64,000 nucleotides of DNA from an uncultured candidate division Zixibacteria bacterium. Lineage in GTDB: Bacteria; Zixibacteria; MSB-5A5; SM1-73. This document shows positions 1 to 64,000 of the stretch, piece by piece. The first letter of the stretch is position 1. The number at the start of each line of letters is the position of its first letter. A program made the translations under genes and the position numbers. The DNA is taken from positions 25,052 through 89,051 of the forward strand of contig CAIVRH010000023.1 in assembly GCA_903908285.1 (NCBI GenBank), in the 5' to 3' direction. The notes beneath the pieces are model-generated. The model did no database searches and was not told where the DNA came from. It saw only the letters and a list, made by a program, of their open reading frames with translations.

Positions 1-1
1 A

Positions 2-505
2 AAGGAAGCTTCGAACCTTTTCAATTATGGACAGAACGTTACTATCACCATAACCTCGACAGAGGATAATTTCAGTCTGACAGCTTCTCGTCACATTCCG
101 GGGAATTTTTATATCAATGATCTTCCCCTGCCTGGTGATACCCTAAATCCTGCAGGGCAAGAAGTTCCTTTCACCTGGAATGTTTCCAGCAATGCCTCTG
201 GCTACTTTTTTAGCGTTATCAGACCGGATACGACACCGGGAGTGGTCGGTTATGCAGCATTAGATATACTTAATGATAAATCGGAAACAATCCCACTGGA
301 TGCTTTTAGAACCAGTCAAGGCACCTTGGTATATGGAAGATACGAAGTTTATGTTATCGCTTACAATCAGACTTTTACGGATTACCAGGGAATGATATTC
401 GAATTACCAGCAGGACTGCCTGGTGATAATTTGGGGAATGCAAATGGAATCATTGGAGCTGGAGTTGTCGCTTCAAAGAAGCGTATCAGCGTAGTTACCC
501 AATAA
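2..505 (+). CDS. 3' end of a CDS that begins upstream of the window (hypothetical protein, C-terminal fragment)
   Basis: Frame 2 is open from position 2 with no stop until 503-505; the track shows only the part after an internal Met (242..505). No recognisable domain. Confidence 0.4.
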   Translation, partial: KEASNLFNYGQNVTITITSTEDNFSLTASRHIPGNFYINDLPLPGDTLNPAGQEVPFTWNVSSNASGYFFSVIRPDTTPGVVGYAALDILNDKSETIPLDAFRTSQGTLVYGRYEVYVIAYNQTFTDYQGMIFELPAGLPGDNLGNANGIIGAGVVASKKRISVVTQ

Positions 506-535
506 TATAGAGCACCAAAATAAGGAGAAAAGAGT

Positions 536-868
536 ATGCCTTTCTGTCCCAACTGCAAGTATGAATACAACAAGGATATCAAAGAGTGTCCGGATTGCGG
601 AGCACCGCTGATAGACAAGCTTCCTGAAGAATCTTTTGAGGATTCGGAATATGTCCCTTTAAGAAGCCTTCCATCCCGGCTTTATGCGGAGATGCTGGCG
701 GAGGCATTAAAAAAAGAGGGGATACCATCCATGATCAAAGGGGATGATGTGGGGATCATGCTGGGAAGCTACAGCACCACTTCTCCGGTGAAGGTTACCA
801 TCTGGGTGCCGGAAGGGGATGTGGATAGATGTGAAGAGATAGCCAACCAGATGCTGGATCATATCTAG
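536..868 (+). CDS. zinc-ribbon protein with a DUF2007-like (putative signal-transducing, PII-like) C-terminal domain
   Basis: N-terminal CPNC...CPDC zinc ribbon. The C-terminal part (EGIPSMIKGDD...VKVTIWVPEGDVDRCEEIANQML) matches the DUF2007 pattern (EGIP....VPEEDAERAREIL). RBS AAGGAGAAAAG upstream. Confidence 0.55.
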   Translation: MPFCPNCKYEYNKDIKECPDCGAPLIDKLPEESFEDSEYVPLRSLPSRLYAEMLAEALKKEGIPSMIKGDDVGIMLGSYSTTSPVKVTIWVPEGDVDRCEEIANQMLDHI

Positions 869-966
869 GGTCAAGGGTCAAGGGTCCAGGGTCAAGGACC
901 AAGAGCCAAGAACCAAGAACATAGTCCTATTAACTATTACCTTTCACCTAACACCTAACACCTAAA
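868..966. repeat. intergenic microsatellites: degenerate (GGTCAAG)n heptamer tract (868-920) and (CACCTAA)x3 (945-965)
   Basis: Direct reading: gggtcaagggtcaagggtccagggtcaaggaccaagagccaagaaccaagaac ... cacctaacacctaacacctaa, lying between two paralogous genes. Confidence 0.8.
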
Positions 967-968
967 TC

Positions 969-1352
969 ATGCCCTTCTGTCCCAAGTGTCGATACGAATA
1001 CAAACCTGAGATATGGGAATGCCCGGACTGCGGAGTCCGTCTGGTGGAAAAACTGGAGGAAGAAGCACCAGAAGAAGAACTTATCACAGATGAATCAACT
1101 GAAATTAAAGATGAGGAATCTTTTAAGGACACAGATTTTGTCCCTCTGGCAACTTACAGAACCCGCTTATCTTCTGAAATCCTTCAGGAAGCTTTGGAAA
1201 GAGAAGGCATCCATTCGATTATTATTAATAGAGATGACATCGTTCGGGTAACGGACACCCGCTATCCTGTTTTCAAATTGATCATCTGGGTTCAAGACAA
1301 AGATTTTGAGAAAGCAAAAGAAATAGCAAACCATGCGATTGATGATCTCTGA
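969..1352 (+). CDS. zinc-ribbon/DUF2007-like protein, tandem paralog of 536..868
   Basis: The first 25 aa are nearly identical (MPFCPKCRYEYKPEIWECPDCGVRL), the domain order is the same, and there is an acidic linker insertion. Confidence 0.55.
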   Translation: MPFCPKCRYEYKPEIWECPDCGVRLVEKLEEEAPEEELITDESTEIKDEESFKDTDFVPLATYRTRLSSEILQEALEREGIHSIIINRDDIVRVTDTRYPVFKLIIWVQDKDFEKAKEIANHAIDDL

Positions 1353-1547
1353 TCTTTAAGTCCCCCTCCACTTTGAACCGATTTACCTTCCCCTCGAATA
1401 GGTTTATTTACCGATAAATTAAAATTGATCTTGTGGCAATGGCAGAGCTGGCTCGATTTTTTTTAAGCTATAAGCCAAACCAACATACTGGTAGCTATTT
1501 CCAGAAAATTCTAATTTACTGATATCATCTGTCGATAAATCCATTGT

Positions 1548-3374
1548 ATGGCTTCTATCAAAGAGAAAAATATATCCAAATACGGACCGGATGATGAAAT
1601 TTCCGCCAAGATCGCAGAAATCGAAGTAGATCCGGTAGTTTTGGAATCGGTAAAACGCTTACTCCAGCTACTGAATAACACATTAAAGAGTCTGCAGATA
1701 TACCCCAAAAACAATCCTCTCCCCAAAGAATTTAAGAAGAAACTCTATGTTGGCTTAAATGAATTCCTGGATTCAAACGACGAGCTTAAGCTGGATATCG
1801 AATCCTCTCAGATGATGTTGGACCAAAGGGTGGTATATGAGGACGGTGAGAGAGAAGAGGGGATGTCTTATATCCTGCATAGAGATGGGATAAGAGAACT
1901 GGTTTTCCTCAAAGGGTTGGATCCAGGGGAGATCGACGATTTTATCGAAGTAATGGAAAGCGGACTGGGTTCCAAGGAGTTGGAAGAGGATTTGGTGACC
2001 CTGTTATGGGAAAAAGACTTTAACCACATCAAATATCTGGTGGTGGATGATCTTTTGGATGTACAAGTTCCTACGGCAGAAGAGATCCCGGATAGTTGGG
2101 ATTTCCACCGGCTTTTTTCTTCGGAGATAGCACCGGTTAAACAAGAAATCGCAGTGGATTTAGATCCAACTGCTTTGACCCAGCAGGAACAGACCAAAGA
2201 GCTTTTGAAGAAACTAAAAGAGTACTCACCCGAGGAGATCGAAAATATCCAAAAGCTATTGGAATTGGATGAAGGATATCAATATTTAGATGAGTTTTTC
2301 GACATATTAACCGAAATTTGGATGGTTGAGCCGGATTTTTCCGAGTTTGACTTGACCATGGAGGCGGTGGAGAAGATCATCGATGTAATCATCACCATAG
2401 CCGATTTCTCATCTGCCTCAAAAATTATGGGAAGACTTAGGAAATTGGAGGAAATGATGCGCAAATCATCTTCTCCCTCCGATTCCTTACAAGCGAAAAA
2501 GGCGGAAAGAACCAGGCAGGTGATCGATAGGGCGGGGGATGAGGAGAGGATAAAGAAAATTTCCCAAATCCTAAACGAGAAGGAAAACATAGACTTGCTC
2601 TCGGTAAAGGAATATCTGTTTACCTTGAACTGGAACTCCATTCCTTTCATCCTGCATATGCTCCGAGAGCTCAAAGAATTTCTAGCCCGGAAGATGGTGT
2701 GCGATATATTGGTGGCGAAAGGGAAAGATAAGCTGGAGATCGTAAAAGACGGGTTATCGGATGGGCGGTGGTATGTGACGCGAAACGTGATCTGGATTAT
2801 CGGAGGAATCGGTGCAGCCGAGGGAGTGAAGTTCCTTAAACCACTTGTTCGTCACCCGGATCTGAGAATAAGAAAGGAAATCATCACCTCCCTGATAAAA
2901 ATCCCGGGACCTGAAGCAGGAGCTCTATTAGTCTTACTTTTGGAGGATGAAGATAAAAGGATACGAAGTTTAGCCTGTTTAGGCTTGACTAAGAGGAAAG
3001 AGAGGGGAGCTTTACCTGCATTAATGGCAATTTTAAAGGATGAGGAGTTCAGAGACAAATCCCCCGACGAAAAAAAATATATGATTGAGTCTTACGCTTC
3101 CATCGGCAGAGATGAAGCTATCCCGCTTTTGGTCAATATGATTAACCGGCGGAGCTGGCTGAAAAGAGACAAGCACAACGAAACCCGGATTTTTGCCATC
3201 GGAGCTTTGGGTTTAATCGACTCCATTAAAGCAAAAGAAGCTTTACTTCTTCTCCATAAAAAGAGGAACAAGGTTTTAAGAAATGCTTGTGAAGAAAACT
3301 TGCGGAGATTGGAATTGCGTCAAGCCAGAGGGGGGGATGGCCGCTCCCGACGGGAAAGCGTTATTTCCGAATGA
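1548..3374 (+). CDS. HEAT-repeat (PBS-lyase-like) protein
   Basis: The C-terminal third has repeated ~30-aa HEAT/PBS-lyase-type units (DLRIRKEIITSL..., DKRIRSLACLGL..., ALPALMAIL...). The N-terminal part is unknown. Confidence 0.5.
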   Translation: MASIKEKNISKYGPDDEISAKIAEIEVDPVVLESVKRLLQLLNNTLKSLQIYPKNNPLPKEFKKKLYVGLNEFLDSNDELKLDIESSQMMLDQRVVYEDGEREEGMSYILHRDGIRELVFLKGLDPGEIDDFIEVMESGLGSKELEEDLVTLLWEKDFNHIKYLVVDDLLDVQVPTAEEIPDSWDFHRLFSSEIAPVKQEIAVDLDPTALTQQEQTKELLKKLKEYSPEEIENIQKLLELDEGYQYLDEFFDILTEIWMVEPDFSEFDLTMEAVEKIIDVIITIADFSSASKIMGRLRKLEEMMRKSSSPSDSLQAKKAERTRQVIDRAGDEERIKKISQILNEKENIDLLSVKEYLFTLNWNSIPFILHMLRELKEFLARKMVCDILVAKGKDKLEIVKDGLSDGRWYVTRNVIWIIGGIGAAEGVKFLKPLVRHPDLRIRKEIITSLIKIPGPEAGALLVLLLEDEDKRIRSLACLGLTKRKERGALPALMAILKDEEFRDKSPDEKKYMIESYASIGRDEAIPLLVNMINRRSWLKRDKHNETRIFAIGALGLIDSIKAKEALLLLHKKRNKVLRNACEENLRRLELRQARGGDGRSRRESVISE

Positions 3375-4869
3375 AGGAGATCATTTGACTTTGCCCAGTC
3401 CAACCGTAACCAAAGAGAGAAGCACGCCGGGGGAGCGGAAAATTACCCCCAAGCCAAAGCCTTACCTTCAGGAACAGGGGAAAAGCCTGATCAATCAGCT
3501 TTCTATCTCCATCCGAATTGCTCAGATATATGACCGGGAAAACTCGGTTTTTCTAAAGCAAATGGAGAATCTGTTTAATTTGGTTTCCTCTTTGCTGGAA
3601 AAGGAGCAGGTGCTAAATATAAATTCGAAACAGGGCTATTTGTTCGTGAATGAAGCCAGATTGAAATTCAGTTTGGATGGATATGTGGCCAGCAAGTTCA
3701 TTATGGAAACTTTCAGAAAATTCGGATTTGAAAGCTTGCTTATCGATACCCCGGTTAGCCAGCAGGAGATAGATGAGTTTATCTTCATTTTGGCGCAGGC
3801 AAATGCGGAGGGGGAAGATCCTTTTGAAAGATTGCAAAATAAACTCCTCTCTTCCAACCTCCAGCATATTCGCATAGAAAAGTTCGCTTCCGACTGGGAG
3901 ATGGGGGATGATTCCTCGCCGGAGAATCAAAAAAAACAGGCCAAGAGAAGATTTTTTAAAACCATCTCTGTGGCGCAAGAGATGGTGGAGTCGGTCAAAA
4001 CCGGACGAAGCATAAATACCACCAAAAGCAAGAGAGCCATACAGTTTTTAATCGACCAGCTGATCAAGAATGAAACCAATTTAATGAGCTTGACCGCCAT
4101 CAAAAATTTCGACGAGTATACATTTGCCCATTCGGTCAACGTCTGTATCCTGTCCGTCTCCCTGGGTGCCCGACTGGGACTTTCCAAGGGGAAATTGAGC
4201 GAGTTGGGATTTGCGGCACTGTTCCACGACATCGGAAAGGTGAGACTGCCTTTGAATATACTTAACAAACCGGGAGAACTGAATGAGGAAGAATGGATGG
4301 AGGTAAGAAAACATCCGGTATTCGGTGTCAAAACCCTCCTTTCCAAGCGAAGCATAGACCGCTTTTCCACTAGAGCCATGGTGGTCTCTTTTGAGCATCA
4401 TCTGAAACCGGATCTTTCGGGTTATCCCCCGCTCAGTTTCAAAAAAGGAATAAATATGTGCAGTCGCATAGTCACTATAGCAGATGTATACGACTCCATG
4501 ACCTCAGGGCGGGTTTATACCAAGACGCCGATGATCCCGGATGAGGCCTTAAGAAAGATGCTGCAGGAAGAGGGAAAAGCTTATGATCCGGTGCTTTTGA
4601 AAGTTTTCATAAATATGCTGGGAATCTACCCGGTCGGCTCGGTGGTAATCCTGGATACGGGTGAAGTGGGGGTGGTGATGAAGGCGAACCCGGTGGAGCT
4701 TTCCCGTCCAGAGGTGGCGATCATCGCAGATAGTACCGGGAAAAAGGAAAAAATCGATACGGTGGATTTAACCAAAACCGATGAAGCTACCGGAAAATAT
4801 ACCAGAGCCATATTGAAGACCATCGATCCACGGCAATATGATCTGGATATCGCCCGGTATATTTATTAA
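3337..4869 (+). CDS. HD-GYP domain cyclic-di-GMP phosphodiesterase-like protein
   Basis: HD motif (FHDIGKV), HHLKPDLSGYP (the GYP motif) and KHPVFG. The track ORF starts at 3283 and overlaps the upstream gene; I placed the start at the in-frame Met at 3337 (uncertain). Confidence 0.7.
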   Translation: MAAPDGKALFPNEGDHLTLPSPTVTKERSTPGERKITPKPKPYLQEQGKSLINQLSISIRIAQIYDRENSVFLKQMENLFNLVSSLLEKEQVLNINSKQGYLFVNEARLKFSLDGYVASKFIMETFRKFGFESLLIDTPVSQQEIDEFIFILAQANAEGEDPFERLQNKLLSSNLQHIRIEKFASDWEMGDDSSPENQKKQAKRRFFKTISVAQEMVESVKTGRSINTTKSKRAIQFLIDQLIKNETNLMSLTAIKNFDEYTFAHSVNVCILSVSLGARLGLSKGKLSELGFAALFHDIGKVRLPLNILNKPGELNEEEWMEVRKHPVFGVKTLLSKRSIDRFSTRAMVVSFEHHLKPDLSGYPPLSFKKGINMCSRIVTIADVYDSMTSGRVYTKTPMIPDEALRKMLQEEGKAYDPVLLKVFINMLGIYPVGSVVILDTGEVGVVMKANPVELSRPEVAIIADSTGKKEKIDTVDLTKTDEATGKYTRAILKTIDPRQYDLDIARYIY

Positions 4870-4916
4870 AGCAAAGAGTTAAGAGTATAGAGTCCTGAGT
4901 TGAGAGAGAAGGTTTT

Positions 4917-5456
4917 TCAAATCGGGAGTTTGAGCACAATCCTCATAGTAATCCCACCATTAGCTTCAGGAATCAGACTAATAGACAAATCCCTCACCTT
5001 TTCCTGGTCGAAATGATACAGCTGGGCATCCACGTAGGCATCGAACATGCTCAGGAAAACCACTCCGGCAGTGATCCACAAGAAAAGATTTCTTCTGTCT
5101 TCATAGAATCTGTATTGATCGAATTCCCAATAGCGGTCCGGGTAGCTGGGATTTTGGAAATTCTTTTTATGCGGGCTCATCCGGCTCCAATCTACAGCCG
5201 CCAAGGTGATGAAAGTTGCCTCCGTCCCAAACACCACTATCCCCTTAAGATACTTCCGGTTGTAGAATTGGCCTCCCCCAGGAAAAACCACGGATCTTAG
5301 AAGCGCCCCGGTGGGAGATTTTCCTTTCATCAAAGTATCCGGCTCGGAAACCTTCGCTTTAGTCGAATCCTGGCTGGTTTGACCAAAGCTGTGATTATTT
5401 GGAAGAAATACTAACCAGCAAAAACTTAAGAACAAAAAAGTCAGATACTTCATCAT
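4917..5456 (-). CDS. DUF5683-family secreted/membrane protein
   Basis: Signal peptide (MMKYLTFLFLSFCWLVFL), FPGGGQFYNRKYLKG matching the DUF5683 PGxGQxYNxKYxK signature, and a C-terminal TM segment. Confidence 0.6.
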   Translation of the reverse strand: MMKYLTFLFLSFCWLVFLPNNHSFGQTSQDSTKAKVSEPDTLMKGKSPTGALLRSVVFPGGGQFYNRKYLKGIVVFGTEATFITLAAVDWSRMSPHKKNFQNPSYPDRYWEFDQYRFYEDRRNLFLWITAGVVFLSMFDAYVDAQLYHFDQEKVRDLSISLIPEANGGITMRIVLKLPI

Positions 5457-5778
5457 ACCTCTAAGTCCACGAGCACTAAAGTTATTCCCAATAAAGCATC
5501 AACCAAGATAAAAATAGATGCAGGAGAACACAACAATTTTCTTGAATTTATAATTCCACTGATTAATATTGGTATGATGATGCAAAATTTAAACTCAGAG
5601 ATTGTCAGTCCATTAAATACCTGGGTACTTTGGGTAGATTGTCCATTCGGATTCGTTGGGTTATCATCTTTAGAAAAATGACAAGAATGGGTTCGTCTCT
5701 TTTAGCTATAAACAACGGATGATAACATTCACTTTGAGCAAGTAATCGAGAAATAGAACTGATTTACAATTCTTTCAA

Positions 5779-7299
5779 ATGAGCAAAAACATATCCCTGG
5801 TGCAATCGAACGGTAAAGGCGATTCTCACTTCAGAGAATATGTGTTTATCGTTTGTGCCGGGCTTTTAGTTTTTTCACCTAGCTTATTTAACTTCTTCAA
5901 CTCGGATGACTTCGCGTGGATAAGTCGCGGGGCTAATCTATCTTTGAAGGATTTGCTGCATAATGCCGAAAGCGTAAGCTATAATAGATTTCGTCCATTG
6001 GTTCCAGTTTTTTTCGCCATTTTATACCGATTATTCGGATTGTCTCCCTGGGGATATCATTTCTGCAGTATAACACTACATGTATTCAATGCTCTGCTAT
6101 TCTATCGCTTAGTTTTACATCTCTTTCTTAACAAAGAGATCGCTTTTCTATCCGCTGTAATATTTGTCACCCATTTTGCTCATGAGGAAACGGTTTTCTG
6201 GATATCCAGCAATTGTATCCTATGTTGCTGGTTTTTTTCCCTGTCATCTCTTTTAGGCTTTATAAAATGGTTAAAAAGCGGAAATAGCTGGTTTTATTTT
6301 CTATCCCTGGGTTTGGTCACCATGGCATTCTTTTTCAGGGAGGACGCATTGATTTTACCTTTGATTCTCTTACTGATTATTGGATTTAGGTTTTCACGAT
6401 CAAATCGAGAGACTGCCAAGAACTTCAATCGCAGCTCATTGTCAAAGACCATACTAAGTCTGGTACCATATTTCCTCTTGATACCTATCTATCTGTATCT
6501 GAGAAGAATTTGCTTCCCACATCTTCAATTTATTGGGCTTTTGTCTTTTAATCCCATCAATTTATTAAGAAACTCTGTTTATTTCATTCTTAATCTTACA
6601 TTCCCGGTGAGACTAATTTTCGATGTGCTGGGATATCAACATTCTGGAACAATAAATCTCATGGTTAACAGTATCCGCTCTGACTGGATAATGGCCATAG
6701 CCGGTCTATTGGTAGTAGCATTTTCGGTTCTGGTTTTCTGGTTGTGGTTAAAAAAGGGGAGCAGGGTTTTGAAGCAATTGACCATGGTGTTTATTCTTTT
6801 CCTTTCGCCAAGTCTTCTCACCATAGGATATGGGCTCAGATTCACCTATATGCCTCTATTGGGATTCGCCCCGTTGGCAACTTATTTTATACTTTACCTA
6901 GTTAAACAAGCCAATAAAAAGAAACTAATGTTAGGAAGACATTATATGATTATGCTTATACTCGTAATTTTAGTTTTCAATTTCCTTATTTCATTTGAGC
7001 GACAGCAGTGGTGGAGAGAAACAGGAGGTATCTGCCAGAAAACAATAGCCCAAGCGGGAACGGTCTTGTCATCTCTGCCTGAAGGCTCAACCGTCTGCTT
7101 CCAGGATTTGCCCACCCGATTACATGGTGCTTACATTTTCAACAACGGCTTTATTGAGGCTATGAATTTATATTATCCCTCGTATAACCAGGCGATAGCC
7201 ATAGGAGACAGCAGTAGTCCTTGTTTACAGGATAAAGAGGTGGGGAAAAATCAGCATGGATTCAAATATGACAACGGTGGATTTTTTCAGTTATTTTAA
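5779..7299 (+). CDS. polytopic membrane protein, GT-C-fold glycosyltransferase-like (PMT/ArnT-like)
   Basis: >10 predicted TM helices. Acidic loop motif NSDDFAW after TM1 and FFREDALILP as in GT-C (PMT/ArnT/YfhO-type) enzymes. Family assignment is tentative. Confidence 0.4.
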   Translation: MSKNISLVQSNGKGDSHFREYVFIVCAGLLVFSPSLFNFFNSDDFAWISRGANLSLKDLLHNAESVSYNRFRPLVPVFFAILYRLFGLSPWGYHFCSITLHVFNALLFYRLVLHLFLNKEIAFLSAVIFVTHFAHEETVFWISSNCILCCWFFSLSSLLGFIKWLKSGNSWFYFLSLGLVTMAFFFREDALILPLILLLIIGFRFSRSNRETAKNFNRSSLSKTILSLVPYFLLIPIYLYLRRICFPHLQFIGLLSFNPINLLRNSVYFILNLTFPVRLIFDVLGYQHSGTINLMVNSIRSDWIMAIAGLLVVAFSVLVFWLWLKKGSRVLKQLTMVFILFLSPSLLTIGYGLRFTYMPLLGFAPLATYFILYLVKQANKKKLMLGRHYMIMLILVILVFNFLISFERQQWWRETGGICQKTIAQAGTVLSSLPEGSTVCFQDLPTRLHGAYIFNNGFIEAMNLYYPSYNQAIAIGDSSSPCLQDKEVGKNQHGFKYDNGGFFQLF

Positions 7300-7403
7300 A
7301 AAGAGAGATATAATTCCAAATCGTAATATTAGATACAATAATCTGAATGAATAACGGCCCGATGAACTGAGCTGCGATTACTAACTGGTATCTGAAATCT
7401 ATT

Positions 7404-8342
7404 ATGAGAGTTAAGGATGTTAAGAGGAGAATAGAAAAAGCAAATACGCTCTTAAAAGAGTGCATAGTCTGTCCCCGCAAGTGCAAGGTTAACCGGCTGA
7501 AGGGGGAGATCGGATTCTGCGGGATAGGTTCAAATCCCCGGGTGGCAAGCTATAATGTCCATCATGGGGAGGAGCCGCCTATTTCCGGGACCAAAGGATC
7601 GGGGACCATATTTTTCTCAGGCTGTAATTTGAGATGCTTGTATTGCCAGAATTTTCCCATCAGTCAGATAAGACATGGAAAGGAGATCGGAACAGAGGAA
7701 TTGGCAGATATGATGCTTTATCTCCAGTCCAAGGGGTGTCATAACATCAACTTCGTAACCCCTTCACACGTAGTTCCCCAAATCATCCAAGCCCTCTCTT
7801 TCGCCTGGGAGAAGGGATTTGAGCTTCCTTTGGTCTACAATACATCCGGATACGACAGTCTCCAATCCCTGCAACTTTTAGATGGGATAATCGATATATA
7901 TCTTCCGGATATGCGGTATTCAGACAACTCTGCCGCAAAACAGCTGTCTGGGGTGGATGACTATGTAGAGGTGAACCGGAGAGCAATAAAAGAGATGTAT
8001 CGGCAGGTGGGGAATCTGGTTGCCGGCGATAACGGCATCGCTCAAAAAGGATTGATCATACGGCATCTGATCTTGCCCAATAATTTAGCGGGAAGCGAAA
8101 AGACTTTCAAATTCATCCGTCAGGAAATTTCCGAGGAAGCTTATTTGAGTCTTTTGGGTCAATATTTCCCCAGCTTTAAAGCAGGGGAATGCGTATTAAT
8201 AGACAGGAAAATTACCCCGGTGGAATATGAATCTGCAGTGGAGAGCTTTTTTGAGTCGGGCTTGAGCCGGGGATGGATGCAGGACAGTTCGGTTTCGCCT
8301 GAAATCCCCAAAGCGAAATCGAAGAGAAGGAACCGGGCATGA
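7404..8342 (+). CDS. radical SAM protein, PflX/YjjW-like (putative activating enzyme)
   Basis: CNLRCLYCQN radical-SAM CxxxCxxC cluster with an N-terminal extra Cys-rich stretch (CPRKCKVN...FCG) typical of PflX-family activases. Confidence 0.6.
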   Translation: MRVKDVKRRIEKANTLLKECIVCPRKCKVNRLKGEIGFCGIGSNPRVASYNVHHGEEPPISGTKGSGTIFFSGCNLRCLYCQNFPISQIRHGKEIGTEELADMMLYLQSKGCHNINFVTPSHVVPQIIQALSFAWEKGFELPLVYNTSGYDSLQSLQLLDGIIDIYLPDMRYSDNSAAKQLSGVDDYVEVNRRAIKEMYRQVGNLVAGDNGIAQKGLIIRHLILPNNLAGSEKTFKFIRQEISEEAYLSLLGQYFPSFKAGECVLIDRKITPVEYESAVESFFESGLSRGWMQDSSVSPEIPKAKSKRRNRA

Positions 8343-10435
8343 GTTTAAGCGCTTGGAAGTATAGAATAACTATTTTATGCATATCTTTTCTCCTGTTTGG
8401 ATGTGCTTATTACAATACCCTGTATAATGCTAACAGATACTTCAGGGAGGGGGAGAAAGCTCAAAAAGGCGCTTCGGCGACTAATCGGCAAAGCGCGGGC
8501 AGCGCGCAATATGAGAGTGCCATAAAGAAAGCTTCCAAGGTTTTGACCTTCTATCCCAAAAGCAAATGGGCCGATGACGCTTTGTTTCTTATCGGAAGAG
8601 CCTACTTCAATATGGGGGAAGACGTCAAAGCCAAAAGGAAATTCGAAGAGTTAACTCAAAGCTTCCCTAAAAGTAAATTCATAGATGATTCGAGATATTA
8701 TATCAGTATGTGTCAATACAACTTAGGAGAAGAAGATGAAGCGATAAGCTCTTTGAGCGAGCTTTTGGATTCGAAGAAGACGGACAAAAAAAGAAAAGGT
8801 CAGGCTTCCTTTTGGATCGGCGAGATGCAATTCAAAAAAGAAGAATATGAAGATGCTATAACCAATTATGAGAAAACGTTAAACGAATTTGATCCGGATA
8901 CTCTCTCTGCAGTCACTCAGTTTCGCATCGGAGAATGTTTCTTGGCAAAAAAAGATTATCTTAAAGCGCAGGAGGCTTTTGCCCAGGTGGAGAAGCGTGA
9001 TCCCTCTAAGGATCTTTTGTTCGATTCCAAATTCAAAGTGGGAGAATGTTGTTACTGGTTGAGCGAATATCAGAAAGGTATGGATATATATGTAGCGCTT
9101 TCCCAGGACAAAAAATTCAGCAGCAAGCTTGCCGATGTTAGTTTAAAGATGGCAGAGGGATATAATTTTCTGGACGAATTGTCCCTGGCTATGAGATGGT
9201 ATACCCAGGTTACCGAGACTTATCCCAGAACCGAGGCATCCGCCAATGCTTATTTTCAGTTGGGCAGGATATATCAGGAGAAATTCGGAGACTTGGCGGA
9301 AGCCAAAAAGATGTTTGAAACCTGCAAGAGTGAAAATGCAAATTCCCCCATCGCCAAGGAGGCTTTGACCCGGAGTGCCAATATCTCCAAAATCGAGGAA
9401 TATCAAAAGGATTTATCGCAGGAAGATTCGACTAAATCCAGTATCACCTTGTTTCTTTTGGCTGAACTATATCTATTACAGATGAATCAACCCGACTCTG
9501 CACTGGATGAGTATATGACTTTAGTGGAAAAGTTTCCTCAATCCGAATATGCCCCCAAATCCCTTTACGCGGCTGCCTGGATTTGGGAAAATGTTAAAAA
9601 GGACTCCCTTGAAGCAGAGAAGATATATCGCCGAATTTTAAGTGAGTATCCCCAATCGGAATATGGGAAAATAGCACTTAAGTTTTTATCCGAAACCGGA
9701 TCCATAGGATATGCCCAACCCGATTCTTCGGATACTCTCAATCCGGAGAAGATCTACCGGCAGTCGGAAAGGCTTCTGTTTGAGGAAAACGATGTTTATT
9801 CTGCTTTGACTTTATACGATCTGATCATCGAGAAGTTTCCTCGAAGCCCCTATGCAGCAAAATCTCTCTATGCCAAGGCTTGGACCACCGAACATTTTTT
9901 AAACCCTGAAGACAGTTCCGTGATTTTGGCTTATAAAGATGTGATCGACAAGTATCCGGATTCCCAATATGCCCAGGACGCTAAAATTAAATTGGGACTT
10001 GCCCAAAAGGCTCAACCTCCTCCTCCACCACCACCCCAGACTACACCAGCTTTAGCAGACACGGCAGACACCACACAAACAGCTGCGGCTGACACCTCCG
10101 GACCCCTGTTTCCAAAAGCACCAGATCCACCACTCAAAAGGGGTGTGTTTGTGTATCCGGAAGAAGAACGCCTTTCCGGCATAAAGGGAACGGTGGTGCT
10201 GAAGATTCAGATTGGATTTGACGGGCTGGTGAAAGAAGCCGAGGTGGTTAATTCGTTAGGGAATCTGTGGATAGATGAAGCGGCTAAGAAGGCAGCTTTG
10301 AACACCACCTTTGATACTCAAAAGATGGACCCAACCGCATTGGGGGGGTGGTTTCTATATCCGGTAGAGGTTAAATCGCCTGATGAACAACCAGCGGACC
10401 ATAACGCTGATCCAACCCAACAACAGGGACAGTGA
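8339..10435 (+). CDS. TPR-repeat lipoprotein with a Pro-rich linker and a C-terminal TonB-C-like domain
   Basis: Signal/lipobox (LLFGCAYY), multiple TPR-like units, PPPPPPPPQTTP linker, and a C-terminal GVFVYPEEERLSGIKGTVVLKIQIGFDG...NTTFDT consistent with the TonB C-terminal fold. Confidence 0.6.
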   Translation: MSLSAWKYRITILCISFLLFGCAYYNTLYNANRYFREGEKAQKGASATNRQSAGSAQYESAIKKASKVLTFYPKSKWADDALFLIGRAYFNMGEDVKAKRKFEELTQSFPKSKFIDDSRYYISMCQYNLGEEDEAISSLSELLDSKKTDKKRKGQASFWIGEMQFKKEEYEDAITNYEKTLNEFDPDTLSAVTQFRIGECFLAKKDYLKAQEAFAQVEKRDPSKDLLFDSKFKVGECCYWLSEYQKGMDIYVALSQDKKFSSKLADVSLKMAEGYNFLDELSLAMRWYTQVTETYPRTEASANAYFQLGRIYQEKFGDLAEAKKMFETCKSENANSPIAKEALTRSANISKIEEYQKDLSQEDSTKSSITLFLLAELYLLQMNQPDSALDEYMTLVEKFPQSEYAPKSLYAAAWIWENVKKDSLEAEKIYRRILSEYPQSEYGKIALKFLSETGSIGYAQPDSSDTLNPEKIYRQSERLLFEENDVYSALTLYDLIIEKFPRSPYAAKSLYAKAWTTEHFLNPEDSSVILAYKDVIDKYPDSQYAQDAKIKLGLAQKAQPPPPPPPQTTPALADTADTTQTAAADTSGPLFPKAPDPPLKRGVFVYPEEERLSGIKGTVVLKIQIGFDGLVKEAEVVNSLGNLWIDEAAKKAALNTTFDTQKMDPTALGGWFLYPVEVKSPDEQPADHNADPTQQQGQ

Positions 10436-10457
10436 ACCACCTTTGGCTAATAGATAT

Positions 10458-11267
10458 ATGCTTTCTCAACTTTCGATTCCAGTATTATCCAAAAATATCC
10501 TGCAGGAAAAAATCTTTAGACTTACCCTTTCCTCTGCTTATATCTCCCAAAGGGCAAAGCCGGGGAATTTCGTTCATATCCGGGTCGGCTCCACCGGGAA
10601 TCCCCTTTTACGTCGGCCGTTCAGTATCCACTCCGTAGATATTTCCAAAAGCAGGTTTGACATTCTGTTCCGGGTCGTAGGAAAGGGGACGGAGCTTTTG
10701 TCCCAAGCAAATCCGGGCGAAGTTCTCGATATTCTCGGACCCATCGGTAATTCCTTTATCTTACCTCCTAAAAGCAAGGAGGTAATGTTGGTAGCCGGCG
10801 GAATGGGGATTGCTCCATTATGGTTCCTATTCACCCATATGTTGGCAAAAGGATTTGATCCGAGTCGGATAACTTTCCTCTTTGGCGCAAAGAATAAAAG
10901 AGAATTGCTCTACTTAGAGAAATTTAAGAAAAGCAAAGTGAAACTGCTGGTAACTACAGATGACGGAAGTCTGGGGAGTAAGGGTCTGGTTACCGAAGCT
11001 TTTCTCAAGGATATAATCGGTGGAAATCGGGATCATCAGAACTTAGCCGTTTATTCCTGCGGACCGGAGATGATGCTGGCAAGAATGTCTGATCTGGCTA
11101 AGGAATACGGTTTTTCCTGTCAAGTTTCTTTGGAAACCAACATGGCTTGTGGAGTAGGGGCTTGTTGGGGCTGTGTGGTAAAACTATCAGATGGGACTTA
11201 CCAGCGGGTTTGTGCAGATGGACCTGTGTTTGATGCCCAAAAAATAAATTTTTCAAAAATAGCATAA
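10458..11267 (+). CDS. pyrK: dihydroorotate dehydrogenase (class 1B) electron-transfer subunit
   Basis: FAD/NAD-binding ferredoxin-reductase fold with C-terminal CGVGACWGCVV...VCADGPVF [2Fe-2S] motif. Adjacent to pyrD. Start moved to the internal Met at 10458 to avoid overlap with the upstream gene. Confidence 0.85.
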   Translation: MLSQLSIPVLSKNILQEKIFRLTLSSAYISQRAKPGNFVHIRVGSTGNPLLRRPFSIHSVDISKSRFDILFRVVGKGTELLSQANPGEVLDILGPIGNSFILPPKSKEVMLVAGGMGIAPLWFLFTHMLAKGFDPSRITFLFGAKNKRELLYLEKFKKSKVKLLVTTDDGSLGSKGLVTEAFLKDIIGGNRDHQNLAVYSCGPEMMLARMSDLAKEYGFSCQVSLETNMACGVGACWGCVVKLSDGTYQRVCADGPVFDAQKINFSKIA

Positions 11268-11304
11268 GGGTGACCCGAGTGGTTGTCCGGAGTAATTTTA
11301 GGAG

Positions 11305-12234
11305 TTGAATTTGAAACCAAAACCTGATCTTTCGGTAACCATAGCCGGAGTGAAATTTCCCAATCCGGTTCTGGTGGCATCCGGCACTTTCGGGTATGGA
11401 GAGGAATACGGAGCTTTGATTGATCTTTCCAAATTGGGCGGGATCGTATGCAAATCCGTAACTTTACTCCCCCGGGAGGGAAACCCTCCTCCCCGAACCG
11501 TGGAGACCCCATCCGGTATGCTAAATGCAATCGGTCTGACGAATGTAGGAGTGGATCGCTTCATCCAGGAAAAGCTTCCTTTTTTGCAGAAGCAGAAGAC
11601 CAGGATTATCGTGAACGTAGCCGGAAGGACTATCGAGGAATATGTCGAGGTGGTCAAGAAGCTCAATCCCTGCAAAGGGATCGACATGCTGGAGATCAAT
11701 ATCTCCTGTCCCAACGTTAAAGAAGGGGGATTGGCTTTTGGCGCCAGGTGTGAATCGGCTCAAACCTGTATAAAACAGGTTAAAGAAATAAGCGGGTTTC
11801 CTATAATCGCCAAACTTTCTCCGAATGTTACCGATATCGTGGAGATTGCTCAGGCGGTGGAGGGAGCGGGGACGGATGCGATCTCTTTGATCAACACCTT
11901 GGTCGGTATGGCCATCGATGTAGAGAAGAGAAGGCCGGTTTTAGGAAATATCACCGGCGGGCTTTCCGGTCCGGCCATCAAACCGGTGGCGCTGGCTATG
12001 GTATGGAAGGTGGCAAATGCGGTAAAAGTACCGGTTATCGGTTTAGGGGGGATAATGAATACTCAGGACGCACTGGAATTCTTCTTGGCCGGCGCCAGCA
12101 TGATCCAGATCGGAACCGCTAATTTCGTAGATCCGCAGACATCGGTAAATATCGTCAACGGATTGAACAGATATCTTAAGGAAAAAGGAATTGAAAGAAT
12201 TACAGATTTGGTGGGAAAGCTGGAAACTAAATAG
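11305..12234 (+). CDS. pyrD: dihydroorotate dehydrogenase catalytic subunit (class 1B)
   Basis: ASGTFGYG, NAIGLTNVG and EINISCPNVKEGG motifs. TTG start with GGAG RBS. Confidence 0.9.
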   Translation: MNLKPKPDLSVTIAGVKFPNPVLVASGTFGYGEEYGALIDLSKLGGIVCKSVTLLPREGNPPPRTVETPSGMLNAIGLTNVGVDRFIQEKLPFLQKQKTRIIVNVAGRTIEEYVEVVKKLNPCKGIDMLEINISCPNVKEGGLAFGARCESAQTCIKQVKEISGFPIIAKLSPNVTDIVEIAQAVEGAGTDAISLINTLVGMAIDVEKRRPVLGNITGGLSGPAIKPVALAMVWKVANAVKVPVIGLGGIMNTQDALEFFLAGASMIQIGTANFVDPQTSVNIVNGLNRYLKEKGIERITDLVGKLETK

Positions 12235-12375
12235 ATCTTCCTGATTAAACATACATTTGGGAAAAGCCATAAACTATTCGGTTTAGAGCACCTTCGAACT
12301 CTACGATTTTATCCCCTTTTGAAATTCACATATCAATTGTCTTCTCGAAGCAACTCAGACTATCACACCTTGTTA

Positions 12376-12410
12376 GAAAAAGGCGGGGTTTTCGTCCCGC
12401 CTCTTTTAAA
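12376..12410. terminator. bidirectional rho-independent terminator between pyrD (+) and 12441..13355 (-)
   Basis: agaaaaaGGCGGGGttttcgtCCCGCCtctttt: GC stem flanked by an A-run and a T-run. Confidence 0.7.
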
Positions 12411-12440
12411 AAGAGAGTGTTTAATTAAAAAACCATGGTC

Positions 12441-13355
12441 TTACAATTCGCAAGGAGGAGGACCATGTTTGAAGAGATAGTTTATGGTGTAAACCACATC
12501 ACCGATATCGATTATACCATCGCAATTGGCGTCACCATTTAATGCCAAAGAGAGCATGGGGGTGAATATCCTTTCCGAGGGTGAAACACCTCCAAGAGTA
12601 TCGGCGCAATATGAGCTAATAAGCATGAGTGAATGTGACGGTGGTTTCTGTGTTGCGGATAAAGCGAGAGGATCACCATCCGCTAGCTTGGTGAAGTACA
12701 GCGTCGCTACCAGGCCGGTGGTTCCAGAATCAAGTGGTGTGTCTGTATACTCGTTTGCAAAAGGCAAGATCATTACTGTCTTATTGTCATTATCGATGGA
12801 GACTGTCATAGGCCAGCTAATGTTAAAATCTACGGATCCCGATCTGGACCAATCTGTCGGAATTATACTCCCGGCAAAACTTACACTGTCTAAAGTCACA
12901 TCTACTTCATTGGGTCGGCTGGCGTAACTTAAGGGAATTACCATGCCCATCAAATCTGGTCCGCCATTCTTAATTATCTTGATTTGAGTAGTTTCATGGT
13001 TATTGCCCCCACTAAAATAAATCAGGTCGACAAAGAATCTGATTTCACTTCCAACCCTCACAGAGGTTCCGGAATAAGGCAGTAAATCACAAAAAGGAGG
13101 GTAGAGATGGCCAATCAACTGTGTGATATCTCCTAAATTAATACCGGGTGAGCCATCCACATCAGCATCAATAGGATTGACGGGTGGGTTACCATTCTGA
13201 AACAGGTACTGGATTAGGTAAACTATGTCACCCACACTAACGATTGAATCAGCGTTAACATCTCCGAGAATGGCTGATGCCGGTGCAGCAAAAAAGCCAC
13301 CCCAGAGTATGGTAAAAAAGCCACAGAAAACCAAAAGAATTGCAAGTTTTTTCAT
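12441..13355 (-). CDS. secreted protein with dockerin-type-I-like repeats at both the N- and C-terminus, flanking a beta-rich middle domain
   Basis: Signal peptide, then GDVNADSIVSVGDIVYLIQYLFQNG...DADVDGSPGINLGDITQLIGHLY. The C-terminus has NGDANCDGIIDIGDVVYTINYLFKHGPPPC. The same motif recurs in four other proteins in this window. Confidence 0.6.
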   Translation of the reverse strand: MKKLAILLVFCGFFTILWGGFFAAPASAILGDVNADSIVSVGDIVYLIQYLFQNGNPPVNPIDADVDGSPGINLGDITQLIGHLYPPFCDLLPYSGTSVRVGSEIRFFVDLIYFSGGNNHETTQIKIIKNGGPDLMGMVIPLSYASRPNEVDVTLDSVSFAGSIIPTDWSRSGSVDFNISWPMTVSIDNDNKTVMILPFANEYTDTPLDSGTTGLVATLYFTKLADGDPLALSATQKPPSHSLMLISSYCADTLGGVSPSERIFTPMLSLALNGDANCDGIIDIGDVVYTINYLFKHGPPPCEL

Positions 13356-13936
13356 TTTCTCCTCTCCTTATGTAAAAAGATTATCTAATACAGTTCAATC
13401 TAACCATTCATTATTATAGAGACAACTTACCATTCTACCTCCTGGTTAAGGGTTATTCTTTAGTTGGTTGCTGGAATTGTTTTCCTAAAAAGAAAGCAAC
13501 ACCATCTACAAAATCAGTTGAGGATTAAATCAATTATTATGAAAATAATATAGACATGTTCCTGAGTTTGTCAAGTTTAAAAAGAAGAATTTAACTACTT
13601 TTGATTAACTCACACACTATGTGTAAGTTATCATCTAGAAGAATCTGGGGTGAGTGATAATAAATCCCTGTTAACCAGAATGATAAAATTGAATAAAGGT
13701 TGGAGTTATGGATTGTGGATGGAGTAAAATAGCCAAGCGAGAGATAATATAAATGAATGGTCAGGATGCCTTTTCTGTTTATCATCAAGTTTGAGATCAG
13801 GACATATTCTTTTCCTTTTCTTAAATGTATTGGAAAGGTATTTCTACTGAAGCAAGTGGATAAATTTTATCTCTATTAGCTATCTTCATCTTATAGAGAA
13901 GAGGAAATCGAGGTGAGGTCTTACATCATGGATTCT

Positions 13937-13963
13937 GTGCAAAAAAACAGGCGGGATTATTTA
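13937..13963 (-). terminator. rho-independent terminator of 14007..14882 (minus strand)
   Basis: ACAGGCGGGATtatttATCCTGCCTGT hairpin preceded on + by aaaaaaa (T-run on the minus transcript). Confidence 0.65.
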
Positions 13964-14006
13964 TCCTGCCTGTTATATTTAGACACTGAAGGCTACATCA
14001 ATGGGC

Positions 14007-14882
14007 TTACGATCCACAGGGAGGCGGTCCACCTCTGAACAGATAATTGATCGAATAGACTATATCTCCAATATCGACTCTCCCGTCGCAGTTGGCATCA
14101 CCCACCAGCCCCAAAGAGAGAACAGGGACAGTGATCCTTCGGGAGGGGGGAGTGCCGTCTGCGCAGTAGGCACTGATGAGCATGAGCGAATGGGAGGGAG
14201 GGATTTCGGTAATAGAGAGAGAGTGAGGGGTTCCATTAGCCGTCTTATTAAAATATAGGGTTGCCAACACACCGGTGGTTCCGGAATCGATCGGTGTTAT
14301 CCCAGTAAAATTGGCGCGAGAGGAGATGAGAACGGTCTTCTCCGTGTTATCGATACGAACAAGATTCTGATCCGGATTCCAGCTTGATGGAATTATGCTT
14401 CCGTAGAAACTCACACTGTCTAAAGTTACCTCAACCTCACCGGGTTGATCGGCATAGCTTAAAGGTATCACGAACCCCACTAAATCCGGTCCCTCATTCA
14501 ACAATATTTTGACACTGATGGTATCGGTAGGGCCGGAAGCCATAGGAGAAATCAAGTCTGAAGACAATAATATTTTACTGCCTAACTTTACGGAGGTTCC
14601 GGAGTAAGGAATAAGACTGCACCCGGTATAACAGTAACCGATTAGTTGCATTACATCACCCATATTGATACCCGAGGAGCCATCCACATCAGCATCAATA
14701 GGATTGACAGGAGGGGGTGAGTTCTTGTAAAGATAATTTATCAGGTAGACTATATCACCGGTCTCCACTGTGCCACTATTATTAATGTCTCCAGGAATGG
14801 CGGATACCGGTGTAACAAACAAACCGCACCAAAACATGGCTAAAAAGCCACAGAAGACTAAAGAAACTATAAGCTTTTTCAT
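14007..14882 (-). CDS. secreted double-dockerin-like protein, paralog of 12441..13355
   Basis: Same architecture and ~50% identity by eye (MKKLxxxLVFCGF..., GDIVYLINYLYKN, GINMGDVMQLIGY, C-terminal GDANCDGRVDIGDIVYSINYLFRGGPPPC). Confidence 0.6.
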   Translation of the reverse strand: MKKLIVSLVFCGFLAMFWCGLFVTPVSAIPGDINNSGTVETGDIVYLINYLYKNSPPPVNPIDADVDGSSGINMGDVMQLIGYCYTGCSLIPYSGTSVKLGSKILLSSDLISPMASGPTDTISVKILLNEGPDLVGFVIPLSYADQPGEVEVTLDSVSFYGSIIPSSWNPDQNLVRIDNTEKTVLISSRANFTGITPIDSGTTGVLATLYFNKTANGTPHSLSITEIPPSHSLMLISAYCADGTPPSRRITVPVLSLGLVGDANCDGRVDIGDIVYSINYLFRGGPPPCGS

Positions 14883-15217
14883 TCTCTCCTCTCCCTTTTT
14901 GAAGGTTTAAGAATTTAGTAAGCTTTATACCCCCCTTATCTTTAGAGATAAACCACCCCATCACCTCCTGGCTAAAGGTTGGAAAGATAAATAAGGTTGG
15001 TTTGATTGTTTTGAAAAAAAGCATGATCATCACAAAATTCGTTTGGGAGCTTGATAAATTTTATGTATTTAATATAAACCCTTTTATGGACTTGTCAATT
15101 TCAAAAAAAGGAGTTTCGAGTTTATAGGAAAACCCTATACTCCGGAGGGATGGGATATTCCACAGGAGGGATAAGTATAATGTGAAGGTTCAATACCTGT
15201 ATTTAGATCTTTTGAGG

Positions 15218-16531
15218 TTATTCTCTGCTCCTCACCTCTCCCCCTACGATGGTGCAGAAAACCTTACCACGAAGTCTTTTCTTGCCAAAGGGTGAATTCT
15301 TTGACTTCGATTGAAACTTGGTCGGATCCACCACCCACAGAGTTTTGGGATGGATGATGGTGATATCTGCCGGGAAGTTTTTCTTAATCCTTCCCCCATT
15401 CAGATTCAATATTTTAGCGGGATTTATGGTCAGCTTAGCTATGGCTTGTGACCAGGAAAGAATCTTTTTCTCGATTAATTCGGTAACCACCAAGCCCAAA
15501 GCGGTCTCCAAACCCACCATTCCGCAAGGGGCAAAATCGAACTCCACGTCTTTTTCCTCAATCGAATGAGGGGCATGGTCGGTGGCGATGCAATCGATGG
15601 TCCCGTCCGCCAAGCCTTTTTTTATCGCTTCCACATCTTTCTTCGATCTTAGCGGCGGGTTGACTTTGGCATTGGTGTCGAATGTCCTTATTATCTCGTG
15701 GGTCAACGAGAAATGGTGGGGAGTGGCTTCGCAGGTGACTTTTATACCTCTCTTTTTAGCCTGACGGATAAGCTCCACCGAACCCTCGGTGGAAACGTGG
15801 GCGATATGAAGGTGGGCTTTGGTAAATTCAGCCAGTTTAATATCCCGCGCCACCATGATTTCTTCAGCCACCGAAGGTATGCCGCTCATCCCCAGACTGG
15901 TAGATACAAAACCCTCATGCATAACTCCGCTGCCGGAAAGATTCAAATCCTCACAGTGAGAGATCACCGGCAGATCAAACATCCGGCAATATTCCAAAGC
16001 GTTTCTCATCACTTGCGGATCGGAGACCGGTTTTCCGTCATCCGAGATCGCCACCACCCCGGCCTGGACCAAATCGTAAATCTCGGTGAGCTCCTCGCCC
16101 ATCTGATTTTTGGTGATACAACCGATCGGATACACTTTGCATTTTGCCTGTTTTGCTTTCTCGTAGACAAACTTTACGGTTTCCTGATTATCGATAGGGG
16201 GATGGGTGTTAGGCATACAGCAGACCGAGGTGAATCCTCCAGCTACGGCTGCACAGGAACCGGTATATATGGTTTCCTCGTCCTCTCTTCCCGGCTCCCT
16301 CAGGTGGGTATGCATGTCTATCAGACCGGGAACCACTATCATTTCCTTGGCATCGATGGTCTCTTTCGCCCCAAGCTTGCTTTTAGGCTTCTCGATTCTC
16401 TTAATCACTCCATCCCGGATGAAAATATCCGCGATCCGGTCGGTTTTGCTTTCCGGGTCGATCACTCTGCCACCTACGATGGCCAGATCGAATTCCGAAA
16501 CCACTCCTTTTTCCTTCTCGTAGTTATTCAA
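15218..16531 (-). CDS. pyrC: dihydroorotase
   Basis: PGLIDMHTHLREPG, metal-ligand His/Asp pattern, ~430 aa. Confidence 0.9.
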   Translation of the reverse strand: MNNYEKEKGVVSEFDLAIVGGRVIDPESKTDRIADIFIRDGVIKRIEKPKSKLGAKETIDAKEMIVVPGLIDMHTHLREPGREDEETIYTGSCAAVAGGFTSVCCMPNTHPPIDNQETVKFVYEKAKQAKCKVYPIGCITKNQMGEELTEIYDLVQAGVVAISDDGKPVSDPQVMRNALEYCRMFDLPVISHCEDLNLSGSGVMHEGFVSTSLGMSGIPSVAEEIMVARDIKLAEFTKAHLHIAHVSTEGSVELIRQAKKRGIKVTCEATPHHFSLTHEIIRTFDTNAKVNPPLRSKKDVEAIKKGLADGTIDCIATDHAPHSIEEKDVEFDFAPCGMVGLETALGLVVTELIEKKILSWSQAIAKLTINPAKILNLNGGRIKKNFPADITIIHPKTLWVVDPTKFQSKSKNSPFGKKRLRGKVFCTIVGGEVRSRE

Positions 16532-17456
16532 CTTTTCCTTCTCCTCCGCTTAAAAGATATAAAACCGCCATTCTCACCGCTACTCCGTTGGTTACCTGGT
16601 CCAAGATCACCGAGTGAGGACCGTCCGCCACTTCCGGGGTGATCTCCACCCCTCTATTTATAGGTCCCGGATGCATGATGGTGAAATTCTGATTCAACCG
16701 ATTTAGTCTATCCCGGGTTATTCCAAATTTGTTGGAATACTCCCTGAGTGAAGGCAAAAGACTGCCCCTTTGTCTTTCTAACTGAATCCTTAGAACATTG
16801 ACCACGTCCGCCCCTTCTAAAGCTTGGTCCAGATCGGAATATGCTTTCACCCCCATCTTTTCGATCTCCAGTGGGAGCATGGTGGTGGGACCGCATACCG
16901 AAACATCCGCTCCCAAGGCAGTGAATCCCCAGATATCCGATCTTGCCACCCGGCTGTGTTTTATGTCCCCCACGATCACGACTTTTAAGCCTTTGATCCT
17001 TTTGTACTTTTCTCTGACAGTGAAAACGTCCAGCAATCCCTGGGTGGGATGTTCATGGGCTCCATCTCCGGCATTGATGATGGATGCCTTCATACACTGA
17101 GTAAGAAAATAGGGGACTCCAGAGGCTTGATGCCTAACCACCACCATATCGATCTTCATAGCTTCGATATTTCTAACCGTGTCCTTCAACGTCTCCCCTT
17201 TTTTGACGCTGGAGGTCGAAGCGGAGAAGTTCACCACCTCGGCGGAAAGACGTTTCTCTGCCAGCTCAAAGGAGATGCGGGTGCGGGTGGAAGCCTCGTA
17301 GAACAAGTTCACCACCCCCACCCCTCTCAAGGTGGGAACGATTCGGATGGGGCGTGCCAGAATCTCCTTTAAAGTTTCCGCGGTATCCAGAATCAAGGTT
17401 ATCTCATCTTTACTCATCCCCTCCAAGGCGAGGAGATGTCTGCTACGTAATTTCAT
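16524..17456 (-). CDS. pyrB: aspartate carbamoyltransferase catalytic subunit
   Basis: STRTR and HPTQ(G)LLD motifs. GGAGGT RBS before the ATG at 17456. Confidence 0.9.
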   Translation of the reverse strand: MKLRSRHLLALEGMSKDEITLILDTAETLKEILARPIRIVPTLRGVGVVNLFYEASTRTRISFELAEKRLSAEVVNFSASTSSVKKGETLKDTVRNIEAMKIDMVVVRHQASGVPYFLTQCMKASIINAGDGAHEHPTQGLLDVFTVREKYKRIKGLKVVIVGDIKHSRVARSDIWGFTALGADVSVCGPTTMLPLEIEKMGVKAYSDLDQALEGADVVNVLRIQLERQRGSLLPSLREYSNKFGITRDRLNRLNQNFTIMHPGPINRGVEITPEVADGPHSVILDQVTNGVAVRMAVLYLLSGGEGKVE

Positions 17457-17474
17457 CACACCTCCGAAAATACC

Positions 17475-17501
17475 GGTTCGTAGTTCGTGGTTCGTGGTTG
17501 G
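17475..17501. repeat. (GTTCRTRG)n octamer repeat tract in the pyrR-pyrB spacer
   Basis: ggttcgtagttcgtggttcgtggttgg. Related tracts at 55909-55999 and 59683-59707. Confidence 0.6.
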
Positions 17502-17646
17502 AAGTCTCTACTTTACGGTTCACGCTTGAATTTCTTCATGGAATTTAGCGCTTTTCTATCCATATCATTCTTCATCCGTCATTCTTTATTCTTCATTCGA
17601 TATTAGCTTTATTTTATTTCTTCTTTTTCCATTTTCTCTTGACTCT

Positions 17647-18192
17647 TCACTGCTTTATGATGGACACACTGTCCTCCTTGTCCACCTCGGTTATCTTCAC
17701 ATTCACCCGGTCATCCTTGGCGGTGGGAATGTTTTTCCCCACATAATCTGCGCGGATGGGAAGCTCGCGATGTCCCCGGTCGACTAAAACCGCCAGCTGG
17801 ATGTTTTTCGGTCGACCGAAATCGATTATCTGGTCCAAAGCTGCCCGGATGGTCCTGCCGGTGAACAAGACATCGTCCACCAGGACTATCACTTTATCCA
17901 CCACATCGAATAAGACCTCGGTTTTTTGAACCACAGGCTGTTCCAGTTTGGTCTGGATGTCATCCCGGTACAAGGTTATGTCCATCAGCCCGACGGGGAT
18001 TTTTACTTTTTCGATTTGTTCAATCAGCTTGGCGATTCGCTCGGCCAAGTATGCTCCCCGGGTTTTGATTCCAATGACTGCCAGATTTTCCGCGCCCTTG
18101 TTTTTTTCCACCATCTCATGGGCCACGCGAATCAATGCTCTTTCCACCGCTTTGGCATCCATGACCAATACGATTTTCTGTTTCTTAGGCAA
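17647..18192 (-). CDS. pyrR: bifunctional pyrimidine operon regulatory protein / uracil phosphoribosyltransferase
   Basis: PRTase motif [17 protein letters not shown], ~180 aa, located upstream of pyrB-pyrC. Confidence 0.85.
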
Positions 18193-18321
18193 TTGGCTCC
18201 TCCTTGTGATTTCTCTAATCCCCCTAAATCCCCCTTTAACAAAGGGGGATTAAAATCTTCCTTTTTACCTGAGACGGGATATATCATTGTGCCAACTTTT
18301 GACAACCAAATCCACAGATAA

Positions 18322-18358
18322 AAAAATACCCTTCCTCGGTTTTTCTGAGGAAGGGTAG
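18322..18358 (-). terminator. rho-independent terminator ending the 22585->18461 minus-strand operon
   Basis: aaaaaaataCCCTTCCTCggtttttctGAGGAAGGGtag: 9-bp GC-rich stem, with a T-run on the minus transcript. Confidence 0.65.
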
Positions 18359-18460
18359 TTATTTCAATTCGTATTATTTTCATTTTACCTTTTCTAGCTT
18401 CGCCGAACTAGATTAAAAGGCTCTTCGGTTGTACCTAATCTATTCAAGGATTCTTTCTTG

Positions 18461-19309
18461 TCAAGTATTTTTTTGGAGTGTTTCCAGCCAATCTAAATGG
18501 TAGTGAAGAAGATAAGTTTTTACTGCTTCCTTTTTTCCTTTGTATGAGTCTCGAAGGTCATTTACATAATTATCAACAAGCGGAACAATTCCTTGGTCTC
18601 TTATCTCAGACCGTTTTCGACCCCAATTTCCAGTTGGTTTGAGACATCCCCTGCCTCCTCTAAGTATCCAAGCCGGATCGTTTATAATCTTAACTTTCAA
18701 TCCTTGTTCTTCGAGAAATCTAACATGGCGACCTTGAAATGTTATTATAATTGATGGTTTTAATTCCTTTAGTTCCCTCAAAGCAAGTTCATCATTAAGT
18801 TCCCAATATTTTTCCGGTGATTCGAGATGGTTAGGATTTATATCTATTTTCTTGTGAAGAGAGAATTTGTAGTAATTTGAAACTGCAACATGGTCTTGTA
18901 CTTCGTTAAAGGTCGAATATTTCTCTTGGGATATAGAATAAATTAATACACCAGCCAAAGCAGGCAGAACCCCTCCTTGATAAGGAGCAATTGCGATTTC
19001 AGAAAAGTCCAAATCGTTTTCTGGATATTTTCTCTCAAAACCAGGGCAAGAATAATAAAGTCTTTCTACCAGTTTATCGAAGTTTTTTGAGTATAGTTCT
19101 CTGAGGGATAATTCGTTCAGGCTGAAAGGGATATTCTGTGCTGTGGCATAAATGAGAATTCTGTATCCCTCATAGTTTTTGCCAACAAACGGGATATAAG
19201 GAGGAAAAAACTGACCATCATCAGTTTTTGTAGATAATAAGTCAGCATATTTTGATAAATTTCTTAAGTCCCAATTTTGGAACTCTGTGATAAGACTTTT
19301 TATATCCAT
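18461..19309 (-). CDS. hypothetical protein, last gene of the candidate gasdermin-protease operon
   Basis: 282 aa, no signal peptide, no confident domain (only a faint resemblance to UDG-superfamily-like folds). Same strand, 99 nt after the protease gene. Confidence 0.35.
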   Translation of the reverse strand: MDIKSLITEFQNWDLRNLSKYADLLSTKTDDGQFFPPYIPFVGKNYEGYRILIYATAQNIPFSLNELSLRELYSKNFDKLVERLYYSCPGFERKYPENDLDFSEIAIAPYQGGVLPALAGVLIYSISQEKYSTFNEVQDHVAVSNYYKFSLHKKIDINPNHLESPEKYWELNDELALRELKELKPSIIITFQGRHVRFLEEQGLKVKIINDPAWILRGGRGCLKPTGNWGRKRSEIRDQGIVPLVDNYVNDLRDSYKGKKEAVKTYLLHYHLDWLETLQKNT

Positions 19310-19408
19310 ATGTCTCCTTTCTGTTTTTAGTATTTGTCAGGCATCCTTCGGAACCCGACCTACAGTATGTAAAACTTCAGGCGACCACCAGAGTTGTTCC
19401 TGCAGATT

Positions 19409-20779
19409 TTATTCTTGACGATTTTCTTCCTTCTTAGTCATCGCCACGGTCGATCGAAAAACAGTCGACACCAACGGATGTTTATATGCATCCGATCCCA
19501 AAAGTCCAATATAGTAAGTGGCTAAAAACCAGGTCCAGAGCCGGAGACCGGGAGGCAGCGAATTTACGATCTCCAGATACTTCTCATCGAATTCCTCGGG
19601 CGGAGGTAAATAAATGGACAGTCCTTTTGGAAGATAGGGATTGTCGGGCACTTCGCTTGCCACCAACAATCCGGATCGGTCGAAGAAATCCAACCATGCC
19701 TGCGCTGATTTTTTCACCTCTGCCGGGAACGTTCCCTCCCGAAGTCCGCCAGCGAAAAGCTTCAAGTCTATAAAACCTTCCTTAAAGGAATAGGTACCTT
19801 CAATGCAGGTTTTGATTCTCTCCACACCATCTGAGGCGACGTAAGCGGCCAATACTCTGGCTAAATTCTCCGTCAGATTGATAAAATCCGGGAACCGGTT
19901 GCAATCAAATGCCACTTGCGTAATAAGAAGATCGGTATCGGATTCGGAAGAATTTCCGTAGGATCTCTTCGTTTCTCTTACCAACTGCTCCGCAAGCTGG
20001 ACTGAGTCTTGACCGGGACTGCTTTTTAGTTTTTGCAGTATTTTATCATAAGGATAACCGGTGCCGGGTTCCTGGTTCTCTGATGCTATAAGTATTTTTG
20101 TGAAATCATACCAGGAAGAAAGTGCCTCCAGATTGCCCATGTTGCAAGCATCCAAAGCCATAATATCGAACTTAGACCACTTGTATTTATCTTCCGGATT
20201 CAAGCGCTTCTTAAGCTCCGGCAGCGACTGTTTAACCAGATCCGCAAGTTGATGGCAATAGAGGGCGGGATCGCCGGGCGGCATTGAAATGGCATTACGC
20301 TTAAGGTATTGTCTCCAGGTGAAATCATCTTGAAGAACCCCCTTCCAGCCAAAGCCATGACCGGATAATATCAAAAGTCTCCTTTCTGCCGGGAAAAGGA
20401 CGGTATGGTCGAGGATAATCTCTTTTAAAACCCTTTGGTCGATACTCCACAAATCCGTAAATCGAGCGATAAAATCGTCTTCCAGCTCAGTATCTTGGTT
20501 TAACCGGGCAAAAAAGGAATCGGTTAATAGAGGACCATCGAAGAGGACACAGATGTTAACATCCGGGTTAGAGCCGATCGCCTTCATCTCCATCAGGTCA
20601 TCAAACAAATATTCAGCTAAATTGCAGTCCGCTGCCATATAAACCAGAATAGTCCATTTAGCCACATGGTTGATTGAGTCTAAGTTGGTTTTTGATATTT
20701 GAAAGGTAAAATCCTCGGGAGACAATCGTACGGTCTGGGGCAATCCTCCCCGATAAGGATTCCCGCTTTTAAATAACAT
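19409..20779 (-). CDS. clostripain-like (peptidase C11, clan CD caspase-fold) cysteine protease, cytoplasmic
   Basis: WTILVYMAADCNLAEY (C11 N-terminal block), ILSGHGFGWKG (catalytic His-Gly) and IMALDACNMG (catalytic Cys, DAClM motif). No signal peptide. ~200-aa C-terminal extension of unknown function. Confidence 0.6.
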   Translation of the reverse strand: MLFKSGNPYRGGLPQTVRLSPEDFTFQISKTNLDSINHVAKWTILVYMAADCNLAEYLFDDLMEMKAIGSNPDVNICVLFDGPLLTDSFFARLNQDTELEDDFIARFTDLWSIDQRVLKEIILDHTVLFPAERRLLILSGHGFGWKGVLQDDFTWRQYLKRNAISMPPGDPALYCHQLADLVKQSLPELKKRLNPEDKYKWSKFDIMALDACNMGNLEALSSWYDFTKILIASENQEPGTGYPYDKILQKLKSSPGQDSVQLAEQLVRETKRSYGNSSESDTDLLITQVAFDCNRFPDFINLTENLARVLAAYVASDGVERIKTCIEGTYSFKEGFIDLKLFAGGLREGTFPAEVKKSAQAWLDFFDRSGLLVASEVPDNPYLPKGLSIYLPPPEEFDEKYLEIVNSLPPGLRLWTWFLATYYIGLLGSDAYKHPLVSTVFRSTVAMTKKEENRQE

Positions 20780-20939
20780 TGCCTCCTCCTTTTATGCTTT
20801 TTACGAGTAATTCCCATTAAGAGGGTTTAGGGAGTAGAGTGTACCCGGGGTCAAGTTATCGGATGAATGATTGCCCGTATTTCTCAGATCATTTCTCTCT
20901 ATATCACCAGATGCTTTGAATCCCCATCCCTTCAAACCC

Positions 20940-21752
20940 TCACCAAGAATCCAGGTCGATCAATTCATTCTGTGCCAGCAGAACCTCCTGCCGCGGTTTT
21001 TCCCCACCGGCTCCTTTCATTACCAGGTTATCTGAGTCCATCTTCAGCCGAAAATGTGCTTTTCCCTGAACATCCTCCTCCACCCAAAAAGAAGCTGCCT
21101 TGAAGCCGAATTTCAAGAACTTGTTCCCTTGATAAGATACTTTTGCAGTTTCGTCCTTGGAGACTTTTATCCCTCCCGTTCCCCCAAACAGGCTCTGGAT
21201 TCCCTTAACGTCGAGGTCCAGCACCTGCTGGCTGGAATTGTAAGCGATCACTCCGAACGAGTTGGATTTGATGGTTTCGGTTATGATATGCGCCTCGCCT
21301 TCCTCATTGATGCATTCCATCAGAAGGGTGTTTGTTTTGGGCTTGGCGGAGGACAGGTAATCGTCGATGGCCGTGATGAAGACCGAATCGGAGAGTACGT
21401 TCTCAAACACGATCTCGATCTGAACCGCCTTTTCGTAGCCGGCATTCAGTTTTCCGGAAGCCGCACCCATAGCGGAGAGATATTTATTCATCAGATCCAT
21501 GCCCAAGCGTGAATCCAGCTTGCTGGTCCTTTTACTGGTAATTTTGCCGGCGGTCTGATCATATTTGATTGGAGGAACGGATGCGGATTCTTCCACAAAA
21601 TGGGATAAGGGTCCCAATATCTCTAATTTCTTCTTCTTTCCTCCGATGATCAACAGCGGCTCGACATTCTCCCTGGGAAGACTTATTACATTGTAACCCA
21701 AGTGATTCAGATAGGTGAGCGAATCGTCTTTGCAAAACATGATTTCCTCCAT
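20940..21752 (-). CDS. candidate bacterial gasdermin (bGSDM)-like pore-forming protein
   Basis: ~266-270 aa. From the second Met (21740) the protein starts MFC with Cys at position 3. LNHLGYNVISLPRENVEPLLIIGGKKKK resembles the gasdermin N-terminal L..G..IPV.SL....F.P..LVVRK motif. Beta-rich composition. Sits immediately upstream of a caspase-fold protease. Arg 16 residues from the C-terminus (EKPR|QEVLLAQNELIDLDSW). Confidence 0.5.
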   Translation of the reverse strand: MEEIMFCKDDSLTYLNHLGYNVISLPRENVEPLLIIGGKKKKLEILGPLSHFVEESASVPPIKYDQTAGKITSKRTSKLDSRLGMDLMNKYLSAMGAASGKLNAGYEKAVQIEIVFENVLSDSVFITAIDDYLSSAKPKTNTLLMECINEEGEAHIITETIKSNSFGVIAYNSSQQVLDLDVKGIQSLFGGTGGIKVSKDETAKVSYQGNKFLKFGFKAASFWVEEDVQGKAHFRLKMDSDNLVMKGAGGEKPRQEVLLAQNELIDLDSW

Positions 21753-21784
21753 GCTTATATTTATCTGTTACCGATACCTTAAGT

Positions 21785-22108
21785 TTAGATTAATGCCAGC
21801 AGCCTATCAATTATGAGCTTGGTAATTCCATTGGCGAGGCTTTGTGCTCGTGCCCTGGCCTCGACTTTCATTTTAAGCGTTTGCATCACCGAAAGATCTC
21901 GGATATCGCCGACATATCCTTCAAATTGTTCCTTGGTTATCAGACCCATAGCCAGCTGGTTTAGGTATATCTCCAATTTTTCCCCCTGTCTTTGGATGAA
22001 CTCCTCCGAATCCGCTTTGGCATCACTGACCAAGTTCTTGAGTTCATCCTTTGCCAGTTTGCCGCTGTCATCTTTCAATCGGTCCAGCCAATCCTCCCAT
22101 GCACTCAT
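21785..22108 (-). CDS. small helical hypothetical protein (107 aa) in the gasdermin-like operon
   Basis: Coding-like acidic/helical sequence. 32 nt upstream of the gasdermin-like gene and 12 nt downstream of the lipoprotein gene. Confidence 0.4.
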   Translation of the reverse strand: MSAWEDWLDRLKDDSGKLAKDELKNLVSDAKADSEEFIQRQGEKLEIYLNQLAMGLITKEQFEGYVGDIRDLSVMQTLKMKVEARARAQSLANGITKLIIDRLLALI

Positions 22109-22120
22109 ACTTGTTCCCTC

Positions 22121-22585
22121 CTATTCATTCTTGTTTTTAATTCTCTCGGTCTGAATGGCGATGTCGAATGCTTCCGTCAGGTTTTGCTTCTGGTTACTCA
22201 AATGGGTTGCGCTCCATTTTCCATTTTTCATCCGGTCATCCACATGTTTTTCAAACAGATTCCGGAGGATCTTGATCTGCTCAGAAGTTTCCGCATTCTT
22301 CTGGCCCTTTCCATATTCATATTCGTACATCTGGGCGAGTTTAAGACGAAGACCGGCAATCTGGCTGGAATTCAAGGAATCGGTTGCAAAACTGTCATAC
22401 AGAGCCAGGATTTCGGGTTTCAGGTCGGTTAAGTTTTTATAGGTGACCGGATCATAGTAGGTGACGAATCCTAACTGGTGAGCGCAGCCACATAGACTCA
22501 GCCAGAAAAGCAAAATAGCCGCCACTTCCAGCTTCCGTCGAAAGACCTGCTCTACGGCATGAGTCCTAACGAAAGGGATCCCCAT
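22121..22585 (-). CDS. putative lipoprotein (154 aa), first gene of the operon
   Basis: Signal peptide with Cys (LLFWLSLCGC). A promoter-like TTGACA-17-TATGGT lies on the minus strand at ~22700-22735. Confidence 0.45.
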   Translation of the reverse strand: MGIPFVRTHAVEQVFRRKLEVAAILLFWLSLCGCAHQLGFVTYYDPVTYKNLTDLKPEILALYDSFATDSLNSSQIAGLRLKLAQMYEYEYGKGQKNAETSEQIKILRNLFEKHVDDRMKNGKWSATHLSNQKQNLTEAFDIAIQTERIKNKNE

Positions 22586-22744
22586 GGTTATCCTCCTATG
22601 AGAAAAATGGTATGATTACCCTTGCCAGGGCTTAGGCAAAAAGGTAGCCCTTGAATCAAAATAAGATCAACAGATTTTACCATAAAAAATTTACCGAAGA
22701 TTGTCAAGTCAAATCGAATGGCACTTGAAAAAATCAACTTGGTT

Positions 22745-24502
22745 TCACTGCGTTCCAAACAACTCCAACATCTCTTCCTCGGTGAAAATTTCCTTCTTGA
22801 TTCTGATTCCTTTTTCCCGCAGCTTCTTCACCAGCTCTACCACTTGGGGTAAATCAAGTCCAACCGATTTTATCGTTTCCGTATCTTTAAAGAATGCTTC
22901 CTTATCGCAAAAAGAAACTACTTTTCCTTCATTCAACAGGAGAATCTTATGCACCAACTCTGCGATCAAATCCATGTTATGCGAGATAATGATTATAGTC
23001 ACTCCATTTGAGTTTAATTCCTGCAGAAGTTTTTTCATCTCCATAGTGCTTTTCGGATCCAAACCGCAAGTCGGTTCATCCAGAATCAAAATCTCGGGAT
23101 TGGAAGCCAATATTCCGGCAATGGCCACCTTTCTCTGCTCTCCGCCGCTTAGGGAAAAAGGGGAGCGGGAAGCGAATAGATCAAAATCCAACCCCACTTG
23201 CTTTATGGCTTGTTTTACCCGATCATCTATCTCTTCTTTAACCAGTCCAAAATTCCTCGGACCAAAAGCGATGTCGTCATATATCGTATCCTCGAACAAT
23301 TGCATTTCCGGAAATTGAAATACCAAACCCACTTTCTGCCTTATATTTTTCATGTCAACGCTTTTGTCTTTTAAATTCTCCCCGTCCACCCGCACTTCTC
23401 CGGATGCGGGAACCAGCAACCCGTTTAGGTGTTGTGCCAGAGTACTTTTTCCCGATCCGGTCGGCCCGATCAATCCGATGAATTCTCCACGGTTTATTTC
23501 CAGGGTAATTCCGTCCAATGCCTTCTTCTTGGTTGGCAGGCCTTGATCGTAAAAGTAATCCGCCCCCTTAATAGAAATCAAAGGGTGAGAAGGGGCTGTG
23601 GACTGTGGACTATGGACTGTGGACATGTTTTGCTCGTCCGCTGTAAATTCAACCAGAGTCTTTTCACCGGTTGTGACACTCTGAGCGATCCCGCTTACTA
23701 ATTCATCCTGGTTTAAGCATTCATCGGACAAGAACCATCCCTTTTGTTTCAAAGCAGAGGCTATTCTCATGGTGAACGGCACTTCCAGTCCGATCTTCTC
23801 CAAAGACTCCTTCTGTTTGAATATCCGAACAGGCGAGCCATCCAACGTTATTTTCCCCCTTTCCATTACCAAAATCCGGTCTGCTGCCGCGGCCTCTTCC
23901 GGAAACTGGGTAATATGAATCACCGTCACATTTCCTTTGCGGGAGAGTTCTTGAATCAAATGCAGGATTTCCCTCCTCCCTTTCGGATCCAAAAGCGAGG
24001 TGGGTTCATCCAAGATCAAGTACTTAGGATACATGCATAAAACCGCAGCCAATGCCACCCTTTGTTTTTCTCCACCGGATAGCTTATGCGGCGGGTGATT
24101 TCTATATTTGCCCAGGTGGAAATATTCCAGTGCCCACTCCACTCTTTTCTTCATTTCTGCATAAGGTAATGCCAGATTCTCCAAGCCAAAGGCGATCTCT
24201 CTTTCCACCGACGTGGAAATTATCTGATTATCCGGATTTTGAAAGACCATACCCACTTTCTGGCGAATTAACTTTTGGGAATTTTTATCTTTGGTATCCA
24301 GATCATCGATCGTAATTTGTCCGCTTTCCGGCAGGATCAGTGCGGGAAGGAGCCGGGCCAAAGTGGTTTTGCCGGACCCGTTCGCTCCGATGATAGCGAC
24401 GAACTCACCTTCTTCAAGCTGCAGGCTGGTATGATCCAAAGCCAGGACAGATGATTTCTCATCCAGCTTGTATTTATATGAAACCTGGTTAAGCTCAATC
24501 AT
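22745..24502 (-). CDS. ABC transporter ATP-binding protein with two fused ATPase domains (ECF/CbiO-like)
   Basis: Two complete Walker A (GANGSGKTT / GPTGSGKST), LSGGE signature and Walker B sets in 585 aa. Confidence 0.85.
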   Translation of the reverse strand: MIELNQVSYKYKLDEKSSVLALDHTSLQLEEGEFVAIIGANGSGKTTLARLLPALILPESGQITIDDLDTKDKNSQKLIRQKVGMVFQNPDNQIISTSVEREIAFGLENLALPYAEMKKRVEWALEYFHLGKYRNHPPHKLSGGEKQRVALAAVLCMYPKYLILDEPTSLLDPKGRREILHLIQELSRKGNVTVIHITQFPEEAAAADRILVMERGKITLDGSPVRIFKQKESLEKIGLEVPFTMRIASALKQKGWFLSDECLNQDELVSGIAQSVTTGEKTLVEFTADEQNMSTVHSPQSTAPSHPLISIKGADYFYDQGLPTKKKALDGITLEINRGEFIGLIGPTGSGKSTLAQHLNGLLVPASGEVRVDGENLKDKSVDMKNIRQKVGLVFQFPEMQLFEDTIYDDIAFGPRNFGLVKEEIDDRVKQAIKQVGLDFDLFASRSPFSLSGGEQRKVAIAGILASNPEILILDEPTCGLDPKSTMEMKKLLQELNSNGVTIIIISHNMDLIAELVHKILLLNEGKVVSFCDKEAFFKDTETIKSVGLDLPQVVELVKKLREKGIRIKKEIFTEEEMLELFGTQ

Positions 24503-24649
24503 AATTACAATATATGAATTTGCAGTTTGAAATTCAAAGTTTAAAAATTGCTAATTTCGAACATCGGGGAAAGGCAGAATTCTTAATATCCCTCGTCATA
24601 GAAAATCAGCACTTATTTAAACCGGGCGGGGGAAAACCAAAATAACAAT

Positions 24650-24680
24650 TGACATCCGGGTTTGGAACTTTTATATAAGA
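24650..24680 (+). promoter_or_regulatory. sigma70-type promoter TTGACA-17-TATATA, ~200 nt upstream of 24877
   Basis: TTGACAtccgggtttggaactttTATATAag read directly. A long, potentially structured leader follows. Confidence 0.45.
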
Positions 24681-24876
24681 ATAGATGGTGAGGGTGGAAT
24701 CTATCTTGAATTACCGGAATCCGAGCAGGGTAGATAATCCAAAGCGCACCCGGAAGGAAACCGGCCTTTTGCAGTTTTATAAAAATTCGTACGATTACGT
24801 ATATCTATAGTTATTGAGTTTTTGATTTCGATTTTAAATCTGTACTAAGAAACTCTATCCTCATAACTTATAAAGC

Positions 24877-25437
24877 ATGGGCACGCAAAGAAAATATCCA
24901 TTACGCAATAAAATAGTGGTAGTCCCTATGGGGGACATCGAATATTCTTTTGTCAACAAGCTGGCTTCGCAATTGGTGTCATTCTTTAATATAGGAGTGG
25001 ATATTCTACAAGGGGCGAAGATTCCTCCGGAAGCATTCAACCAGCAGAGGGGGCAGTACTATTCTACCGTGATCTTAAGCAAGCTGGAGCTGATGAAGTC
25101 TTTATCGGAGGAGAAAATGTTAGGCCTGGTGGATGAGGATTTATATGTGCCCACGAAAAACTATGTGATCGGGGAGGCAGATGCGGCGGGCAAATGCGCG
25201 GTGGTGTCTTTGTTCCGTTTAAAGCGCGAAAATTATGAAATGCTGGATGAGGAAAAAATACTGTATGCCCGGACGCTCAAGGAATCGGTCCGCCTTTTGG
25301 GGCATCTTTTGGGTTTTGAAAACTGCCGCAATGCCAAATGCGTTATGTACCTTACCGACAACGTGACCGAGGTGGACCAAAAAGGAACCAAGTTCTGCGA
25401 TAACTGCTTGAGGAAAGTCAAAGTCTGGCACGGGTAG
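24877..25437 (+). CDS. archaemetzincin-like protein (AmzA family) with a degenerate HEXXH
   Basis: GHLLGFENCRNAKCVMY...(16 aa)...CDNC matches H-x-x-G-x3-C-x4-C-x-M-x17-C-x-x-C, but the expected HE is RL (RLLGH). Confidence 0.5.
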   Translation: MGTQRKYPLRNKIVVVPMGDIEYSFVNKLASQLVSFFNIGVDILQGAKIPPEAFNQQRGQYYSTVILSKLELMKSLSEEKMLGLVDEDLYVPTKNYVIGEADAAGKCAVVSLFRLKRENYEMLDEEKILYARTLKESVRLLGHLLGFENCRNAKCVMYLTDNVTEVDQKGTKFCDNCLRKVKVWHG

Positions 25438-25673
25438 CTTCGAAGATTTACTGTAAATGTAAATTACAGATTGCTAGTTCGTCATTCATTCTTAGTTTGT
25501 ATTCCCCCATTTCCAATCCTGCGTTCAAATTAGGTCCAAGATTGTTCATATTGTCGAATTCCTCAATCATACCGCAGACCATGTCTGTTATTTCATTCTC
25601 TTGCTATTTAGGGAGATTCTGAAATTTTTTTGACGCTCTACGGATAAACACCAGGCGATTTGTTCCGAAGATT

Positions 25674-25702
25674 GACATTGTAGAGCATTGTAGTTATATT
25701 AG
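25674..25702 (+). promoter_or_regulatory. sigma70-type promoter TTGACA-17-TATATT upstream of pgm
   Basis: TTGACAttgtagagcattgtagtTATATTagg, ~50 nt before the ATG at 25752. Confidence 0.5.
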
Positions 25703-25751
25703 GTATGATTAACATGTTGATGCGTTTCGCTTAAACCTCAAAGGAATTGAG

Positions 25752-27095
25752 ATGATTAAAATAGATGAAAGCATTTTCAAAGCTTATGATATACGAGGAA
25801 CTTATCCGGACCAGTTAGACGAGGAGGTCGCCTACAAAATAGGAAGAGCGCTGGTGGAGTATCTAAAACCAACCAAAATAGCGGTGGGACGGGATATGAG
25901 ACTCTCTTCACCCGATCTGTGTGAAGCACTTATTTCGGGTATTGTTGAAAGCGAAGCGGAGGTGGTCGACATAGGTTTGGTTTCCACCGACTGTTTGTAT
26001 TTTGCTGTGGGCAAGTACGGTTACGATGCGGGGGTGATGATCACCGCTTCACACAATCCACCGCAATATAACGGGTTCAAACTATGCAAAAAGGAAGCGG
26101 TTCCTTTGAGCGGTGAATCGGGAATAGACCAGATAAAAAACCTGGTGGTGGAGAATAAATTTTCTGTTCCCCTGAAAATAGGGAGGATAGAAAGAATAGA
26201 TTTGGATGATGCATTCGTAAATCATCTTCTCTCCTTCGTGGACCAAAGGAAAATCAAGCCCTTCAAGATCGTCATGGATGCGGGCAACGGCATGGCGGGT
26301 AAGATCATACCCAAACTTTTCTCGAATTTATCCTGCCGGGTGGTACCGATGTTTTTCGAATTAGACGGATCGTTTCCCAATCACTTAGCCAGCCCGATCG
26401 AGCCGCAGAATATCGCTCCTTTGAGGGAAAGAGTGCTCAAAGAGAATGCGGATTTAGGCGCTGCCTTTGATGGGGATGCGGATCGAGTATTTTTGGTGGA
26501 CGAGAAAGCCAATCCCCTGGGGGGGGATATGGTGACAGCCCTGGTGGCGAAAAATCTTCTGAAAAAAGAAAAAGGGGCGACCATTCTCTACAATTTAATC
26601 TGCTCCAAAGCCGTTCCGGAAGTGATAGAAAGAGAGGGAGGAAAGCCGATTCGCACCCGGGTGGGGCATGCGCTGATAAAACCTTTGATGAAAGAATACA
26701 ACGCGGTCTTCGGGGGAGAGCACTCCGGACACTTTTATTTCCGTAACAACTGGTTTGCCGATTCAGGTTTGATCGCGCTTTTGGTCTGCTTAGAACTTGT
26801 CTCCGAGGAAAATCAGCCTCTTTCAGCTTTGATCAAGTCGATTGATCCGTATTTCCGCTCCGGGGAAATCAACAGCCGGGTGGAAAATATCCCCCGGATG
26901 CTGGAAGAAATAGAAAAGCATTATTCCCAGGGCAAAGTCGATCACTTAGACGGGCTTACTATCGATTTCGGTGATTGGTGGTTTAATATCCGGCCGTCCA
27001 ATACCGAACCTTTGCTGCGCCTCAATATTGAAGCACAAAGCCGGGAGACCTTGGAGCGGAAAAAAGAAGAGCTTTTAAGCCTGATCCGCTCTTAA
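25752..27095 (+). CDS. phosphomannomutase/phosphoglucomutase (alpha-D-phosphohexomutase)
   Basis: Active-site TASHNPPQYNGFK, GDADR metal-binding loop, ~447 aa. Confidence 0.85.
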   Translation: MIKIDESIFKAYDIRGTYPDQLDEEVAYKIGRALVEYLKPTKIAVGRDMRLSSPDLCEALISGIVESEAEVVDIGLVSTDCLYFAVGKYGYDAGVMITASHNPPQYNGFKLCKKEAVPLSGESGIDQIKNLVVENKFSVPLKIGRIERIDLDDAFVNHLLSFVDQRKIKPFKIVMDAGNGMAGKIIPKLFSNLSCRVVPMFFELDGSFPNHLASPIEPQNIAPLRERVLKENADLGAAFDGDADRVFLVDEKANPLGGDMVTALVAKNLLKKEKGATILYNLICSKAVPEVIEREGGKPIRTRVGHALIKPLMKEYNAVFGGEHSGHFYFRNNWFADSGLIALLVCLELVSEENQPLSALIKSIDPYFRSGEINSRVENIPRMLEEIEKHYSQGKVDHLDGLTIDFGDWWFNIRPSNTEPLLRLNIEAQSRETLERKKEELLSLIRS

Positions 27096-27280
27096 ACAAC
27101 TCCATTGCTCAGACCAATCCCATAGTAGTCTTCATATTACAATTCACTCCACTGTTTCAAACCCCAGTCCAAAACCTTGTGTCTTTAATCTCCCCAGTTC
27201 CCAGAAGTAATAAAAACTCAAGGAATTGTAAAATGTTACGATAATATAATTGAATTGGGTATGTTAAAGAGAGGTGGCTT

Positions 27281-28102
27281 ATGCCCACGGATCAAATTGC
27301 AGAGAAAGCAGAGATAAGAACAAAAGGGGCACCAAAGATTCTGGTGGTGGATGACGACGAGCGGATCCGCTCGCTTTTGGTGGATACTCTTTCCACTTTG
27401 GGATACTTTTCTATGGGTGCAAAAAGTGCAGAGGAGGCTTTATCCTTGCTGGCCAAAGAAAAGATAGACTTAGTGGTTACCGATGTGAGAATGCCCAAAT
27501 TGAACGGACTTTCTCTGCTTAAAAATATAAAAAATCAGAATCCGCTTTTGCCAGTTTTGATCATCACCGGTTACGATCATGCTCATACCAAGGATGAGGC
27601 GTTAGAAAACGGGGCGGACGGTTTTCTGGCAAAACCTTTCAGAATCGGGAAGATCGAGGAATTGATACAGAAGTCTTTAGGTATTAAACTCGCCGGGACG
27701 GAGGAGGCACCCTATCGGCTCAAAAAGATTCTGGTGGTAGATGATGATGACGAGCTGCGCAACATGCTCCAGGAGGTCCTGAGCAGTTTGGATTACTTCC
27801 CCATTGGGGTGGAGGATGGGGAACAAGCGCTGAATCAACTGAAGATTCAGGATTTTGATCTGGTGATATCCGATATCCGCATGCCCAAAATGGATGGAAT
27901 GGCACTGCTTAAGAACATCAAGCAAACTACTCCCGAGCTTCCGGTGGTCATAATCACAGGTTTTCCCGCATCCTATCCCACCCAGAAAGCCATGCAGGAG
28001 GGTGCCGATGGCTACCTGGCCAAACCTTTCCGGATCGAGAAAATCGATGAACTGATGCGCGAACTTCTCTCCGGCAAGGGAGAAGCACCCACCGGTGCTT
28101 GA
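27281..28102 (+). CDS. orphan response regulator with two tandem CheY-like receiver domains and no output domain
   Basis: Two near-duplicate REC domains (KILVVDDDERIR...DLVVTDVRMPKLNGLSLLKNIK...LPVLIITGYD, and ILVVDDDDELRN...DLVISDIRMPKMDGMALLKNIK...LPVVIITGFP). Confidence 0.8.
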   Translation: MPTDQIAEKAEIRTKGAPKILVVDDDERIRSLLVDTLSTLGYFSMGAKSAEEALSLLAKEKIDLVVTDVRMPKLNGLSLLKNIKNQNPLLPVLIITGYDHAHTKDEALENGADGFLAKPFRIGKIEELIQKSLGIKLAGTEEAPYRLKKILVVDDDDELRNMLQEVLSSLDYFPIGVEDGEQALNQLKIQDFDLVISDIRMPKMDGMALLKNIKQTTPELPVVIITGFPASYPTQKAMQEGADGYLAKPFRIEKIDELMRELLSGKGEAPTGA

Positions 28103-28415
28103 GAAGCATTATTGTCAAACAGACTCCTCTTCATATAAAGAATTCCTACAAAATCCCAACCGACCGTCTTGGTCTCTCTTGCATTATTAGTTATTCTTCA
28201 TTCTTAACCCATTATCTTCTCCATCCGTTTTTCATCTTGACAGAAGGAAAGAATTAAATTATCCTTTCTTCGGTTCAATCGTAGCAAAACCGGGTATGAT
28301 ATTTTGTGATAACCTTACAAAAGATTAGAGCATATAACAAATTTAGTTGATATATTATCTGCGGTTGTGTAAAATTCGAATTGAATCAGATCCCTTTTAT
28401 GGGGAGTGATTTTAT

Positions 28416-30868
<2,453 letters not shown>

Positions 30869-30899
30869 TAGCAGAGATGTGGGATAATAGCCACTATAT

Positions 30900-31074
30900 C
30901 CACGAGCTAAAGCTCGTGGCAATTTCAAATTCAAAACTCTTTTATATTGCCACGACCTTCAGGTCGTGGAGAGGAAGAATCTCAAAATTTCTTTGGGCTT
31001 TAGCCCATAAAGTTATAAAGAGGTTGAAACCCCTTAAGATATTAGATTCGAAATCCTCGAGCTAAAGCTCGTGG
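30900..31074. repeat. REP/BIME-like array of four palindrome types (left flank of RAYT)
   Basis: CCACGAGCtaaaGCTCGTGG (30900-30919; variant 31055-31074), CCACGACCttcaGGTCGTGG (30950-30969), GGGCtttaGCCC (31003-31014), and the AGGTTGAAACCCC(T) hairpin unit (here with a shortened left arm; perfect AAGGGGTTgaAACCCCTT in the right-flank copies). Confidence 0.8.
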
Positions 31075-31129
31075 TAATTTTCTCAGCAAATTCTAAACTT
31101 TAATCCAAAAACTATTAGAGAATAAATTA

Positions 31130-31564
31130 ATGCTATTTGTGAGAGTCTGGGTTCATCTGATCTGGTCAACAAAGAATCGAGAGCCTATATTAACGAATGA
31201 GTTGAGGAAGCAAGTTATCACGCACATCAAAGAGAATGCAGGCAAGAAAGATATTTTCCTCGATTCAATCAATGGTGCTTCTGACCATGTCCATGTACTG
31301 ATCTCACTCAAAGCCGATCAGATGATTGCCAAAGTGACACAACTTCTCAAAGGAGAGTCATCTCATTGGGTAAATTCCGAAAAATCCATTCATAGTAAGT
31401 TTGAATGGCAAGATGAATATATTGCCATCTCTGTCAGTGAATCAAAGGTGGAGAAGGTTCGAGAGTATATCAAAAATCAAGAAGAACATCACCGGACGAA
31501 GACTTTCGCAGAGGAATACGAAGAGTTCTTGAATAGATGTGGATTTGCGATTCTATCCGGTTAG
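31130..31564 (+). mobile_element. tnpA: IS200/IS605-family Y1 transposase-like TnpA, REP-associated tyrosine transposase (RAYT)
   Basis: 144 aa with HuH motif (DHVHVLIS) and a conserved Tyr-containing C-terminal helix. No tnpB. Embedded between REP arrays, as RAYTs are. Confidence 0.7.
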
Positions 31565-31829
31565 GGGTTGAAACCCCTAAAAAATTATATTCTATACCCA
31601 CGAGCTAAAGCTCGTGGCAATTTACAAAATAGAGATTGTATTAGTCGGGCAATTGCCACGCCCTTCAGGTCGTGGAGAGGAGAATCCTAACATTTTTCTG
31701 GGCTTTAGCCCACAAGGTTATAAAGGGGTTGAAACCCCTTAAGATATTAGATTAGAAAACCACGAGCTAAAGCTCGTGGCAATTATAACAATTGAAAATG
31801 AAATTATAGCCACGACGTTTAGGTCGTGG
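31563..31829. repeat. REP/BIME-like array (right flank of RAYT)
   Basis: Same four hairpin types repeated: 31563-31578, 31597-31617, 31655-31674, 31700-31711, 31723-31740, 31760-31779, 31810-31829. Confidence 0.8.
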
Positions 31830-32014
31830 TGATGGAATAATCTGAAAAACCATGCTCTACTTCTGGGTCATTTTAATTTACCTTCTAATTTTGATCTGTG
31901 TGGGGGCGATCCGCTCCGGAGATGTAGAGACACTATTGGAGGCAAGATCATTCACAGCAGATGAAACGGATTAAGCAGATTGCATAACTGATATTTGGAA
32001 TAGTTGGTTCGACA

Positions 32015-33802
32015 TTGGGAATTTGCAATATGAGAAAAATCATAGTTCTATTAGTTATTTCACTTTTGGCTTTTTTATCGTTTTCTAACTGTGCGAGGAA
32101 AGATATGGAAGATCAAAATTTCAATGTTTTGGTAAACGAGTTTCTGGAAGGGTTTTATCAAGCCAGTCCGGTTTGGGCGACTTATGTGGGAGAACACAAA
32201 TACGACCATCTGCTGGATGACTGCTCCAAAGAAGCAATCCAGGAAGAGATCATCCGGCTCTCTTTGTTCAAGCAGAAGATGACTTACATCGATACCTTAA
32301 AACTTAATCCCACCAACCAAGTGGATTACCAGATCCTCCAAAATGCCATCAACGATCAATTGTTACAGGCAGAGGTTTTAAAGCCGTGGGAAAACAGTCC
32401 GGTGATGTACACTTATCTGATCGGCGGATCAATCAGCTCCTTGATCTCCCGCGATTTTGCCCCGCTGAAAGACAGATTAAGCAGTATATTGTCCAGACTT
32501 AAACGTCTACCCATTTTGGTCCAGCAAGCCAAGGACAATCTTAAGAATCCACCGGAGATTCAAACGAAGACCGCTATCAGGCAGAACCTGGGGAATATAA
32601 ATCTGATTAAAAACGATCTGGTCAAACTGCTGGAGCAGGCTCCGGAGATGAAAGATACTCTTTTAGAACCAATGGACCATGCAGTTAAAGTGCTGGAGAG
32701 TTTTCAAGCATACTTGGAGCAAGACCTGTTACCCCAGTCGACCGGTGATTTTAGATTAGGAAGAGAATTATTCGAGAAGAAGCTGAAATATACTTTGCAG
32801 TCTGATTTCTCTCCGGCAGAGATAGTAAGAAGAGCGGAGAGTGAGATGGTTGCCGTAAGAGAAAGAATGTTTGAACTGGCCCAACCCTTGCATGCTCAGA
32901 TGTTTCCCGGACATAGACACGGACAGGAAGGACAGCTTTTGGAAAATATGGTGATAAAGGAAGTATTGGATTCTATTGGCCTGGATCACCCCACCAAAGA
33001 TGAGCTTCTTGTGGTTTGCCGCCAAGACTTGAAAGAACAGGAGGATTTCGTAAAACAAAAAGACTTAATAGACCTAACCGGAATAAATGAGTTGGAGGTG
33101 GATTGGGAACCGGAATTTTCCCGGGGTATTGCCATTGCGGGTTTGGATTCTCCGGGACCTTTGGACAAAAATTTAAAATCCTTCTTCCGGGTTGCACCGA
33201 TACCAGAGGATTGGACCGAGGAACAGGTGGAATCTTACCTGCGGGAATACAACAGCTATATGCTCAAAGAGCTATGCATGCATGAAGCCATGCCGGGGCA
33301 TTACGTGCAGGGATTTTACGACAATAAGTTCCCTTCGCTTCTGAGAAGGATATTCGGCAGCGGCACGTTCGTGGAGGGCTGGGCGGTTTATGCCGAGAGG
33401 ATGATGATCAATGCCGGATATTTGAGTAGTGATCCCCGGATGGAGCTTACCCAGCTTAAGATGTATCTGCGGGCGATCATCAACGCCATTCTGGATAACA
33501 GAATCCATGCCGGTTATATGACCGAAGAAGAAGCGGTGAAGTTTATGATGGAGGAGGGGTTTCAGGAACAATCGGAGGCGGAAGGGAAATGGGTGCGGGC
33601 AGTTCTCACCTCCACCCAGTTATCCACCTATTTTGTGGGATTCCAGGAGATAATGGATTTAGAAAAAGCTTATCGCGAGAAAGTGGGGGACAAATTCTCC
33701 CAGAAGGAATTCAACCAGAAGCTCTTGAGTTATGGGGCGCCGCCAGTGGGGATTTTGAAAGAGATTATTTTAAACGGGAATTCTGGTTTAGAAAAGAGAT
33801 AG
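32015..33802 (+). CDS. DUF885-family lipoprotein (putative metallopeptidase)
   Basis: Signal peptide with lipobox (LSFSNC), MHEAMPGHYVQ (DUF885 HExxPGH signature), ~595 aa. Confidence 0.75.
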   Translation: MGICNMRKIIVLLVISLLAFLSFSNCARKDMEDQNFNVLVNEFLEGFYQASPVWATYVGEHKYDHLLDDCSKEAIQEEIIRLSLFKQKMTYIDTLKLNPTNQVDYQILQNAINDQLLQAEVLKPWENSPVMYTYLIGGSISSLISRDFAPLKDRLSSILSRLKRLPILVQQAKDNLKNPPEIQTKTAIRQNLGNINLIKNDLVKLLEQAPEMKDTLLEPMDHAVKVLESFQAYLEQDLLPQSTGDFRLGRELFEKKLKYTLQSDFSPAEIVRRAESEMVAVRERMFELAQPLHAQMFPGHRHGQEGQLLENMVIKEVLDSIGLDHPTKDELLVVCRQDLKEQEDFVKQKDLIDLTGINELEVDWEPEFSRGIAIAGLDSPGPLDKNLKSFFRVAPIPEDWTEEQVESYLREYNSYMLKELCMHEAMPGHYVQGFYDNKFPSLLRRIFGSGTFVEGWAVYAERMMINAGYLSSDPRMELTQLKMYLRAIINAILDNRIHAGYMTEEEAVKFMMEEGFQEQSEAEGKWVRAVLTSTQLSTYFVGFQEIMDLEKAYREKVGDKFSQKEFNQKLLSYGAPPVGILKEIILNGNSGLEKR

Positions 33803-33877
33803 CAATTTGCAGGGGTTTGATTCATCAAACCCCAGAATTATAGTAATAAAATGTGGAACAGCTTTCATCAGCTCGAC

Positions 33878-34783
33878 CTACGATTCAGGTTTGCTCTTCC
33901 ACCTGTCGTGCATCCATAACCACTGGTCGGGGTATTCCCGGATAATCGATTCCAATACATCAGTACATCTCTGGAGGGTGTCGGTTACATTCTTTTCCCG
34001 ATTGTCCGAAAAGACAAGCTCTACCGGTGGTTTAACAATTATCTTATATCTATTTTTTTCTATCCTCGCAATTGCCATAGGCACGATGGGAGAACCGGTT
34101 TTGTAAGCCAAAAGCACCGGACCGACCGGGGTACGGGCGGGTCTGCCAAAGAAATTGACGAATATCCCTCTAACCCGCGAGGAATCTTGATCGGCCAATA
34201 TCCCCAGAAATTCTCCCGATCTTAGGGCTTTGAGCAGGGGTTTGACTCCGGCGGAAGACGGGATATTTTTCAGACCGACACTTTCCCTGTTTTTCACCAA
34301 AAGCCGGTCCAACCGGGGATCGTATACTTCTCGCCCAATCACTGACAATCTATATCCTCTAAGAGAAAAATAAGCCGCCATCAGCTCAAAGTTGCTTAGG
34401 TGTCCGGTAAAGCCGATGGCTCCTTTTCCTACCCGGTAAGCTTGATCGAAATATTCCAATCCCTCAACTTCGGTTATTTTTTCCACATCCTCCCATTTCA
34501 TATTCTTCAGCCGAACCGCATCTGCCACGTTTTTTCCCAAATTCACAAAAACCTGACGGGCTATTACCTTTAGCTGCTTTTCACCGATTTCTTTGCTAAA
34601 AGCCAGATGTAAATTCTCTTTAGTTTTTCTTCTGGCGTCGGCAATCAGGAAATACGACAGCCTGCCCAGGAAGCCTCCCAATGCAATTGCGGAATTCCTT
34701 GGTAGAAAATTAAGAAGGGAAACAATGGCGGTGATGAACTGGAACAGAAACCAATGCTTAAGTCGTTTTCCTAATGGCTTCAT
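33878..34783 (-). CDS. lipid A biosynthesis (Kdo2-lipid IVA) lauroyl/myristoyl acyltransferase, LpxL/HtrB family
   Basis: N-terminal TM anchor, LPLAT H(x)4E motif (GHLSNFE), ~300 aa, Kdo-gene neighbourhood. Confidence 0.7.
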   Translation of the reverse strand: MKPLGKRLKHWFLFQFITAIVSLLNFLPRNSAIALGGFLGRLSYFLIADARRKTKENLHLAFSKEIGEKQLKVIARQVFVNLGKNVADAVRLKNMKWEDVEKITEVEGLEYFDQAYRVGKGAIGFTGHLSNFELMAAYFSLRGYRLSVIGREVYDPRLDRLLVKNRESVGLKNIPSSAGVKPLLKALRSGEFLGILADQDSSRVRGIFVNFFGRPARTPVGPVLLAYKTGSPIVPMAIARIEKNRYKIIVKPPVELVFSDNREKNVTDTLQRCTDVLESIIREYPDQWLWMHDRWKSKPES

Positions 34784-35022
34784 CTGGTAGGATGTAAAAT
34801 TTTAACTTTTGCAGATATTTGAAAAGGATGATGAAAAGTTCAAAATTCAAAAAGCAAGCAGACGCTTGCTCGTCTGAGCAAAATTGCAGTTTACAATTCA
34901 AAATTGAAGGATCAGTAAACTCTAGCTAATTTTTATTTTTGAATTGTAATTTTTAACTTTTCTCTTTGAATTTTGAATTTAGTTGTTGTTACCCTCACCT
35001 ATCAAGGGAGAGGGTGATCTCG

Positions 35023-35991
35023 CTACACTACCCCCGCCTTCAGAATGTCGTGTAGATGAATTATTCCGACCGGCTCTTTTTTTCCATTAGTAATGACCAA
35101 AGATGTGATGCTGTAGGATTCCATCAGATTCAAAGCTTTTACCGCTAGCTCATCTGCTTTGATGGTCTTGGGATTTTTGCTCATCACCTGTTTGGCTTTC
35201 AAAGAGAAGATGTCATCCGTTTTTTCTACCCATCTTCTCAAATCTCCATCGGTGAAGATTCCCACCAGCTCACCTTTTGGATTAACCACCGTAGTGGTTC
35301 CCATTCTTTTGGAGGTCATCTCCAGGATCACATCTTTCATCCCGGTCTCCTCGGATACTTTTGGTATCTCTTCTCCGGAATGCATGATGTCGGAAACCTT
35401 CAAAATCAGTTTCTTCCCCAACTGACCCCCGGGATGAAGCATGGCGAAATCCTCCGAGGAAAAATTCCGCTCCTCCAACAGGGTGATGGCTAAGGCGTCT
35501 CCCATCACCAAAGCGGCGGTGGTGCTGGAGGTGGGGACCAGATCGTAAGGACAGGCTTCCTCGTCCACCGATACGTCGATTATAACGTCGCTTTTTTCCG
35601 CCAGCGGAGATTTGGGGTTACCGGTGAGGGTGATGATGGGCACCCCGATTCTTTTGAAGAGAGGAATCAGCATATATACCTCGTCGGTTTCTCCGCTTTT
35701 GGAGATGGCAATCACTACATCCTGCTTCCGCACCATCCCCACATCCCCGTGGGTTCCCTCGGAAGGATGAAGGAAAAATGCAGGTGTGCCGGTGGAAGCC
35801 AATGTGGCGGCAATCTTGCGGGCGATTATGCCCGATTTGCCAATGCCGGTGACTATCACCCGGCCCTTGCATTTCAAGCACAGTTCCACCGCCTGGCTGA
35901 ACTGATCGTCTATCTTTTTCTCCAGACCGGCAACCGCTTTGGCTTCTTTGCGAATCACCTCTTTGGCTTTTTCTATCATAATTCTATCCAC
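35023..35991 (-). CDS. kdsD: arabinose-5-phosphate isomerase (SIS + tandem CBS)
   Basis: GRVIVTGIGKSGIIARKIAATLASTGTPAFFLHPSEGTHGD SIS motif, two C-terminal CBS domains. Confidence 0.9.
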   Translation of the reverse strand: MDRIMIEKAKEVIRKEAKAVAGLEKKIDDQFSQAVELCLKCKGRVIVTGIGKSGIIARKIAATLASTGTPAFFLHPSEGTHGDVGMVRKQDVVIAISKSGETDEVYMLIPLFKRIGVPIITLTGNPKSPLAEKSDVIIDVSVDEEACPYDLVPTSSTTAALVMGDALAITLLEERNFSSEDFAMLHPGGQLGKKLILKVSDIMHSGEEIPKVSEETGMKDVILEMTSKRMGTTTVVNPKGELVGIFTDGDLRRWVEKTDDIFSLKAKQVMSKNPKTIKADELAVKALNLMESYSITSLVITNGKKEPVGIIHLHDILKAGVV

Positions 35992-36554
35992 TCCAATGGA
36001 TCTTTCTTTTTAGCTTTTAAAATCAAATCCACCACTTCCCGCACCGCCCCTTCACCCCCTTTAACTTTTGTGATAAATTTGGCATGGCGTTTTACTAAGG
36101 GTTGAGCATTTCTGACGCAGATGGGAAATCCCACCTGCTTTAAAACCGGTATATCCGGCAGATCATCTCCCATATAGGCAATCTGGTCATCCTTTATATT
36201 TAACTTTTGTTTGATCTGATCGTATGCTTCCAACTTATTTGATTGTCCTAAATATATATGTTTTATTTTCAATTGAAAAGCCCGAAATTCTGTAGTTTTG
36301 GATGACCGTCCCGATATCAAAGCCACTTCTATTCCCGCCTGGTGTGCCAGCCAAATACCCATTCCATCTGCAATATTAAATTTCTTGGATTCCACGCCGT
36401 TATCGTCAATATACAAACCGTTGTCGGTTAGAACACCGTCTACATCCAAGATAAGCAATTTGATCTTCCGTGCCAGCTTTTCCATCTGCTCTTTTCTTTT
36501 TTCCATTTTGGCATTGTTTGTTGGGATGGGAATTGCATCCTCATATAAATACAT
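35976..36554 (-). CDS. kdsC: 3-deoxy-D-manno-octulosonate 8-phosphate phosphatase (HAD)
   Basis: LLILDVDGVLTDNGLYIDDNGVE HAD motif I, ~190 aa, between kdsD and kdsA. Confidence 0.85.
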   Translation of the reverse strand: MYLYEDAIPIPTNNAKMEKRKEQMEKLARKIKLLILDVDGVLTDNGLYIDDNGVESKKFNIADGMGIWLAHQAGIEVALISGRSSKTTEFRAFQLKIKHIYLGQSNKLEAYDQIKQKLNIKDDQIAYMGDDLPDIPVLKQVGFPICVRNAQPLVKRHAKFITKVKGGEGAVREVVDLILKAKKKDPLEWIEL

Positions 36555-36582
36555 CGGGCGACCATAAAGGTCGCCCCTACGT

Positions 36583-37410
36583 CTATTCCCTCTTTCTTAT
36601 CACTTCATCAATTCCCTTAACTTGTATGAGAAGCTCTTCCAGTTTGTCTAAGGGGAGCATACTATCCTTATCGCATAGAGCATTTCTCACATCCGGGTGG
36701 GTTTCCAAAAACAAAGCATCGCTGCCACAAGCCACAGCTGCGCGTGCCATGGGCATGATAAACTGGGGTGCACCCCCGGAATAGGTCCCTTGAGAACCGG
36801 GTAACTGCAAGCTGTGGGTGGCATCAAACACCACCGGATAGCCCAGATTCCGCATGATTAAAAGCGATCGCAGGTCAACTACTAAATTATGATAACCAAA
36901 AAAAGTACCCCGTTCGGTTAAAAGGATATTCTTATTTCCGGTTGATTCAGCTTTCTTAGCTATAGACAGCATATCCTCCGGCGCCATGAACTGTCCCTTT
37001 TTTATATTCACCGGTTTACCGGTTTTGGCGGCAGCCAAGATAAGATCCGTTTGCCTGCATAAAAATGCCGGAATTTGTAAAACATCCACTACCCGGGAGA
37101 CCGGATGAGCTTCATCCGGATGGTGAATATCGGTTAGAACGGGGACATCAAACTCCTTTTTGACTTTTTCCAAGATCCGCAATCCACGCTCCATGCCGGG
37201 TCCGGAATAGGAATCGATGTTCAACCGGTTGGCTTTGGAATATGAGCTTTTGAATATAAAAGGGATTTGGTGACGGGAAGTGATTTCCTTTATTCTTTCG
37301 CAGGTGGTCAAAACTAGGTCCTCCGATTCGATCACACAGGGACCTGCGATAAGAGCTAGTTTGTTTCCCCCGCCAATAATAAAATCGCCGATCTTAACTG
37401 AGGTTGCCAT
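36583..37410 (-). CDS. kdsA: 2-dehydro-3-deoxyphosphooctonate aldolase (Kdo8P synthase)
   Basis: KANRLNIDSYSGPG, NILLTERGTFFGY, ~275 aa. Confidence 0.9.
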   Translation of the reverse strand: MATSVKIGDFIIGGGNKLALIAGPCVIESEDLVLTTCERIKEITSRHQIPFIFKSSYSKANRLNIDSYSGPGMERGLRILEKVKKEFDVPVLTDIHHPDEAHPVSRVVDVLQIPAFLCRQTDLILAAAKTGKPVNIKKGQFMAPEDMLSIAKKAESTGNKNILLTERGTFFGYHNLVVDLRSLLIMRNLGYPVVFDATHSLQLPGSQGTYSGGAPQFIMPMARAAVACGSDALFLETHPDVRNALCDKDSMLPLDKLEELLIQVKGIDEVIRKRE

Positions 37411-37434
37411 AATGCTACCTTATTGAAGAATAGA

Positions 37435-39357
37435 TCAAATTTTGCCTGAATACTTTAACTGCTGTTTTGTAAAATCCAGAGGATAGGATATTTTCACATC
37501 CATAATTATCCCCTGGTTGTCTTTGACCAGTTCCACTTCCGGCATAACAAAAGCATAATGATCCGGGAGATCAATAGCTTCTGCCCTCTTTATTACCTGA
37601 TCTCTCCATTTTGTATTTATCTTGATGCCATATTTCTCCACCAACCTCTTACCTTCCTCGTAATCACCTTCCGCTTTAATTCTCATAATCAAAGACAGAA
37701 GTTCACCTATTCCCTGTCTCATCCTGCGGATGTCTTTAACCCTCAAATATACCTTTTCACCTTTCTCCATAACCTCAATGGCTCCGATCTTCTCCATGAG
37801 ATAGGAGACGATCATGTGCCGGGCAAGGGCGTGATCTTTTTCCAGTCGATCCCCGGTTTTTACAGCCCTTAACCGAAGCAGATCCGCCCGGGCATAATAA
37901 TTATATAACGCCTCCCCGCATTTTTCATCTATGCCGGCTATCTCCATCAATTTCTCATCGAAGATGTGCCACAAAGCCAGAAGATCCGCCCGGGCTTCCT
38001 CCAGGCTGGAATAAAATTCTCTTAAGTATTCGTGCGGGTCACGGGTGAGTTTTTCGCTTATCTTTCCGGAACCATGTCCCAAGATTTCGTGGAGGGTGGT
38101 CTGCAAGAGATCAGCTTTCTCCCCCCACTTCTCATCCAGCTCGATTTCCTCTTCCGAGAAAGCAAACTCCCGGGTGGCTTTCTCGGCTTGGAGTTGGTGA
38201 ATGATGGAGGATACATTGGTGAGAATGAAATTTTTACTTCCGAATTTTTCCCGGATATTCTGGGCATTGGGGAGGTTTATGCCCAAAGGGGGAATGGGTC
38301 CCTCGCCACCCACCCCTACCAGAACGGTCACCGCATTGGCCACCGGAGCGGTGATATTTTTCTTCTTAAATTTATCATCCCAGGGGGTTTTCTCTTCGAA
38401 ATATTCCGCCGAAAGAGCAATGTCTTTCATAACCTGATTGATCTTTTGGTCGATGAAACATACCATCCCCTCAAATCCCCCTTTGGTCCCCCGGGCGTCG
38501 TTGTAGGTTTCGATGAAACCGTTAATGGTCTCTACGGTGGGATCGTCTTTTACCCAGGCGATATTGTACTTTTCAAAATCCGCCGGATCACCGGTTTGGA
38601 AATACCGAATGAGATGCTCCAAAACCTTTTTCTGCCCGGGCTGAGCCACCAGGCTTGCCTTTTTCAAATGCTCGATCACCTGCTTCAAATCTTCAGCATA
38701 TAAGCCGGGCGGAATTTTCTCCGAACCGGCTCTATAAACCAATTCAGCTATCTTCCCGTCCTGTTTAACCACTTTCGAATTTAATGGATATTTCTCTTCG
38801 AAGTTTTCCAGGTCCTTTAAGGTTACTCCCTCGTAATAATTGTTGCCGCTGGCGGTAATAACATCCTCCCCGGGTTTGGGGGATTTGTTCGCCAGGATCG
38901 GCTCAAAATCCAGATCAAAGATGGTTCTCTTTAGTCCGGCTAGCATCCTCTCCAATTCAGATTCGTCTTTTACGTCCAGTTTTGCGCCGTTGATCAGAGC
39001 AATCCTTGCCGCTGATAGAATATCCGAATAGCTGAAGCCGGGAACGAGCTTCCGGTTATTCGTGCCGTAATTCCCGTTGAACACCCAGAAGAGTTTTAAG
39101 TAACTTACGATTTTCTTCAGGATATCATCAGCTATTCCCCGGGGATGGGTTACGATTTCCTCCAGCAGGTTACGGATAGCCAAACCGTGGCGGTGATTCT
39201 GGTCATAGGCGATATCGCGCCCTGCTACTGCAGCCTGACAGAGATAATAAGCTTTTATCTTTTCCTCCAGGCTCAGCTCTTCAAATCCGTCCGCATAAAG
39301 CTGCACTATGGCAACCTGTCCCGCTCTCTCCAGAAGATATTTTCTTTCCTTTGGCAC
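37435..39357 (-). CDS. dipeptidyl-peptidase III-like zinc metallopeptidase (M49)
   Basis: HEILGHGSG (the M49 HEXXGH motif) and SLEEARADL (second motif EExRAE), 640 aa. Confidence 0.7.
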   Translation of the reverse strand: MPKERKYLLERAGQVAIVQLYADGFEELSLEEKIKAYYLCQAAVAGRDIAYDQNHRHGLAIRNLLEEIVTHPRGIADDILKKIVSYLKLFWVFNGNYGTNNRKLVPGFSYSDILSAARIALINGAKLDVKDESELERMLAGLKRTIFDLDFEPILANKSPKPGEDVITASGNNYYEGVTLKDLENFEEKYPLNSKVVKQDGKIAELVYRAGSEKIPPGLYAEDLKQVIEHLKKASLVAQPGQKKVLEHLIRYFQTGDPADFEKYNIAWVKDDPTVETINGFIETYNDARGTKGGFEGMVCFIDQKINQVMKDIALSAEYFEEKTPWDDKFKKKNITAPVANAVTVLVGVGGEGPIPPLGINLPNAQNIREKFGSKNFILTNVSSIIHQLQAEKATREFAFSEEEIELDEKWGEKADLLQTTLHEILGHGSGKISEKLTRDPHEYLREFYSSLEEARADLLALWHIFDEKLMEIAGIDEKCGEALYNYYARADLLRLRAVKTGDRLEKDHALARHMIVSYLMEKIGAIEVMEKGEKVYLRVKDIRRMRQGIGELLSLIMRIKAEGDYEEGKRLVEKYGIKINTKWRDQVIKRAEAIDLPDHYAFVMPEVELVKDNQGIIMDVKISYPLDFTKQQLKYSGKI

Positions 39358-39642
39358 GATATTCTCCTTAAGTTTGCATCAATATAACAAAACAAGAAGC
39401 AAACACCAACAGTAATTTTGAGGTTTATAATTAAGACACAGAAAAGCGAATAAAATTGCATTACAAATGTTTCATATTATATTCCATTTGACCGATGTGA
39501 GGTGTAGTAAAGAAATAGAGAATTTGATAAAAGAAAATTGCAGGGTTGTTAACCTATTAGAATCGGATAGAACAAAATTAGGATTAGGATTTTTAAAAGA
39601 AGATTGACCTGATATCGATCAAAAGAGAAATTTTGGGAGGAT

Positions 39643-40377
39643 ATGTTGAATAGGATCCGGTTCATTCTTAAACGGGCTATCCTAATGATGGCTTTGATCT
39701 TCCCTTCGTTACCTGTGGCAGCAGATAGCGGGGGAGCGAAGATATTTATGCCTGAGACAGTCTGGGAGTTCGGCAGGATTCCCGAAGGGAGCTTGGTTTC
39801 ACACGTTTTTCCGATTAAAAACGTGAGCACCGACACCTTGAAGATCACGGAGGTCAAGACCAACTGCGGCTGTGCCAGAGCTCCTTTGAACAAATGGGTG
39901 ATTGCTCCCGGCGACAGCGCGGAGATGGAGTTTGTCTTTGCGGCAGGCAGATACGAGGGGGAAGAAGTCAAAAGCGCCAGCATCGCCTTCAACGACACTT
40001 CACTGGGTAAAGTCAAAATCTACGTAGGCGGAAAGCTGGTGATGAATCTTGCCCATGCCATGCCCGTCACCATTTCACCGTACCGAGTCGATTTCGGCAG
40101 TCCAGAGGAGGGGAACGATAATAAACGGAAACTCCAGATAAGAAATGTAAGCCCAGCGGAAATTACAGTAGATATTTTGGACTATCCCAAAGATTGGGTC
40201 GAATTGGATTATTCCCGGATGGCGATCAAATCCGGAGATATGCAGGAGTTGGAGATCACTCTTAAAGGAGATAAAAGGGGAACCGGATTCCATAAATCCA
40301 TCACTTTGGAAATAAACGGAGAAAAAGAGTTCCGGTTTACCATCCCCCTGCTTAAAAAGATACTGCCGAAACCGTAA
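39643..40377 (+). CDS. secreted protein with two DUF1573 domains
   Basis: Signal peptide, FPIKNVSTDTLKITEVKTNCGCA (DUF1573 CGC signature) and a second repeat (LQIRNVSPAEITV). Confidence 0.7.
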   Translation: MLNRIRFILKRAILMMALIFPSLPVAADSGGAKIFMPETVWEFGRIPEGSLVSHVFPIKNVSTDTLKITEVKTNCGCARAPLNKWVIAPGDSAEMEFVFAAGRYEGEEVKSASIAFNDTSLGKVKIYVGGKLVMNLAHAMPVTISPYRVDFGSPEEGNDNKRKLQIRNVSPAEITVDILDYPKDWVELDYSRMAIKSGDMQELEITLKGDKRGTGFHKSITLEINGEKEFRFTIPLLKKILPKP

Positions 40378-40472
40378 AAGATTCGGGGAGGCAATGACGG
40401 GATTCGGTTATGTTGGGCAAGTTAAACAAAATAAATTGCAAATCTATTATTTTGATGTATATTTAATTTGAC

Positions 40473-40569
40473 GGAAGTGGATAGGATCTGGTGGTCCTTG
40501 CGGACTTCAAATCCGTCGTCCCTCCGGTTCTCCGGGGGGAGGTGGGTTCGATTCCCACCCCTTCCGCCA
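40473..40569 (+). tRNA. selC: tRNA-Sec (selC), anticodon UCA
   Basis: Hand-folded: acceptor GGAAGUG(G), 6-bp D-stem AGGAUC/GGUCCU with 4-nt loop (the Sec hallmark), anticodon stem GCGGA/UCCGU with loop CUUCAAA (UCA), long extra arm CCCUCCGGuucuCCGGGGGAGG, T-arm GUGGGuucgauuCCCAC, CCA encoded; 97 nt. Confidence 0.8.
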
Positions 40570-40651
40570 AAATATTTGTATGTTTCACTAATAGTTGAGT
40601 GGGGTAACAGAAAATTAGGTAAACCAATCCTTTCTCGGAAAGGAGAGAAGG

Positions 40652-40864
40652 ATGACTACGCGAACTTTCGCCGCAGTTCTGCACAAAGAAGAAGACATGT
40701 ATGTAGCGGAATGCCCGGAAGTAGGAACGGTAAGCCAGGGTCATACCGTCGAGGAAGCGATAGCCAACCTCAAAGAGGCGACGGAACTTTACTTAGAGGA
40801 ATTTCCACAAACCAAGATTGGAAAGCCAATACTTACCACGTTCGAGGTGGTAGGAAATGCGTGA
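40652..40864 (+). CDS. hicB: HicB-family antitoxin (UPF0150, short form)
   Basis: 70 aa ending ...TTFEVVGNA, similar to HicB/UPF0150 N-terminal domain proteins. Stop overlaps the hicA start. Confidence 0.6.
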   Translation: MTTRTFAAVLHKEEDMYVAECPEVGTVSQGHTVEEAIANLKEATELYLEEFPQTKIGKPILTTFEVVGNA

Positions 40865-41085
40865 GTTAAGAAAAATATCCGGGGAAGAAGCCATCAAAAT
40901 TCTGCAAAAACTCGGGTTTCAATTGGCAAGACAGCGGGGCAGTCATGTGGTTTAAAAAAAGCTGGCAAAAGAAGGAGAGGTCGGTTGTGTGGTTCCTCTT
41001 CATCGCGAGTTAAAAATCGGTACACTCAAAGGAATTCTTAAACAAGCAAAAATCACCTCAGAGGAATTCACAAGTCATCTCTAGG
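40857..41085 (+). pseudogene. hicA: hicA toxin gene interrupted by a frameshift in an A7 homopolymer
   Basis: Frame 1 reads MRELRKISGEEAIKILQKLGFQLARQRGSHVV* (stop 40953-55). The -1 frame continues KKLAKEGEVGCVVPLHRELKIGTLKGILKQAKITSEEFTSHL*. Joined, this gives a canonical HicA (GSH...VPxH...GTLxxILKQA). The shift lies in the run aaaaaaa at 40954-40960. Confidence 0.65.
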
Positions 41086-41163
41086 CTGAATCAAGAGCTT
41101 TGGGTATACATGGAAATTTAGTTTTCTGCGACAAGTAATATGGATTCAAAAGAAAAAATCAGA

Positions 41164-42189
41164 ATGACCAGCTTGGCCACCAGCTCGGGGTGAGCGGCGA
41201 AATGCGGTCCTGCGGACCTGGCTCAGGTGCTGAGCCATCTGCCCAAGCAAAATGATCCCAACGTGTTGGTGGGTTTCAATTCGGTGGACGATGCCGGAGT
41301 TTACAAAATCAGGGAGGATTTAGCCATAGTCCACACGGTGGATTTTTTTCCGCCCATTGTGGATGATCCTTACGATTTTGGCGCTATCTCAGCGGCTAAT
41401 TCCTTGAGTGACATCTATGCCATGGGAGGAAAGCCGATAACCGCTCTGAATATCGTGGGCTATCCTCCTCAAAGCGTGCCTCTATGGGCTTTGGAGGAGA
41501 TGCTCAAGGGGGGAGCGGAAAAAGCAATGGAAGCGGAAGTGTCCATAATCGGCGGTCATACTATCAGAACCAAAGAACCCATCTATGGGTTGGCAGTGGT
41601 GGGGACGATCCACCCGGATAGGATAATCAGCAATGCCGGTGCGAAAGCTGGTGATTCGCTGGTTTTGACCAAACCCATTGGTACGGGGATCATAACTACG
41701 GCCATAAAAAGGAATCTGGTTGAAGATGATATAGTGAAAAAAGTGGTGAAGATAATGGCTTTTTTGAATAGATACGCGTCTGAATCAATGCTGGATGTTG
41801 GAGCTAATGCTTGTACGGACATAACCGGTTTCGGTCTTCTGGGGCATCTATGCGAACTTTTACAAGCTTCTAAAGTAGGAGCAAAAATCCATCTTTCGAA
41901 TGTGCCGATAATCGAGCCCGCTTACCAGCTGGCACATGATAAAATTATTCCCGGCGGCACCTTGAGCAATCTGGAATTTATTGCCGAAAAGACCGACTGG
42001 AGTAAAGAAATTTCGGAAGAAGAGAAACTGATACTCTCCGATGCCCAGACTTCCGGGGGATTGCTCATCTCGTTACCAAAAGAAAAAGAAAAAAAGCTTT
42101 TGCAAATTCTGGCTGCCAAAGGGGTGTCCGGTGCAGTCATCGGTGAAATAATTGAGGACAAGAGATGCCGAATCCAAGTGGAAAATTAG
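41164..42189 (+). CDS. selD: selenide, water dikinase (selenophosphate synthetase) with in-frame UGA selenocysteine at codon 10
   Basis: ATG at 41164 is in frame with the track ORF (41227..42189). N-terminus MTSLATSSG-U(TGA 41191-93)-AAKCGPADLAQVLSH aligns with the SelD GxG(C/U)GCK...P..L..VL active-site loop. Hairpins GGUCCugcGGACC (41206-18) and GGCUCAGgugCUGAGCC (41219-35) lie 12-42 nt downstream, as expected for a bacterial SECIS. The rest is AIR-synthase-like. Confidence 0.75.
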
Positions 42190-43568
42190 TCAAAGAGAAA
42201 TTAAGACAGATACCCAGCGTGGAGAAAGTCCTGGAATCTTCCGAACTCCAAGCGGACATAGACAAATTCTCTCATACCCTGGTGGTATCCGCGATAAGGG
42301 AAGCCATAAAGACGACAAAGAGTGAAATAGCCAAAAGCAAAGAGACGGTTTCTCTTGACTCAATAATCGGGAAAACCAAGGATGTTCTCCGCGACCTGAC
42401 TTCATCTGCTCTACAGCCGGTGATCAATGTCACCGGAGTCATTCTTCATACCAACCTGGGCCGGGCACCCTTAGACGAGGGCGCTCTATCTTTTATTAAA
42501 GAAGTATGCGCCAATTATAACAACCTGGAGTTTGATCTAAGGGAAGGTAAAAGGAGCAAACGAGGGGTTTTTGTGGAAAAACTGCTTTGCCTTCTAACTT
42601 TATCCGAAGCCGCTTTGGTAGTCAATAATAATGCTGGCGCTGTGCTTTTGATCCTGACCGCTATGGCGAAAGAAAAAGAGGTGATTGTCTCCAGGGGGGA
42701 GTTAGTGCAGATCGGCGGGGGTTTTCGGATTCCGGAGATTCTCTCTTTAAGCGGAGCAACTCTAAAAGAAGTGGGAACCACAAATCATACCACCATCTCC
42801 GATTACGCCAGAGCCATAACCCGCCGGACCGCTCTTTTGCTCAAAGTTCACCAGAGCAATTTCAAAATGATCGGTTTTACGGAAAAGCCATGCATCCACG
42901 ATTTGGTTAAATTGGGGAAGAAGCATAAGCTGCCGGTAGTCGAGGATATGGGAAGCGGGGTTCTTCTCCGCACCGAGGATTTTCATTTGGCGCATGAACC
43001 TACCATGACGGAAGCCCTGTCCGCCGGTGCGGATTTGATCTGTTTTTCCGGAGACAAGCTTTTGGGTGCTCCGCAAGCGGGGATAATTTTGGGAAAAAGA
43101 AAATACATAGATATTCTTAAAAAACACCCCTTATATCGGGCTTTGAGATTAGACAAGATGTTCCTGGCGGGATTAGAAAGAATCCTGCTTTACTATCTAA
43201 AAGGCGAAGCCGCAAAGAAAATTCCGGTCTGGCAGATGATCGGTACTCCTGGGGAAGTTTTACAAGCCAGGGCGGAGAAAATAAAGGATAAGCTTAAAGA
43301 ATCGGGTATTGAAATTGTCATTAAGAGGAGTAACAGTACTATCGGTGGAGGATCGCTTCCCGGTGAGAGTTTGTCCACAGTTATACTATCCGTTGACAAA
43401 CCCTTTATCCCGGCTAATCAACAAGCCCAGCTTTTCAGAGAACAATCTTTGCCCATCATCGGACGGATAGAGGATCAGAAATTCGGGTTGGATTTAAGAA
43501 CCGTTTTTCCTCACCAGGATGAATTATTAATCTCCGCCATTAAAAACATTTTCCTTAAGAGAAGCTGA
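42165..43568 (+). CDS. selA: L-seryl-tRNA(Sec) selenium transferase (selenocysteine synthase)
   Basis: LRQIPSVEKVL N-terminus and INVTGVILHTNLGRAPL typical of SelA, PLP-fold, 467 aa, overlaps selD. Confidence 0.85.
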   Translation: MPNPSGKLVKEKLRQIPSVEKVLESSELQADIDKFSHTLVVSAIREAIKTTKSEIAKSKETVSLDSIIGKTKDVLRDLTSSALQPVINVTGVILHTNLGRAPLDEGALSFIKEVCANYNNLEFDLREGKRSKRGVFVEKLLCLLTLSEAALVVNNNAGAVLLILTAMAKEKEVIVSRGELVQIGGGFRIPEILSLSGATLKEVGTTNHTTISDYARAITRRTALLLKVHQSNFKMIGFTEKPCIHDLVKLGKKHKLPVVEDMGSGVLLRTEDFHLAHEPTMTEALSAGADLICFSGDKLLGAPQAGIILGKRKYIDILKKHPLYRALRLDKMFLAGLERILLYYLKGEAAKKIPVWQMIGTPGEVLQARAEKIKDKLKESGIEIVIKRSNSTIGGGSLPGESLSTVILSVDKPFIPANQQAQLFREQSLPIIGRIEDQKFGLDLRTVFPHQDELLISAIKNIFLKRS

Positions 43569-43708
43569 TTCTACCAGCTGCCCGCCAACTCATTCCGTGG
43601 TGATTTCAATTCTGACAATATTATATAAATTTATTTGTTGCCAAACTTGCTCAAAGCTGGTTTAGCGATTATATTAAATGCTCAAAGTTTTAATCTCTTG
43701 GGTATGTT

Positions 43709-44392
43709 ATGGAAAAAAGAATAATTGCCATAGATGGACCGGCCGGTTCGGGAAAAAGCACAACCGCCAAATTGGTGGCACAAAAGCTTGAGTTTCTATA
43801 TCTGGACACCGGAGCCATGTATCGCGCTATCACCTGGAAAGCCTTAGAACGCGGGGTTGACGTAAATGGCGAAGAGGAGTTGAAGAAGCTGACCGAGAAT
43901 TCTTCGATTGCTTTTGAAAACAAAGACGGGGTGAATAGAATTTTATTAGATGGAAAAGATGTGTCGGAAGAGATTAGAAATCCGCGGGTGAACAGAAATG
44001 TATCGTTCGTCTCCATGCACAAGCAGGTAAGGAAGATATTGGTGGAGATGCAGAAGAAAGTGGGGGAGAAAAATGATCTGGTGGCAGAGGGGAGGGATAC
44101 CACCACCGTGGTTTTCCCTCAAGCGTTCAAAGTCTATCTGGATGCGGATCTACGAGAGCGGGCGCGGAGACGTTTTCTGGAACTAAAAGAGAAGGGAATT
44201 AACTCCAACATCGAGGAACAGGAGGCGGAACTCTCCAGAAGGGACAAGCTCGATTCGGAAAGAGAAGCCAGCCCGCTTTTTCGGGATAAGAATGCAGTGG
44301 TGGTGGATACTACTCATCTGACCATCGAGCAGCAAGTGAATCGGGTGATCGAGCTATTTCAAAAGGGAGCTGATAAGAAAGATATAAATTGA
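43709..44392 (+). CDS. cmk: cytidylate kinase
   Basis: IIAIDGPAGSGKSTTAKLVAQKLEFLYLDTGAMYRA. Confidence 0.9.
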   Translation: MEKRIIAIDGPAGSGKSTTAKLVAQKLEFLYLDTGAMYRAITWKALERGVDVNGEEELKKLTENSSIAFENKDGVNRILLDGKDVSEEIRNPRVNRNVSFVSMHKQVRKILVEMQKKVGEKNDLVAEGRDTTTVVFPQAFKVYLDADLRERARRRFLELKEKGINSNIEEQEAELSRRDKLDSEREASPLFRDKNAVVVDTTHLTIEQQVNRVIELFQKGADKKDIN

Positions 44393-44417
44393 TGCAAAAG
44401 TTTAATTCGAAGTTGAT

Positions 44418-45041
44418 GTGAGAACTCATTATTATATAATTTGTTTACTGGTTAGAATCGGGCTGAAAATATTTTGGCGGTACAAAAGGATTGGGGCAAA
44501 GCATATACCCATGACCGGTGGGGTGATCATTGCCGCTAATCATGCGGCATACGTCGATCCGCCATTTATCGGCTCGGTTTGTCCCCGTGAACTTTTCTAT
44601 TTGGCTAAAGCGGAACTTTTTTCCAATGCACTTTTCGGCAAGTTACTTAGAAAAGTCAACGCCATACCCATTACCCGGGGAGCTTTTGACCGGAGAGCGA
44701 TCACCCAGGCGGTCAGGCTCTTGAAGGAGGGGAAAGCGCTTCTTTTTTTTCCGGAAGGGACCAGAAGCAGGGATGGAAACTTTTTAGAACCCAAGCTGGG
44801 GTTGGGAATGATCGGTAGGGAAGCAGGTGTGCCAATAGTCCCGGCCTATATCTCCAATTCCGGCAATCTGTTAAACGGTTTACTGAAAAGGAAGAGAATG
44901 ATTATAGCGTTTGATGCCCCCATCCCAAAAGAATGGATGACTGGGGTGCCCAAAAACAAAGAGGGATACAAAAGCATCGGGCAGGAAATTATGTCCCGGA
45001 TCGGAGAGCTGAAAGTAAAAATAGAAAAAGAAAGATTTTGA
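44418..45041 (+). CDS. plsC: 1-acyl-sn-glycerol-3-phosphate acyltransferase
   Basis: IAANHAAYVDPP (H(x)4D) and FFPEGTRS motifs. Confidence 0.8.
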   Translation: MRTHYYIICLLVRIGLKIFWRYKRIGAKHIPMTGGVIIAANHAAYVDPPFIGSVCPRELFYLAKAELFSNALFGKLLRKVNAIPITRGAFDRRAITQAVRLLKEGKALLFFPEGTRSRDGNFLEPKLGLGMIGREAGVPIVPAYISNSGNLLNGLLKRKRMIIAFDAPIPKEWMTGVPKNKEGYKSIGQEIMSRIGELKVKIEKERF

Positions 45042-45083
45042 TAGGTTTATATAAAAAATTGATTAGATTACCGGAGTATTTTT

Positions 45084-45926
45084 TTGAAAATGAAAATCTA
45101 CGTAGTAAAACAAGCAGGCTTTTGTTTTGGAGTAAAAAGAGCCATCAAGCTCGCCTGCGATGCAGCGGAAATAAAGCATAGAAGGGTATACACCCTGGGT
45201 CCTCTTATACATAATCCTCAAGTGGTGGAGGACTTGGAAAATAAAGGTGTGCATGTAATTAAGGATATTAGAGGAATCAAAACCGGAGCGCTTATTATCC
45301 GTTCGCATGGGGTCCATCCCAAGATTTTAAAGCAGTTGAAAGGTAAACCGGTAGAGGTGGTAGATGCTACTTGTCCTTTCGTGAGAAAAGCCCAGAGAAA
45401 GGCAAAACTGCTTTACGATCAGGGATATCAGGTGGTGGTGGTGGGGGAGGCGGATCACCCGGAGGTACAGGGTATCGTAGGTTATGTAAACGATTCGGCA
45501 ATGGTGATTAATCATACCCGCATGAAATCAAAAATGGATCGGTTCAAAAAATTAGGAGTGGTGGCCCAAACCACTCTCAGCATCGATGTTTTTAAGCAGG
45601 CTATCGGCAGGCTGGTTGAAAATACGGAAGAATTAAAAGTATGCAATACCATCTGTCATGCCACTGCCCGGGCTCAAAAAGCCACTTCGAGATTGGCCGG
45701 TAAAGTGGATATGATGATCGTAGTGGGGGGACATAACTCTGCCAATACCTCCCGTCTGGCGAAACTGTGCAAGGAATACGGAACCCCTACTCATCAGGTG
45801 GAGACAGAGAAGGGATTACAACGTCTTTGGTTTAAGAATATAAACTCGGTGGGAGTTACTGCCGGCACCTCTACTCCGGACTGGTTGATAAAACAAGTAG
45901 TGGAACGTATAAAAAGTTACAATTAG
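45084..45926 (+). CDS. ispH: 4-hydroxy-3-methylbut-2-enyl diphosphate reductase
   Basis: AGFCFGVKRAI, HNPQVV and the conserved Cys triad. cmk-ispH-rpsA synteny. Confidence 0.9.
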   Translation: MKMKIYVVKQAGFCFGVKRAIKLACDAAEIKHRRVYTLGPLIHNPQVVEDLENKGVHVIKDIRGIKTGALIIRSHGVHPKILKQLKGKPVEVVDATCPFVRKAQRKAKLLYDQGYQVVVVGEADHPEVQGIVGYVNDSAMVINHTRMKSKMDRFKKLGVVAQTTLSIDVFKQAIGRLVENTEELKVCNTICHATARAQKATSRLAGKVDMMIVVGGHNSANTSRLAKLCKEYGTPTHQVETEKGLQRLWFKNINSVGVTAGTSTPDWLIKQVVERIKSYN

Positions 45927-45986
45927 TTACGTATAAGGAAATAATCCCCATACGGGGAAATTCTGTATAAAGGAGGATTTACTTCA

Positions 45987-48167
45987 ATGGTTGAAGAGAA
46001 AAAACCAAAAGACGTTCCCGCTTCTATAGACAAGAAGAGCGGAACGACCAGAATTCCGAGAAAAGGAGGTGAAAAGGAAGACATATCTCCAAGACCAAGA
46101 CCTATCCCGCGATCTTTCCCACCAAAAAGAAGGCCGGAGAAACCGCCATCTGTGGCCAAAGAAAAAGCCCCGGCTGTGGTGAGTATAGCACCGGAGTCAA
46201 AGATTGAGGCGGTCAAGGAGCCGGTCCAGGAGATACCCCAGGTACCTCTGGAATCATCCCAACCGGTGGTGATAGAAAAACCGGTTTCGACTCTGCTCCG
46301 GGATCTGGCCAAGGCTGTGGACAGGGAATATTCCACGGAGGAATTCGAGCAGTTCCTTAAAATGTATGAACCTACCCTGCGTGATATTCAGGAGGGTGAG
46401 ATCGTAAAGGGAAGGGTGATGGGAGTAACCAAAGAGGACGTGATCGTGGACGTGGGCTTCAAGTCGGAAGGGATCATTCCCATGGCCGAATTCACCGAGC
46501 CTATAAACATCAAGGTGGGGGATGAGATCGAGGTCTACTTGGACGCGATCGAAGATCAGGATGGCCAGCTGGTCCTGTCCAAGCAGAAGGCCGATTTCGT
46601 ACGGGTTTGGGACCGGGTGAAAGATGCACACGACAAGGGCGAGCTGGTGGACGGGAAGATTTTAAGAAGGATCAAAGGCGGGATGGTGGTGGATCTGATG
46701 GGAGTGGATGCTTTTCTCCCCGGTTCTCAAATTGCCTTAAGGCAGGTTCCCGATTTCGATGCCCTCTTGGGGCAACTCATGCAGTTCAAGGTGATCAAGC
46801 TCAACAAAGCCCGGCGCAACATCGTAGTCTCCCGCAGGTCGGTTTTAGAAGAGGAGAGACAAAAGCAGAAGGAAAGGCTTTTAAAGGAGATCGAGACCAG
46901 CCAGGTGAGGGAAGGGGTAGTGAAAAACATCACCGATTTTGGAGTGTTCATCGATTTGGGCGGGGTGGACGGACTGCTTCACATCACCGATATGTCGTGG
47001 GGAAGAATCAGCCATCCCAGCGAGTTGGTGGCGTTGGGAGATAAAATCAACGTCAAGATCATCGACTTTGACAAAAATACCGGCAGGATTTCTTTGGGGA
47101 TGAAACAGCTGACCCCGTATCCCTGGGAGAACATTCAGGAGAGATATCCGGTGGGGAAGAAGATCAAAGGAAAAGTGGTTTCCCTTACCGATTATGGCGC
47201 ATTCGTGGAGTTGGAGAGAGGGGTGGAGGGATTGATCCACATCTCCGAAATGTCGTGGACCCAGCATATCAAACATCCTTCCCGGTTGATGGCCATCGGT
47301 GATACCGTGGAGGCAGTGATTTTATCCATCGACAAAGATAACGAGAAGATCTCTTTGGGGATAAAACAGCTCGAGCCTGATCCCTGGGCGAACATCGAGC
47401 AAAAATACCGCTCCGGTACCCGGGTTTCGGGAAAGGTGAGAAATCTTACCGCCTTCGGCTCTTTCGTGGAGCTGGAGGAAGGGATCGACGGGCTGGTTCA
47501 CATTTCCGATATGTCGTGGACCAAGCGGATTCAACACCCCTCCGAGGTGATGAAGAAGGGGGATAAGGTGGAGGTGGTGGTGATGAACGTGGACCGGGAA
47601 AACCGCAGGATCTCCTTAGGTTACAAGCAAACCAAGGACGATCCCTGGCCTGAGCTATCCCGAAAGTTTACCATGGGGAATGAGGTCAACGGTAAAATTT
47701 TACGTCTTTTGGACCGGGGGGTCATTGTGGATTTGGGAGATGAGGTAGAGGGATTCGTACCCACCATCCATCTGGGAAAACCGGAAATCTCCAAGCCTTC
47801 GGACGCTTTCAACGAAGGGGATATGTTGCCACTCAAAGTGATCGAGTTCGATCATCCCGGAAAGAAGATCGTTCTGTCGGTTGAAGCTTATTATCGCACA
47901 AGGGAAAAAACCGAGTTGGAGGATTTCTTAGGCAGGCATCCGACCAAGACGCTAAAGGTGGAAGAGATTGTGGAACAACGGCCGCAGTTGGAGGGAGAAA
48001 TTAAAACAGCGGTAACTGAAACTCCGCTCCCGGCAGAAGCACCTGCGCCGCAAGTCGCTCCGGTTAGCGAAACAAAAACCGAAGATGCCAAGAAAGAGGA
48101 GTTAACTCCGACTATAACGGAAGATGAAGCTTCAACGGAGGAATCCCCCAAGGATACAAGCGTATAA
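45987..48167 (+). CDS. rpsA: 30S ribosomal protein S1 with N- and C-terminal low-complexity extensions
   Basis: Six S1 domains (repeated ...G.V..I.DFGAFV.L..G.EGL.HISE...) in 726 aa. Pro/Lys-rich N-terminal extension. Confidence 0.9.
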   Translation: MVEEKKPKDVPASIDKKSGTTRIPRKGGEKEDISPRPRPIPRSFPPKRRPEKPPSVAKEKAPAVVSIAPESKIEAVKEPVQEIPQVPLESSQPVVIEKPVSTLLRDLAKAVDREYSTEEFEQFLKMYEPTLRDIQEGEIVKGRVMGVTKEDVIVDVGFKSEGIIPMAEFTEPINIKVGDEIEVYLDAIEDQDGQLVLSKQKADFVRVWDRVKDAHDKGELVDGKILRRIKGGMVVDLMGVDAFLPGSQIALRQVPDFDALLGQLMQFKVIKLNKARRNIVVSRRSVLEEERQKQKERLLKEIETSQVREGVVKNITDFGVFIDLGGVDGLLHITDMSWGRISHPSELVALGDKINVKIIDFDKNTGRISLGMKQLTPYPWENIQERYPVGKKIKGKVVSLTDYGAFVELERGVEGLIHISEMSWTQHIKHPSRLMAIGDTVEAVILSIDKDNEKISLGIKQLEPDPWANIEQKYRSGTRVSGKVRNLTAFGSFVELEEGIDGLVHISDMSWTKRIQHPSEVMKKGDKVEVVVMNVDRENRRISLGYKQTKDDPWPELSRKFTMGNEVNGKILRLLDRGVIVDLGDEVEGFVPTIHLGKPEISKPSDAFNEGDMLPLKVIEFDHPGKKIVLSVEAYYRTREKTELEDFLGRHPTKTLKVEEIVEQRPQLEGEIKTAVTETPLPAEAPAPQVAPVSETKTEDAKKEELTPTITEDEASTEESPKDTSV

Positions 48168-48194
48168 GCAACCGGGATTAATGATAAATATAAA

Positions 48195-48233
48195 AGCGAT
48201 GGCAGCCGATATCTGGTTGCCATCGCTTTTTTA
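48195..48233 (+). terminator. rho-independent terminator after rpsA
   Basis: AGCGATGGCAgccgatatctggtTGCCATCGCTtttttt: 10-bp stem plus T-run. Confidence 0.75.
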
Positions 48234-48262
48234 TTGCGTGCGGTGGAAGGGAAGAGGAATCT

Positions 48263-48283
48263 CCTCTCCCTTGATGGGAGAGG
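48263..48283. repeat. CCTCTCCC-ttga-GGGAGAGG palindrome (left of the RM island)
   Basis: Perfect 8-bp inverted repeat. Related CTCTCC/GGAGAG palindromes at 54228-54255 and 54681-54704. Confidence 0.6.
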
Positions 48284-48418
48284 ATTAAGTTGAAAATCCC
48301 GTCCTTCGATTTTCTCAGGATGGTGAGCTGTGGCGAACCACCGTAGGCGGGAGTGAGGGAGAAAAAGTCCGTATGTCATGAGCTCCTCGGCTCCTGACAA
48401 TAATGCTTCAATTTATTG

Positions 48419-48438
48419 CCACGACCTTCAGGTCGTGG
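48419..48438. repeat. REP element copy (CCACGACCttcaGGTCGTGG) plus adjacent palindromes
   Basis: 26-nt identity (ttattgccacgaccttcaggtcgtgg) with the copy at 30945-30969. Followed by the gcgatcgc / tcgcatttatgcga palindromes. Confidence 0.8.
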
Positions 48439-48622
48439 GGTAAATTGTAGCGATCGCATTTATGCGACCCGCTTTTACTTTCCCAATGCAGTATAATCGA
48501 ATAACCAATTCAAACGAAGAGTTGACAAAATCTCATAAATGATTATAATATTTAGTATGAATAGCAACAATTTACTTTCATGTTAGGCTACAAGGCACTT
48601 ATCATTTTTAACCAGCCGAAAA

Positions 48623-51028
48623 ATGACAAATAAAAAAGAACTGTCAGAACGAGATATTTGCACGCAATTCATCTTACCCGCTCTCATAAAGTCCGGGTGG
48701 GATGTCACAAAACAAATCCGCGAAGAGGTTTTTTTCACTGACGGGCGTATTTTTGTCAAAGGCAATAACACCGCACGTGGAGAGAGAAAACGTGCTGATT
48801 TTATTCTCTATCTAAAACCGAATATTCCTATCGCTGTAATTGAAGCAAAAGATAATAATCATTCCGTGGGGGCTGGGTTGCAGCAGGCATTAGGTTATGC
48901 GAAGCTTCTCGATGTCCCGGTTGCCTTTAGTTCAAATGGGGATGGTTTTATTCAGCATGATCTTTCTGGATTCTCTGCGGATATTGAAATAGAAATATCT
49001 TTAGACAATTTCCCTTCTCCATCCGAGCTGTGGAATATGTACAAGAAATATAAAAAGATTGAAACCCCTGAGCAGGAAAAGATCGCCTCCTATGAATACT
49101 TTTTTGATGGCTCAGGACGTGCGCCTCGTTACTATCAGCAGATAGCCATAAATAGAACGGTTGAAGCAATAGCACGTGGTGAGAACAGAGTTCTACTGGT
49201 AATGGCTACCGGCACGGGAAAAACCTATACCGCTTTTCAGATAATATATCGGCTATGGAAAAATGGAAGGAAGAAGCGGATTCTTTTTTTAGCAGATCGC
49301 AATGTGCTTATCGATCAAACCAAGCGAAATGACTTTAAACATTTTAAAGACCGTATGACGGTCATCAAAAAGAAAAAGATCGACAAGGCGTTTGAAATTT
49401 ACCTTGCCCTTTATCAGGGGTTAACGAATTACAATGAAGACAAAGATGCCTATAGAGAATTCAGCCGGGATTTCTTTGATCTTGTGGTTGTAGATGAGTG
49501 CCATCGTGGAAGCGCAGATGCTGATAGTGCTTGGAGAGCGATATTGGAGTATTTTAGCTCTGCTACTCAGATCGGGCTTACGGCAACTCCACGGGAAACA
49601 AAAGAAATTTCCAATATTGAATATTTCGGCGAGCCAATTTATACCTACACGCTTAAGCAAGGCATAGAGGACGGATTTTTGGCTCCCTATAAAGTTATAC
49701 GGGTTGGACTCAGTACCGACCTTGAAGGCTGGCGTCCCGAAGCAGGTAAAAAAGATCAGGATGGCAACGAGGTTGAAGATCGGGTTTACAACATTAAAGA
49801 TTTTGACAAGAACCTTGTGATTGATGAGCGGACAAAAATTGTTGCCAAGAAGGTGTCGGAGTATTTGAGGAAGACTAACCGTTTTGACAAAACGATAGTC
49901 TTTTGTGTGGATATTGAGCACGCCGAGCGCATGAAACAGGCGTTGGCGAATGAGAACCCGGATTTGGCGTTGGAAAACTACAAGTATATTATGCGAATAA
50001 CCGGTGATGATGAAGAAGGTAAGCGCGAAGTGGATAATTTCATAAATCCTGAAGAGCGTTATCCCGTCATCGCAACCACTTCAAAATTAATGACGACTGG
50101 CGTCGATGCGCAGACCTGCAAATTGATCGCACTTGATTCAAATATCAAATCGATGACTGAGTTTAAACAAATTATAGGCCGCGGAACTCGCATTAACGAA
50201 GACTATGACAAAACCTTTTTCGCCATCATGGATTTTCGTAATGTGACCGATCTTTTTGCTGATCCGGCTTTTGATGGCAACCCGGTTATGATCAAAGAGG
50301 TCAAAGGAGAAGAGGAGCTAACCGACCAAGATATTAATCCGGAAGGAGATCAGGAAATCATCGATCCGGAAACCGGTAAGCCTGTTGATTTTGAGAAGAA
50401 AGAAACAAAAGAATATCCGACTCAGCCGGAAATTATCCAGGGCGGTTCAATAGTATCCGAGCCTCGTTCAAAGGTTTATGTGGCAGGTGTAGATGTTTCG
50501 GTTCTAAACGAGCGGGTTCAGCATCTGGATGCGAACGGAAAACTCATTACAGAGAGCCTAAAAGATTACACAAAAAGGAGTATCTTGCAGGAGTTTCGCT
50601 CCCTTGATGATTTCCTTGCCAAGTGGAATAGCACTTATAAAAAGAAAGCCGTTATCGAGGAACTAGAATCGCACGGCATAATTTTTGAAAATCTTATGGC
50701 TGAAGTAAAGAAGGATTTAGATGTCTTTGACCTTATCTGCCATATTGCCTGGGATATGCCCGCGCTTACTCGCAGGGAGAGAGCAGAGAAGGTTAAAAAG
50801 CGCAATTACTTTACTAAATATGGTGAAAAAGCGCGCATCGTCATAGATGCTCTGTTGGATAAATATGCCAGCGAAGGTATTGAGAATATTGAGGATTTAT
50901 CGGTTTTAAGAATTTCCCCGTTTGATCAGATAGGCACTCCGACAGAAATCTTGCAGATTTTTGGAGGCAAAAAAGAATATTTACACGTTATTGAAAAATT
51001 AGAAAACGAACTATACGCGGCGGCATAA
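48623..51028 (+). CDS. hsdR: type I restriction enzyme R (endonuclease/helicase) subunit
   Basis: N-terminal HsdR nuclease domain (ILPALIKSGWD...ADFILY...IEAKD), DEAD-box helicase motifs (VMATGTGKTYTAFQI, VVDECHRG), 801 aa. Confidence 0.85.
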   Translation: MTNKKELSERDICTQFILPALIKSGWDVTKQIREEVFFTDGRIFVKGNNTARGERKRADFILYLKPNIPIAVIEAKDNNHSVGAGLQQALGYAKLLDVPVAFSSNGDGFIQHDLSGFSADIEIEISLDNFPSPSELWNMYKKYKKIETPEQEKIASYEYFFDGSGRAPRYYQQIAINRTVEAIARGENRVLLVMATGTGKTYTAFQIIYRLWKNGRKKRILFLADRNVLIDQTKRNDFKHFKDRMTVIKKKKIDKAFEIYLALYQGLTNYNEDKDAYREFSRDFFDLVVVDECHRGSADADSAWRAILEYFSSATQIGLTATPRETKEISNIEYFGEPIYTYTLKQGIEDGFLAPYKVIRVGLSTDLEGWRPEAGKKDQDGNEVEDRVYNIKDFDKNLVIDERTKIVAKKVSEYLRKTNRFDKTIVFCVDIEHAERMKQALANENPDLALENYKYIMRITGDDEEGKREVDNFINPEERYPVIATTSKLMTTGVDAQTCKLIALDSNIKSMTEFKQIIGRGTRINEDYDKTFFAIMDFRNVTDLFADPAFDGNPVMIKEVKGEEELTDQDINPEGDQEIIDPETGKPVDFEKKETKEYPTQPEIIQGGSIVSEPRSKVYVAGVDVSVLNERVQHLDANGKLITESLKDYTKRSILQEFRSLDDFLAKWNSTYKKKAVIEELESHGIIFENLMAEVKKDLDVFDLICHIAWDMPALTRRERAEKVKKRNYFTKYGEKARIVIDALLDKYASEGIENIEDLSVLRISPFDQIGTPTEILQIFGGKKEYLHVIEKLENELYAAA

Positions 51029-51031
51029 AAA

Positions 51032-52459
51032 ATGAAAAACATTGGTAATATTATCAAGACATTACAAAACATTATGCGCAAAGACCCCGGTGTTTCCGGT
51101 GATGCTCAGCGGATTGAACAACTAGGCTGGATGATTAGTCTCAAAATTTTGGACGATAGCGACAAACAGCAGAAGTTGATAAACGACAACTACATATCCC
51201 CTATACCAAAATATCTACAGTGGCGGAGCTGGGCGGGTGATGATGAAGGTATGACCGGAGAAGATCTTAAAGAATTTGTTGACGGCACGTTAATACCAAA
51301 GCTTAAAAATCTTGATGTGAGTTCTGGTAATAAACGCGCACTCATTATTCGTGAAATATTTGATGGCACGAACAACTATATGAAGAACGGTACCATCCTT
51401 CGCCAAGTCATAAACCAGCTCAACCAGATTGATTTCAACAGTTCCGAGGATCGTCACGTTTTTGGAGATATCTACGAAACGATTCTGAAAGACCTGCAGA
51501 GTGCCGGGAATTATGGAGAGTTTTACACTCCTCGCGCACTTACTGAGTTTATGACGGAAATGATTAACCCGCGACTGGGCGAAAAAGTATTAGACCCGGC
51601 ATGCGGTACAGGAGGATTCTTAACCAGCGCAATTGAGAACATCCGCAAGCAGGATGTTAAGGGTGTAAAGGACCTCAAAGAGCTTGAGAAGACCATCCAC
51701 GGGATGGAATTTAAGCCTCTGCCCTTTATGCTAAGCGTTACGAACCTTATTCTGCACGATATCGAAGTCCCTAATATTGATTATATAGACAGCTTAAATC
51801 GCGAATATACCTCAATTGGGCATAAGGATCGGGTTGATGTAATTCTTGCTAATCCACCGTTTGGTGCGTCTGTTACGGATGGTGCTGAAACAAATTTCCC
51901 TCAGAATTTCCGCACCACAGAAAGCGCCGATCTTTTCCTGATGCTGATGATTCGGTATTTGAGAGACGGTGGGCGTGCCGGGATTGTTCTTCCGGACGGT
52001 TCGCTTATGGGCGACGGCGTAAAACAGCGCATCCGCCAGCATTTATTGGAGAATTGCAATTTGCACACTATTGTCCGCTTACCGAATTCGGTTTTTCAGC
52101 CCTATGCCAGTGTTGCCACCAATTTGCTTTTCTTTGAGAAAGGTAAACCTACTAAAGAGATCTGGTATTGGGAGCATAAACTTCCTGAAGGAATGAAAGC
52201 ATACAGTAAAACGAAGCTCATTCAGAAAAATGAATTTGACGGACTTAAAAAGTGGTGGAAGAAGCGCAAAGAGAATAAGCAGGCGTGGAAGGTCTCGATT
52301 AAAACGATAGCGGAAAATGGATATAGCCTTGACATCAAGAATCCGCACACACCTGAAGAAGAACAATCTTATTCGAGCTCTGAGATTGTCTCCATGCTTC
52401 ACGATTCATTCCGCAAAAGTGACGAGCTTCTGGACAAGCTAAAGAAGGAGCTTAGTTAA
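51032..52459 (+). CDS. hsdM: type I restriction-modification N6-adenine DNA methyltransferase subunit
   Basis: HsdM N-terminal domain, SAM-binding LDPACGTGGFL, catalytic NPPFG. Confidence 0.9.
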   Translation: MKNIGNIIKTLQNIMRKDPGVSGDAQRIEQLGWMISLKILDDSDKQQKLINDNYISPIPKYLQWRSWAGDDEGMTGEDLKEFVDGTLIPKLKNLDVSSGNKRALIIREIFDGTNNYMKNGTILRQVINQLNQIDFNSSEDRHVFGDIYETILKDLQSAGNYGEFYTPRALTEFMTEMINPRLGEKVLDPACGTGGFLTSAIENIRKQDVKGVKDLKELEKTIHGMEFKPLPFMLSVTNLILHDIEVPNIDYIDSLNREYTSIGHKDRVDVILANPPFGASVTDGAETNFPQNFRTTESADLFLMLMIRYLRDGGRAGIVLPDGSLMGDGVKQRIRQHLLENCNLHTIVRLPNSVFQPYASVATNLLFFEKGKPTKEIWYWEHKLPEGMKAYSKTKLIQKNEFDGLKKWWKKRKENKQAWKVSIKTIAENGYSLDIKNPHTPEEEQSYSSSEIVSMLHDSFRKSDELLDKLKKELS

Positions 52460-53742
52460 TGGCTGAATGGAAGACAATCGATGAGCTTTTCGATTACGGA
52501 AAAGGGACTTTGCAAAGTTCAAAGTGCTCGCCCGGCAAATACACCTTTATTACTGCCGCTGAAGAGTGGAAGACTCATGAAATATTCACGCACGACTGTG
52601 AGGCTTTAATATTTGCCATGGCGGCCTCTGGTTCGCTGGGCAGGACGCACTATGTGAATGGGAAGTTTATCTCCAGCGACCTTTGTTTCATCCTTACCCC
52701 CAAGAAGGGATTGCGACTCGACCTGACCTTCTACTATCGTCTCTTCAACTTCCTGCGGGCTGATATAGTCAAAAAGACTGCGACAGGCACTTCAAAGCTG
52801 GCGATTAACCAGACAAATTTTGGAGCGTACAGACTTCCTTATTTTGAGTACGAGCACCAGCTAAGTTTTAGGGGCAAGATAGAGACCATAACAGGCATTA
52901 ATGAAGCGTTTTCTAAGGGGATGGACTATCAGTTATCCCTTCTTGCTAAACTTCGTCAGGCCATGTTGCAGGAAGCTATTGAAGGTAAGCTCACAGCCAA
53001 ATGGCAAAAGTATAATCCGGAATTGATCAGCGGTGAAAATCACGCCTCAAAGCTCCTTGAGAGAATCCGAGCTGAGAAAGACAGCCTCCTCAAGGAAGTC
53101 AAGGTACGTAAAGAGAAACCTCTTTCTCCCATCACTGATGACGAAAAACCCTTTATCCTACCCGAGGGATGGGCGTGGTGTCGGTTGGGGGAAATTGGAA
53201 GCACTAATATAGGGTTGACTTATTCGCCCAATGACATATCTGATTCTGGTATTCCTGTGCTCCGCTCCAATAATATCCAAAATGGAACTATTGATTTAAA
53301 TAATCTTGTCAGAGTAAAAATGGAAATTAACGGAAGCCAATATATTAGAAAAGGAGATATCTTAATTTGCGCCAGAAATGGCAGTAAAGCATTGGTTGGG
53401 AAAGCAGCTCAGATTAAAAACATATCTGAATCGATGGCTTTTGGTGCATTCATGGCAATTTTTAGGAGTAGGTATAATGGTTACATCGAAATATTTTTAC
53501 AGTCGCCTATTTTTAGAAGACTGCTAGATAAAGTTAATACAATGACTATTAATCAATTAACTCAAAGTAATCTAAAAAATACAATTATTCCGTTTCCGCC
53601 ATCTGATGAGCAACAAGCCATTGTTGAATGGGTAGATAAACTGAAGGCTGTGATCGACGAAATGGAAAAACAAGTCACCAAGCGCAAATACCAGTCCGAA
53701 ATGCTGATGCAGTCGGTCTTACGAGAGGCATTTGCGGGGTAA
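52459..53742 (+). CDS. hsdS: type I restriction-modification specificity subunit (two TRDs)
   Basis: Two target-recognition domains separated by the conserved coiled-coil spacer (LSLLAKLRQAMLQEAIEGKL...). C-terminal conserved repeat ...MLMQSVLREAF. ATGA overlap with hsdM. Confidence 0.85.
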   Translation: MAEWKTIDELFDYGKGTLQSSKCSPGKYTFITAAEEWKTHEIFTHDCEALIFAMAASGSLGRTHYVNGKFISSDLCFILTPKKGLRLDLTFYYRLFNFLRADIVKKTATGTSKLAINQTNFGAYRLPYFEYEHQLSFRGKIETITGINEAFSKGMDYQLSLLAKLRQAMLQEAIEGKLTAKWQKYNPELISGENHASKLLERIRAEKDSLLKEVKVRKEKPLSPITDDEKPFILPEGWAWCRLGEIGSTNIGLTYSPNDISDSGIPVLRSNNIQNGTIDLNNLVRVKMEINGSQYIRKGDILICARNGSKALVGKAAQIKNISESMAFGAFMAIFRSRYNGYIEIFLQSPIFRRLLDKVNTMTINQLTQSNLKNTIIPFPPSDEQQAIVEWVDKLKAVIDEMEKQVTKRKYQSEMLMQSVLREAFAG

Positions 53743-53823
53743 TGAATTATTTTAGTTCATAGGTCAGGTGTCCTGCGCTCCTGAGTTATACACCTCTTCA
53801 ATTCCCTCTTGTCAGCGGAGTAA

Positions 53824-53949
53824 AATAATCAGGCAAAGGTAAAAGTACTTGAGCGGGAGATAGACCAATCCTACGGATCCAAAGTCGGATTGGTGTATAA
53901 GCTCTATGGCTTAACCGAAGAGGAGATAAAGATTGTGGAGGGGGAATAA
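53824..53949 (+). pseudogene. orphan C-terminal fragment of a DNA methyltransferase / type IIG RM protein
   Basis: 41-codon ORF remnant ...LEREIDQSYGSKVGLVYKLYGLTEEEIKIVEGE*. The ...VYxLYGLTEEEIKIIE tail is the stereotyped C-terminus of N6-MTase/TaqI-like C-terminal-domain proteins. No upstream body remains. Confidence 0.55.
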
Positions 53950-54780
53950 CCAACCCCCCTACCCCCCTTATCAGGGGGGCAAAAAAGAAAGTCCCCCTGA
54001 CAAGGGGGATTCAGGGGGTTCTAAACACACAGACCCACCCCCCTTTCGAATTTCCCCCATTTTCAAGGGGGTTGGCTTTTGTAGCCGCAGACATTTGTCT
54101 GCGCAGGGGATCTGGTTTCTTGTCCCCCTGATATCGAACACGTAGCACCCGACCAAAGTTTACCCTGAGCATAGTCGAAGGGTGTCGGGCGTTTTTTCTA
54201 ATCTGTTCCATCCGTTGACCGTATTATCCCCCTCTCCACAAGTGTGGAGAGGGGGAATCAAAGGGGGTGAGGTCTCTCTATTTTTCTCTCTTACCACCAA
54301 TATAAATTCAATACAACTTCGGTGGTGAAAAGTACACCGTCCCAATAGGTGGAGGCACTAATGTTTTTTACATGTACCCAAATTCTCATGGAATCGAAGA
54401 ATTGCTTTGCATTTTGATTTTATGACCTTAAACCTTTCACCTTTAACCTTAGACCTTGAACCCTTGAACCTTTTCCGCCGAAGGCGGAGAACTCTCAACA
54501 ATAAATGCTTTTGACTTTATTGAACCTTTGAACTCTTGAACTTTTGAACTTTTATTCTCGAATCCTTGAACCTATAACCTGCCTTACGAATGGACTTTCT
54601 GATGATGAAAAAAATGAAAACCACGTTCCCCAAGCCCCCCAATCCCCCCATGCCCCCCCACGTTCGGCGAGTCACGCTTCCCCTCTCTTTTTTAAGAGAG
54701 GGGACACAGGGGTGAGTTCCAGGACTTTGAAAGAATGAAAAAATGAAATCCACAAGTCCAGTAAGTCAGGATTAATGAGC
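53950..54780. repeat. ~830-bp non-coding, hairpin- and repeat-rich tract
   Basis: Contains CCCCCTCTCCACAagTGTGGAGAGGGGG (54228-55), CCCCTCTCttttttaaGAGAGGGG (54681-704), CCGCCGAAGGCGG (54474-86), CCCCCTGAcaaGGGGG, and CCTTGAAC-type 7-mer runs (54424-54580). Only short low-complexity ORFs. Confidence 0.6.
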
Positions 54781-54782
54781 CC

Positions 54783-55655
54783 CTATCTGTCCTTCAAAAC
54801 ATCTACCATCTGCCGGTGTATTTTTCCGTTGGTGGCTAAGATCTCTTTCATATAGATATTGAATGGTCCTCCGGAGAAATCGGTAACTTTTCCTCCAGCT
54901 TCGGTAATCAACAAGCTACCTGCTGCCATGTCCCAGGGAGAGAGTTTCAATTCCCAGAAGCCGTCGAATCTTCCCATAGCCAGATAGCATAAGTCTAATG
55001 CGGCTGCTCCCATCCTCCTTACCGCCTGGCATTTTTTGTAGAAATTAGTAAAGTGGTTCAGATTGTTGATTCTGCTGGTCCTGATATCATAAGGAAAGCC
55101 GGTGGCTAACAGGCTTTTCCCTAATTCATGTTCATGGGAAACAGAAATCTTACGTTTGTTTATGGACATACCTTTTTCTTTATATAGATAAGCCCCATTT
55201 CCTTTTTCTGCGACAAAAAGCTCGTCCAAATTTGGGTTGTAAACCACTCCCAGGATGATCTTCCCTTTTTCTTCCAGGGCGATGGAAACGCAATAAACCG
55301 GAAGATTGTGAGCATAATTGGTGGTACCATCCAATGGATCGATCACCCATTTAAAATCCGATTCAGGCTTTCTTTCCTTACTCTCCTCGGTTAAAATGCC
55401 ATGATCGGGGAATTCTCTTCGGATTATTTTGATTATCGCTTCCTCCGACAAGCGGTCCACCTCGGTTACCAAATTCACATCGTCCTTAAAGCCGATCTTT
55501 TTATCCATTCCGGAGTGCTTGGTTATAATCTCCCCTGCCTCCAAAGCCGCCTCGACTGCTAATTTTGTGAACTCCTGCATCATTTCTCCTGAATCATCAG
55601 AAACTCTAATACTTGAATCCTGTTTCCATAAGAAGATATATCTTTGCGAATTCAA
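54783..55655 (-). CDS. suhB: inositol monophosphatase family protein
   Basis: VTEVDRLSEEAI, WVIDPLDGTTNYAHNLP and GAAALDLCY motifs of the IMPase/SuhB family. Confidence 0.85.
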   Translation of the reverse strand: MNSQRYIFLWKQDSSIRVSDDSGEMMQEFTKLAVEAALEAGEIITKHSGMDKKIGFKDDVNLVTEVDRLSEEAIIKIIRREFPDHGILTEESKERKPESDFKWVIDPLDGTTNYAHNLPVYCVSIALEEKGKIILGVVYNPNLDELFVAEKGNGAYLYKEKGMSINKRKISVSHEHELGKSLLATGFPYDIRTSRINNLNHFTNFYKKCQAVRRMGAAALDLCYLAMGRFDGFWELKLSPWDMAAGSLLITEAGGKVTDFSGGPFNIYMKEILATNGKIHRQMVDVLKDR

Positions 55656-55817
55656 AGCAAGGTTTTTAAATTAACTTGGCAGTGGAATATTTTGCTTGCT
55701 TTTTGTTTTGAACGTCGTATATTCACAAAAAGTTTCGGGTTGCGTATAAGAGAAAGGAAATTTCGAGTTAGAAATTCAGAGGTTGGATTAATAACCGATC
55801 AATATAGATGAATAATT

Positions 55818-55899
55818 GGAGAGGTACCCAAGTGGCCAACGGGAACAGACTGTAAATCTGTCGGCGATGCCTTCGAAGGTTCGAATCCTTCCCTCTCCA
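55818..55899 (+). tRNA. tRNA-Tyr (GUA)
   Basis: Acceptor GGAGAGG/CCUCUCC, anticodon stem ACAGA/UCUGU with loop CUGUAAA, long variable arm, T-arm GGUUCGAAUCC. No encoded CCA. Confidence 0.8.
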
Positions 55900-55908
55900 T
55901 TTTTAAGG

Positions 55909-55999
55909 CAGTTATTAGTTCGTGGTTCATGGTTCGTGGTAAAACAATTTTTAAACGGGGTGGGGAACTACCTACTACGAACCCCGAACCAATAACTAA
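55909..55999. repeat. ~90-bp element with ~28-bp imperfect terminal inverted repeats built from GTTCRTGG octamers
   Basis: Left arm cagttattagttcgtggttcatggttcgtgg. Right arm ctactacgaaccccgaaccaataactaa is its imperfect reverse complement. ~32-nt loop between. Confidence 0.6.
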
Positions 56000-56003
56000 A
56001 AGC

Positions 56004-56240
56004 GCGGGAGTAACTCAGTTGGTAGAGTCTCCCGCCTATGGCGGGATGGTCGCGGGTCCGAAAGATAGAAGAATATGAATATGCGGGAGTAACTCAGTTG
56101 GTAGAGTCACCCGCCTATGGCGGGATGGTCGCGGGTCCGAAAGATAGAAGAATATGAATATGCGGGAGTAACTCAGTTGGTAGAGTCTCCCGCCTATGGC
56201 GGGATGGTCGCGGGTCCGAAAGATAGAAGAATATGAATAT
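56004..56240 (+). repeat. three perfect-to-1-SNP tandem 79-bp repeats, each a tRNA-Gly-derived pseudo-tRNA (5' acceptor + D-arm + CCCGCCtatGGCGGG hairpin + T-arm 5' half) plus a 21-nt AT-rich tail
   Basis: Units at 56004-56082, 56083-56161 and 56162-56240. The first 25 nt are identical to the tRNA-Gly at 56241. They lack the T-stem 3' half and acceptor 3' strand, so they are not functional tRNAs. Confidence 0.8.
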
Positions 56241-56313
56241 GCGGGAGTAACTCAGTTGGTAGAGTCACAGCCTTCCAAGCTGTTGGTCGCGGGTCCGAGT
56301 CCCGTCTCCCGCT
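56241..56313 (+). tRNA. tRNA-Gly (UCC)
   Basis: Acceptor GCGGGAG/CUCCCGC, D-arm ACUC-AGUUGGUA-GAGU, anticodon stem ACAGC/GCUGU with loop CUUCCAA, T-arm GCGGG-UCCGAGU-CCCGU. No CCA encoded. Confidence 0.8.
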
Positions 56314-56338
56314 ATTTTTTTGATTGATTCCCAACAAC

Positions 56339-56665
56339 TTAGCTTCCCATTTCCCCAATTTGTTTCAGTTTTGTTTCAACTTTATTACTGAAATTGAGCA
56401 CGTTGATGGCTTCCTGCTTGTGGCTTTTCGATAGGTGGGAATACTTCTCTGTGATCAGGAGAGAGGAGTGTCCGAGATATTCTTGGATTGTTCGGGAGTC
56501 GACGCCTTTCATGATTAGGTAGCTGGCGAAGGTATGGCGGAGTGCGTGCAGATTAGCACCCTGGATTCCTGTTTGCTTATTAACCTTTATTCCTATTTTT
56601 AAGGGTTTATTTAAAAAAGCCCAGTCAGTTACCTTCAGAAGTTGATTGTTTATGACGACGATCAA
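56339..56665 (-). pseudogene. truncated tyrosine recombinase/phage integrase (C-terminal catalytic fragment only)
   Basis: ...ANLHALRHTFASYLIMKGVDSRTIQEYLGHSSLLITEKYSHLS carries the HxxR...Y catalytic box. The first ~35 aa are unrelated and there is no room upstream for an N-terminal/core-binding domain. Immediately 3' of tRNA-Gly. Confidence 0.7.
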
Positions 56666-56896
56666 CAGGATGGAGAAATAGCCTTAATGGGTGGTTTCAT
56701 TGATTTCTGGGCAATAAAAATCCTGTCCCATCGTTGTCGCATAAATATTATTATACCTAACTACTCCTTAGTTAACAAGAATCTACTTGCTTTTTAAGAA
56801 ATTTGAGCTATTTTTCAATAAAAGAATCAAAACTTTGCTTACAACCATTAAACATGAAATAGCACTTTTTAACCATTCCAAGGACCGAAGGATAGC

Positions 56897-59212
56897 ATGT
56901 ACAGTCTATTTAATGAACTTTTCCTGGCTAGAGCCATATCAAATATAGCAAGATCGCGAAAACGAGGGAAACTCCTGATCCTTTTAGCATTACTGTTAAC
57001 TGCAACAACTGCCTGGGGTTATTGCCCAGAAGATAGTGTGGATAGAGGAAACTGTGATACGATGTATATAGAACCATGGCCTGCTGATGTCGCAGACAGT
57101 GTTTGGTCACATCCTGGACCATATTTTGTTAGAGTTCCTATCTACATCACTGACGATATATATGCATCTTACGATTCAATCCTAGCATTTACCATTCCTC
57201 TATGTTACACTCACACCAACCCGATGAAGTATTGCAGTGTCAGCACGTACTGGAATAGAACTCTGTGGAATACCTCAGGTTTATGGCGCAGTATCTTTAG
57301 ACACCTTCCCAGCAACCAAGATCCCCAAGTTCACAATTGGATGATGGACCTTTATGATGTTGGAGAAGGGTGGGAATGGGATAATATTTTTTTGGATATA
57401 GATAATACTTCACATTTTTGGTTGACTGTAATTAAAGGGATGAATGATCCGCGGTTTCTAGCAGGTAGCAGAATTCTTCTGGCAACTATGACCATGAAGC
57501 TAGAAGATACCATGAACATATGCATTGATACGTGCTTCTGGCCACCCTCCACCCGTTTGGCCTTTTTTGTTAATAACGAGTATGGCTCGGCTCAAGCCAA
57601 GCTTCCCAGATCAGGAACTGACACTTCAAGTTTTCAGTTTTGCTTTCCATATCAATTTCATGCTCCTCACGTCGTCTCTATCTCACCCATGCAAAATCAA
57701 CTGAATGTGCCTTTTAACACCAACATATCTGTGACTTTCGATATTAATGTACTTAAAACCACGATCAACGAATCAACTTTTCTGGTCAATGCATGGTCTA
57801 CCGGACTTCACCGAGGCACAATTACATACGACATCTTGACTAAAACCGCTACCTTGAATCCAACCCATGATTTCGACCAAGGTGAAATCGTAACCGTAGT
57901 TCTTAACACAGGCATAGAATCATCGACAGGAATCCCCATGGAAAGCAGTTATATCTGGTCGTTCACCACGAAAGTTAATGGTGGTTCCGCATGCTTTATA
58001 CCTCCAGTCAACTATGAGACAGGAGATCGGCCTTTAGGTGTTTTTTGTGCTGATTTGGATGGAGATGGAGATGTGGACTTAGCTGTAGTGAATGGGCTCA
58101 GGAACACGGTTTCCATACTGAAGAACAACGGAGATGGAACTTTTCAGCCTAAAGCGGATTACAACACAGGGGCTAATCCCGTTTTTGTTTCTTGTGCCGA
58201 CTTGGATAGGGATTCAGATTTAGACTTAGTTACAGCAAATACTGATAGCGATAATATTTCCGTGTTTAAGAACAAGGGGGACGGGATATTTGATATGGCA
58301 GTGAACTACGATGGTGGAGATGGTCCTTATTCTATTTTTTGCGCGGATTTAGATGGGGATGGCGATTTGGACTTAGCTGTGGCAAATGTTTCTAGCAACA
58401 ACGTCTCAATCTTGAAGAACAACGGGAATGGGACTTTTCAGACCGCGGTCAACTATGGTGTCGGTTTAGAGCCTCGTTCTATTTTCTGTGCGGATTTAGA
58501 TGGAGACAAAGATATGGACATAGTGGTGGGAAATTATTCAAGCAACAATGTTTCCATCTTAACGAACAATGGAGATGGCACATTCCAAGATACCGTTAAT
58601 TATGCTGCTGAGATTAGTCCCCGTTCTGTGTTTTGCGCGGATTTGGATGGAGATGGTGATTTAGATTTAGCTGTAGCCAACGTCAGTGGTAGTGTTTCTA
58701 TCTTCAAGAACAACGGGAATGGAACGTTTCAGGATAAGGTTAACTATAGTACTGGAGATTATGCTAATTCCGTATTTTGTTCGGATTTGGATGGAGATGG
58801 TGATCTGGACCTAGCGTTGTCATGTCCTGGTAGCTCTGGCGATATCTATGTTTACAAAAACATTGGGGACGGGACATTTGAGACCCCGGTGGTCTTCAAT
58901 GGTGAAGAAACCCCTTCATCTGTTTCTAGTTCGGATTTGGATGGAGATGGTGATTTGGACCTGGCTGTGACAAATTCCGAAAGTGACAATGTCTCGATTC
59001 TCTTTAATATTTACCGTGGTAACTGCAACGGCGATAGTGTAGTAGACATTGGTGATGTAGTATTCTTAATAAACTATCTTTTCAAGAGTGGTCCGGAGAT
59101 TCCTTGTTTGTCTGTCGGAGATGCTAATTGTGACGGAATGGTTAATATCGGTGATGTGGTTTACCTAAACAACTATCTCTTCAAATTAGGTCCACCGCTA
59201 ACCTGTAAGTAA
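56897..59212 (+). CDS. secreted FG-GAP/VCBS-repeat (integrin-alpha-like beta-propeller) protein with two C-terminal dockerin-like repeats
   Basis: Eight repeats of FCADLDGDGDLDLAVAN...SILKNNGNGTFQ. The C-terminus has GNCNGDSVVDIGDVVFLINYLFKSGPEIPC...GDANCDGMVNIGDVVYLNNYLFKLGPPLTC. Confidence 0.7.
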   Translation: MYSLFNELFLARAISNIARSRKRGKLLILLALLLTATTAWGYCPEDSVDRGNCDTMYIEPWPADVADSVWSHPGPYFVRVPIYITDDIYASYDSILAFTIPLCYTHTNPMKYCSVSTYWNRTLWNTSGLWRSIFRHLPSNQDPQVHNWMMDLYDVGEGWEWDNIFLDIDNTSHFWLTVIKGMNDPRFLAGSRILLATMTMKLEDTMNICIDTCFWPPSTRLAFFVNNEYGSAQAKLPRSGTDTSSFQFCFPYQFHAPHVVSISPMQNQLNVPFNTNISVTFDINVLKTTINESTFLVNAWSTGLHRGTITYDILTKTATLNPTHDFDQGEIVTVVLNTGIESSTGIPMESSYIWSFTTKVNGGSACFIPPVNYETGDRPLGVFCADLDGDGDVDLAVVNGLRNTVSILKNNGDGTFQPKADYNTGANPVFVSCADLDRDSDLDLVTANTDSDNISVFKNKGDGIFDMAVNYDGGDGPYSIFCADLDGDGDLDLAVANVSSNNVSILKNNGNGTFQTAVNYGVGLEPRSIFCADLDGDKDMDIVVGNYSSNNVSILTNNGDGTFQDTVNYAAEISPRSVFCADLDGDGDLDLAVANVSGSVSIFKNNGNGTFQDKVNYSTGDYANSVFCSDLDGDGDLDLALSCPGSSGDIYVYKNIGDGTFETPVVFNGEETPSSVSSSDLDGDGDLDLAVTNSESDNVSILFNIYRGNCNGDSVVDIGDVVFLINYLFKSGPEIPCLSVGDANCDGMVNIGDVVYLNNYLFKLGPPLTCK

Positions 59213-59240
59213 TTAACAGTATTCAGTTGTCAGAGATCAG

Positions 59241-59280
59241 GCCGAGCCTCTAAATCAGGGACTCGGCTTTCTTTTTAGTT
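59241..59280 (+). terminator. rho-independent terminator after 56897..59212
   Basis: GCCGAGcctctaaatcagggaCTCGGCtttcttttt. Confidence 0.65.
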
Positions 59281-59604
59281 TGTTTCAATCAATTTTTTCT
59301 GTTTCTTGCGGAATCCTCGCCTACGGAAAAGCGATGCATAATTAGGATCCTTTCGCAATTCGAACACTCTCTTACTGAAGTAGTCTTGAAATAGCTTTAT
59401 ACCGGTTTCACCATAAATCAGCGCTACATCTTGGATAAGAGCAACCCGAGAGAGCTTTCGACGGTATTTTCTATTGAATTCGTAGATTATCTGAGCGGAA
59501 ACAGGGTAATATTTCTTGAAATTCTCCCACCACTCATCCCAGTCAGGTCTCATAATGGCATAAGACTCTAAGAAATCTTTGACCCATCTTTTCAGTGCTT
59601 GCAT
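59275..59604 (-). CDS. hypothetical basic protein (109 aa)
   Basis: GGAGGTGA RBS 8 nt upstream of the ATG at 59604. Trp/Tyr-rich, Lys/Arg-rich C-terminus. No known domain. Confidence 0.45.
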   Translation of the reverse strand: MQALKRWVKDFLESYAIMRPDWDEWWENFKKYYPVSAQIIYEFNRKYRRKLSRVALIQDVALIYGETGIKLFQDYFSKRVFELRKDPNYASLFRRRGFRKKQKKLIETN

Positions 59605-59627
59605 TGAAAATCACCTCCTTCCTGTTT

Positions 59628-59672
59628 AGGGCTCCGAGTCCCGTCTCCCGCCTGTGGCGGGATGGTCGCGGG
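59628..59672 (+). repeat. distal partial tRNA-Gly repeat (candidate attR): 3' 19-24 nt of tRNA-Gly followed by the CCCGCCtgtGGCGGGATGGTCGCGGG unit
   Basis: tccgagtcccgtctcccgc (59633-51) is identical to tRNA-Gly 56294-56312. The next 21 nt match the internal unit of the 79-bp repeats with one change (tat->tgt). Confidence 0.7.
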
Positions 59673-59682
59673 ATATTAATTC

Positions 59683-59707
59683 AGTTCATGGTTCGGAGTT
59701 CGTAGTG
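59683..59707. repeat. GTTCRTGG-type octamer tract
   Basis: agttcatggttcggagttcgtagtg, immediately after the attR-like repeat. Confidence 0.55.
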
Positions 59708-59846
59708 AAGCATTTTTACGTTACCTGGTATTCCTCGATTTCTACTTGGGATATGCGTGGCATGTTTTGTTATGACTTATATAAAAAACAGGCTTTGGTC
59801 AAAAACCAAAGCTTGTTTTTTTGTCGTTCCGCAGAATAAAATTCAA

Positions 59847-62249
59847 TTACCAAATGGGATTTAAGAACAGACTGGATCTGGCGAACTTACTTCCCCAGGG
59901 TTGGGGTAGAAATCGTTGATAATCCTGCGGAGGGATACCGGATTTAAACAAATAGTTCAAAAGATAAACGACATCTGCCACGTCTACCAACCCATCGTGG
60001 TTTACATCTCCCTGATCGGCAAGGGGAAGAGGGGCAAGTCCTGACTTATACAGGTAGTTTATCAAATATACTACGTCACCCACGTCGAGTATCCGGTCTT
60101 GATTGCAATCTCCCCGATAGAGGCCAGCGTAACTAAGCATCGGTTTCCACCAGGAGGCGTTCATCAGATGCTGGGTGGTATCAACGCCAAAGATGATGAA
60201 AGACTCCAACACAGCAGAATCCGGAGATAGGGTTAACTTTCTTGGAGTCATAATTTGGCAGAAATCGGTATCGGGCGTAGAATAGTTGGTCCAACCGTAA
60301 GTGCTGACCAGATTCCACAGCTGGTCAAACCTCCATCCCTCCTGGGGCCAGATGTATACCGGATTCCTCACCCCTACGAAACTGTAACAGGCGCTGTCAT
60401 CTAAGGGAATCCTGAGCATTCCAAAACGATATTTCTTGTAAGCCGCCCGGGGATCCATCTGCCAGCCCAAGTTGTGGGTTTGGTCCATTCCGCCCAGGTT
60501 ATTGTAGGCATCGTAGATATCCCAATCCAGGCAGAGTGAAACATAGGCTTGTATGGCAGTATCGGCAAGGTTCCGGATCAAATACTGCTGAAGGATAAAT
60601 TCCCCATAAAGAGAATTTGATGATCCGACGGAATATTGACTTACTTCCACCCCCAGACCGATGGTATCGATAAATGCAGCTGCCCCGAACTGCCCGAAGG
60701 TAGTATCTTTAATGATCAAGCTTTCGAAGGGATACCAGCTGTCTTTTACATGGGTGTTAAACATGTCGAGGGCGATTGAAGTATCGCCTGGAGCCACCCA
60801 GGACAGAATCAGGGAGCCGTCAAAAAGCTCATTGATGCCATTCCATACGAAATCCTGACCGGAGGCATCTCCTATGGCACCGTAATTACTGACGGTCATA
60901 GAAACTTTATTGGAGTGGATGTTATTGTAATTATACGCACTGGCTGCACCCGGGCGAACGCCCACAGTGTAGCGTTCAGCGGTAGTTGACCAGTTCCAGT
61001 TTACCACAACCTCCACCGGAGTAGAGCTCCAGGTATCGTGCAAGCAGATATAATTGGTATCCGGAGGACCCCAGCCCATGGCACACATGCTATGATTCCC
61101 ATAAGTGGGATGAGAAATGACGTTCCAGACGGCCGGATATCCCAAGTTGAGCTCATTTATCAGATAGCTCAAGCTCTGATCGAAATCCGTATAATCGGTA
61201 AATCCATAGTTGTTTTGATAGTCGGGGTGATTGCATACGGTTCTGATCCCCGTACCGATGTTGGAGATGGAAGTCGAACCCTGGGTGGAGTCGGTATGCA
61301 TAGCCCAGGAGAGCTGCTGTTGAACGTTGGGAACATTATAATCCCATTCTCCCTCCAAAGGATCGTAGCGATTAAAGGTATAATCTATCAAAAGAGGATA
61401 CCCATTTGCATCCCAGTATCCCAACACGTCCGCAGCTGCGCTGGGAGAACAGCCATAGGACCAGTCGAAATCGGAAACGCCGGTGATGCGGAATTGAGCT
61501 TTACTATAGAAGATATTTTCCCCGTTCTCTATTTTTGCCCAATCCGCACTTGTTTTTTGCTTTTGCCCGGGGTTTGATTCAATCCGATAGGAGACGAAAA
61601 CCTCCTCGGCTGAATTTGCAGCAAAGTAAAACGGGGAAACATATGTTTTCCGGTTGCCGGAGGTGAATTCGAACCACACATCCCAAGGGGAAGCAAAGAC
61701 CACTTGAGTCAAATCTACCCGATCCGAGGAGAACTCCGCCTGGGCCACATTCGATGTTTTTTCCTTGGCTGTATAGTGCAGAGGGAGGCCATAGAAGTAT
61801 TCCACTACCGGCCCCCATTCCTTTCTGGCGGATACTACCACCGTCAGAAAATCTCCCGTCTGGGTGATCATCTGCCGGGCTGAACGGATATTCTCCGGAT
61901 CATTTTCTTTATTTCCTTGTTGGTATAGCTGCCATCCTTGAGAAACTTTTTGCAAAATTTGAGATTCGGCCGGAAAGCTGGCATCTTTCAATGAATAGAC
62001 GAACACATAGACCGCGGGTTCGGCGTCTACTCCCTGATAGGTTTGAACCGGTCCGGGAACGACTTGGCCGGATAAGCTCCGGGCAAAATCCGAAGCTGCT
62101 TTTTCAGCCAGATCGTAGGACACCAGTTCGCCGGAAAAATCGGGATGGAGAGTAACCGGGAGGGATACTTGTCGGTTGGTTGCATGAATCAATGAGCAGA
62201 ATATGAAACTTATCCCAACCAGCCCCAATAATAACAACGATTTTTTCAT
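59847..62249 (-). CDS. large secreted protein, streptopain-like (peptidase C10-like) cysteine peptidase candidate with two C-terminal dockerin-like repeats
   Basis: Signal peptide. YGCSPSAAADVLGYW resembles the C10 catalytic-Cys block (GCVATATAQIMKY) and GNHSMCAMGW the His block (GGHAFVIDG). The C-terminus has GDCNQDRILDVGDVVYLINYLYKSG...GDVNHDGLVDVADVVYLLNYLFKSGIPP. The peptidase assignment is tentative. Confidence 0.45.
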   Translation of the reverse strand: MKKSLLLLGLVGISFIFCSLIHATNRQVSLPVTLHPDFSGELVSYDLAEKAASDFARSLSGQVVPGPVQTYQGVDAEPAVYVFVYSLKDASFPAESQILQKVSQGWQLYQQGNKENDPENIRSARQMITQTGDFLTVVVSARKEWGPVVEYFYGLPLHYTAKEKTSNVAQAEFSSDRVDLTQVVFASPWDVWFEFTSGNRKTYVSPFYFAANSAEEVFVSYRIESNPGQKQKTSADWAKIENGENIFYSKAQFRITGVSDFDWSYGCSPSAAADVLGYWDANGYPLLIDYTFNRYDPLEGEWDYNVPNVQQQLSWAMHTDSTQGSTSISNIGTGIRTVCNHPDYQNNYGFTDYTDFDQSLSYLINELNLGYPAVWNVISHPTYGNHSMCAMGWGPPDTNYICLHDTWSSTPVEVVVNWNWSTTAERYTVGVRPGAASAYNYNNIHSNKVSMTVSNYGAIGDASGQDFVWNGINELFDGSLILSWVAPGDTSIALDMFNTHVKDSWYPFESLIIKDTTFGQFGAAAFIDTIGLGVEVSQYSVGSSNSLYGEFILQQYLIRNLADTAIQAYVSLCLDWDIYDAYNNLGGMDQTHNLGWQMDPRAAYKKYRFGMLRIPLDDSACYSFVGVRNPVYIWPQEGWRFDQLWNLVSTYGWTNYSTPDTDFCQIMTPRKLTLSPDSAVLESFIIFGVDTTQHLMNASWWKPMLSYAGLYRGDCNQDRILDVGDVVYLINYLYKSGLAPLPLADQGDVNHDGLVDVADVVYLLNYLFKSGIPPQDYQRFLPQPWGSKFARSSLFLNPIW

Positions 62250-63302
62250 CTTTTCTCCTTGGATAAGGGGATGACAACTGTAAACTTTTACGTTACCGCT
62301 CCCATGAAATCATCGAGTTTTTAGTTATATCGGACAATACTCCTTTCACGTTATTTTTTGTCAAGAAAAAATTCCAGCCAATATTAAGCGCACTTGAGCG
62401 ATAGTTTCAAATGGAATCGAGTCAAACACGCAAGTACGTGTTTTGGAAGCTTTGGTGAAAGTGCGATTTTCCTTCTTTCCCTATCATTCCGCCGGTAAGA
62501 CGGATCTTTCAAAATGGATATAATCCGAAGATCATGCTGTTCATAAAATAATACATTTTCTTATTTTGACAAGATCATTTTAGAAACCCATTTAAATAAT
62601 TACTAAAGCCTTTGATTCCCAACTGCTTATTCTTTAATTCTTCTTCGGTAAGTTTATCTCTTGCTTAGAACCTAACCACCTTTCGGCTGCTATACCGAAT
62701 AGCCGCCCCATCTCTTTATCCACACAAAAACAATTTTATGCGATAGCTCTGGTTTAACTATATTGTTTTCGATCATGGTTATCGTTTGAAAGTGAGCCGA
62801 TTTGGGATCAAATCTCCAGAGTAAAGAGATAATCCCTTGGCTGTCTGTATCTTATCCAGGAGAAATCTGCCACCTTTTTTAGTAAAATCCTGTTGCTAAA
62901 ATAGCAGGAATTTATATATTATATATCAGGCTGAACTTATCCTAAGAACTTCAAAAAAGGAACTTCAAGTTTTGTTCCGTTTTAAGCAGCGGAAGATTTG
63001 TAGGTCTCTTTAGTTATTTTTTCCCGGGTGCGGTAAAGTTTGGCATAAGTTCCAGCATTTTATGTTCTCTCAGCTTCCGGGATCAGTCACTGAAACCTGG
63101 CATCATCAGACAATCGGAGTTTTAAGCTTTCTTTCATCGTGATCCGGGAAGTATCTTTTAATCGGAGCGAGCCTTTTGAGTTCTAAGAATTCAAAATCCT
63201 ATCCAGCCGGTCGACAATATGAACATAACCATTATAATGTCTTCAGCGTGGATCGGGGTGGTGGATATACCAGACAACCTTCAAATCATAAGGAGTGTTT
63301 CG

Positions 63303-64000
63303 ATGATGCACCGATGTATGGTGGTTATTGCAACGGGGGTAATGGGTTTACTTCTTTGTACCGTTTTGTTAGCGAATGTTCCTAACCGGATAAATTATCA
63401 GGGTAAACTTACGACAGATGCCGGTGGATGTGTCAATGACACCGTCCAGATGATCTTTTCCATATACCCCGATACTCTGGGTTCTCCGGCCATATGGACC
63501 GAGACCCAATCACAGGTGTCGGTTAGGGAAGGGGTGTTTTCCGTTCTGTTGGGGGAGGCTGATTTCATACCGGCTTTTGTGTTTGACGGGAGCACCAGAT
63601 ACCTGGGCATTCGAGTTGAATCCGACCCGGAAATGAGACCTTTAAAACCCATGGTCAGCGTGGGATATGCATTCCATTCAACCACTGCAGATACGGCGTT
63701 TAATATAACTTCAAACGGGCTGACAGGTATTGACAGCGTATTCAATCCGGGGGGCAATGTGGATCTGATTCCCGGCAACGCTATTACAGTTACTCCGGAT
63801 GACAGTGGTAACTCCATTACCATCGGAGAGACTCATTCGGAGAGAACGGACAATCCGCATAAGGTAACGGCATCGCAAACCGGCGCCCTGGTGAGTGTGG
63901 AAGGGATTAACCATCCGGGTGGAGATATCGATTTAGTGGAGGGTGCCAATATGACCATTACCCGCGATACTTCCGCAAAAACCATAACTTTCACCGCTGC
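63303..64000 (+). CDS. 5' part of a large secreted repeat protein (continues beyond the window)
   Basis: Open frame from ATG 63303 to the window end, absent from the track because it has no stop. N-terminal TM/signal (MVVIATGVMGLLLCTVLLA), conserved INYQGKLTDAGG...W.E...V.V..GVFSVLLGE N-terminal module common in FCB-group giant proteins, then ~30-aa repeats (...GGNVDLIPGNAITVTPD..., ...GGDIDLVEGANMTITRD...). Confidence 0.55.
   Translation, partial: MMHRCMVVIATGVMGLLLCTVLLANVPNRINYQGKLTTDAGGCVNDTVQMIFSIYPDTLGSPAIWTETQSQVSVREGVFSVLLGEADFIPAFVFDGSTRYLGIRVESDPEMRPLKPMVSVGYAFHSTTADTAFNITSNGLTGIDSVFNPGGNVDLIPGNAITVTPDDSGNSITIGETHSERTDNPHKVTASQTGALVSVEGINHPGGDIDLVEGANMTITRDTSAKTITFTA

Follow-up and report, generated by a model that had tools for sequence, protein, structure and literature searches.

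The selD gene in the 64-kb stretch of Zixibacteria DNA analysed here (the window) very probably encodes a 349-residue selenophosphate synthetase that is read from ATG 41140, has selenocysteine (Sec) at residue 18, specified by an in-frame UGA, and uses the second of two hairpins 3′ of that UGA (hairpin 2) as its SECIS element. The UGA at 41191–41193 almost certainly encodes the catalytic Sec, as judged from alignments, codon conservation and RNA covariation.

Reading frame and start codon of selD

TGA 41191–41193 was the sole interruption of the selD frame, which was open from 41122 and ran on through the ORF called from GTG 41227 to a TAG at 42187–42189. The frame had been described as open back to ATG 41164 apart from this one TGA; that was correct, but it extended further, to a TAG at 41119–41121 that bounded it upstream. 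The features of the reading frame were as follows.

41140–42189, + strand: selD, predicted full-length CDS, selenide, water dikinase, 349 aa including Sec18 (TIGR00476, NF002098 and PDB matches; conservation from the ATG)
41140–41142, + strand: most likely selD start codon, ATG (Met in 8/8 distinct close relatives)
41164–41166, + strand: internal Met9 codon, ATG, the start proposed earlier (Leu in 6/8 distinct close relatives)
41227–41229, + strand: GTG mis-called as the selD start; it encodes Val30 and forms the putative SECIS apical loop (a 320-aa ORF is listed from here; loop columns 37–39)

The contigs encoding eight distinct close relatives were retrieved individually, apart from the broad scans described below. 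Conservation set in precisely at the ATG corresponding to 41140; all 60 columns 5′ of it were variable, and several relatives had an in-frame stop one to three codons upstream of it. Within the 17 codons before the TGA, variation was commonest at third positions, 12 of which varied, compared with 8 first and 6 second ones. ATG 41164 was rejected as the start because the codon there was Leu (TTA, CTG or TTG) in six of these relatives (L164, L165, L167, L169, L171 and L172). The conserved start was ATG 41140, so the Sec would be residue 18 and not residue 10, as had been predicted from a start at 41164.

If the UGA were a real stop, SelD would be a 320-residue protein starting at GTG 41227, and the upstream frame would be untranslated or would yield a 17-residue peptide. 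This is what gene callers report here and, in similar form, for all listed close homologues (at least 120, called at 283–324 aa or 81–92% of the query), and an N-terminally truncated Aquifex aeolicus SelD does fold well enough to crystallise (2ZAU). We nevertheless consider a real stop very unlikely: the 17 upstream codons were conserved as protein, starting precisely at the ATG, homologues carried Cys exactly at the TGA position, and the shortened SelD would be deprived of the Gly-rich loop with its Sec/Cys and Lys (alignments; trypanosomatid SEPHS2 paper). The GTG itself was the Val codon in a conserved Q-V-L motif and made up the loop of a hairpin that covaries, which upheld the earlier suspicion that the GTG start was a mis-call. 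Orthologues kept the N-terminal loop and started upstream of the GTG. Since the in-frame UGA would encode the catalytic Sec, the annotated selD appears to be cut short at its start, and the close homologues, from the lengths at which they were called, therefore share the truncation of the window model.

The SelD family and its catalytic loop

The long form of the protein matched TIGR00476 (selD) with 377.5 bits (cutoff 125) from residue 8 onward and NF002098 with 351.4 bits (cutoff 299); PF00586 and PF02769 were assigned, in precomputed annotation, to an identical 320-aa protein (P0001). Its best PDB match was A. aeolicus SelD (2YYE/2ZOD, E = 1.3e-73), aligned from the N-terminal loop onward, and E. 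coli SelD (3U0O, E = 7e-70) was aligned from residue 3. Two codons of the loop are of particular importance.

41191–41193, + strand: UGA predicted to specify Sec18 within the N-terminal catalytic loop (aligns with E. coli SelD Cys17 and the A. aeolicus loop Cys)
41200–41202, + strand: codon of Lys21, the catalytic Lys conserved in loops of the form G-(U/C)-x-x-K (counterpart of the K in E. coli GCGCK and Aquifex GCAAK)

Read through the UGA, the loop was S-S-G-U-A-A-K, compared with H-G-A-G-C-G-C-K in E. coli and S-S-G-C-A-A-K in Aquifex. The A. aeolicus match ran column for column across the loop (SSGCAAK-GP-DL), with the UGA placed on the Cys, and the Gly-rich loop with a Sec/Cys and a Lys three residues on was present only when the TGA was read through. 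The original prediction had aligned this region with the SelD active-site loop, which was confirmed, in the form G-U-G-C-K, which was not; the loop is of the Aquifex type, G-U-A-A-K. Alignment to solved SelD structures settles both the fold and the loop.

The A. aeolicus enzyme belongs to the same AIRS/AIRS_C fold family as the window SelD and shares with it the loop SSG-(U/C)-AAK-x-GP-x-DL, its phylum being different from that of the window organism. It contains Sec natively and was crystallised as a Cys mutant. E. coli SelD is of the same enzyme family, and its Cys17 and Lys20 correspond to the UGA and to Lys21 of the window, but it has a catalytic Cys and a second Cys (GCGCK) where the window has U-A-A-K; unlike the window gene, E. 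coli selD is of the Cys type and needs no recoding.

Sec and Cys codons among homologues

Genome and metagenome contigs were scanned broadly for relatives (at most 56% identity among the matches listed). At 148 distinct loci among the matches listed, the codon homologous to the UGA was TGA in 83, TGC or TGT in 65 and any other codon in none. An (R/K)LT....G motif 5′ of this codon was conserved across the TGA, and alignment columns 10–11 (the AA of AAR) showed no variation in either the TGA-type or the Cys-type alignment. The TGA was kept in all eight distinct close relatives (70–93% identity, independent assemblies), and the 320 aa downstream, 70–93% identical in these relatives, formed an intact and conserved reading frame. 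Sec/Cys pairing and protein conservation on both sides of the UGA were therefore both found. The proposal that selD is itself a selenoprotein gained support from the position of the UGA on the catalytic Cys, the restriction of homologues to TGA or Cys codons, and the conserved upstream peptide.

A TGA is one base away from TGC or TGT, and Cys-type SelD is common (65 of the 148 distinct loci among the matches listed), so a Cys codon altered by a sequencing or assembly error, or by recent inactivation of the gene (a pseudogene), might be thought to account for the interruption. Either is extremely improbable. Sequencing error was rejected because the TGA occurred at 83 independent loci; it was also present in an identical contig from a different sample and in the eight close relatives, the downstream frame was intact, and the TGA was accompanied by a hairpin specific to TGA-type genes.

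Sec machinery and genomic context

Genes for two components of Sec synthesis flanked selD.

40472–40568, + strand: tRNA-Sec gene (selC), anticodon UCA (ARAGORN; Rfam RF01852, 67.7 bits, gathering score 47)
42165–43568, + strand: selA, L-seryl-tRNA(Sec) selenium transferase (TIGR00474, 561.8 bits, cutoff 267.9)

The selA gene overlapped the end of selD by 25 nt. The order selD-selA was conserved in most close relatives, and a tRNA-Sec gene lay upstream of selD in five of the eight distinct ones. No SelB-family match was obtained among the 20 largest ORFs of the window; this is weak counter-evidence because the window covers no more than 64 kb of a genome.

Some lineages of uncultured bacteria have reassigned UGA, and the codon could in principle be read as Trp, Gly or Cys by a genome-wide reassignment or by near-cognate read-through. 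This is hardly credible here: the UGA lay at the catalytic Sec/Cys site, with dedicated tRNA-Sec and selA genes adjoining selD. Genome-wide reassignment was rejected, TGA being an ordinary stop elsewhere in the window, where it ended 10 of the 34 large ORFs, including selA, cmk and an M49 peptidase gene.

Among 33 TGAs that split a frame in the window (six frames, frames of at least 150 codons), only that of selD was followed by a hairpin of bacterial SECIS (bSECIS) grade, and the scan of the window yielded no further selenoprotein genes. In HicA, the Pfam match (residues 9–65) spans the stop codon. The literature found on selenoproteins in Zixibacteria held passing mentions only.

Identification of the probable SECIS hairpin

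Two abutting hairpins lay 3′ of the UGA.

41206–41218, + strand: hairpin 1, GGUCC-UGC-GGACC, probable structured spacer (folding, codon bias)
41219–41237, + strand: hairpin 2, the putative SECIS proper, 8-bp stem UGGCUCAG/CUGAGCCA, apical loop GUG (energy, bSECIS criteria, covariation)

Hairpin 2 had the core GGCUCAG-GUG-CUGAGCC (41220–41236) and an eighth pair, U41219-A41237; its uninterrupted 8-bp helix began 25 nt 3′ of the UGA, and its folding energy was -12.4 kcal/mol (z = -3.45). The bSECIS criteria (PMC13188914) were a loop of 3–9 nt, a stem of 4–16 bp, a G in loop position 1 or 2, a distance of 16–37 nt from the UGA and an MFE of at most -7.5 kcal/mol. Hairpin 2, with a 3-nt loop, 8 bp, a spacing of 33 nt and the energy given above, was the sole hairpin in the window to pass all of them; 33 nt comes close to the longest spacing that the published range allows. 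Two stem-loops had been predicted 12–42 nt after the UGA. Both exist, and only the second qualifies as a SECIS, the first falling short in energy.

The hairpin 2 stem was fully paired (7/7) in 45 of the 83 TGA-type genes and in 0 of the 65 Cys-type genes, and pairing amounted to 75.7% in the former versus 40.4% in the latter. The covariation score in TGA-type genes was 0.231, compared with a mean of 0.157 after shuffling, and was reached in 0 of 500 shuffles; with slid pairing partners as a control it was 0.07–0.13, and Cys-type genes, with their own shuffles as the control, were at chance level. Compensatory changes in the TGA-type genes were seen at pair 31–45 (GC 39, AU 19) and at pair 33–43 (GC 35, UA 9, CG 8). 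The codons facing each other in the stem were reverse complements (GCU/AGC, GCG/CGC, GCA/UGC, ACG/CGU, ACC/GGU and UCU/AGA), and the comparative data make it plain that the peptide sequence is constrained by the SECIS hairpin through them. The loop was GUN in all 50 sequences of the class carrying hairpin 2 (H2 class), a conservation that is partly a protein constraint, as GUN is also a Val codon. The bacterial SECIS here is very probably hairpin 2, its covariation being specific to TGA-type genes.

Searching 41100–41320 against Rfam at gathering and permissive E-value thresholds gave no SECIS family, only noise from eukaryotic lncRNA and snoRNA models; this is explained by the fact that no bacterial SelD SECIS family is curated.

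The E. coli fdhF SECIS, like hairpin 2, is part of the coding region, shortly 3′ of the UGA, and has a G-U in a small apical loop on a GC-rich upper stem. The hairpin 2 core CAG-GUN-CUG resembles the fdhF sequence GCAGGUCUGC. Hairpin 2 has no counterpart of the bulged U of fdhF, and 33 nt separate its apical loop from the UGA, a longer spacing than the roughly 20 nt of fdhF. The SelB-binding hairpin of fdhF reportedly begins about 11 nt after the UGA, a start that hairpin 2 does not share; where fdhF has a lower stem, the window has a 5-bp hairpin in the spacer.

Hairpin 1 and the tandem arrangement

Hairpin 1 occupied the position 12 nt 3′ of the UGA. Alone it folded at -7.2 kcal/mol, just missing the limit of -7.5, with a 5-bp stem and the loop UGC; folded jointly, hairpins 1 and 2 reached -19.6 kcal/mol (z = -3.4), and 0 of 200 shuffles folded as well.

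Hairpin 1 might itself be the SelB-binding SECIS, hairpin 2 being incidental or accessory. Its loop lies 17 nt from the UGA, within 16–37 nt and near the E. coli geometry, with a G at loop position 2 and a 5-bp stem; an extended version is the only qualifying hairpin, at a spacing of 16–20, in Nitrospirota-like and Dehalococcoidia-like Sec-type SelD; and codon choice maintains its pairing in TGA-type genes. The codons that form it were GGT in 28 and GAC in 30 of 30 TGA-type genes, compared with 6 and 5 of 16 Cys-type genes, a comparison in which phylogeny is a confounder, most Cys-type GPxDL genes coming from Bacillota. We ranked this assignment as unlikely on energy, loop and missing covariation: the loop UGC is without the usual G[G/U] and was not conserved among H2 carriers (UAA in L001, AAA in L003), no compensatory changes were found in the window's own group, and many H2 carriers had no hairpin 1 in this register, while hairpin 2 had a strong TGA-type-specific covariation and an invariant GU loop.

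Hairpin 2 thus being retained as the SECIS, hairpin 1 may be a conserved structured spacer, at most accessory, that completes a tandem two-hairpin element. Other lineages carrying hairpin 2 had the same spacer with a different hairpin in it; the spacer stems were GGUCC/GGACC in the window and CUCGGC/GCCGAG or GUCGGC/GCCGAC elsewhere. The spacer folded at -5 kcal/mol or below in 90% of H2-class genes versus 38% of Cys-type genes, so that carriers of this distal SECIS nearly always kept a folded spacer hairpin. For two lineage groups RNAalifold predicted a tandem of hairpins that abut each other, and in the second group the spacer hairpin had compensatory changes.

Discussion

Few bacterial selenoproteins are as widespread as SelD, which has its Sec in the N-terminal loop (PMC1794560; PMC13188914). 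Among prokaryotic selenoprotein families, Sec-containing SelD ranks second in how widely it occurs, and it has been known for decades; the window gene is therefore a further member of a known family, and its presence is expected biology. As in the window, bacterial Sec-SelD genes (Haemophilus influenzae, Deltaproteobacteria, Clostridia; Zhang et al. 2006, PMC1794560; PMC13188914) have the UGA in the N-terminal loop and a SECIS immediately 3′, often stand beside further sel genes and are as a rule called too short by gene-prediction programs. The comparisons made here also agree with Inoue et al. (2024, Metallomics Research 4:reg26), who reportedly describe SelD SECIS elements as varying from lineage to lineage and as broken up in genes of the Cys type.

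We propose that translation starts at ATG 41140 and that the ribosome inserts Sec as residue 18 at UGA 41191–41193 rather than terminating. SelB would bind hairpin 2, whose apical loop begins 33 nt 3′ of the UGA, and hairpin 1, abutting the SECIS hairpin, would most likely act as a folded spacer, holding the SECIS close to the ribosomal mRNA entrance although the linear distance is long. The product would be a 349-residue selenophosphate synthetase whose flexible N-terminal loop, S-S-G-U-A-A-K, carries a catalytic Sec and Lys as in A. aeolicus. That selenium is incorporated at the UGA is what we infer from these sequence comparisons. The upstream tRNA-Sec gene and the downstream selA complete a selC-selD-selA cluster, and production of SelD would be self-reinforcing because SelD makes the selenium donor for its own synthesis.

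It is possible, though we hold it only tentatively, that the SelD SECIS of the window belongs to a distinct class found across phyla, with two abutting hairpins, the first a required spacer and the second the SelB-binding hairpin, whose loop is always GUN, 33 nt from the UGA. If this is true, the spacer hairpin would have no SelB-type loop and would have lineage-specific sequences and registers; about 13 nt would be looped out, bringing the distal hairpin to an E. coli-like distance from the ribosome; and the RNA would dictate a protein segment x-Q-V-L-x′ in which the codons of x and x′ are reverse complements. Should the spacer hairpin prove functional and previously undescribed, the consensus on which bacterial SECIS predictors rely could be made more precise.

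Public models of the window SelD and of at least 120 close relatives are short, at about 301–324 residues, and are without the catalytic loop. With the corrected model, 41140–42189 with Sec18, the protein would be interpreted as an active selenoenzyme and no longer as a crippled one, and the organism would be marked as using selenocysteine and as having its selC, selD and selA genes in one compact cluster.

Reading frame, start codon and catalytic loop of selD

The frame of the open reading frame called from GTG 41227 to TAG 42187–42189 was open upstream to TAG 41119–41121 except for one TGA (41191–41193), in agreement with the original prediction, which had started selD at ATG 41164 with Sec at codon 10. 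An earlier in-frame ATG was present at 41140. In eight distinct close relatives, nucleotide conservation began exactly at the ATG equivalent to 41140; all 60 columns of the 60 nt 5′ of it were variable and contained in-frame stops. Over the 17 codons from this ATG to the TGA, 12 third, 8 first and 6 second positions varied. Since the codon equivalent to ATG 41164 was Leu in 6 of the 8 relatives and conservation ran from 41140, translation is predicted to start at 41140, with Sec as residue 18 and not 10. The N-terminus common to the close relatives was M-x-x-K-E-K-I-(K/R)-(L/M)-T-S-L-A-(T/S)-S-(S/F)-G-U-A-(A/S)-K-C-G-P.

The read-through product of 349 residues matched TIGR00476 (377.5 bits, cut-off 125) and NF002098 (351 bits, cut-off 299). 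Its best solved relatives were SelD of Aquifex aeolicus (2YYE/2ZOD, E = 1e-73) and of E. coli (3U0O, E = 7e-70), and both structure alignments started within the N-terminal extension. The TGA aligned with the Cys of the Aquifex loop (LVRSSGCAAKVGPGDL versus LATSSG*AAKCGPADL in the window) and with Cys17 of E. coli SelD (GAGCGCK), and the Lys after it with the catalytic Lys of solved SelD. The loop was of the Aquifex type, U-A-A-K, and not G-x-G-(C/U)-G-C-K as first proposed. In selenophosphate synthetases a Gly-rich N-terminal loop bears the catalytic Cys/Sec and Lys (PMC13188914), so a protein starting at 41227 would be without its active-site loop.

Sec/Cys pairing across homologues

Among the matches listed, 173 homologous loci were collected, both on genome or metagenome contigs and on the contigs that encode close homologues. 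In 148 distinct sequences, the codon at the position of the window TGA was TGA in 83 (TGA-type), TGC in 41 and TGT in 24 (Cys-type), and no other; a (R/K)-L-T-x5-G motif 5′ of it was kept in both types. Such Sec/Cys pairing is the standard selenoprotein signature. The TGA was kept in all eight distinct close relatives (70–93% protein identity, independent assemblies, one named candidate division Zixibacteria), most of which had the selD-selA operon of the window. With the TGA on the catalytic Cys, 83 TGA against 65 TGC or TGT codons, and coding sequence conserved across the TGA, the proposal that selD is itself a selenoprotein was supported.

A true stop at the TGA with initiation at GTG 41227, as in the ORF track, is contradicted by the conserved coding sequence upstream, by the Sec/Cys pairing and by the loss of the catalytic loop that it would entail. 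This GTG is the apical loop of a hairpin (H2, below), and the ORF track had indeed mis-called selD. Truncation was not confined to the window: all 120 protein homologues listed (P0001–P0120, 68–100% identity), including an entry identical to the window ORF, were recorded at 283–324 residues and covered 81–92% of the full-length query. For this clade, public gene calls systematically lose the N-terminus at the Sec codon, and gene-caller truncation of Sec-containing selD genes is routine.

Sec machinery and neighbouring genes

Two genes of the Sec machinery flanked selD:

40472–40568, tRNA-Sec gene, ~600 nt upstream of selD (ARAGORN; Rfam, 67.7 bits)
overlapping the end of selD, selA (TIGR00474, 562 bits)

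tRNA-Sec lay upstream of selD in 5 of the 8 distinct relatives. No match to selB was found among the 20 largest ORFs of the 64-kb window, a small part of the genome. TGA was an ordinary stop in 10 of 34 large ORFs of the window, selA included, so the genetic code is standard; reassignment of UGA is contradicted by these stops and by the presence of tRNA-Sec.

The interval between tRNA-Sec and selD (40570–41139) contained two genes. The first (40652–40864) encodes a HicB-like antitoxin, with a Pfam HicB_lk_antitox match (E = 9e-5) short of the gathering score. The second (40857–41084) encodes a HicA toxin; its match covers the full length of Pfam HicA_toxin (65 bits) and spans an in-frame TAA (40953–40955), and the toxin was probably inactivated by nonsense mutation. 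In L162, L164, L165, L166, L169 and L172 (loci of close relatives) this interval varied from ~190 to 1100 nt, with differing small ORFs (HicB-like, DUF2283, unknown), which suggests a small hot spot for insertions beside the tRNA-Sec gene.

Elsewhere in the window, a PyrR-binding-site match (18320–18424, minus strand; Rfam 55.8 bits, gathering score 54) lay just upstream of a minus-strand ORF run (15218–18192) including dihydroorotase (15218–16531); the run is presumably a pyr operon controlled by attenuation. A type I restriction-modification system (48623–53742, plus strand) comprised hsdR of the EcoAI family (1165 bits) and, 3′ of it, genes for a methyltransferase that weakly resembles hsdM/MAD2 and for a specificity subunit.

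Hairpin 2 as the probable SECIS element

The published bSECIS consensus has an apical loop of 3–9 nt, a stem of 4–16 bp, a G within the first two loop positions (usually G then G or U), a UGA-to-loop distance of 16–37 nt and an MFE of -7.5 kcal/mol or lower (PMC13188914). Two hairpins followed the UGA:

41206–41218, H1, GGUCC-UGC-GGACC, 5 bp, loop UGC, spacing 17 nt, -7.2 kcal/mol
41219–41237, H2, 8 bp, loop GUG, spacing 33 nt, -12.4 kcal/mol

H2, with core GGCUCAG-GUG-CUGAGCC (41220–41236) and an eighth pair U41219-A41237, agreed with the consensus on every point. H1 fell outside it, its energy being too weak and its loop without the usual G[G/U]. Both predicted hairpins were present, and the SECIS assignment stood for H2 and not for H1. 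Co-folded, they reached -19.6 kcal/mol (z = -3.4; 0/200 shuffles as stable). As a chance control, the window was scanned in six frames for TGAs that interrupt a frame of 150 codons or more and have a hairpin of the bSECIS consensus 3′ of them; of 33 such frame-splitting TGAs, only that of selD had such a hairpin.

Counted in alignment columns from the U of UGA, H2 (columns 30–36 with 40–46) was fully paired in 45/83 TGA-type and 0/65 Cys-type sequences, its loop being G-U-N in every case. By pair counting, 75.7% of its cells were paired in TGA-type genes, against 40.4% in the Cys-type control, the same as shuffles. Pair 31–45 was GC in 39, AU in 19 and GU in 5 TGA-type genes, and pair 33–43 was GC in 35, with UA, CG and AU in 9, 8 and 2, respectively. 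Covariation scored 0.231 (shuffled mean 0.157, reached by 0/500; slid partners 0.07–0.13). Within the window's clade the stem changed from GGCUCAG/CUGAGCC to GACCCAG/CUGGGUC, with L164 and L165 as single-mismatch intermediates. A sequencing error or pseudogene at the TGA is contradicted by 83 independent TGA loci and by the SECIS that accompanies the TGA.

Codons 11 and 15 after the Sec codon were mutual reverse complements, as were codons 12 and 14 (CAG/CUG), and the pairs around Q-V-L were GCU/AGC, GCG/CGC, GCA/UGC, ACG/CGU, ACC/GGU and UCU/AGA. Because the stem codons are reverse-complementary, the peptide changes in step, and residue pairs covaried across lineages (A/S, A/R, A/C, T/R, T/G and S/R). 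The RNA structure of the SECIS constrains, even dictates, SelD protein sequence here.

Hairpin 1 and the tandem arrangement

No compensatory changes in H1 were found in the window's group, where the stem was invariant, which counts neither for nor against H1. In TGA-type genes with G-P-x-D-L, the codons forming H1 were Gly GGT in 28/30, Asp GAC in 30/30 and Leu CTN in 29/30, compared with 6/16, 5/16 and 7/16 in Cys-type genes, a comparison confounded by phylogeny. Of 50 genes carrying H2, 90% had a 26-nt UGA-H2 spacer that folded with an energy of -5 kcal/mol or less (mean z = -1.48), versus 38% of Cys-type (z = -0.19) and 48% of other TGA-type genes. Codon bias and spacer folding suggest that H1 is not an accident.

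The spacer hairpin adjoined H2 and was built differently by lineage: GGUCC/GGACC (columns 16–28) in the window, (AG)CUCGGC/GCCGAG(CU) (columns 11–29) in one other group and GUCGGC/GCCGAC (columns 13–27) in another. These alternative spacer hairpins, of 6–8 bp, occurred in other phyla with H2 (L087, L115, L116, L126, L132–L140, L144, L158, L080, L104, L117, L119 and L142; first 47 nt after the TGA). RNAalifold independently predicted a pair of abutting hairpins for each of the two lineage groups given, and the second group had compensatory changes in the spacer hairpin (pair 13–27, CG 14/GC 5; 12–28, AU 5/GC 5; 18–22, CG 14/AU 2). Spacer-hairpin loops had no conserved G. H1 has a low probability of being the SelB site. 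H2 would be the SelB-binding element, and H1 may serve as a folded spacer offsetting the long linear UGA-H2 distance.

Sec-type lineages without H2 had extended H1-like hairpins of 8–10 bp at spacing 16–20 (in L005, L010, L089, L093 and L154 with loop GGU/GGC/GGG at spacing 20) or, in L006, L011, L025, L061 and L098, a hairpin at spacing 27; SECIS position is therefore not conserved across the SelD family. No contiguous-stem hairpin within the criteria was found in 17/83 TGA-type sequences. SelD SECIS elements are reportedly variable (Inoue et al. 2024), and the lineages without H2 agree with this.

Comparison with known systems

Like E. coli fdhF, the window's selD had a coding-region hairpin with a G-U apical loop, but H2 was without the bulged U, its loop lay at a distance of 33 nt from the UGA, and the spacer was filled by a hairpin of its own. 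FdhA and SelD have the widest distribution among bacterial selenoproteins (Zhang et al. 2006, PMC1794560), and earlier prediction work did not count SelD as machinery "because it can be a selenoprotein itself" (PMC1242214).

SelD of the window is very probably a selenoprotein starting at 41140, with Sec18 in a U-A-A-K loop and H2 as its SECIS. As Sec-containing SelD and its truncation by gene callers are well known, this is a correct re-annotation of a familiar type. Only the conserved architecture of two tandem hairpins in this class of distal SECIS may exceed textbook knowledge.

Follow-up and report, generated by a model that had tools for sequence, protein, structure and literature searches.

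Partial tRNA-Gly copies with a central palindrome upstream of a decayed integrase island in a candidate division Zixibacteria bacterium

The closest known analogue of the arrangement described here is SegB of the phages T4 and T6. In T4, it is a free-standing GIY-YIG homing endonuclease encoded within the tRNA cluster, its site including the T-psi-C stem-loop motif (PMC2330249), and in T6 it drives the recombination-dependent tandem amplification of a unit consisting of a tRNA gene and (truncated) segB, a process using microhomology to the 5' end of the tRNA (PMC13096335). The loci considered in this study, which are bacterial, likewise have a GIY-YIG gene embedded among tRNA genes and tandem units of a partial tRNA plus an ORF (as in L198), and many of their unit ends lie in the T-loop. 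They differ from the phage system, since SegB is phage-borne, whereas these loci are chromosomal, their ORFs have 79-88 aa and consist of the catalytic domain only, and the repeated tRNA pieces are truncated, with a conserved palindrome where the central arm would be; moreover, the window—the whole 64-kb stretch of DNA analysed, from an uncultured candidate division Zixibacteria bacterium—has no nuclease gene. Full-text literature searches for such an arrangement turned up no account of it, the nearest match being the SegB papers, in which truncated tRNA pieces with a central palindrome are not mentioned (PMC2330249, PMC13096335).

The REP/BIME palindromes resemble the one studied here in being short, GC-rich and present in many copies—sometimes outside tRNA contexts—with a conserved stem, but the present palindrome lies almost exclusively in the middle of partial tRNA copies, is common to several phyla and co-occurs with a GIY-YIG ORF, not with a RAYT transposase. 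Tandem repeats within a tRNA operon, each with a piece of the neighbouring tRNA, are also known from the E. coli tyrT operon, whose 178-bp repeats (rtT RNA; Rfam RF00391) are located downstream, carry 19 nt of the tRNA 3' end and are thought to be a product of unequal crossing-over; the repeats in the window, in contrast, are upstream, contain the 5' part of the tRNA plus its positions 44-58 with a palindrome inside, and have no match to rtT in Rfam. The tRNA-Other of Bacillus cereus, a complete cloverleaf pseudo-tRNA not acting in translation (PMC3399842), is likewise tRNA-like and encoded at a tRNA locus prone to islands, the present units differing from it in being truncated, tandem, devoid of the anticodon loop and undetected as tRNA. 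Finally, in the tRNA-targeting tyrosine-integrase islands, attL is the regenerated tRNA and attR the duplicated tRNA 3' end.

Tandem units upstream of tRNA-Gly(UCC)

The features of the locus are collected in Table 1. The gene order SuhB—tRNA-Tyr—tRNA-Gly—(variable gap)—tRNA-Thr is conserved in the Zixibacteria relatives. The long hairpin LH (RNA fold of -35.3 kcal/mol, z = -4.17) has homologous counterparts kept in the relatives, and in L010, L011, L177 and L179 it is duplicated along with "type B" units.

Table 1 Features of the tRNA-Gly(UCC) locus, with positions in the window
Feature	Position	Strand	Remark
tRNA-Tyr(GUA)	55817..55900	+	ARAGORN; Rfam 57.7 bits; upstream neighbour in the conserved cluster
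LH, long heptamer-rich hairpin (GGTTCGT/GGTTCAT repeats)	55911..56003	+	Between tRNA-Tyr and the array
Pseudo-tRNA-Gly 5' unit 1	56004..56082	+	Palindrome 56030-56046; tRNA 44-58 part 56047-56061
Pseudo-tRNA-Gly 5' unit 2	56083..56161	+	As unit 1 save A at position 27
Pseudo-tRNA-Gly 5' unit 3	56162..56240	+	Identical to unit 1
tRNA-Gly(UCC), functional-looking	56241..56313	+	ARAGORN; Rfam 65.5 bits
Window-specific insert, decayed integrative island	56314..59760		Absent from L177 and L179
Tyrosine-integrase remnant	56339..56587	-	Codons 275-356 of the intact L022 integrase
Conserved region upstream of the integrase start codon in L022/L189	56614..56789		Kept beyond the deletion
Cargo gene, 771-aa secreted FG-GAP/Big_5/dockerin-like protein	56897..59212	+	Pfam
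109-aa orphan ORF, distal island end	59275..59604	-	Own protein is the sole database match
attR-type direct repeat of the tRNA-Gly 3' end (T-loop to position 72)	59630..59651	+	21/22 identical
Remnant of a pre-existing pseudo-tRNA unit (best reading)	59643..59706	+	TCCCGCCTGTGGCGGGA (59646-59662), TGGTCGCGGG, LH 5' arm
Right flank: terminator hairpin and gene for an 800-aa C39-like/dockerin protein	59792..62249	-	Conserved in relatives

The first-pass annotation had described three head-to-tail 79-bp units joining the 5' third of the tRNA to a hairpin, and both TRF and the sequence itself confirm them at 56004-56240, the array detected by TRF covering 56004-56268 (period of 79 bp, 3.4 copies, 98% matches, score 516) and showing also a 158-bp super-period. 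One unit consists, in this order, of the exact tRNA positions 1-26, TCCCGCCTATGGCGGGA, TGGTCGCGGGTCCGA and a 21-nt A/G-rich (purine-rich) spacer. The segment TCCCGCCTATGGCGGGA forms a 7-bp stem with a 3-nt loop, its first T being changed to A in unit 2, and TGGTCGCGGGTCCGA corresponds to the tRNA positions 44-58, a second tRNA-derived block that had been missed previously. Since unit 2 has A27 as in the real tRNA, its tRNA match reaches position 28 (1-28 at 56083-56110), this unit being a hybrid of the kind expected from a crossover between a unit and the tRNA. None of the units is called as tRNA by ARAGORN or Rfam, even at E<=1.

The unit/tRNA and unit/unit junctions are found again where the same strain was assembled independently from further samples (L001-L004, L188). 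The contigs of one sample end inside the array, and the interval holding it differs between two large contigs by exactly 158 bp, i.e. two units, so that the copy number of three is either polymorphic or insecurely assembled. In at least 12 other, island-free Zixibacteria contigs (among them L177, L179, L175, L011, L009 and L170), tRNA-Gly is preceded by an array of one to four homologous units.

The island and the distal copy

The region following tRNA-Gly had been proposed to be a decayed tRNA-targeting integrative element bearing a C-terminal integrase stump, and the comparison with relatives bears this out. In blastn searches against L177rc and L179rc, the homology ends at 56319 and restarts at 59761/59777; both relatives, which are closer to the window than L022, represent empty sites, in which the terminator and the 800-aa gene directly adjoin tRNA-Gly, following it within ~200-250 nt. 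The first-pass annotation had reasoned that relatives carrying the FG-GAP and 109-aa genes here without any tRNA-derived repeat would make the distal copy coincidental; because L177 and L179 have the empty site, the outcome favours an island.

The stump ORF (56339-56665, minus strand) matches PF00589 over profile positions 116-171 of 172 (E 4e-13), and an intact homologue of 356 aa is found at the same position in L022, to which the remnant is 76% identical over 79 aa (tblastn). The blastn block structure places a deletion of ~890 bp in the window integrase, covering codons 1 to ~274 and the leader, beyond which the region upstream of the start codon is 73.6% identical to L022rc 12452-12626 and 75% identical to L189rc 11086-11224. 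The stump is explained by these alignments as an internal-deletion derivative of the integrase found intact in L022. Concerning the remaining genes, large secreted or dockerin proteins comparable with the 771-aa one adjoin the integrase in L022 and L197, and the 109-aa ORF has no match in Pfam or NCBIfam. Members of the integrase family elsewhere abut the 3' ends of tRNA-Gly(GCC) and tRNA-Ala(GGC), with conserved sequence right after the tRNA, and have beside them a gene with the excisionase-type domain HTH_17; no excisionase gene was found with Pfam among the four largest ORFs of the island.

The recurrence of the tRNA 3' end fused to the hairpin unit, noticed earlier at the distal end, is present at 59630-59672. 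The direct repeat search identified the last 22 nt of tRNA-Gly(UCC), 56291-56312, as the attL-side identity block, and TCCGAGTCCCGTCTCCCGC recurs exactly at 59633-59651 (2 matches versus 0.01 expected by chance). Overlapping this copy, GTCTCCCGCCTGTGGCGGGATGGTCGCGGG at 59643-59672 is one base off the unit, the unit remnant and the repeat being joined via the common 9-nt stretch GTCTCCCGC. The remnant shares 92% identity over 64 nt with unit B plus LH of L179, a relative having a 3' pseudo-unit just downstream of its own tRNA-Gly. The distal copy is thus best read as the attR of the island fused to a 3' pseudo-unit that had been there before.

The segment fits the tyrosine-integrase islands fully, being absent from the relatives and showing an integrase remnant next to the tRNA 3' end, cargo genes and a direct repeat of 22 nt that spans the T-loop and the tRNA 3' end. 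It departs from them in the ~890-bp loss and in the fusion of attR to a pseudo-tRNA unit unrelated to the island; the tandem units found upstream form no part of that system.

The family of palindrome-bearing tRNA copies

The window units are members of a widespread family. Its tRNA copies are partial and have, instead of the central arm, the palindrome (A)TCCCGCC-NNN-GGCGGGA(T), with an invariant stem and a free loop: CCCGCC/GGCGGG is unchanged in 27 of the 28 distinct unit cores, which contain 10 different loop triplets, and the outer A/T pair is kept or lost jointly on both sides. The family is found at tRNA-Gly, tRNA-Ser, tRNA-Asp and tRNA-Asn genes in Zixibacteria, high-GC lineages, Bacteroidota and CPR. 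The same palindrome occupies tandem 81-bp pseudo-tRNA-Ser units in L016; the pseudo-tRNA-Asp and pseudo-tRNA-Asn copies have the related TCCCGAG-NN-CTCGGGA and TCCCGAC-N3-6-GTCGGGA, palindromes seen also in T-loop inserts of Gly pseudo-units; and the copies of tRNA-Thr in Zixibacteria (L178, L017) keep the layout with a short TCCGTA(C/T)GGA hairpin instead. A close variant of the palindrome is present in the window at 54474-54488.

The 3' units, positioned downstream of the real tRNA, comprise a part of the D-arm, the palindrome and the tRNA positions 44-72. The slot between a unit and the real tRNA holds a short spacer, a GIY-YIG ORF or other small cargo; two ORFs occupy it in L012 and a YARHG-domain ORF in L178. 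Unit ends are not fixed, the left ends of 3' units falling at tRNA positions 8-17 and the right ends of 5' units at 52-58.

The family is usually accompanied by a small GIY-YIG nuclease ORF of 80-90 aa, the assignment to PF01541 being confirmed. Among the eight such ORFs in loci not fetched through a GIY-YIG protein, seven abut a pseudo-tRNA copy with a hairpin as its central arm, five of the seven copies having the TCCCG..CGGGA palindrome and those of L008 and L012 the short ATCCA..TGGAT form. In L016 and L184, a single locus combines 5' units devoid of an ORF with the real tRNA, the GIY-YIG ORF and a 3' unit, and L198 contains three tandem 313-bp units of pseudo-tRNA-Asp, palindrome and ORF, L203/L204 having two and L205 one.

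Origin of the array

Based on the above results, it is probable that two independent things are superimposed at tRNA-Gly(UCC), i.e. a decayed integrase island and older pseudo-tRNA units from a family of GIY-YIG cassettes. The island would have entered through a crossover at the usual place, the T-loop/3' end of the tRNA, and decayed later, leaving the tRNA, the shortened integrase, the FG-GAP/dockerin cargo gene, the orphan ORF and the attR repeat. The units would derive from a small GIY-YIG cassette resident in tRNA genes, either as its footprints or as its arms of homology to the tRNA; as tRNAs hardly differ in sequence between taxa, these arms may enable the cassette to recombine with the matching tRNA gene in whatever genome it enters, an intact tRNA copy being retained. 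The palindrome may be a sequence-specific element of the cassette—a dimer-binding site, a cleavage site or a hairpin needed by the nuclease—and the array would grow and shrink by unequal homologous recombination between unit and tRNA, nuclease-stimulated or ordinary. The window array would be an ORF-less remnant of a cassette array, locally amplified by unequal crossing-over; A27 in unit 2, the 158-bp super-period and the 158-bp difference between assemblies support amplification by recombination. The distal copy would have arisen when attR was joined, by a small microhomology deletion, to a 3' unit already downstream of the tRNA.

Several points count against a cassette. The ragged unit boundaries look more like decay than one precise reaction, a few copies of the palindrome are not associated with tRNAs (L020/L175, L182), and no palindrome-bearing unit was found in viral contigs. 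The bacterial ORFs have no counterpart of the DNA-binding domain seen in SegB-type homing enzymes, and an intact tRNA beside the cassette would stay a target of a nuclease recognising tRNA genes. Most Zixibacteria arrays have no ORF nearby, and no GIY-YIG gene is encoded in the 64-kb window, so that the link to the nuclease goes by family resemblance and by co-occurrence at other loci.

The combination of an unvarying stem and a freely varying loop would likewise be compatible with an RNA hairpin or a protein-binding site under host selection, the units then being either a structured RNA cut from the tRNA operon transcript (tRNA-like without an anticodon, e.g. a processing signal or decoy), a tRNA-derived structured RNA having been the alternative offered by the first-pass annotation, or a site array for a dimeric DNA-binding protein, with one hairpin or site per unit. 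Such a role, which we consider unlikely, accords with the constancy of the stem though spacers and flanks of the genomes have diverged by 15-30%, with inner stem pairs that vary by tRNA type yet remain complementary (CC/GG, AG/CT, AC/GT), with the same truncated tandem upstream layout without an anticodon loop at tRNA-Thr (L178, L017) and tRNA-Ser, and with the position inside a tRNA operon, where the units would be co-transcribed. In the minimum free energy fold, the 5' acceptor strand pairs with the left arm of the palindrome around an intact D-arm, but the units do not fold more stably than shuffled controls (z = -1.4 and -0.6) and no Rfam family is matched. Unit presence and number vary even among close relatives, with none upstream of tRNA-Gly in L007, L022 and L017; apart from their ragged ends, many 3' copies have 20-90-nt T-loop inserts; none of the copies found is complete with both acceptor strands; and the short-hairpin variants (ATCCAxxTGGAT, CCCGTACGGG) are without alternative pairing.

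Rather improbable is neutral debris, that is, old partial tandem tRNA duplications with a chance insertion of a genome-wide, REP-like palindrome, the GIY-YIG gene being one more frequent but mechanistically unrelated tenant of tRNA loci. The palindromes outside tRNA contexts and the variant at 54474-54488 agree with it, as do the varying array number and a decay from outside inward, the outermost units being the most diverged in L009, L178, L177 and L167. Against it, almost every perfect TCCCGxx..xxCGGGA palindrome in the 0.9 Mb of DNA fetched is inside a partial tRNA copy, the centre of such copies being replaced by the palindrome in four tRNA types and several phyla, and seven of the eight independently sampled GIY-YIG ORFs touch a hairpin-bearing copy; a chance co-location of three rare features is unlikely.

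The first-pass annotation had considered that the units might be successive att scars in an unusual att architecture; on this reading, tyrosine-integrase elements would have inserted at this tRNA and been lost again several times. The right end of the 5' units does lie in the T-loop, where the island identity block begins, and the locus is an integration hot spot, its Gly-to-Thr gap ranging from 1.1 to 8.7 kb in relatives, but this explanation is largely refuted and very improbable. The units are not scars of the window island, because relatives without the island have them, many without any integrase remnant; they are upstream, whereas the integrase family leaves its element downstream of an intact tRNA, and its att regions at tRNA-Gly(GCC) and tRNA-Ala have no such hairpin. 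A T-loop crossover does not replace the anticodon arm, and the palindrome marks partial tRNA-Ser, a related one marking partial tRNA-Asp and tRNA-Asn, beside GIY-YIG genes, not integrases. That short-read metagenomic assembly produced the array, as the contig breaks and the two-unit difference might suggest, hardly deserves belief, given that the junctions are seen again in several samples, that homologous arrays occur in many other species and assemblers, and that the uncertainty is limited to copy number.

For the preferred reading—a decayed island beside older, probably cassette-derived units—the locus is one instance of a pattern that recurs beside the tRNA genes of several bacterial phyla, usually together with a tiny GIY-YIG gene.

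Palindrome-tagged pseudo-tRNA units beside tRNA-Gly(UCC)

The three tandem units upstream of tRNA-Gly(UCC) follow a four-part plan (see the table), and the description of the locus in the first-pass annotation agrees exactly with the results of Tandem Repeats Finder, ARAGORN, Rfam, Pfam and repeat comparison, the second tRNA-derived block of the unit (positions 44-58) being absent from that description. Over 56004-56268, 3.4 copies of a 79-bp period with 98% matches were detected by Tandem Repeats Finder. The units are not detected as tRNA by ARAGORN or by the Rfam model RF00005 even at E ≤ 1; they have neither the 3' strand of the T-stem nor that of the acceptor stem, and carry a 3-nt loop where the anticodon loop is expected; the complete cloverleaf of a functional tRNA, with its anticodon loop, its T-arm and the two strands of the acceptor stem, is not found in them. 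A palindrome-tagged pseudo-tRNA is defined here as a partial copy of an adjacent tRNA, the central arm of which is replaced by (A)TCCCGxx-N2-6-xxCGGGA(T); the window units, as well as a remnant at 59643-59672, are of this kind.

Features of the window and of the comparison loci (L-numbers: loci or contigs from relatives, other bacteria or other assemblies)
Feature	Location	Remarks
tRNA-Tyr	55817-55900	ARAGORN and Rfam
Long hairpin after tRNA-Tyr	55911-56003	GGTTCGT/GGTTCAT heptamers; z = -4.2
Three 79-bp units	56004-56240	four parts each
Unit part 1		tRNA-Gly positions 1-26, exact copy
Unit part 2		palindrome TCCCGCCTATGGCGGGA
Unit part 3		TGGTCGCGGGTCCGA = tRNA-Gly positions 44-58
Unit part 4		21-nt purine-rich spacer
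tRNA-Gly(UCC)	56241-56313	ARAGORN and Rfam
Integrase ORF	56339-56665 (-)	Pfam integrase profile matched in its final third only
PF00589 C-terminal catalytic segment	56339-56587 (-)	26 nt from the tRNA-Gly end
Block aligned to L022	56240-56560	L022 tRNA and integrase codons 275-356
Block aligned to L022	56614-56789	L022 region upstream of the integrase start
Direct repeat	56291-56312 and 59630-59651	21/22 identical
tRNA 3' end, distal copy	59633-59651	19 nt, exact; chance expectation 0.01
Hairpin-block copy	59643-59672	30 nt, overlapping the 19-nt tRNA 3' end
Distal tail	59643-59706	92% identical to the L179 unit plus long hairpin
Heptamer runs akin to the long hairpin	17475-17499 and 59680-59706	
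tRNA-SeC gene	40472-40568	no relation to the finding
hsdS, type I restriction-modification specificity gene	52459-53742	no relation to the finding; hsdM and hsdR just past it in same-strain contigs
hsdS-suhB intergenic region, ORF-poor	53930-54750	many C-run/G-run palindromes (CCCCCTGA...AGGGGG type); rich in ACCTTNA/GAACCTT heptamer repeats
Near-copy of the unit palindrome	54474-54488	TCCGCCGAAGGCGGA
tRNA-Ser(GCT) locus, Zixibacteria-like MAG	L016:13302-13990	two 81-bp pseudo-tRNA-Ser units, tRNA-Ser, GIY-YIG ORF, 3' pseudo-tRNA-Ser
tRNA-Asp array, Flavobacteriaceae	L198:1305-2319	three tandem 313-bp units, then the real tRNA-Asp
Truncated tandem tRNA-Thr(GGT) copies	L178 (reverse strand) 9157-9323; L017 (reverse strand) 13875-14140	upstream of the real tRNA-Thr site; anticodon loop exchanged for ATCCGTACGGAA or ATCCGTATGGAA, a short hairpin
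5' pseudo-unit/tRNA-Gly slot	L012 (reverse strand) 5970-7250	AIG2/gamma-glutamylcyclotransferase-like gene and 194-218-aa ORF
5' pseudo-unit/tRNA-Gly slot	L178 (reverse strand) 700-1990	352-aa YARHG-domain protein
GIY-YIG ORF of the same family, Planctomycetota MAG	L043:1530-1800	after lepA, not at a tRNA; bounded by a 12-nt inverted repeat (CCCCGTTAGAGA / TCTCTAACGGGG)

The window was assigned to Candidatus Zixibacteria through relatives sharing the neighbouring inositol-monophosphatase gene, and in these the order SuhB, tRNA-Tyr, tRNA-Gly(UCC), a gap differing in length (1.1-8.7 kb) and tRNA-Thr(GGT) is kept. The interval between tRNA-Tyr and tRNA-Gly holds homologous units in many Zixibacteria contigs free of the integrase island present in the window (L006, L009, L010/L183, L011, L020/L175, L169, L170, L177, L178 and L179), in one to four copies and with purine-rich spacers that differ by species. 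Mirror-image 3' units, in which the palindrome stands between a portion of the D-arm and tRNA positions 44-72, lie downstream of tRNA-Gly in L008, L017/L185, L179 and L184. A metagenome scan revealed the same units in high-GC lineages outside Zixibacteria, in the cluster Thr-Tyr-Gly-Thr-rpmG-Trp. The hairpin unit had no exact match in species-representative genomes. The 120 viral-contig loci retrieved with a loose hairpin pattern were chance hits, none of them with the tRNA D-arm junction, and two specific junction patterns found no match in viral contigs. The long hairpin that follows tRNA-Tyr is also kept in Zixibacteria relatives, being duplicated along with the pseudo-tRNA units.

Concerning the palindrome itself, 28 distinct Gly unit cores from 26 contigs were compared, Ser, Asp and Asn versions being also known. 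The stem CCCGCC/GGCGGG is invariant in all cores except one (27/28), ten different triplets occur in the loop, and where the outer A/T pair is lost it is lost from both sides. In a census of 0.9 Mb of examined loci, perfect TCCCGxx..xxCGGGA palindromes occur almost only within partial tRNA copies; copies outside tRNA number three, REP/BIME elements being recognized by many intergenic copies dispersed genome-wide. Despite its likeness to the Gly acceptor stem, the palindrome is not specific to tRNA-Gly, since the tandem pseudo-tRNA-Ser units of L016 carry the identical TCCCGCC-NNN-GGCGGGA; the 3' pseudo-tRNA-Ser of that locus has the palindrome together with a 66-nt T-loop insert. An origin of the palindrome from the tRNA-Gly acceptor stem (TCCCGC/GCGGGA), and with it the idea of a pair of half-tRNA minihelices or of a tRNA that is permuted or split, is weakened by the same palindrome in pseudo-tRNA-Ser and by its relatives in the copies of tRNA-Asp and tRNA-Asn. 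In L178 and L017, tRNA-Thr likewise has truncated tandem copies devoid of the anticodon loop and bearing a short TCCGTA(C/T)GGA hairpin; the end of the L178 contig falls inside this array.

A promoter or terminator role was rejected, the array having no consensus promoter, counts equal to the shuffle expectation and a hairpin not followed by a T-run. Nor does the array resemble an integron attC array or CALIN, in which RYYYAAC...GTTRRRY core sites enclose imperfect hairpins: the sole GTT-containing candidate in the unit, GTTGGTA, departs from the consensus, and an inverse core is lacking. The units have no Rfam match at E ≤ 1 to the tyrT/rtT-type repeats (RF00391); those lie downstream and contain the tRNA 3' end, whereas the window units stand upstream and contain the 5' part.

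Small GIY-YIG genes and a proposed tRNA-resident cassette

An ORF of 79-84 aa lies between tRNA-Gly and a unit at the high-GC loci and in the Zixibacteria contigs L008 and L012. The GIY-YIG domain was confirmed by Pfam for five such ORFs, those of L016 and L174 having been assigned by tblastn similarity to the Pfam-confirmed proteins; in all, a GIY-YIG ORF stands in or beside the repeat in L008, L012, L016, L168, L174, L184 and L187. Among loci found independently of the GIY-YIG protein, seven of the eight GIY-YIG ORFs touch a pseudo-tRNA copy with a hairpin as its central arm—the TCCCG..CGGGA palindrome in five of the seven, and the short ATCCA..TGGAT form in L008 and L012.

Homologues of the Zixibacteria ORF were traced into other phyla. 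Each unit of the Flavobacteriaceae array L198 consists of tRNA-Asp positions 1-22, TCCCGAGCACTCGGGA, the anticodon arm and the ORF; in near-identical contigs of different samples, units of this 313-bp type number two (L203 and L204, both with an integrase gene after tRNA-Asp) or one (L205). In the Chitinophagales locus L199, tRNA-Asp is followed by the ORF and then by a 3' fragment with TCCCGAGTACTCGGGA in the T-loop, and a comparable layout exists at tRNA-Asn in the CPR locus L201. The window array has parallels both with the ORF (L198, L203) and without it (L016), and the L016 locus demonstrates that ORF-less 5' arrays like that of the window coexist with a GIY-YIG ORF in a single locus.

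The nearest characterized analogue of these bacterial arrays is SegB. In phage T4 it is a GIY-YIG homing endonuclease located in a tRNA cluster, with a site including a T-psi-C stem-loop motif (PMC2330249), and in T6 it causes a unit that combines a tRNA gene with segB to be amplified in tandem, in a recombination-dependent manner (PMC13096335). The window array, too, is a partial duplication and tandem amplification of a tRNA within a tRNA gene cluster, and the arrays are rated as kin of homing-endonuclease-associated tRNA duplication and amplification. We infer a small GIY-YIG cassette residing in tRNA genes, with the palindrome-tagged pseudo-tRNAs as its homology arms or footprints and the window array as an ORF-less remnant of one. 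Such a cassette would comprise a GIY-YIG nuclease reduced to the catalytic domain, the palindrome (ATCCCGnn...nnCGGGAT) and tRNA-derived homology arms; it would retain an intact tRNA copy alongside and leave palindrome-tagged 5' and 3' pseudo-tRNA arrays behind, the universal identity of tRNA sequences providing a portable homing arm. ORF-less arrays, such as that in the window, would then represent a non-autonomous or fossil form.

That the units constitute an undescribed class of chromosomal selfish cassettes, nested in the tRNA genes of several bacterial phyla, is given slightly less than an even chance. The absence of a nuclease gene from the window (no tblastn hit of the GIY-YIG gene in the whole 64 kb), the lack of a DNA-binding domain in the small GIY-YIG ORFs and the ragged ends of the units count against the reading of the pseudo-tRNAs as homology arms or footprints of a GIY-YIG cassette. 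The invariant stem would also be explained by a host-selected RNA or protein-binding function of the units; their folding energies are, however, unremarkable, and their presence and number vary.

The integrase island and the amplification of the array

The segment 56320-59760 is a decayed integrative island, as the first-pass annotation had proposed from an integrase remnant and a distal repeat of the tRNA 3' end. An intact homologue of the integrase is the 356-aa tyrosine integrase abutting tRNA-Gly in L022, with codons 275-353 of which the catalytic segment in the window shares 76% amino acid identity. Between the two blocks aligned to L022, ~890 bp of the gene are missing from the window, so that the stump is an internal-deletion derivative; a split of the SSV type, caused by integration, was rejected, the break in the gene lying far from the att site. 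An element still mobile would have an intact integrase and an excisionase; this deletion apart, none of the island's four largest ORFs, which were those analysed with Pfam, encodes an excisionase, and active relatives carry beside the integrase a gene with HTH_17, a domain typical of excisionases. Homologues of the integrase (73-86% identity) abut tRNA-Gly(GCC) or tRNA-Ala(GGC) at the 3' end, and the sequence just 3' of the tRNA is conserved at these loci.

The empty site was found in L177 and L179, the closest relatives with DNA spanning it (flanks 75-84% identical in nucleotides): here no more than ~200-250 nt separate tRNA-Gly from the terminator and 800-aa gene that in the window come after the island, and homology to the window is broken exactly over the island. 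The assignment rests on the deletion derivative, the tRNA-abutting homologues and these empty sites, and it also withstood a check of relatives for the FG-GAP and 109-aa genes standing here with no tRNA-derived repeat. The contents of the island are the integrase remnant, an FG-GAP/dockerin gene, an orphan 109-aa ORF, for which a homology search returned only the protein itself, and the 22-nt repeat; it is a decayed example of a familiar, ordinary type. No attR repeat is present within the 10-kb flanks of L022 and of the intact-integrase loci L189-L197, and the att core of this integrase family is therefore undefinable from its active members. It should be added that the integrases of L189, L191, L197, L193-L196 and L022, mutually diverged by only 14-27%, occupy three tRNA targets (Gly-GCC, Ala-GGC and Gly-UCC), which suggests fast switching of the target tRNA within one integrase clade.

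The fusion of the distal tRNA copy to the hairpin, likewise noticed in the first-pass annotation, is genuine, the order in the window being three 5' units, tRNA-Gly, the island, and attR fused to a unit remnant. In L179 the 3' unit lies 18 nt downstream of its tRNA-Gly, and the tRNA 3' end (CCCGTCTCCCGC) and the unit (GAGTCTCCCGCC) have nine bases in common; a small deletion between the two, before or after the arrival of the island, may have produced the observed fusion. The suggestion that the units are successive att scars of the integrase is largely excluded by homologous units in the many Zixibacteria contigs without the island.

An assembly artefact is also largely excluded: the unit junctions recur in other assemblies of the same strain, and the array is real, but contigs from one sample end within it, and the interval from suhB to the FG-GAP gene is 1159 bp in one large contig versus 1317 bp, in agreement with the window, in another (samples ERZ1426824 and ERZ1426812), a difference of 158 bp or exactly two units, so that the count of three units is polymorphic or else insecure. 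The second unit has A27 as in the real tRNA-Gly, its tRNA match extending through position 28, and this, together with a 158-bp super-period within the array and the 158-bp difference between assemblies, points to an array amplified by unequal crossover of a unit with the tRNA. The units did not originate by simple tandem duplication of the upstream spacer plus tRNA positions 1-58, since the sequence before the first unit is not spacer; unequal crossover nevertheless explains the later amplification.

Meaning for tRNA-linked repeats

The island is routine; the pseudo-tRNA units are not. They represent a sequence-conserved signature beside tRNA genes, shared across phyla and missed by tRNA finders and Rfam. 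No description of palindrome-tagged pseudo-tRNA arrays and their association with catalytic-domain-only GIY-YIG genes across phyla was found in Rfam or by targeted full-text searches, the SegB papers being the nearest match, and there is a substantial chance that the arrays mark an undescribed cassette family. Two kinds of tRNA-linked repeats, the att scars of integrases and the palindrome-tagged units, are told apart at this locus, both of which would be confused by island-finding tools. If the link to GIY-YIG is true, it would provide a function and a mobility mechanism for a very large family of 80-100-aa proteins, now annotated only as 'GIY-YIG nuclease family protein', account for the frequent assembly breaks at tRNA clusters in these lineages, and extend tRNA-centred homing and segmental amplification of the SegB type from phages to bacterial chromosomes.
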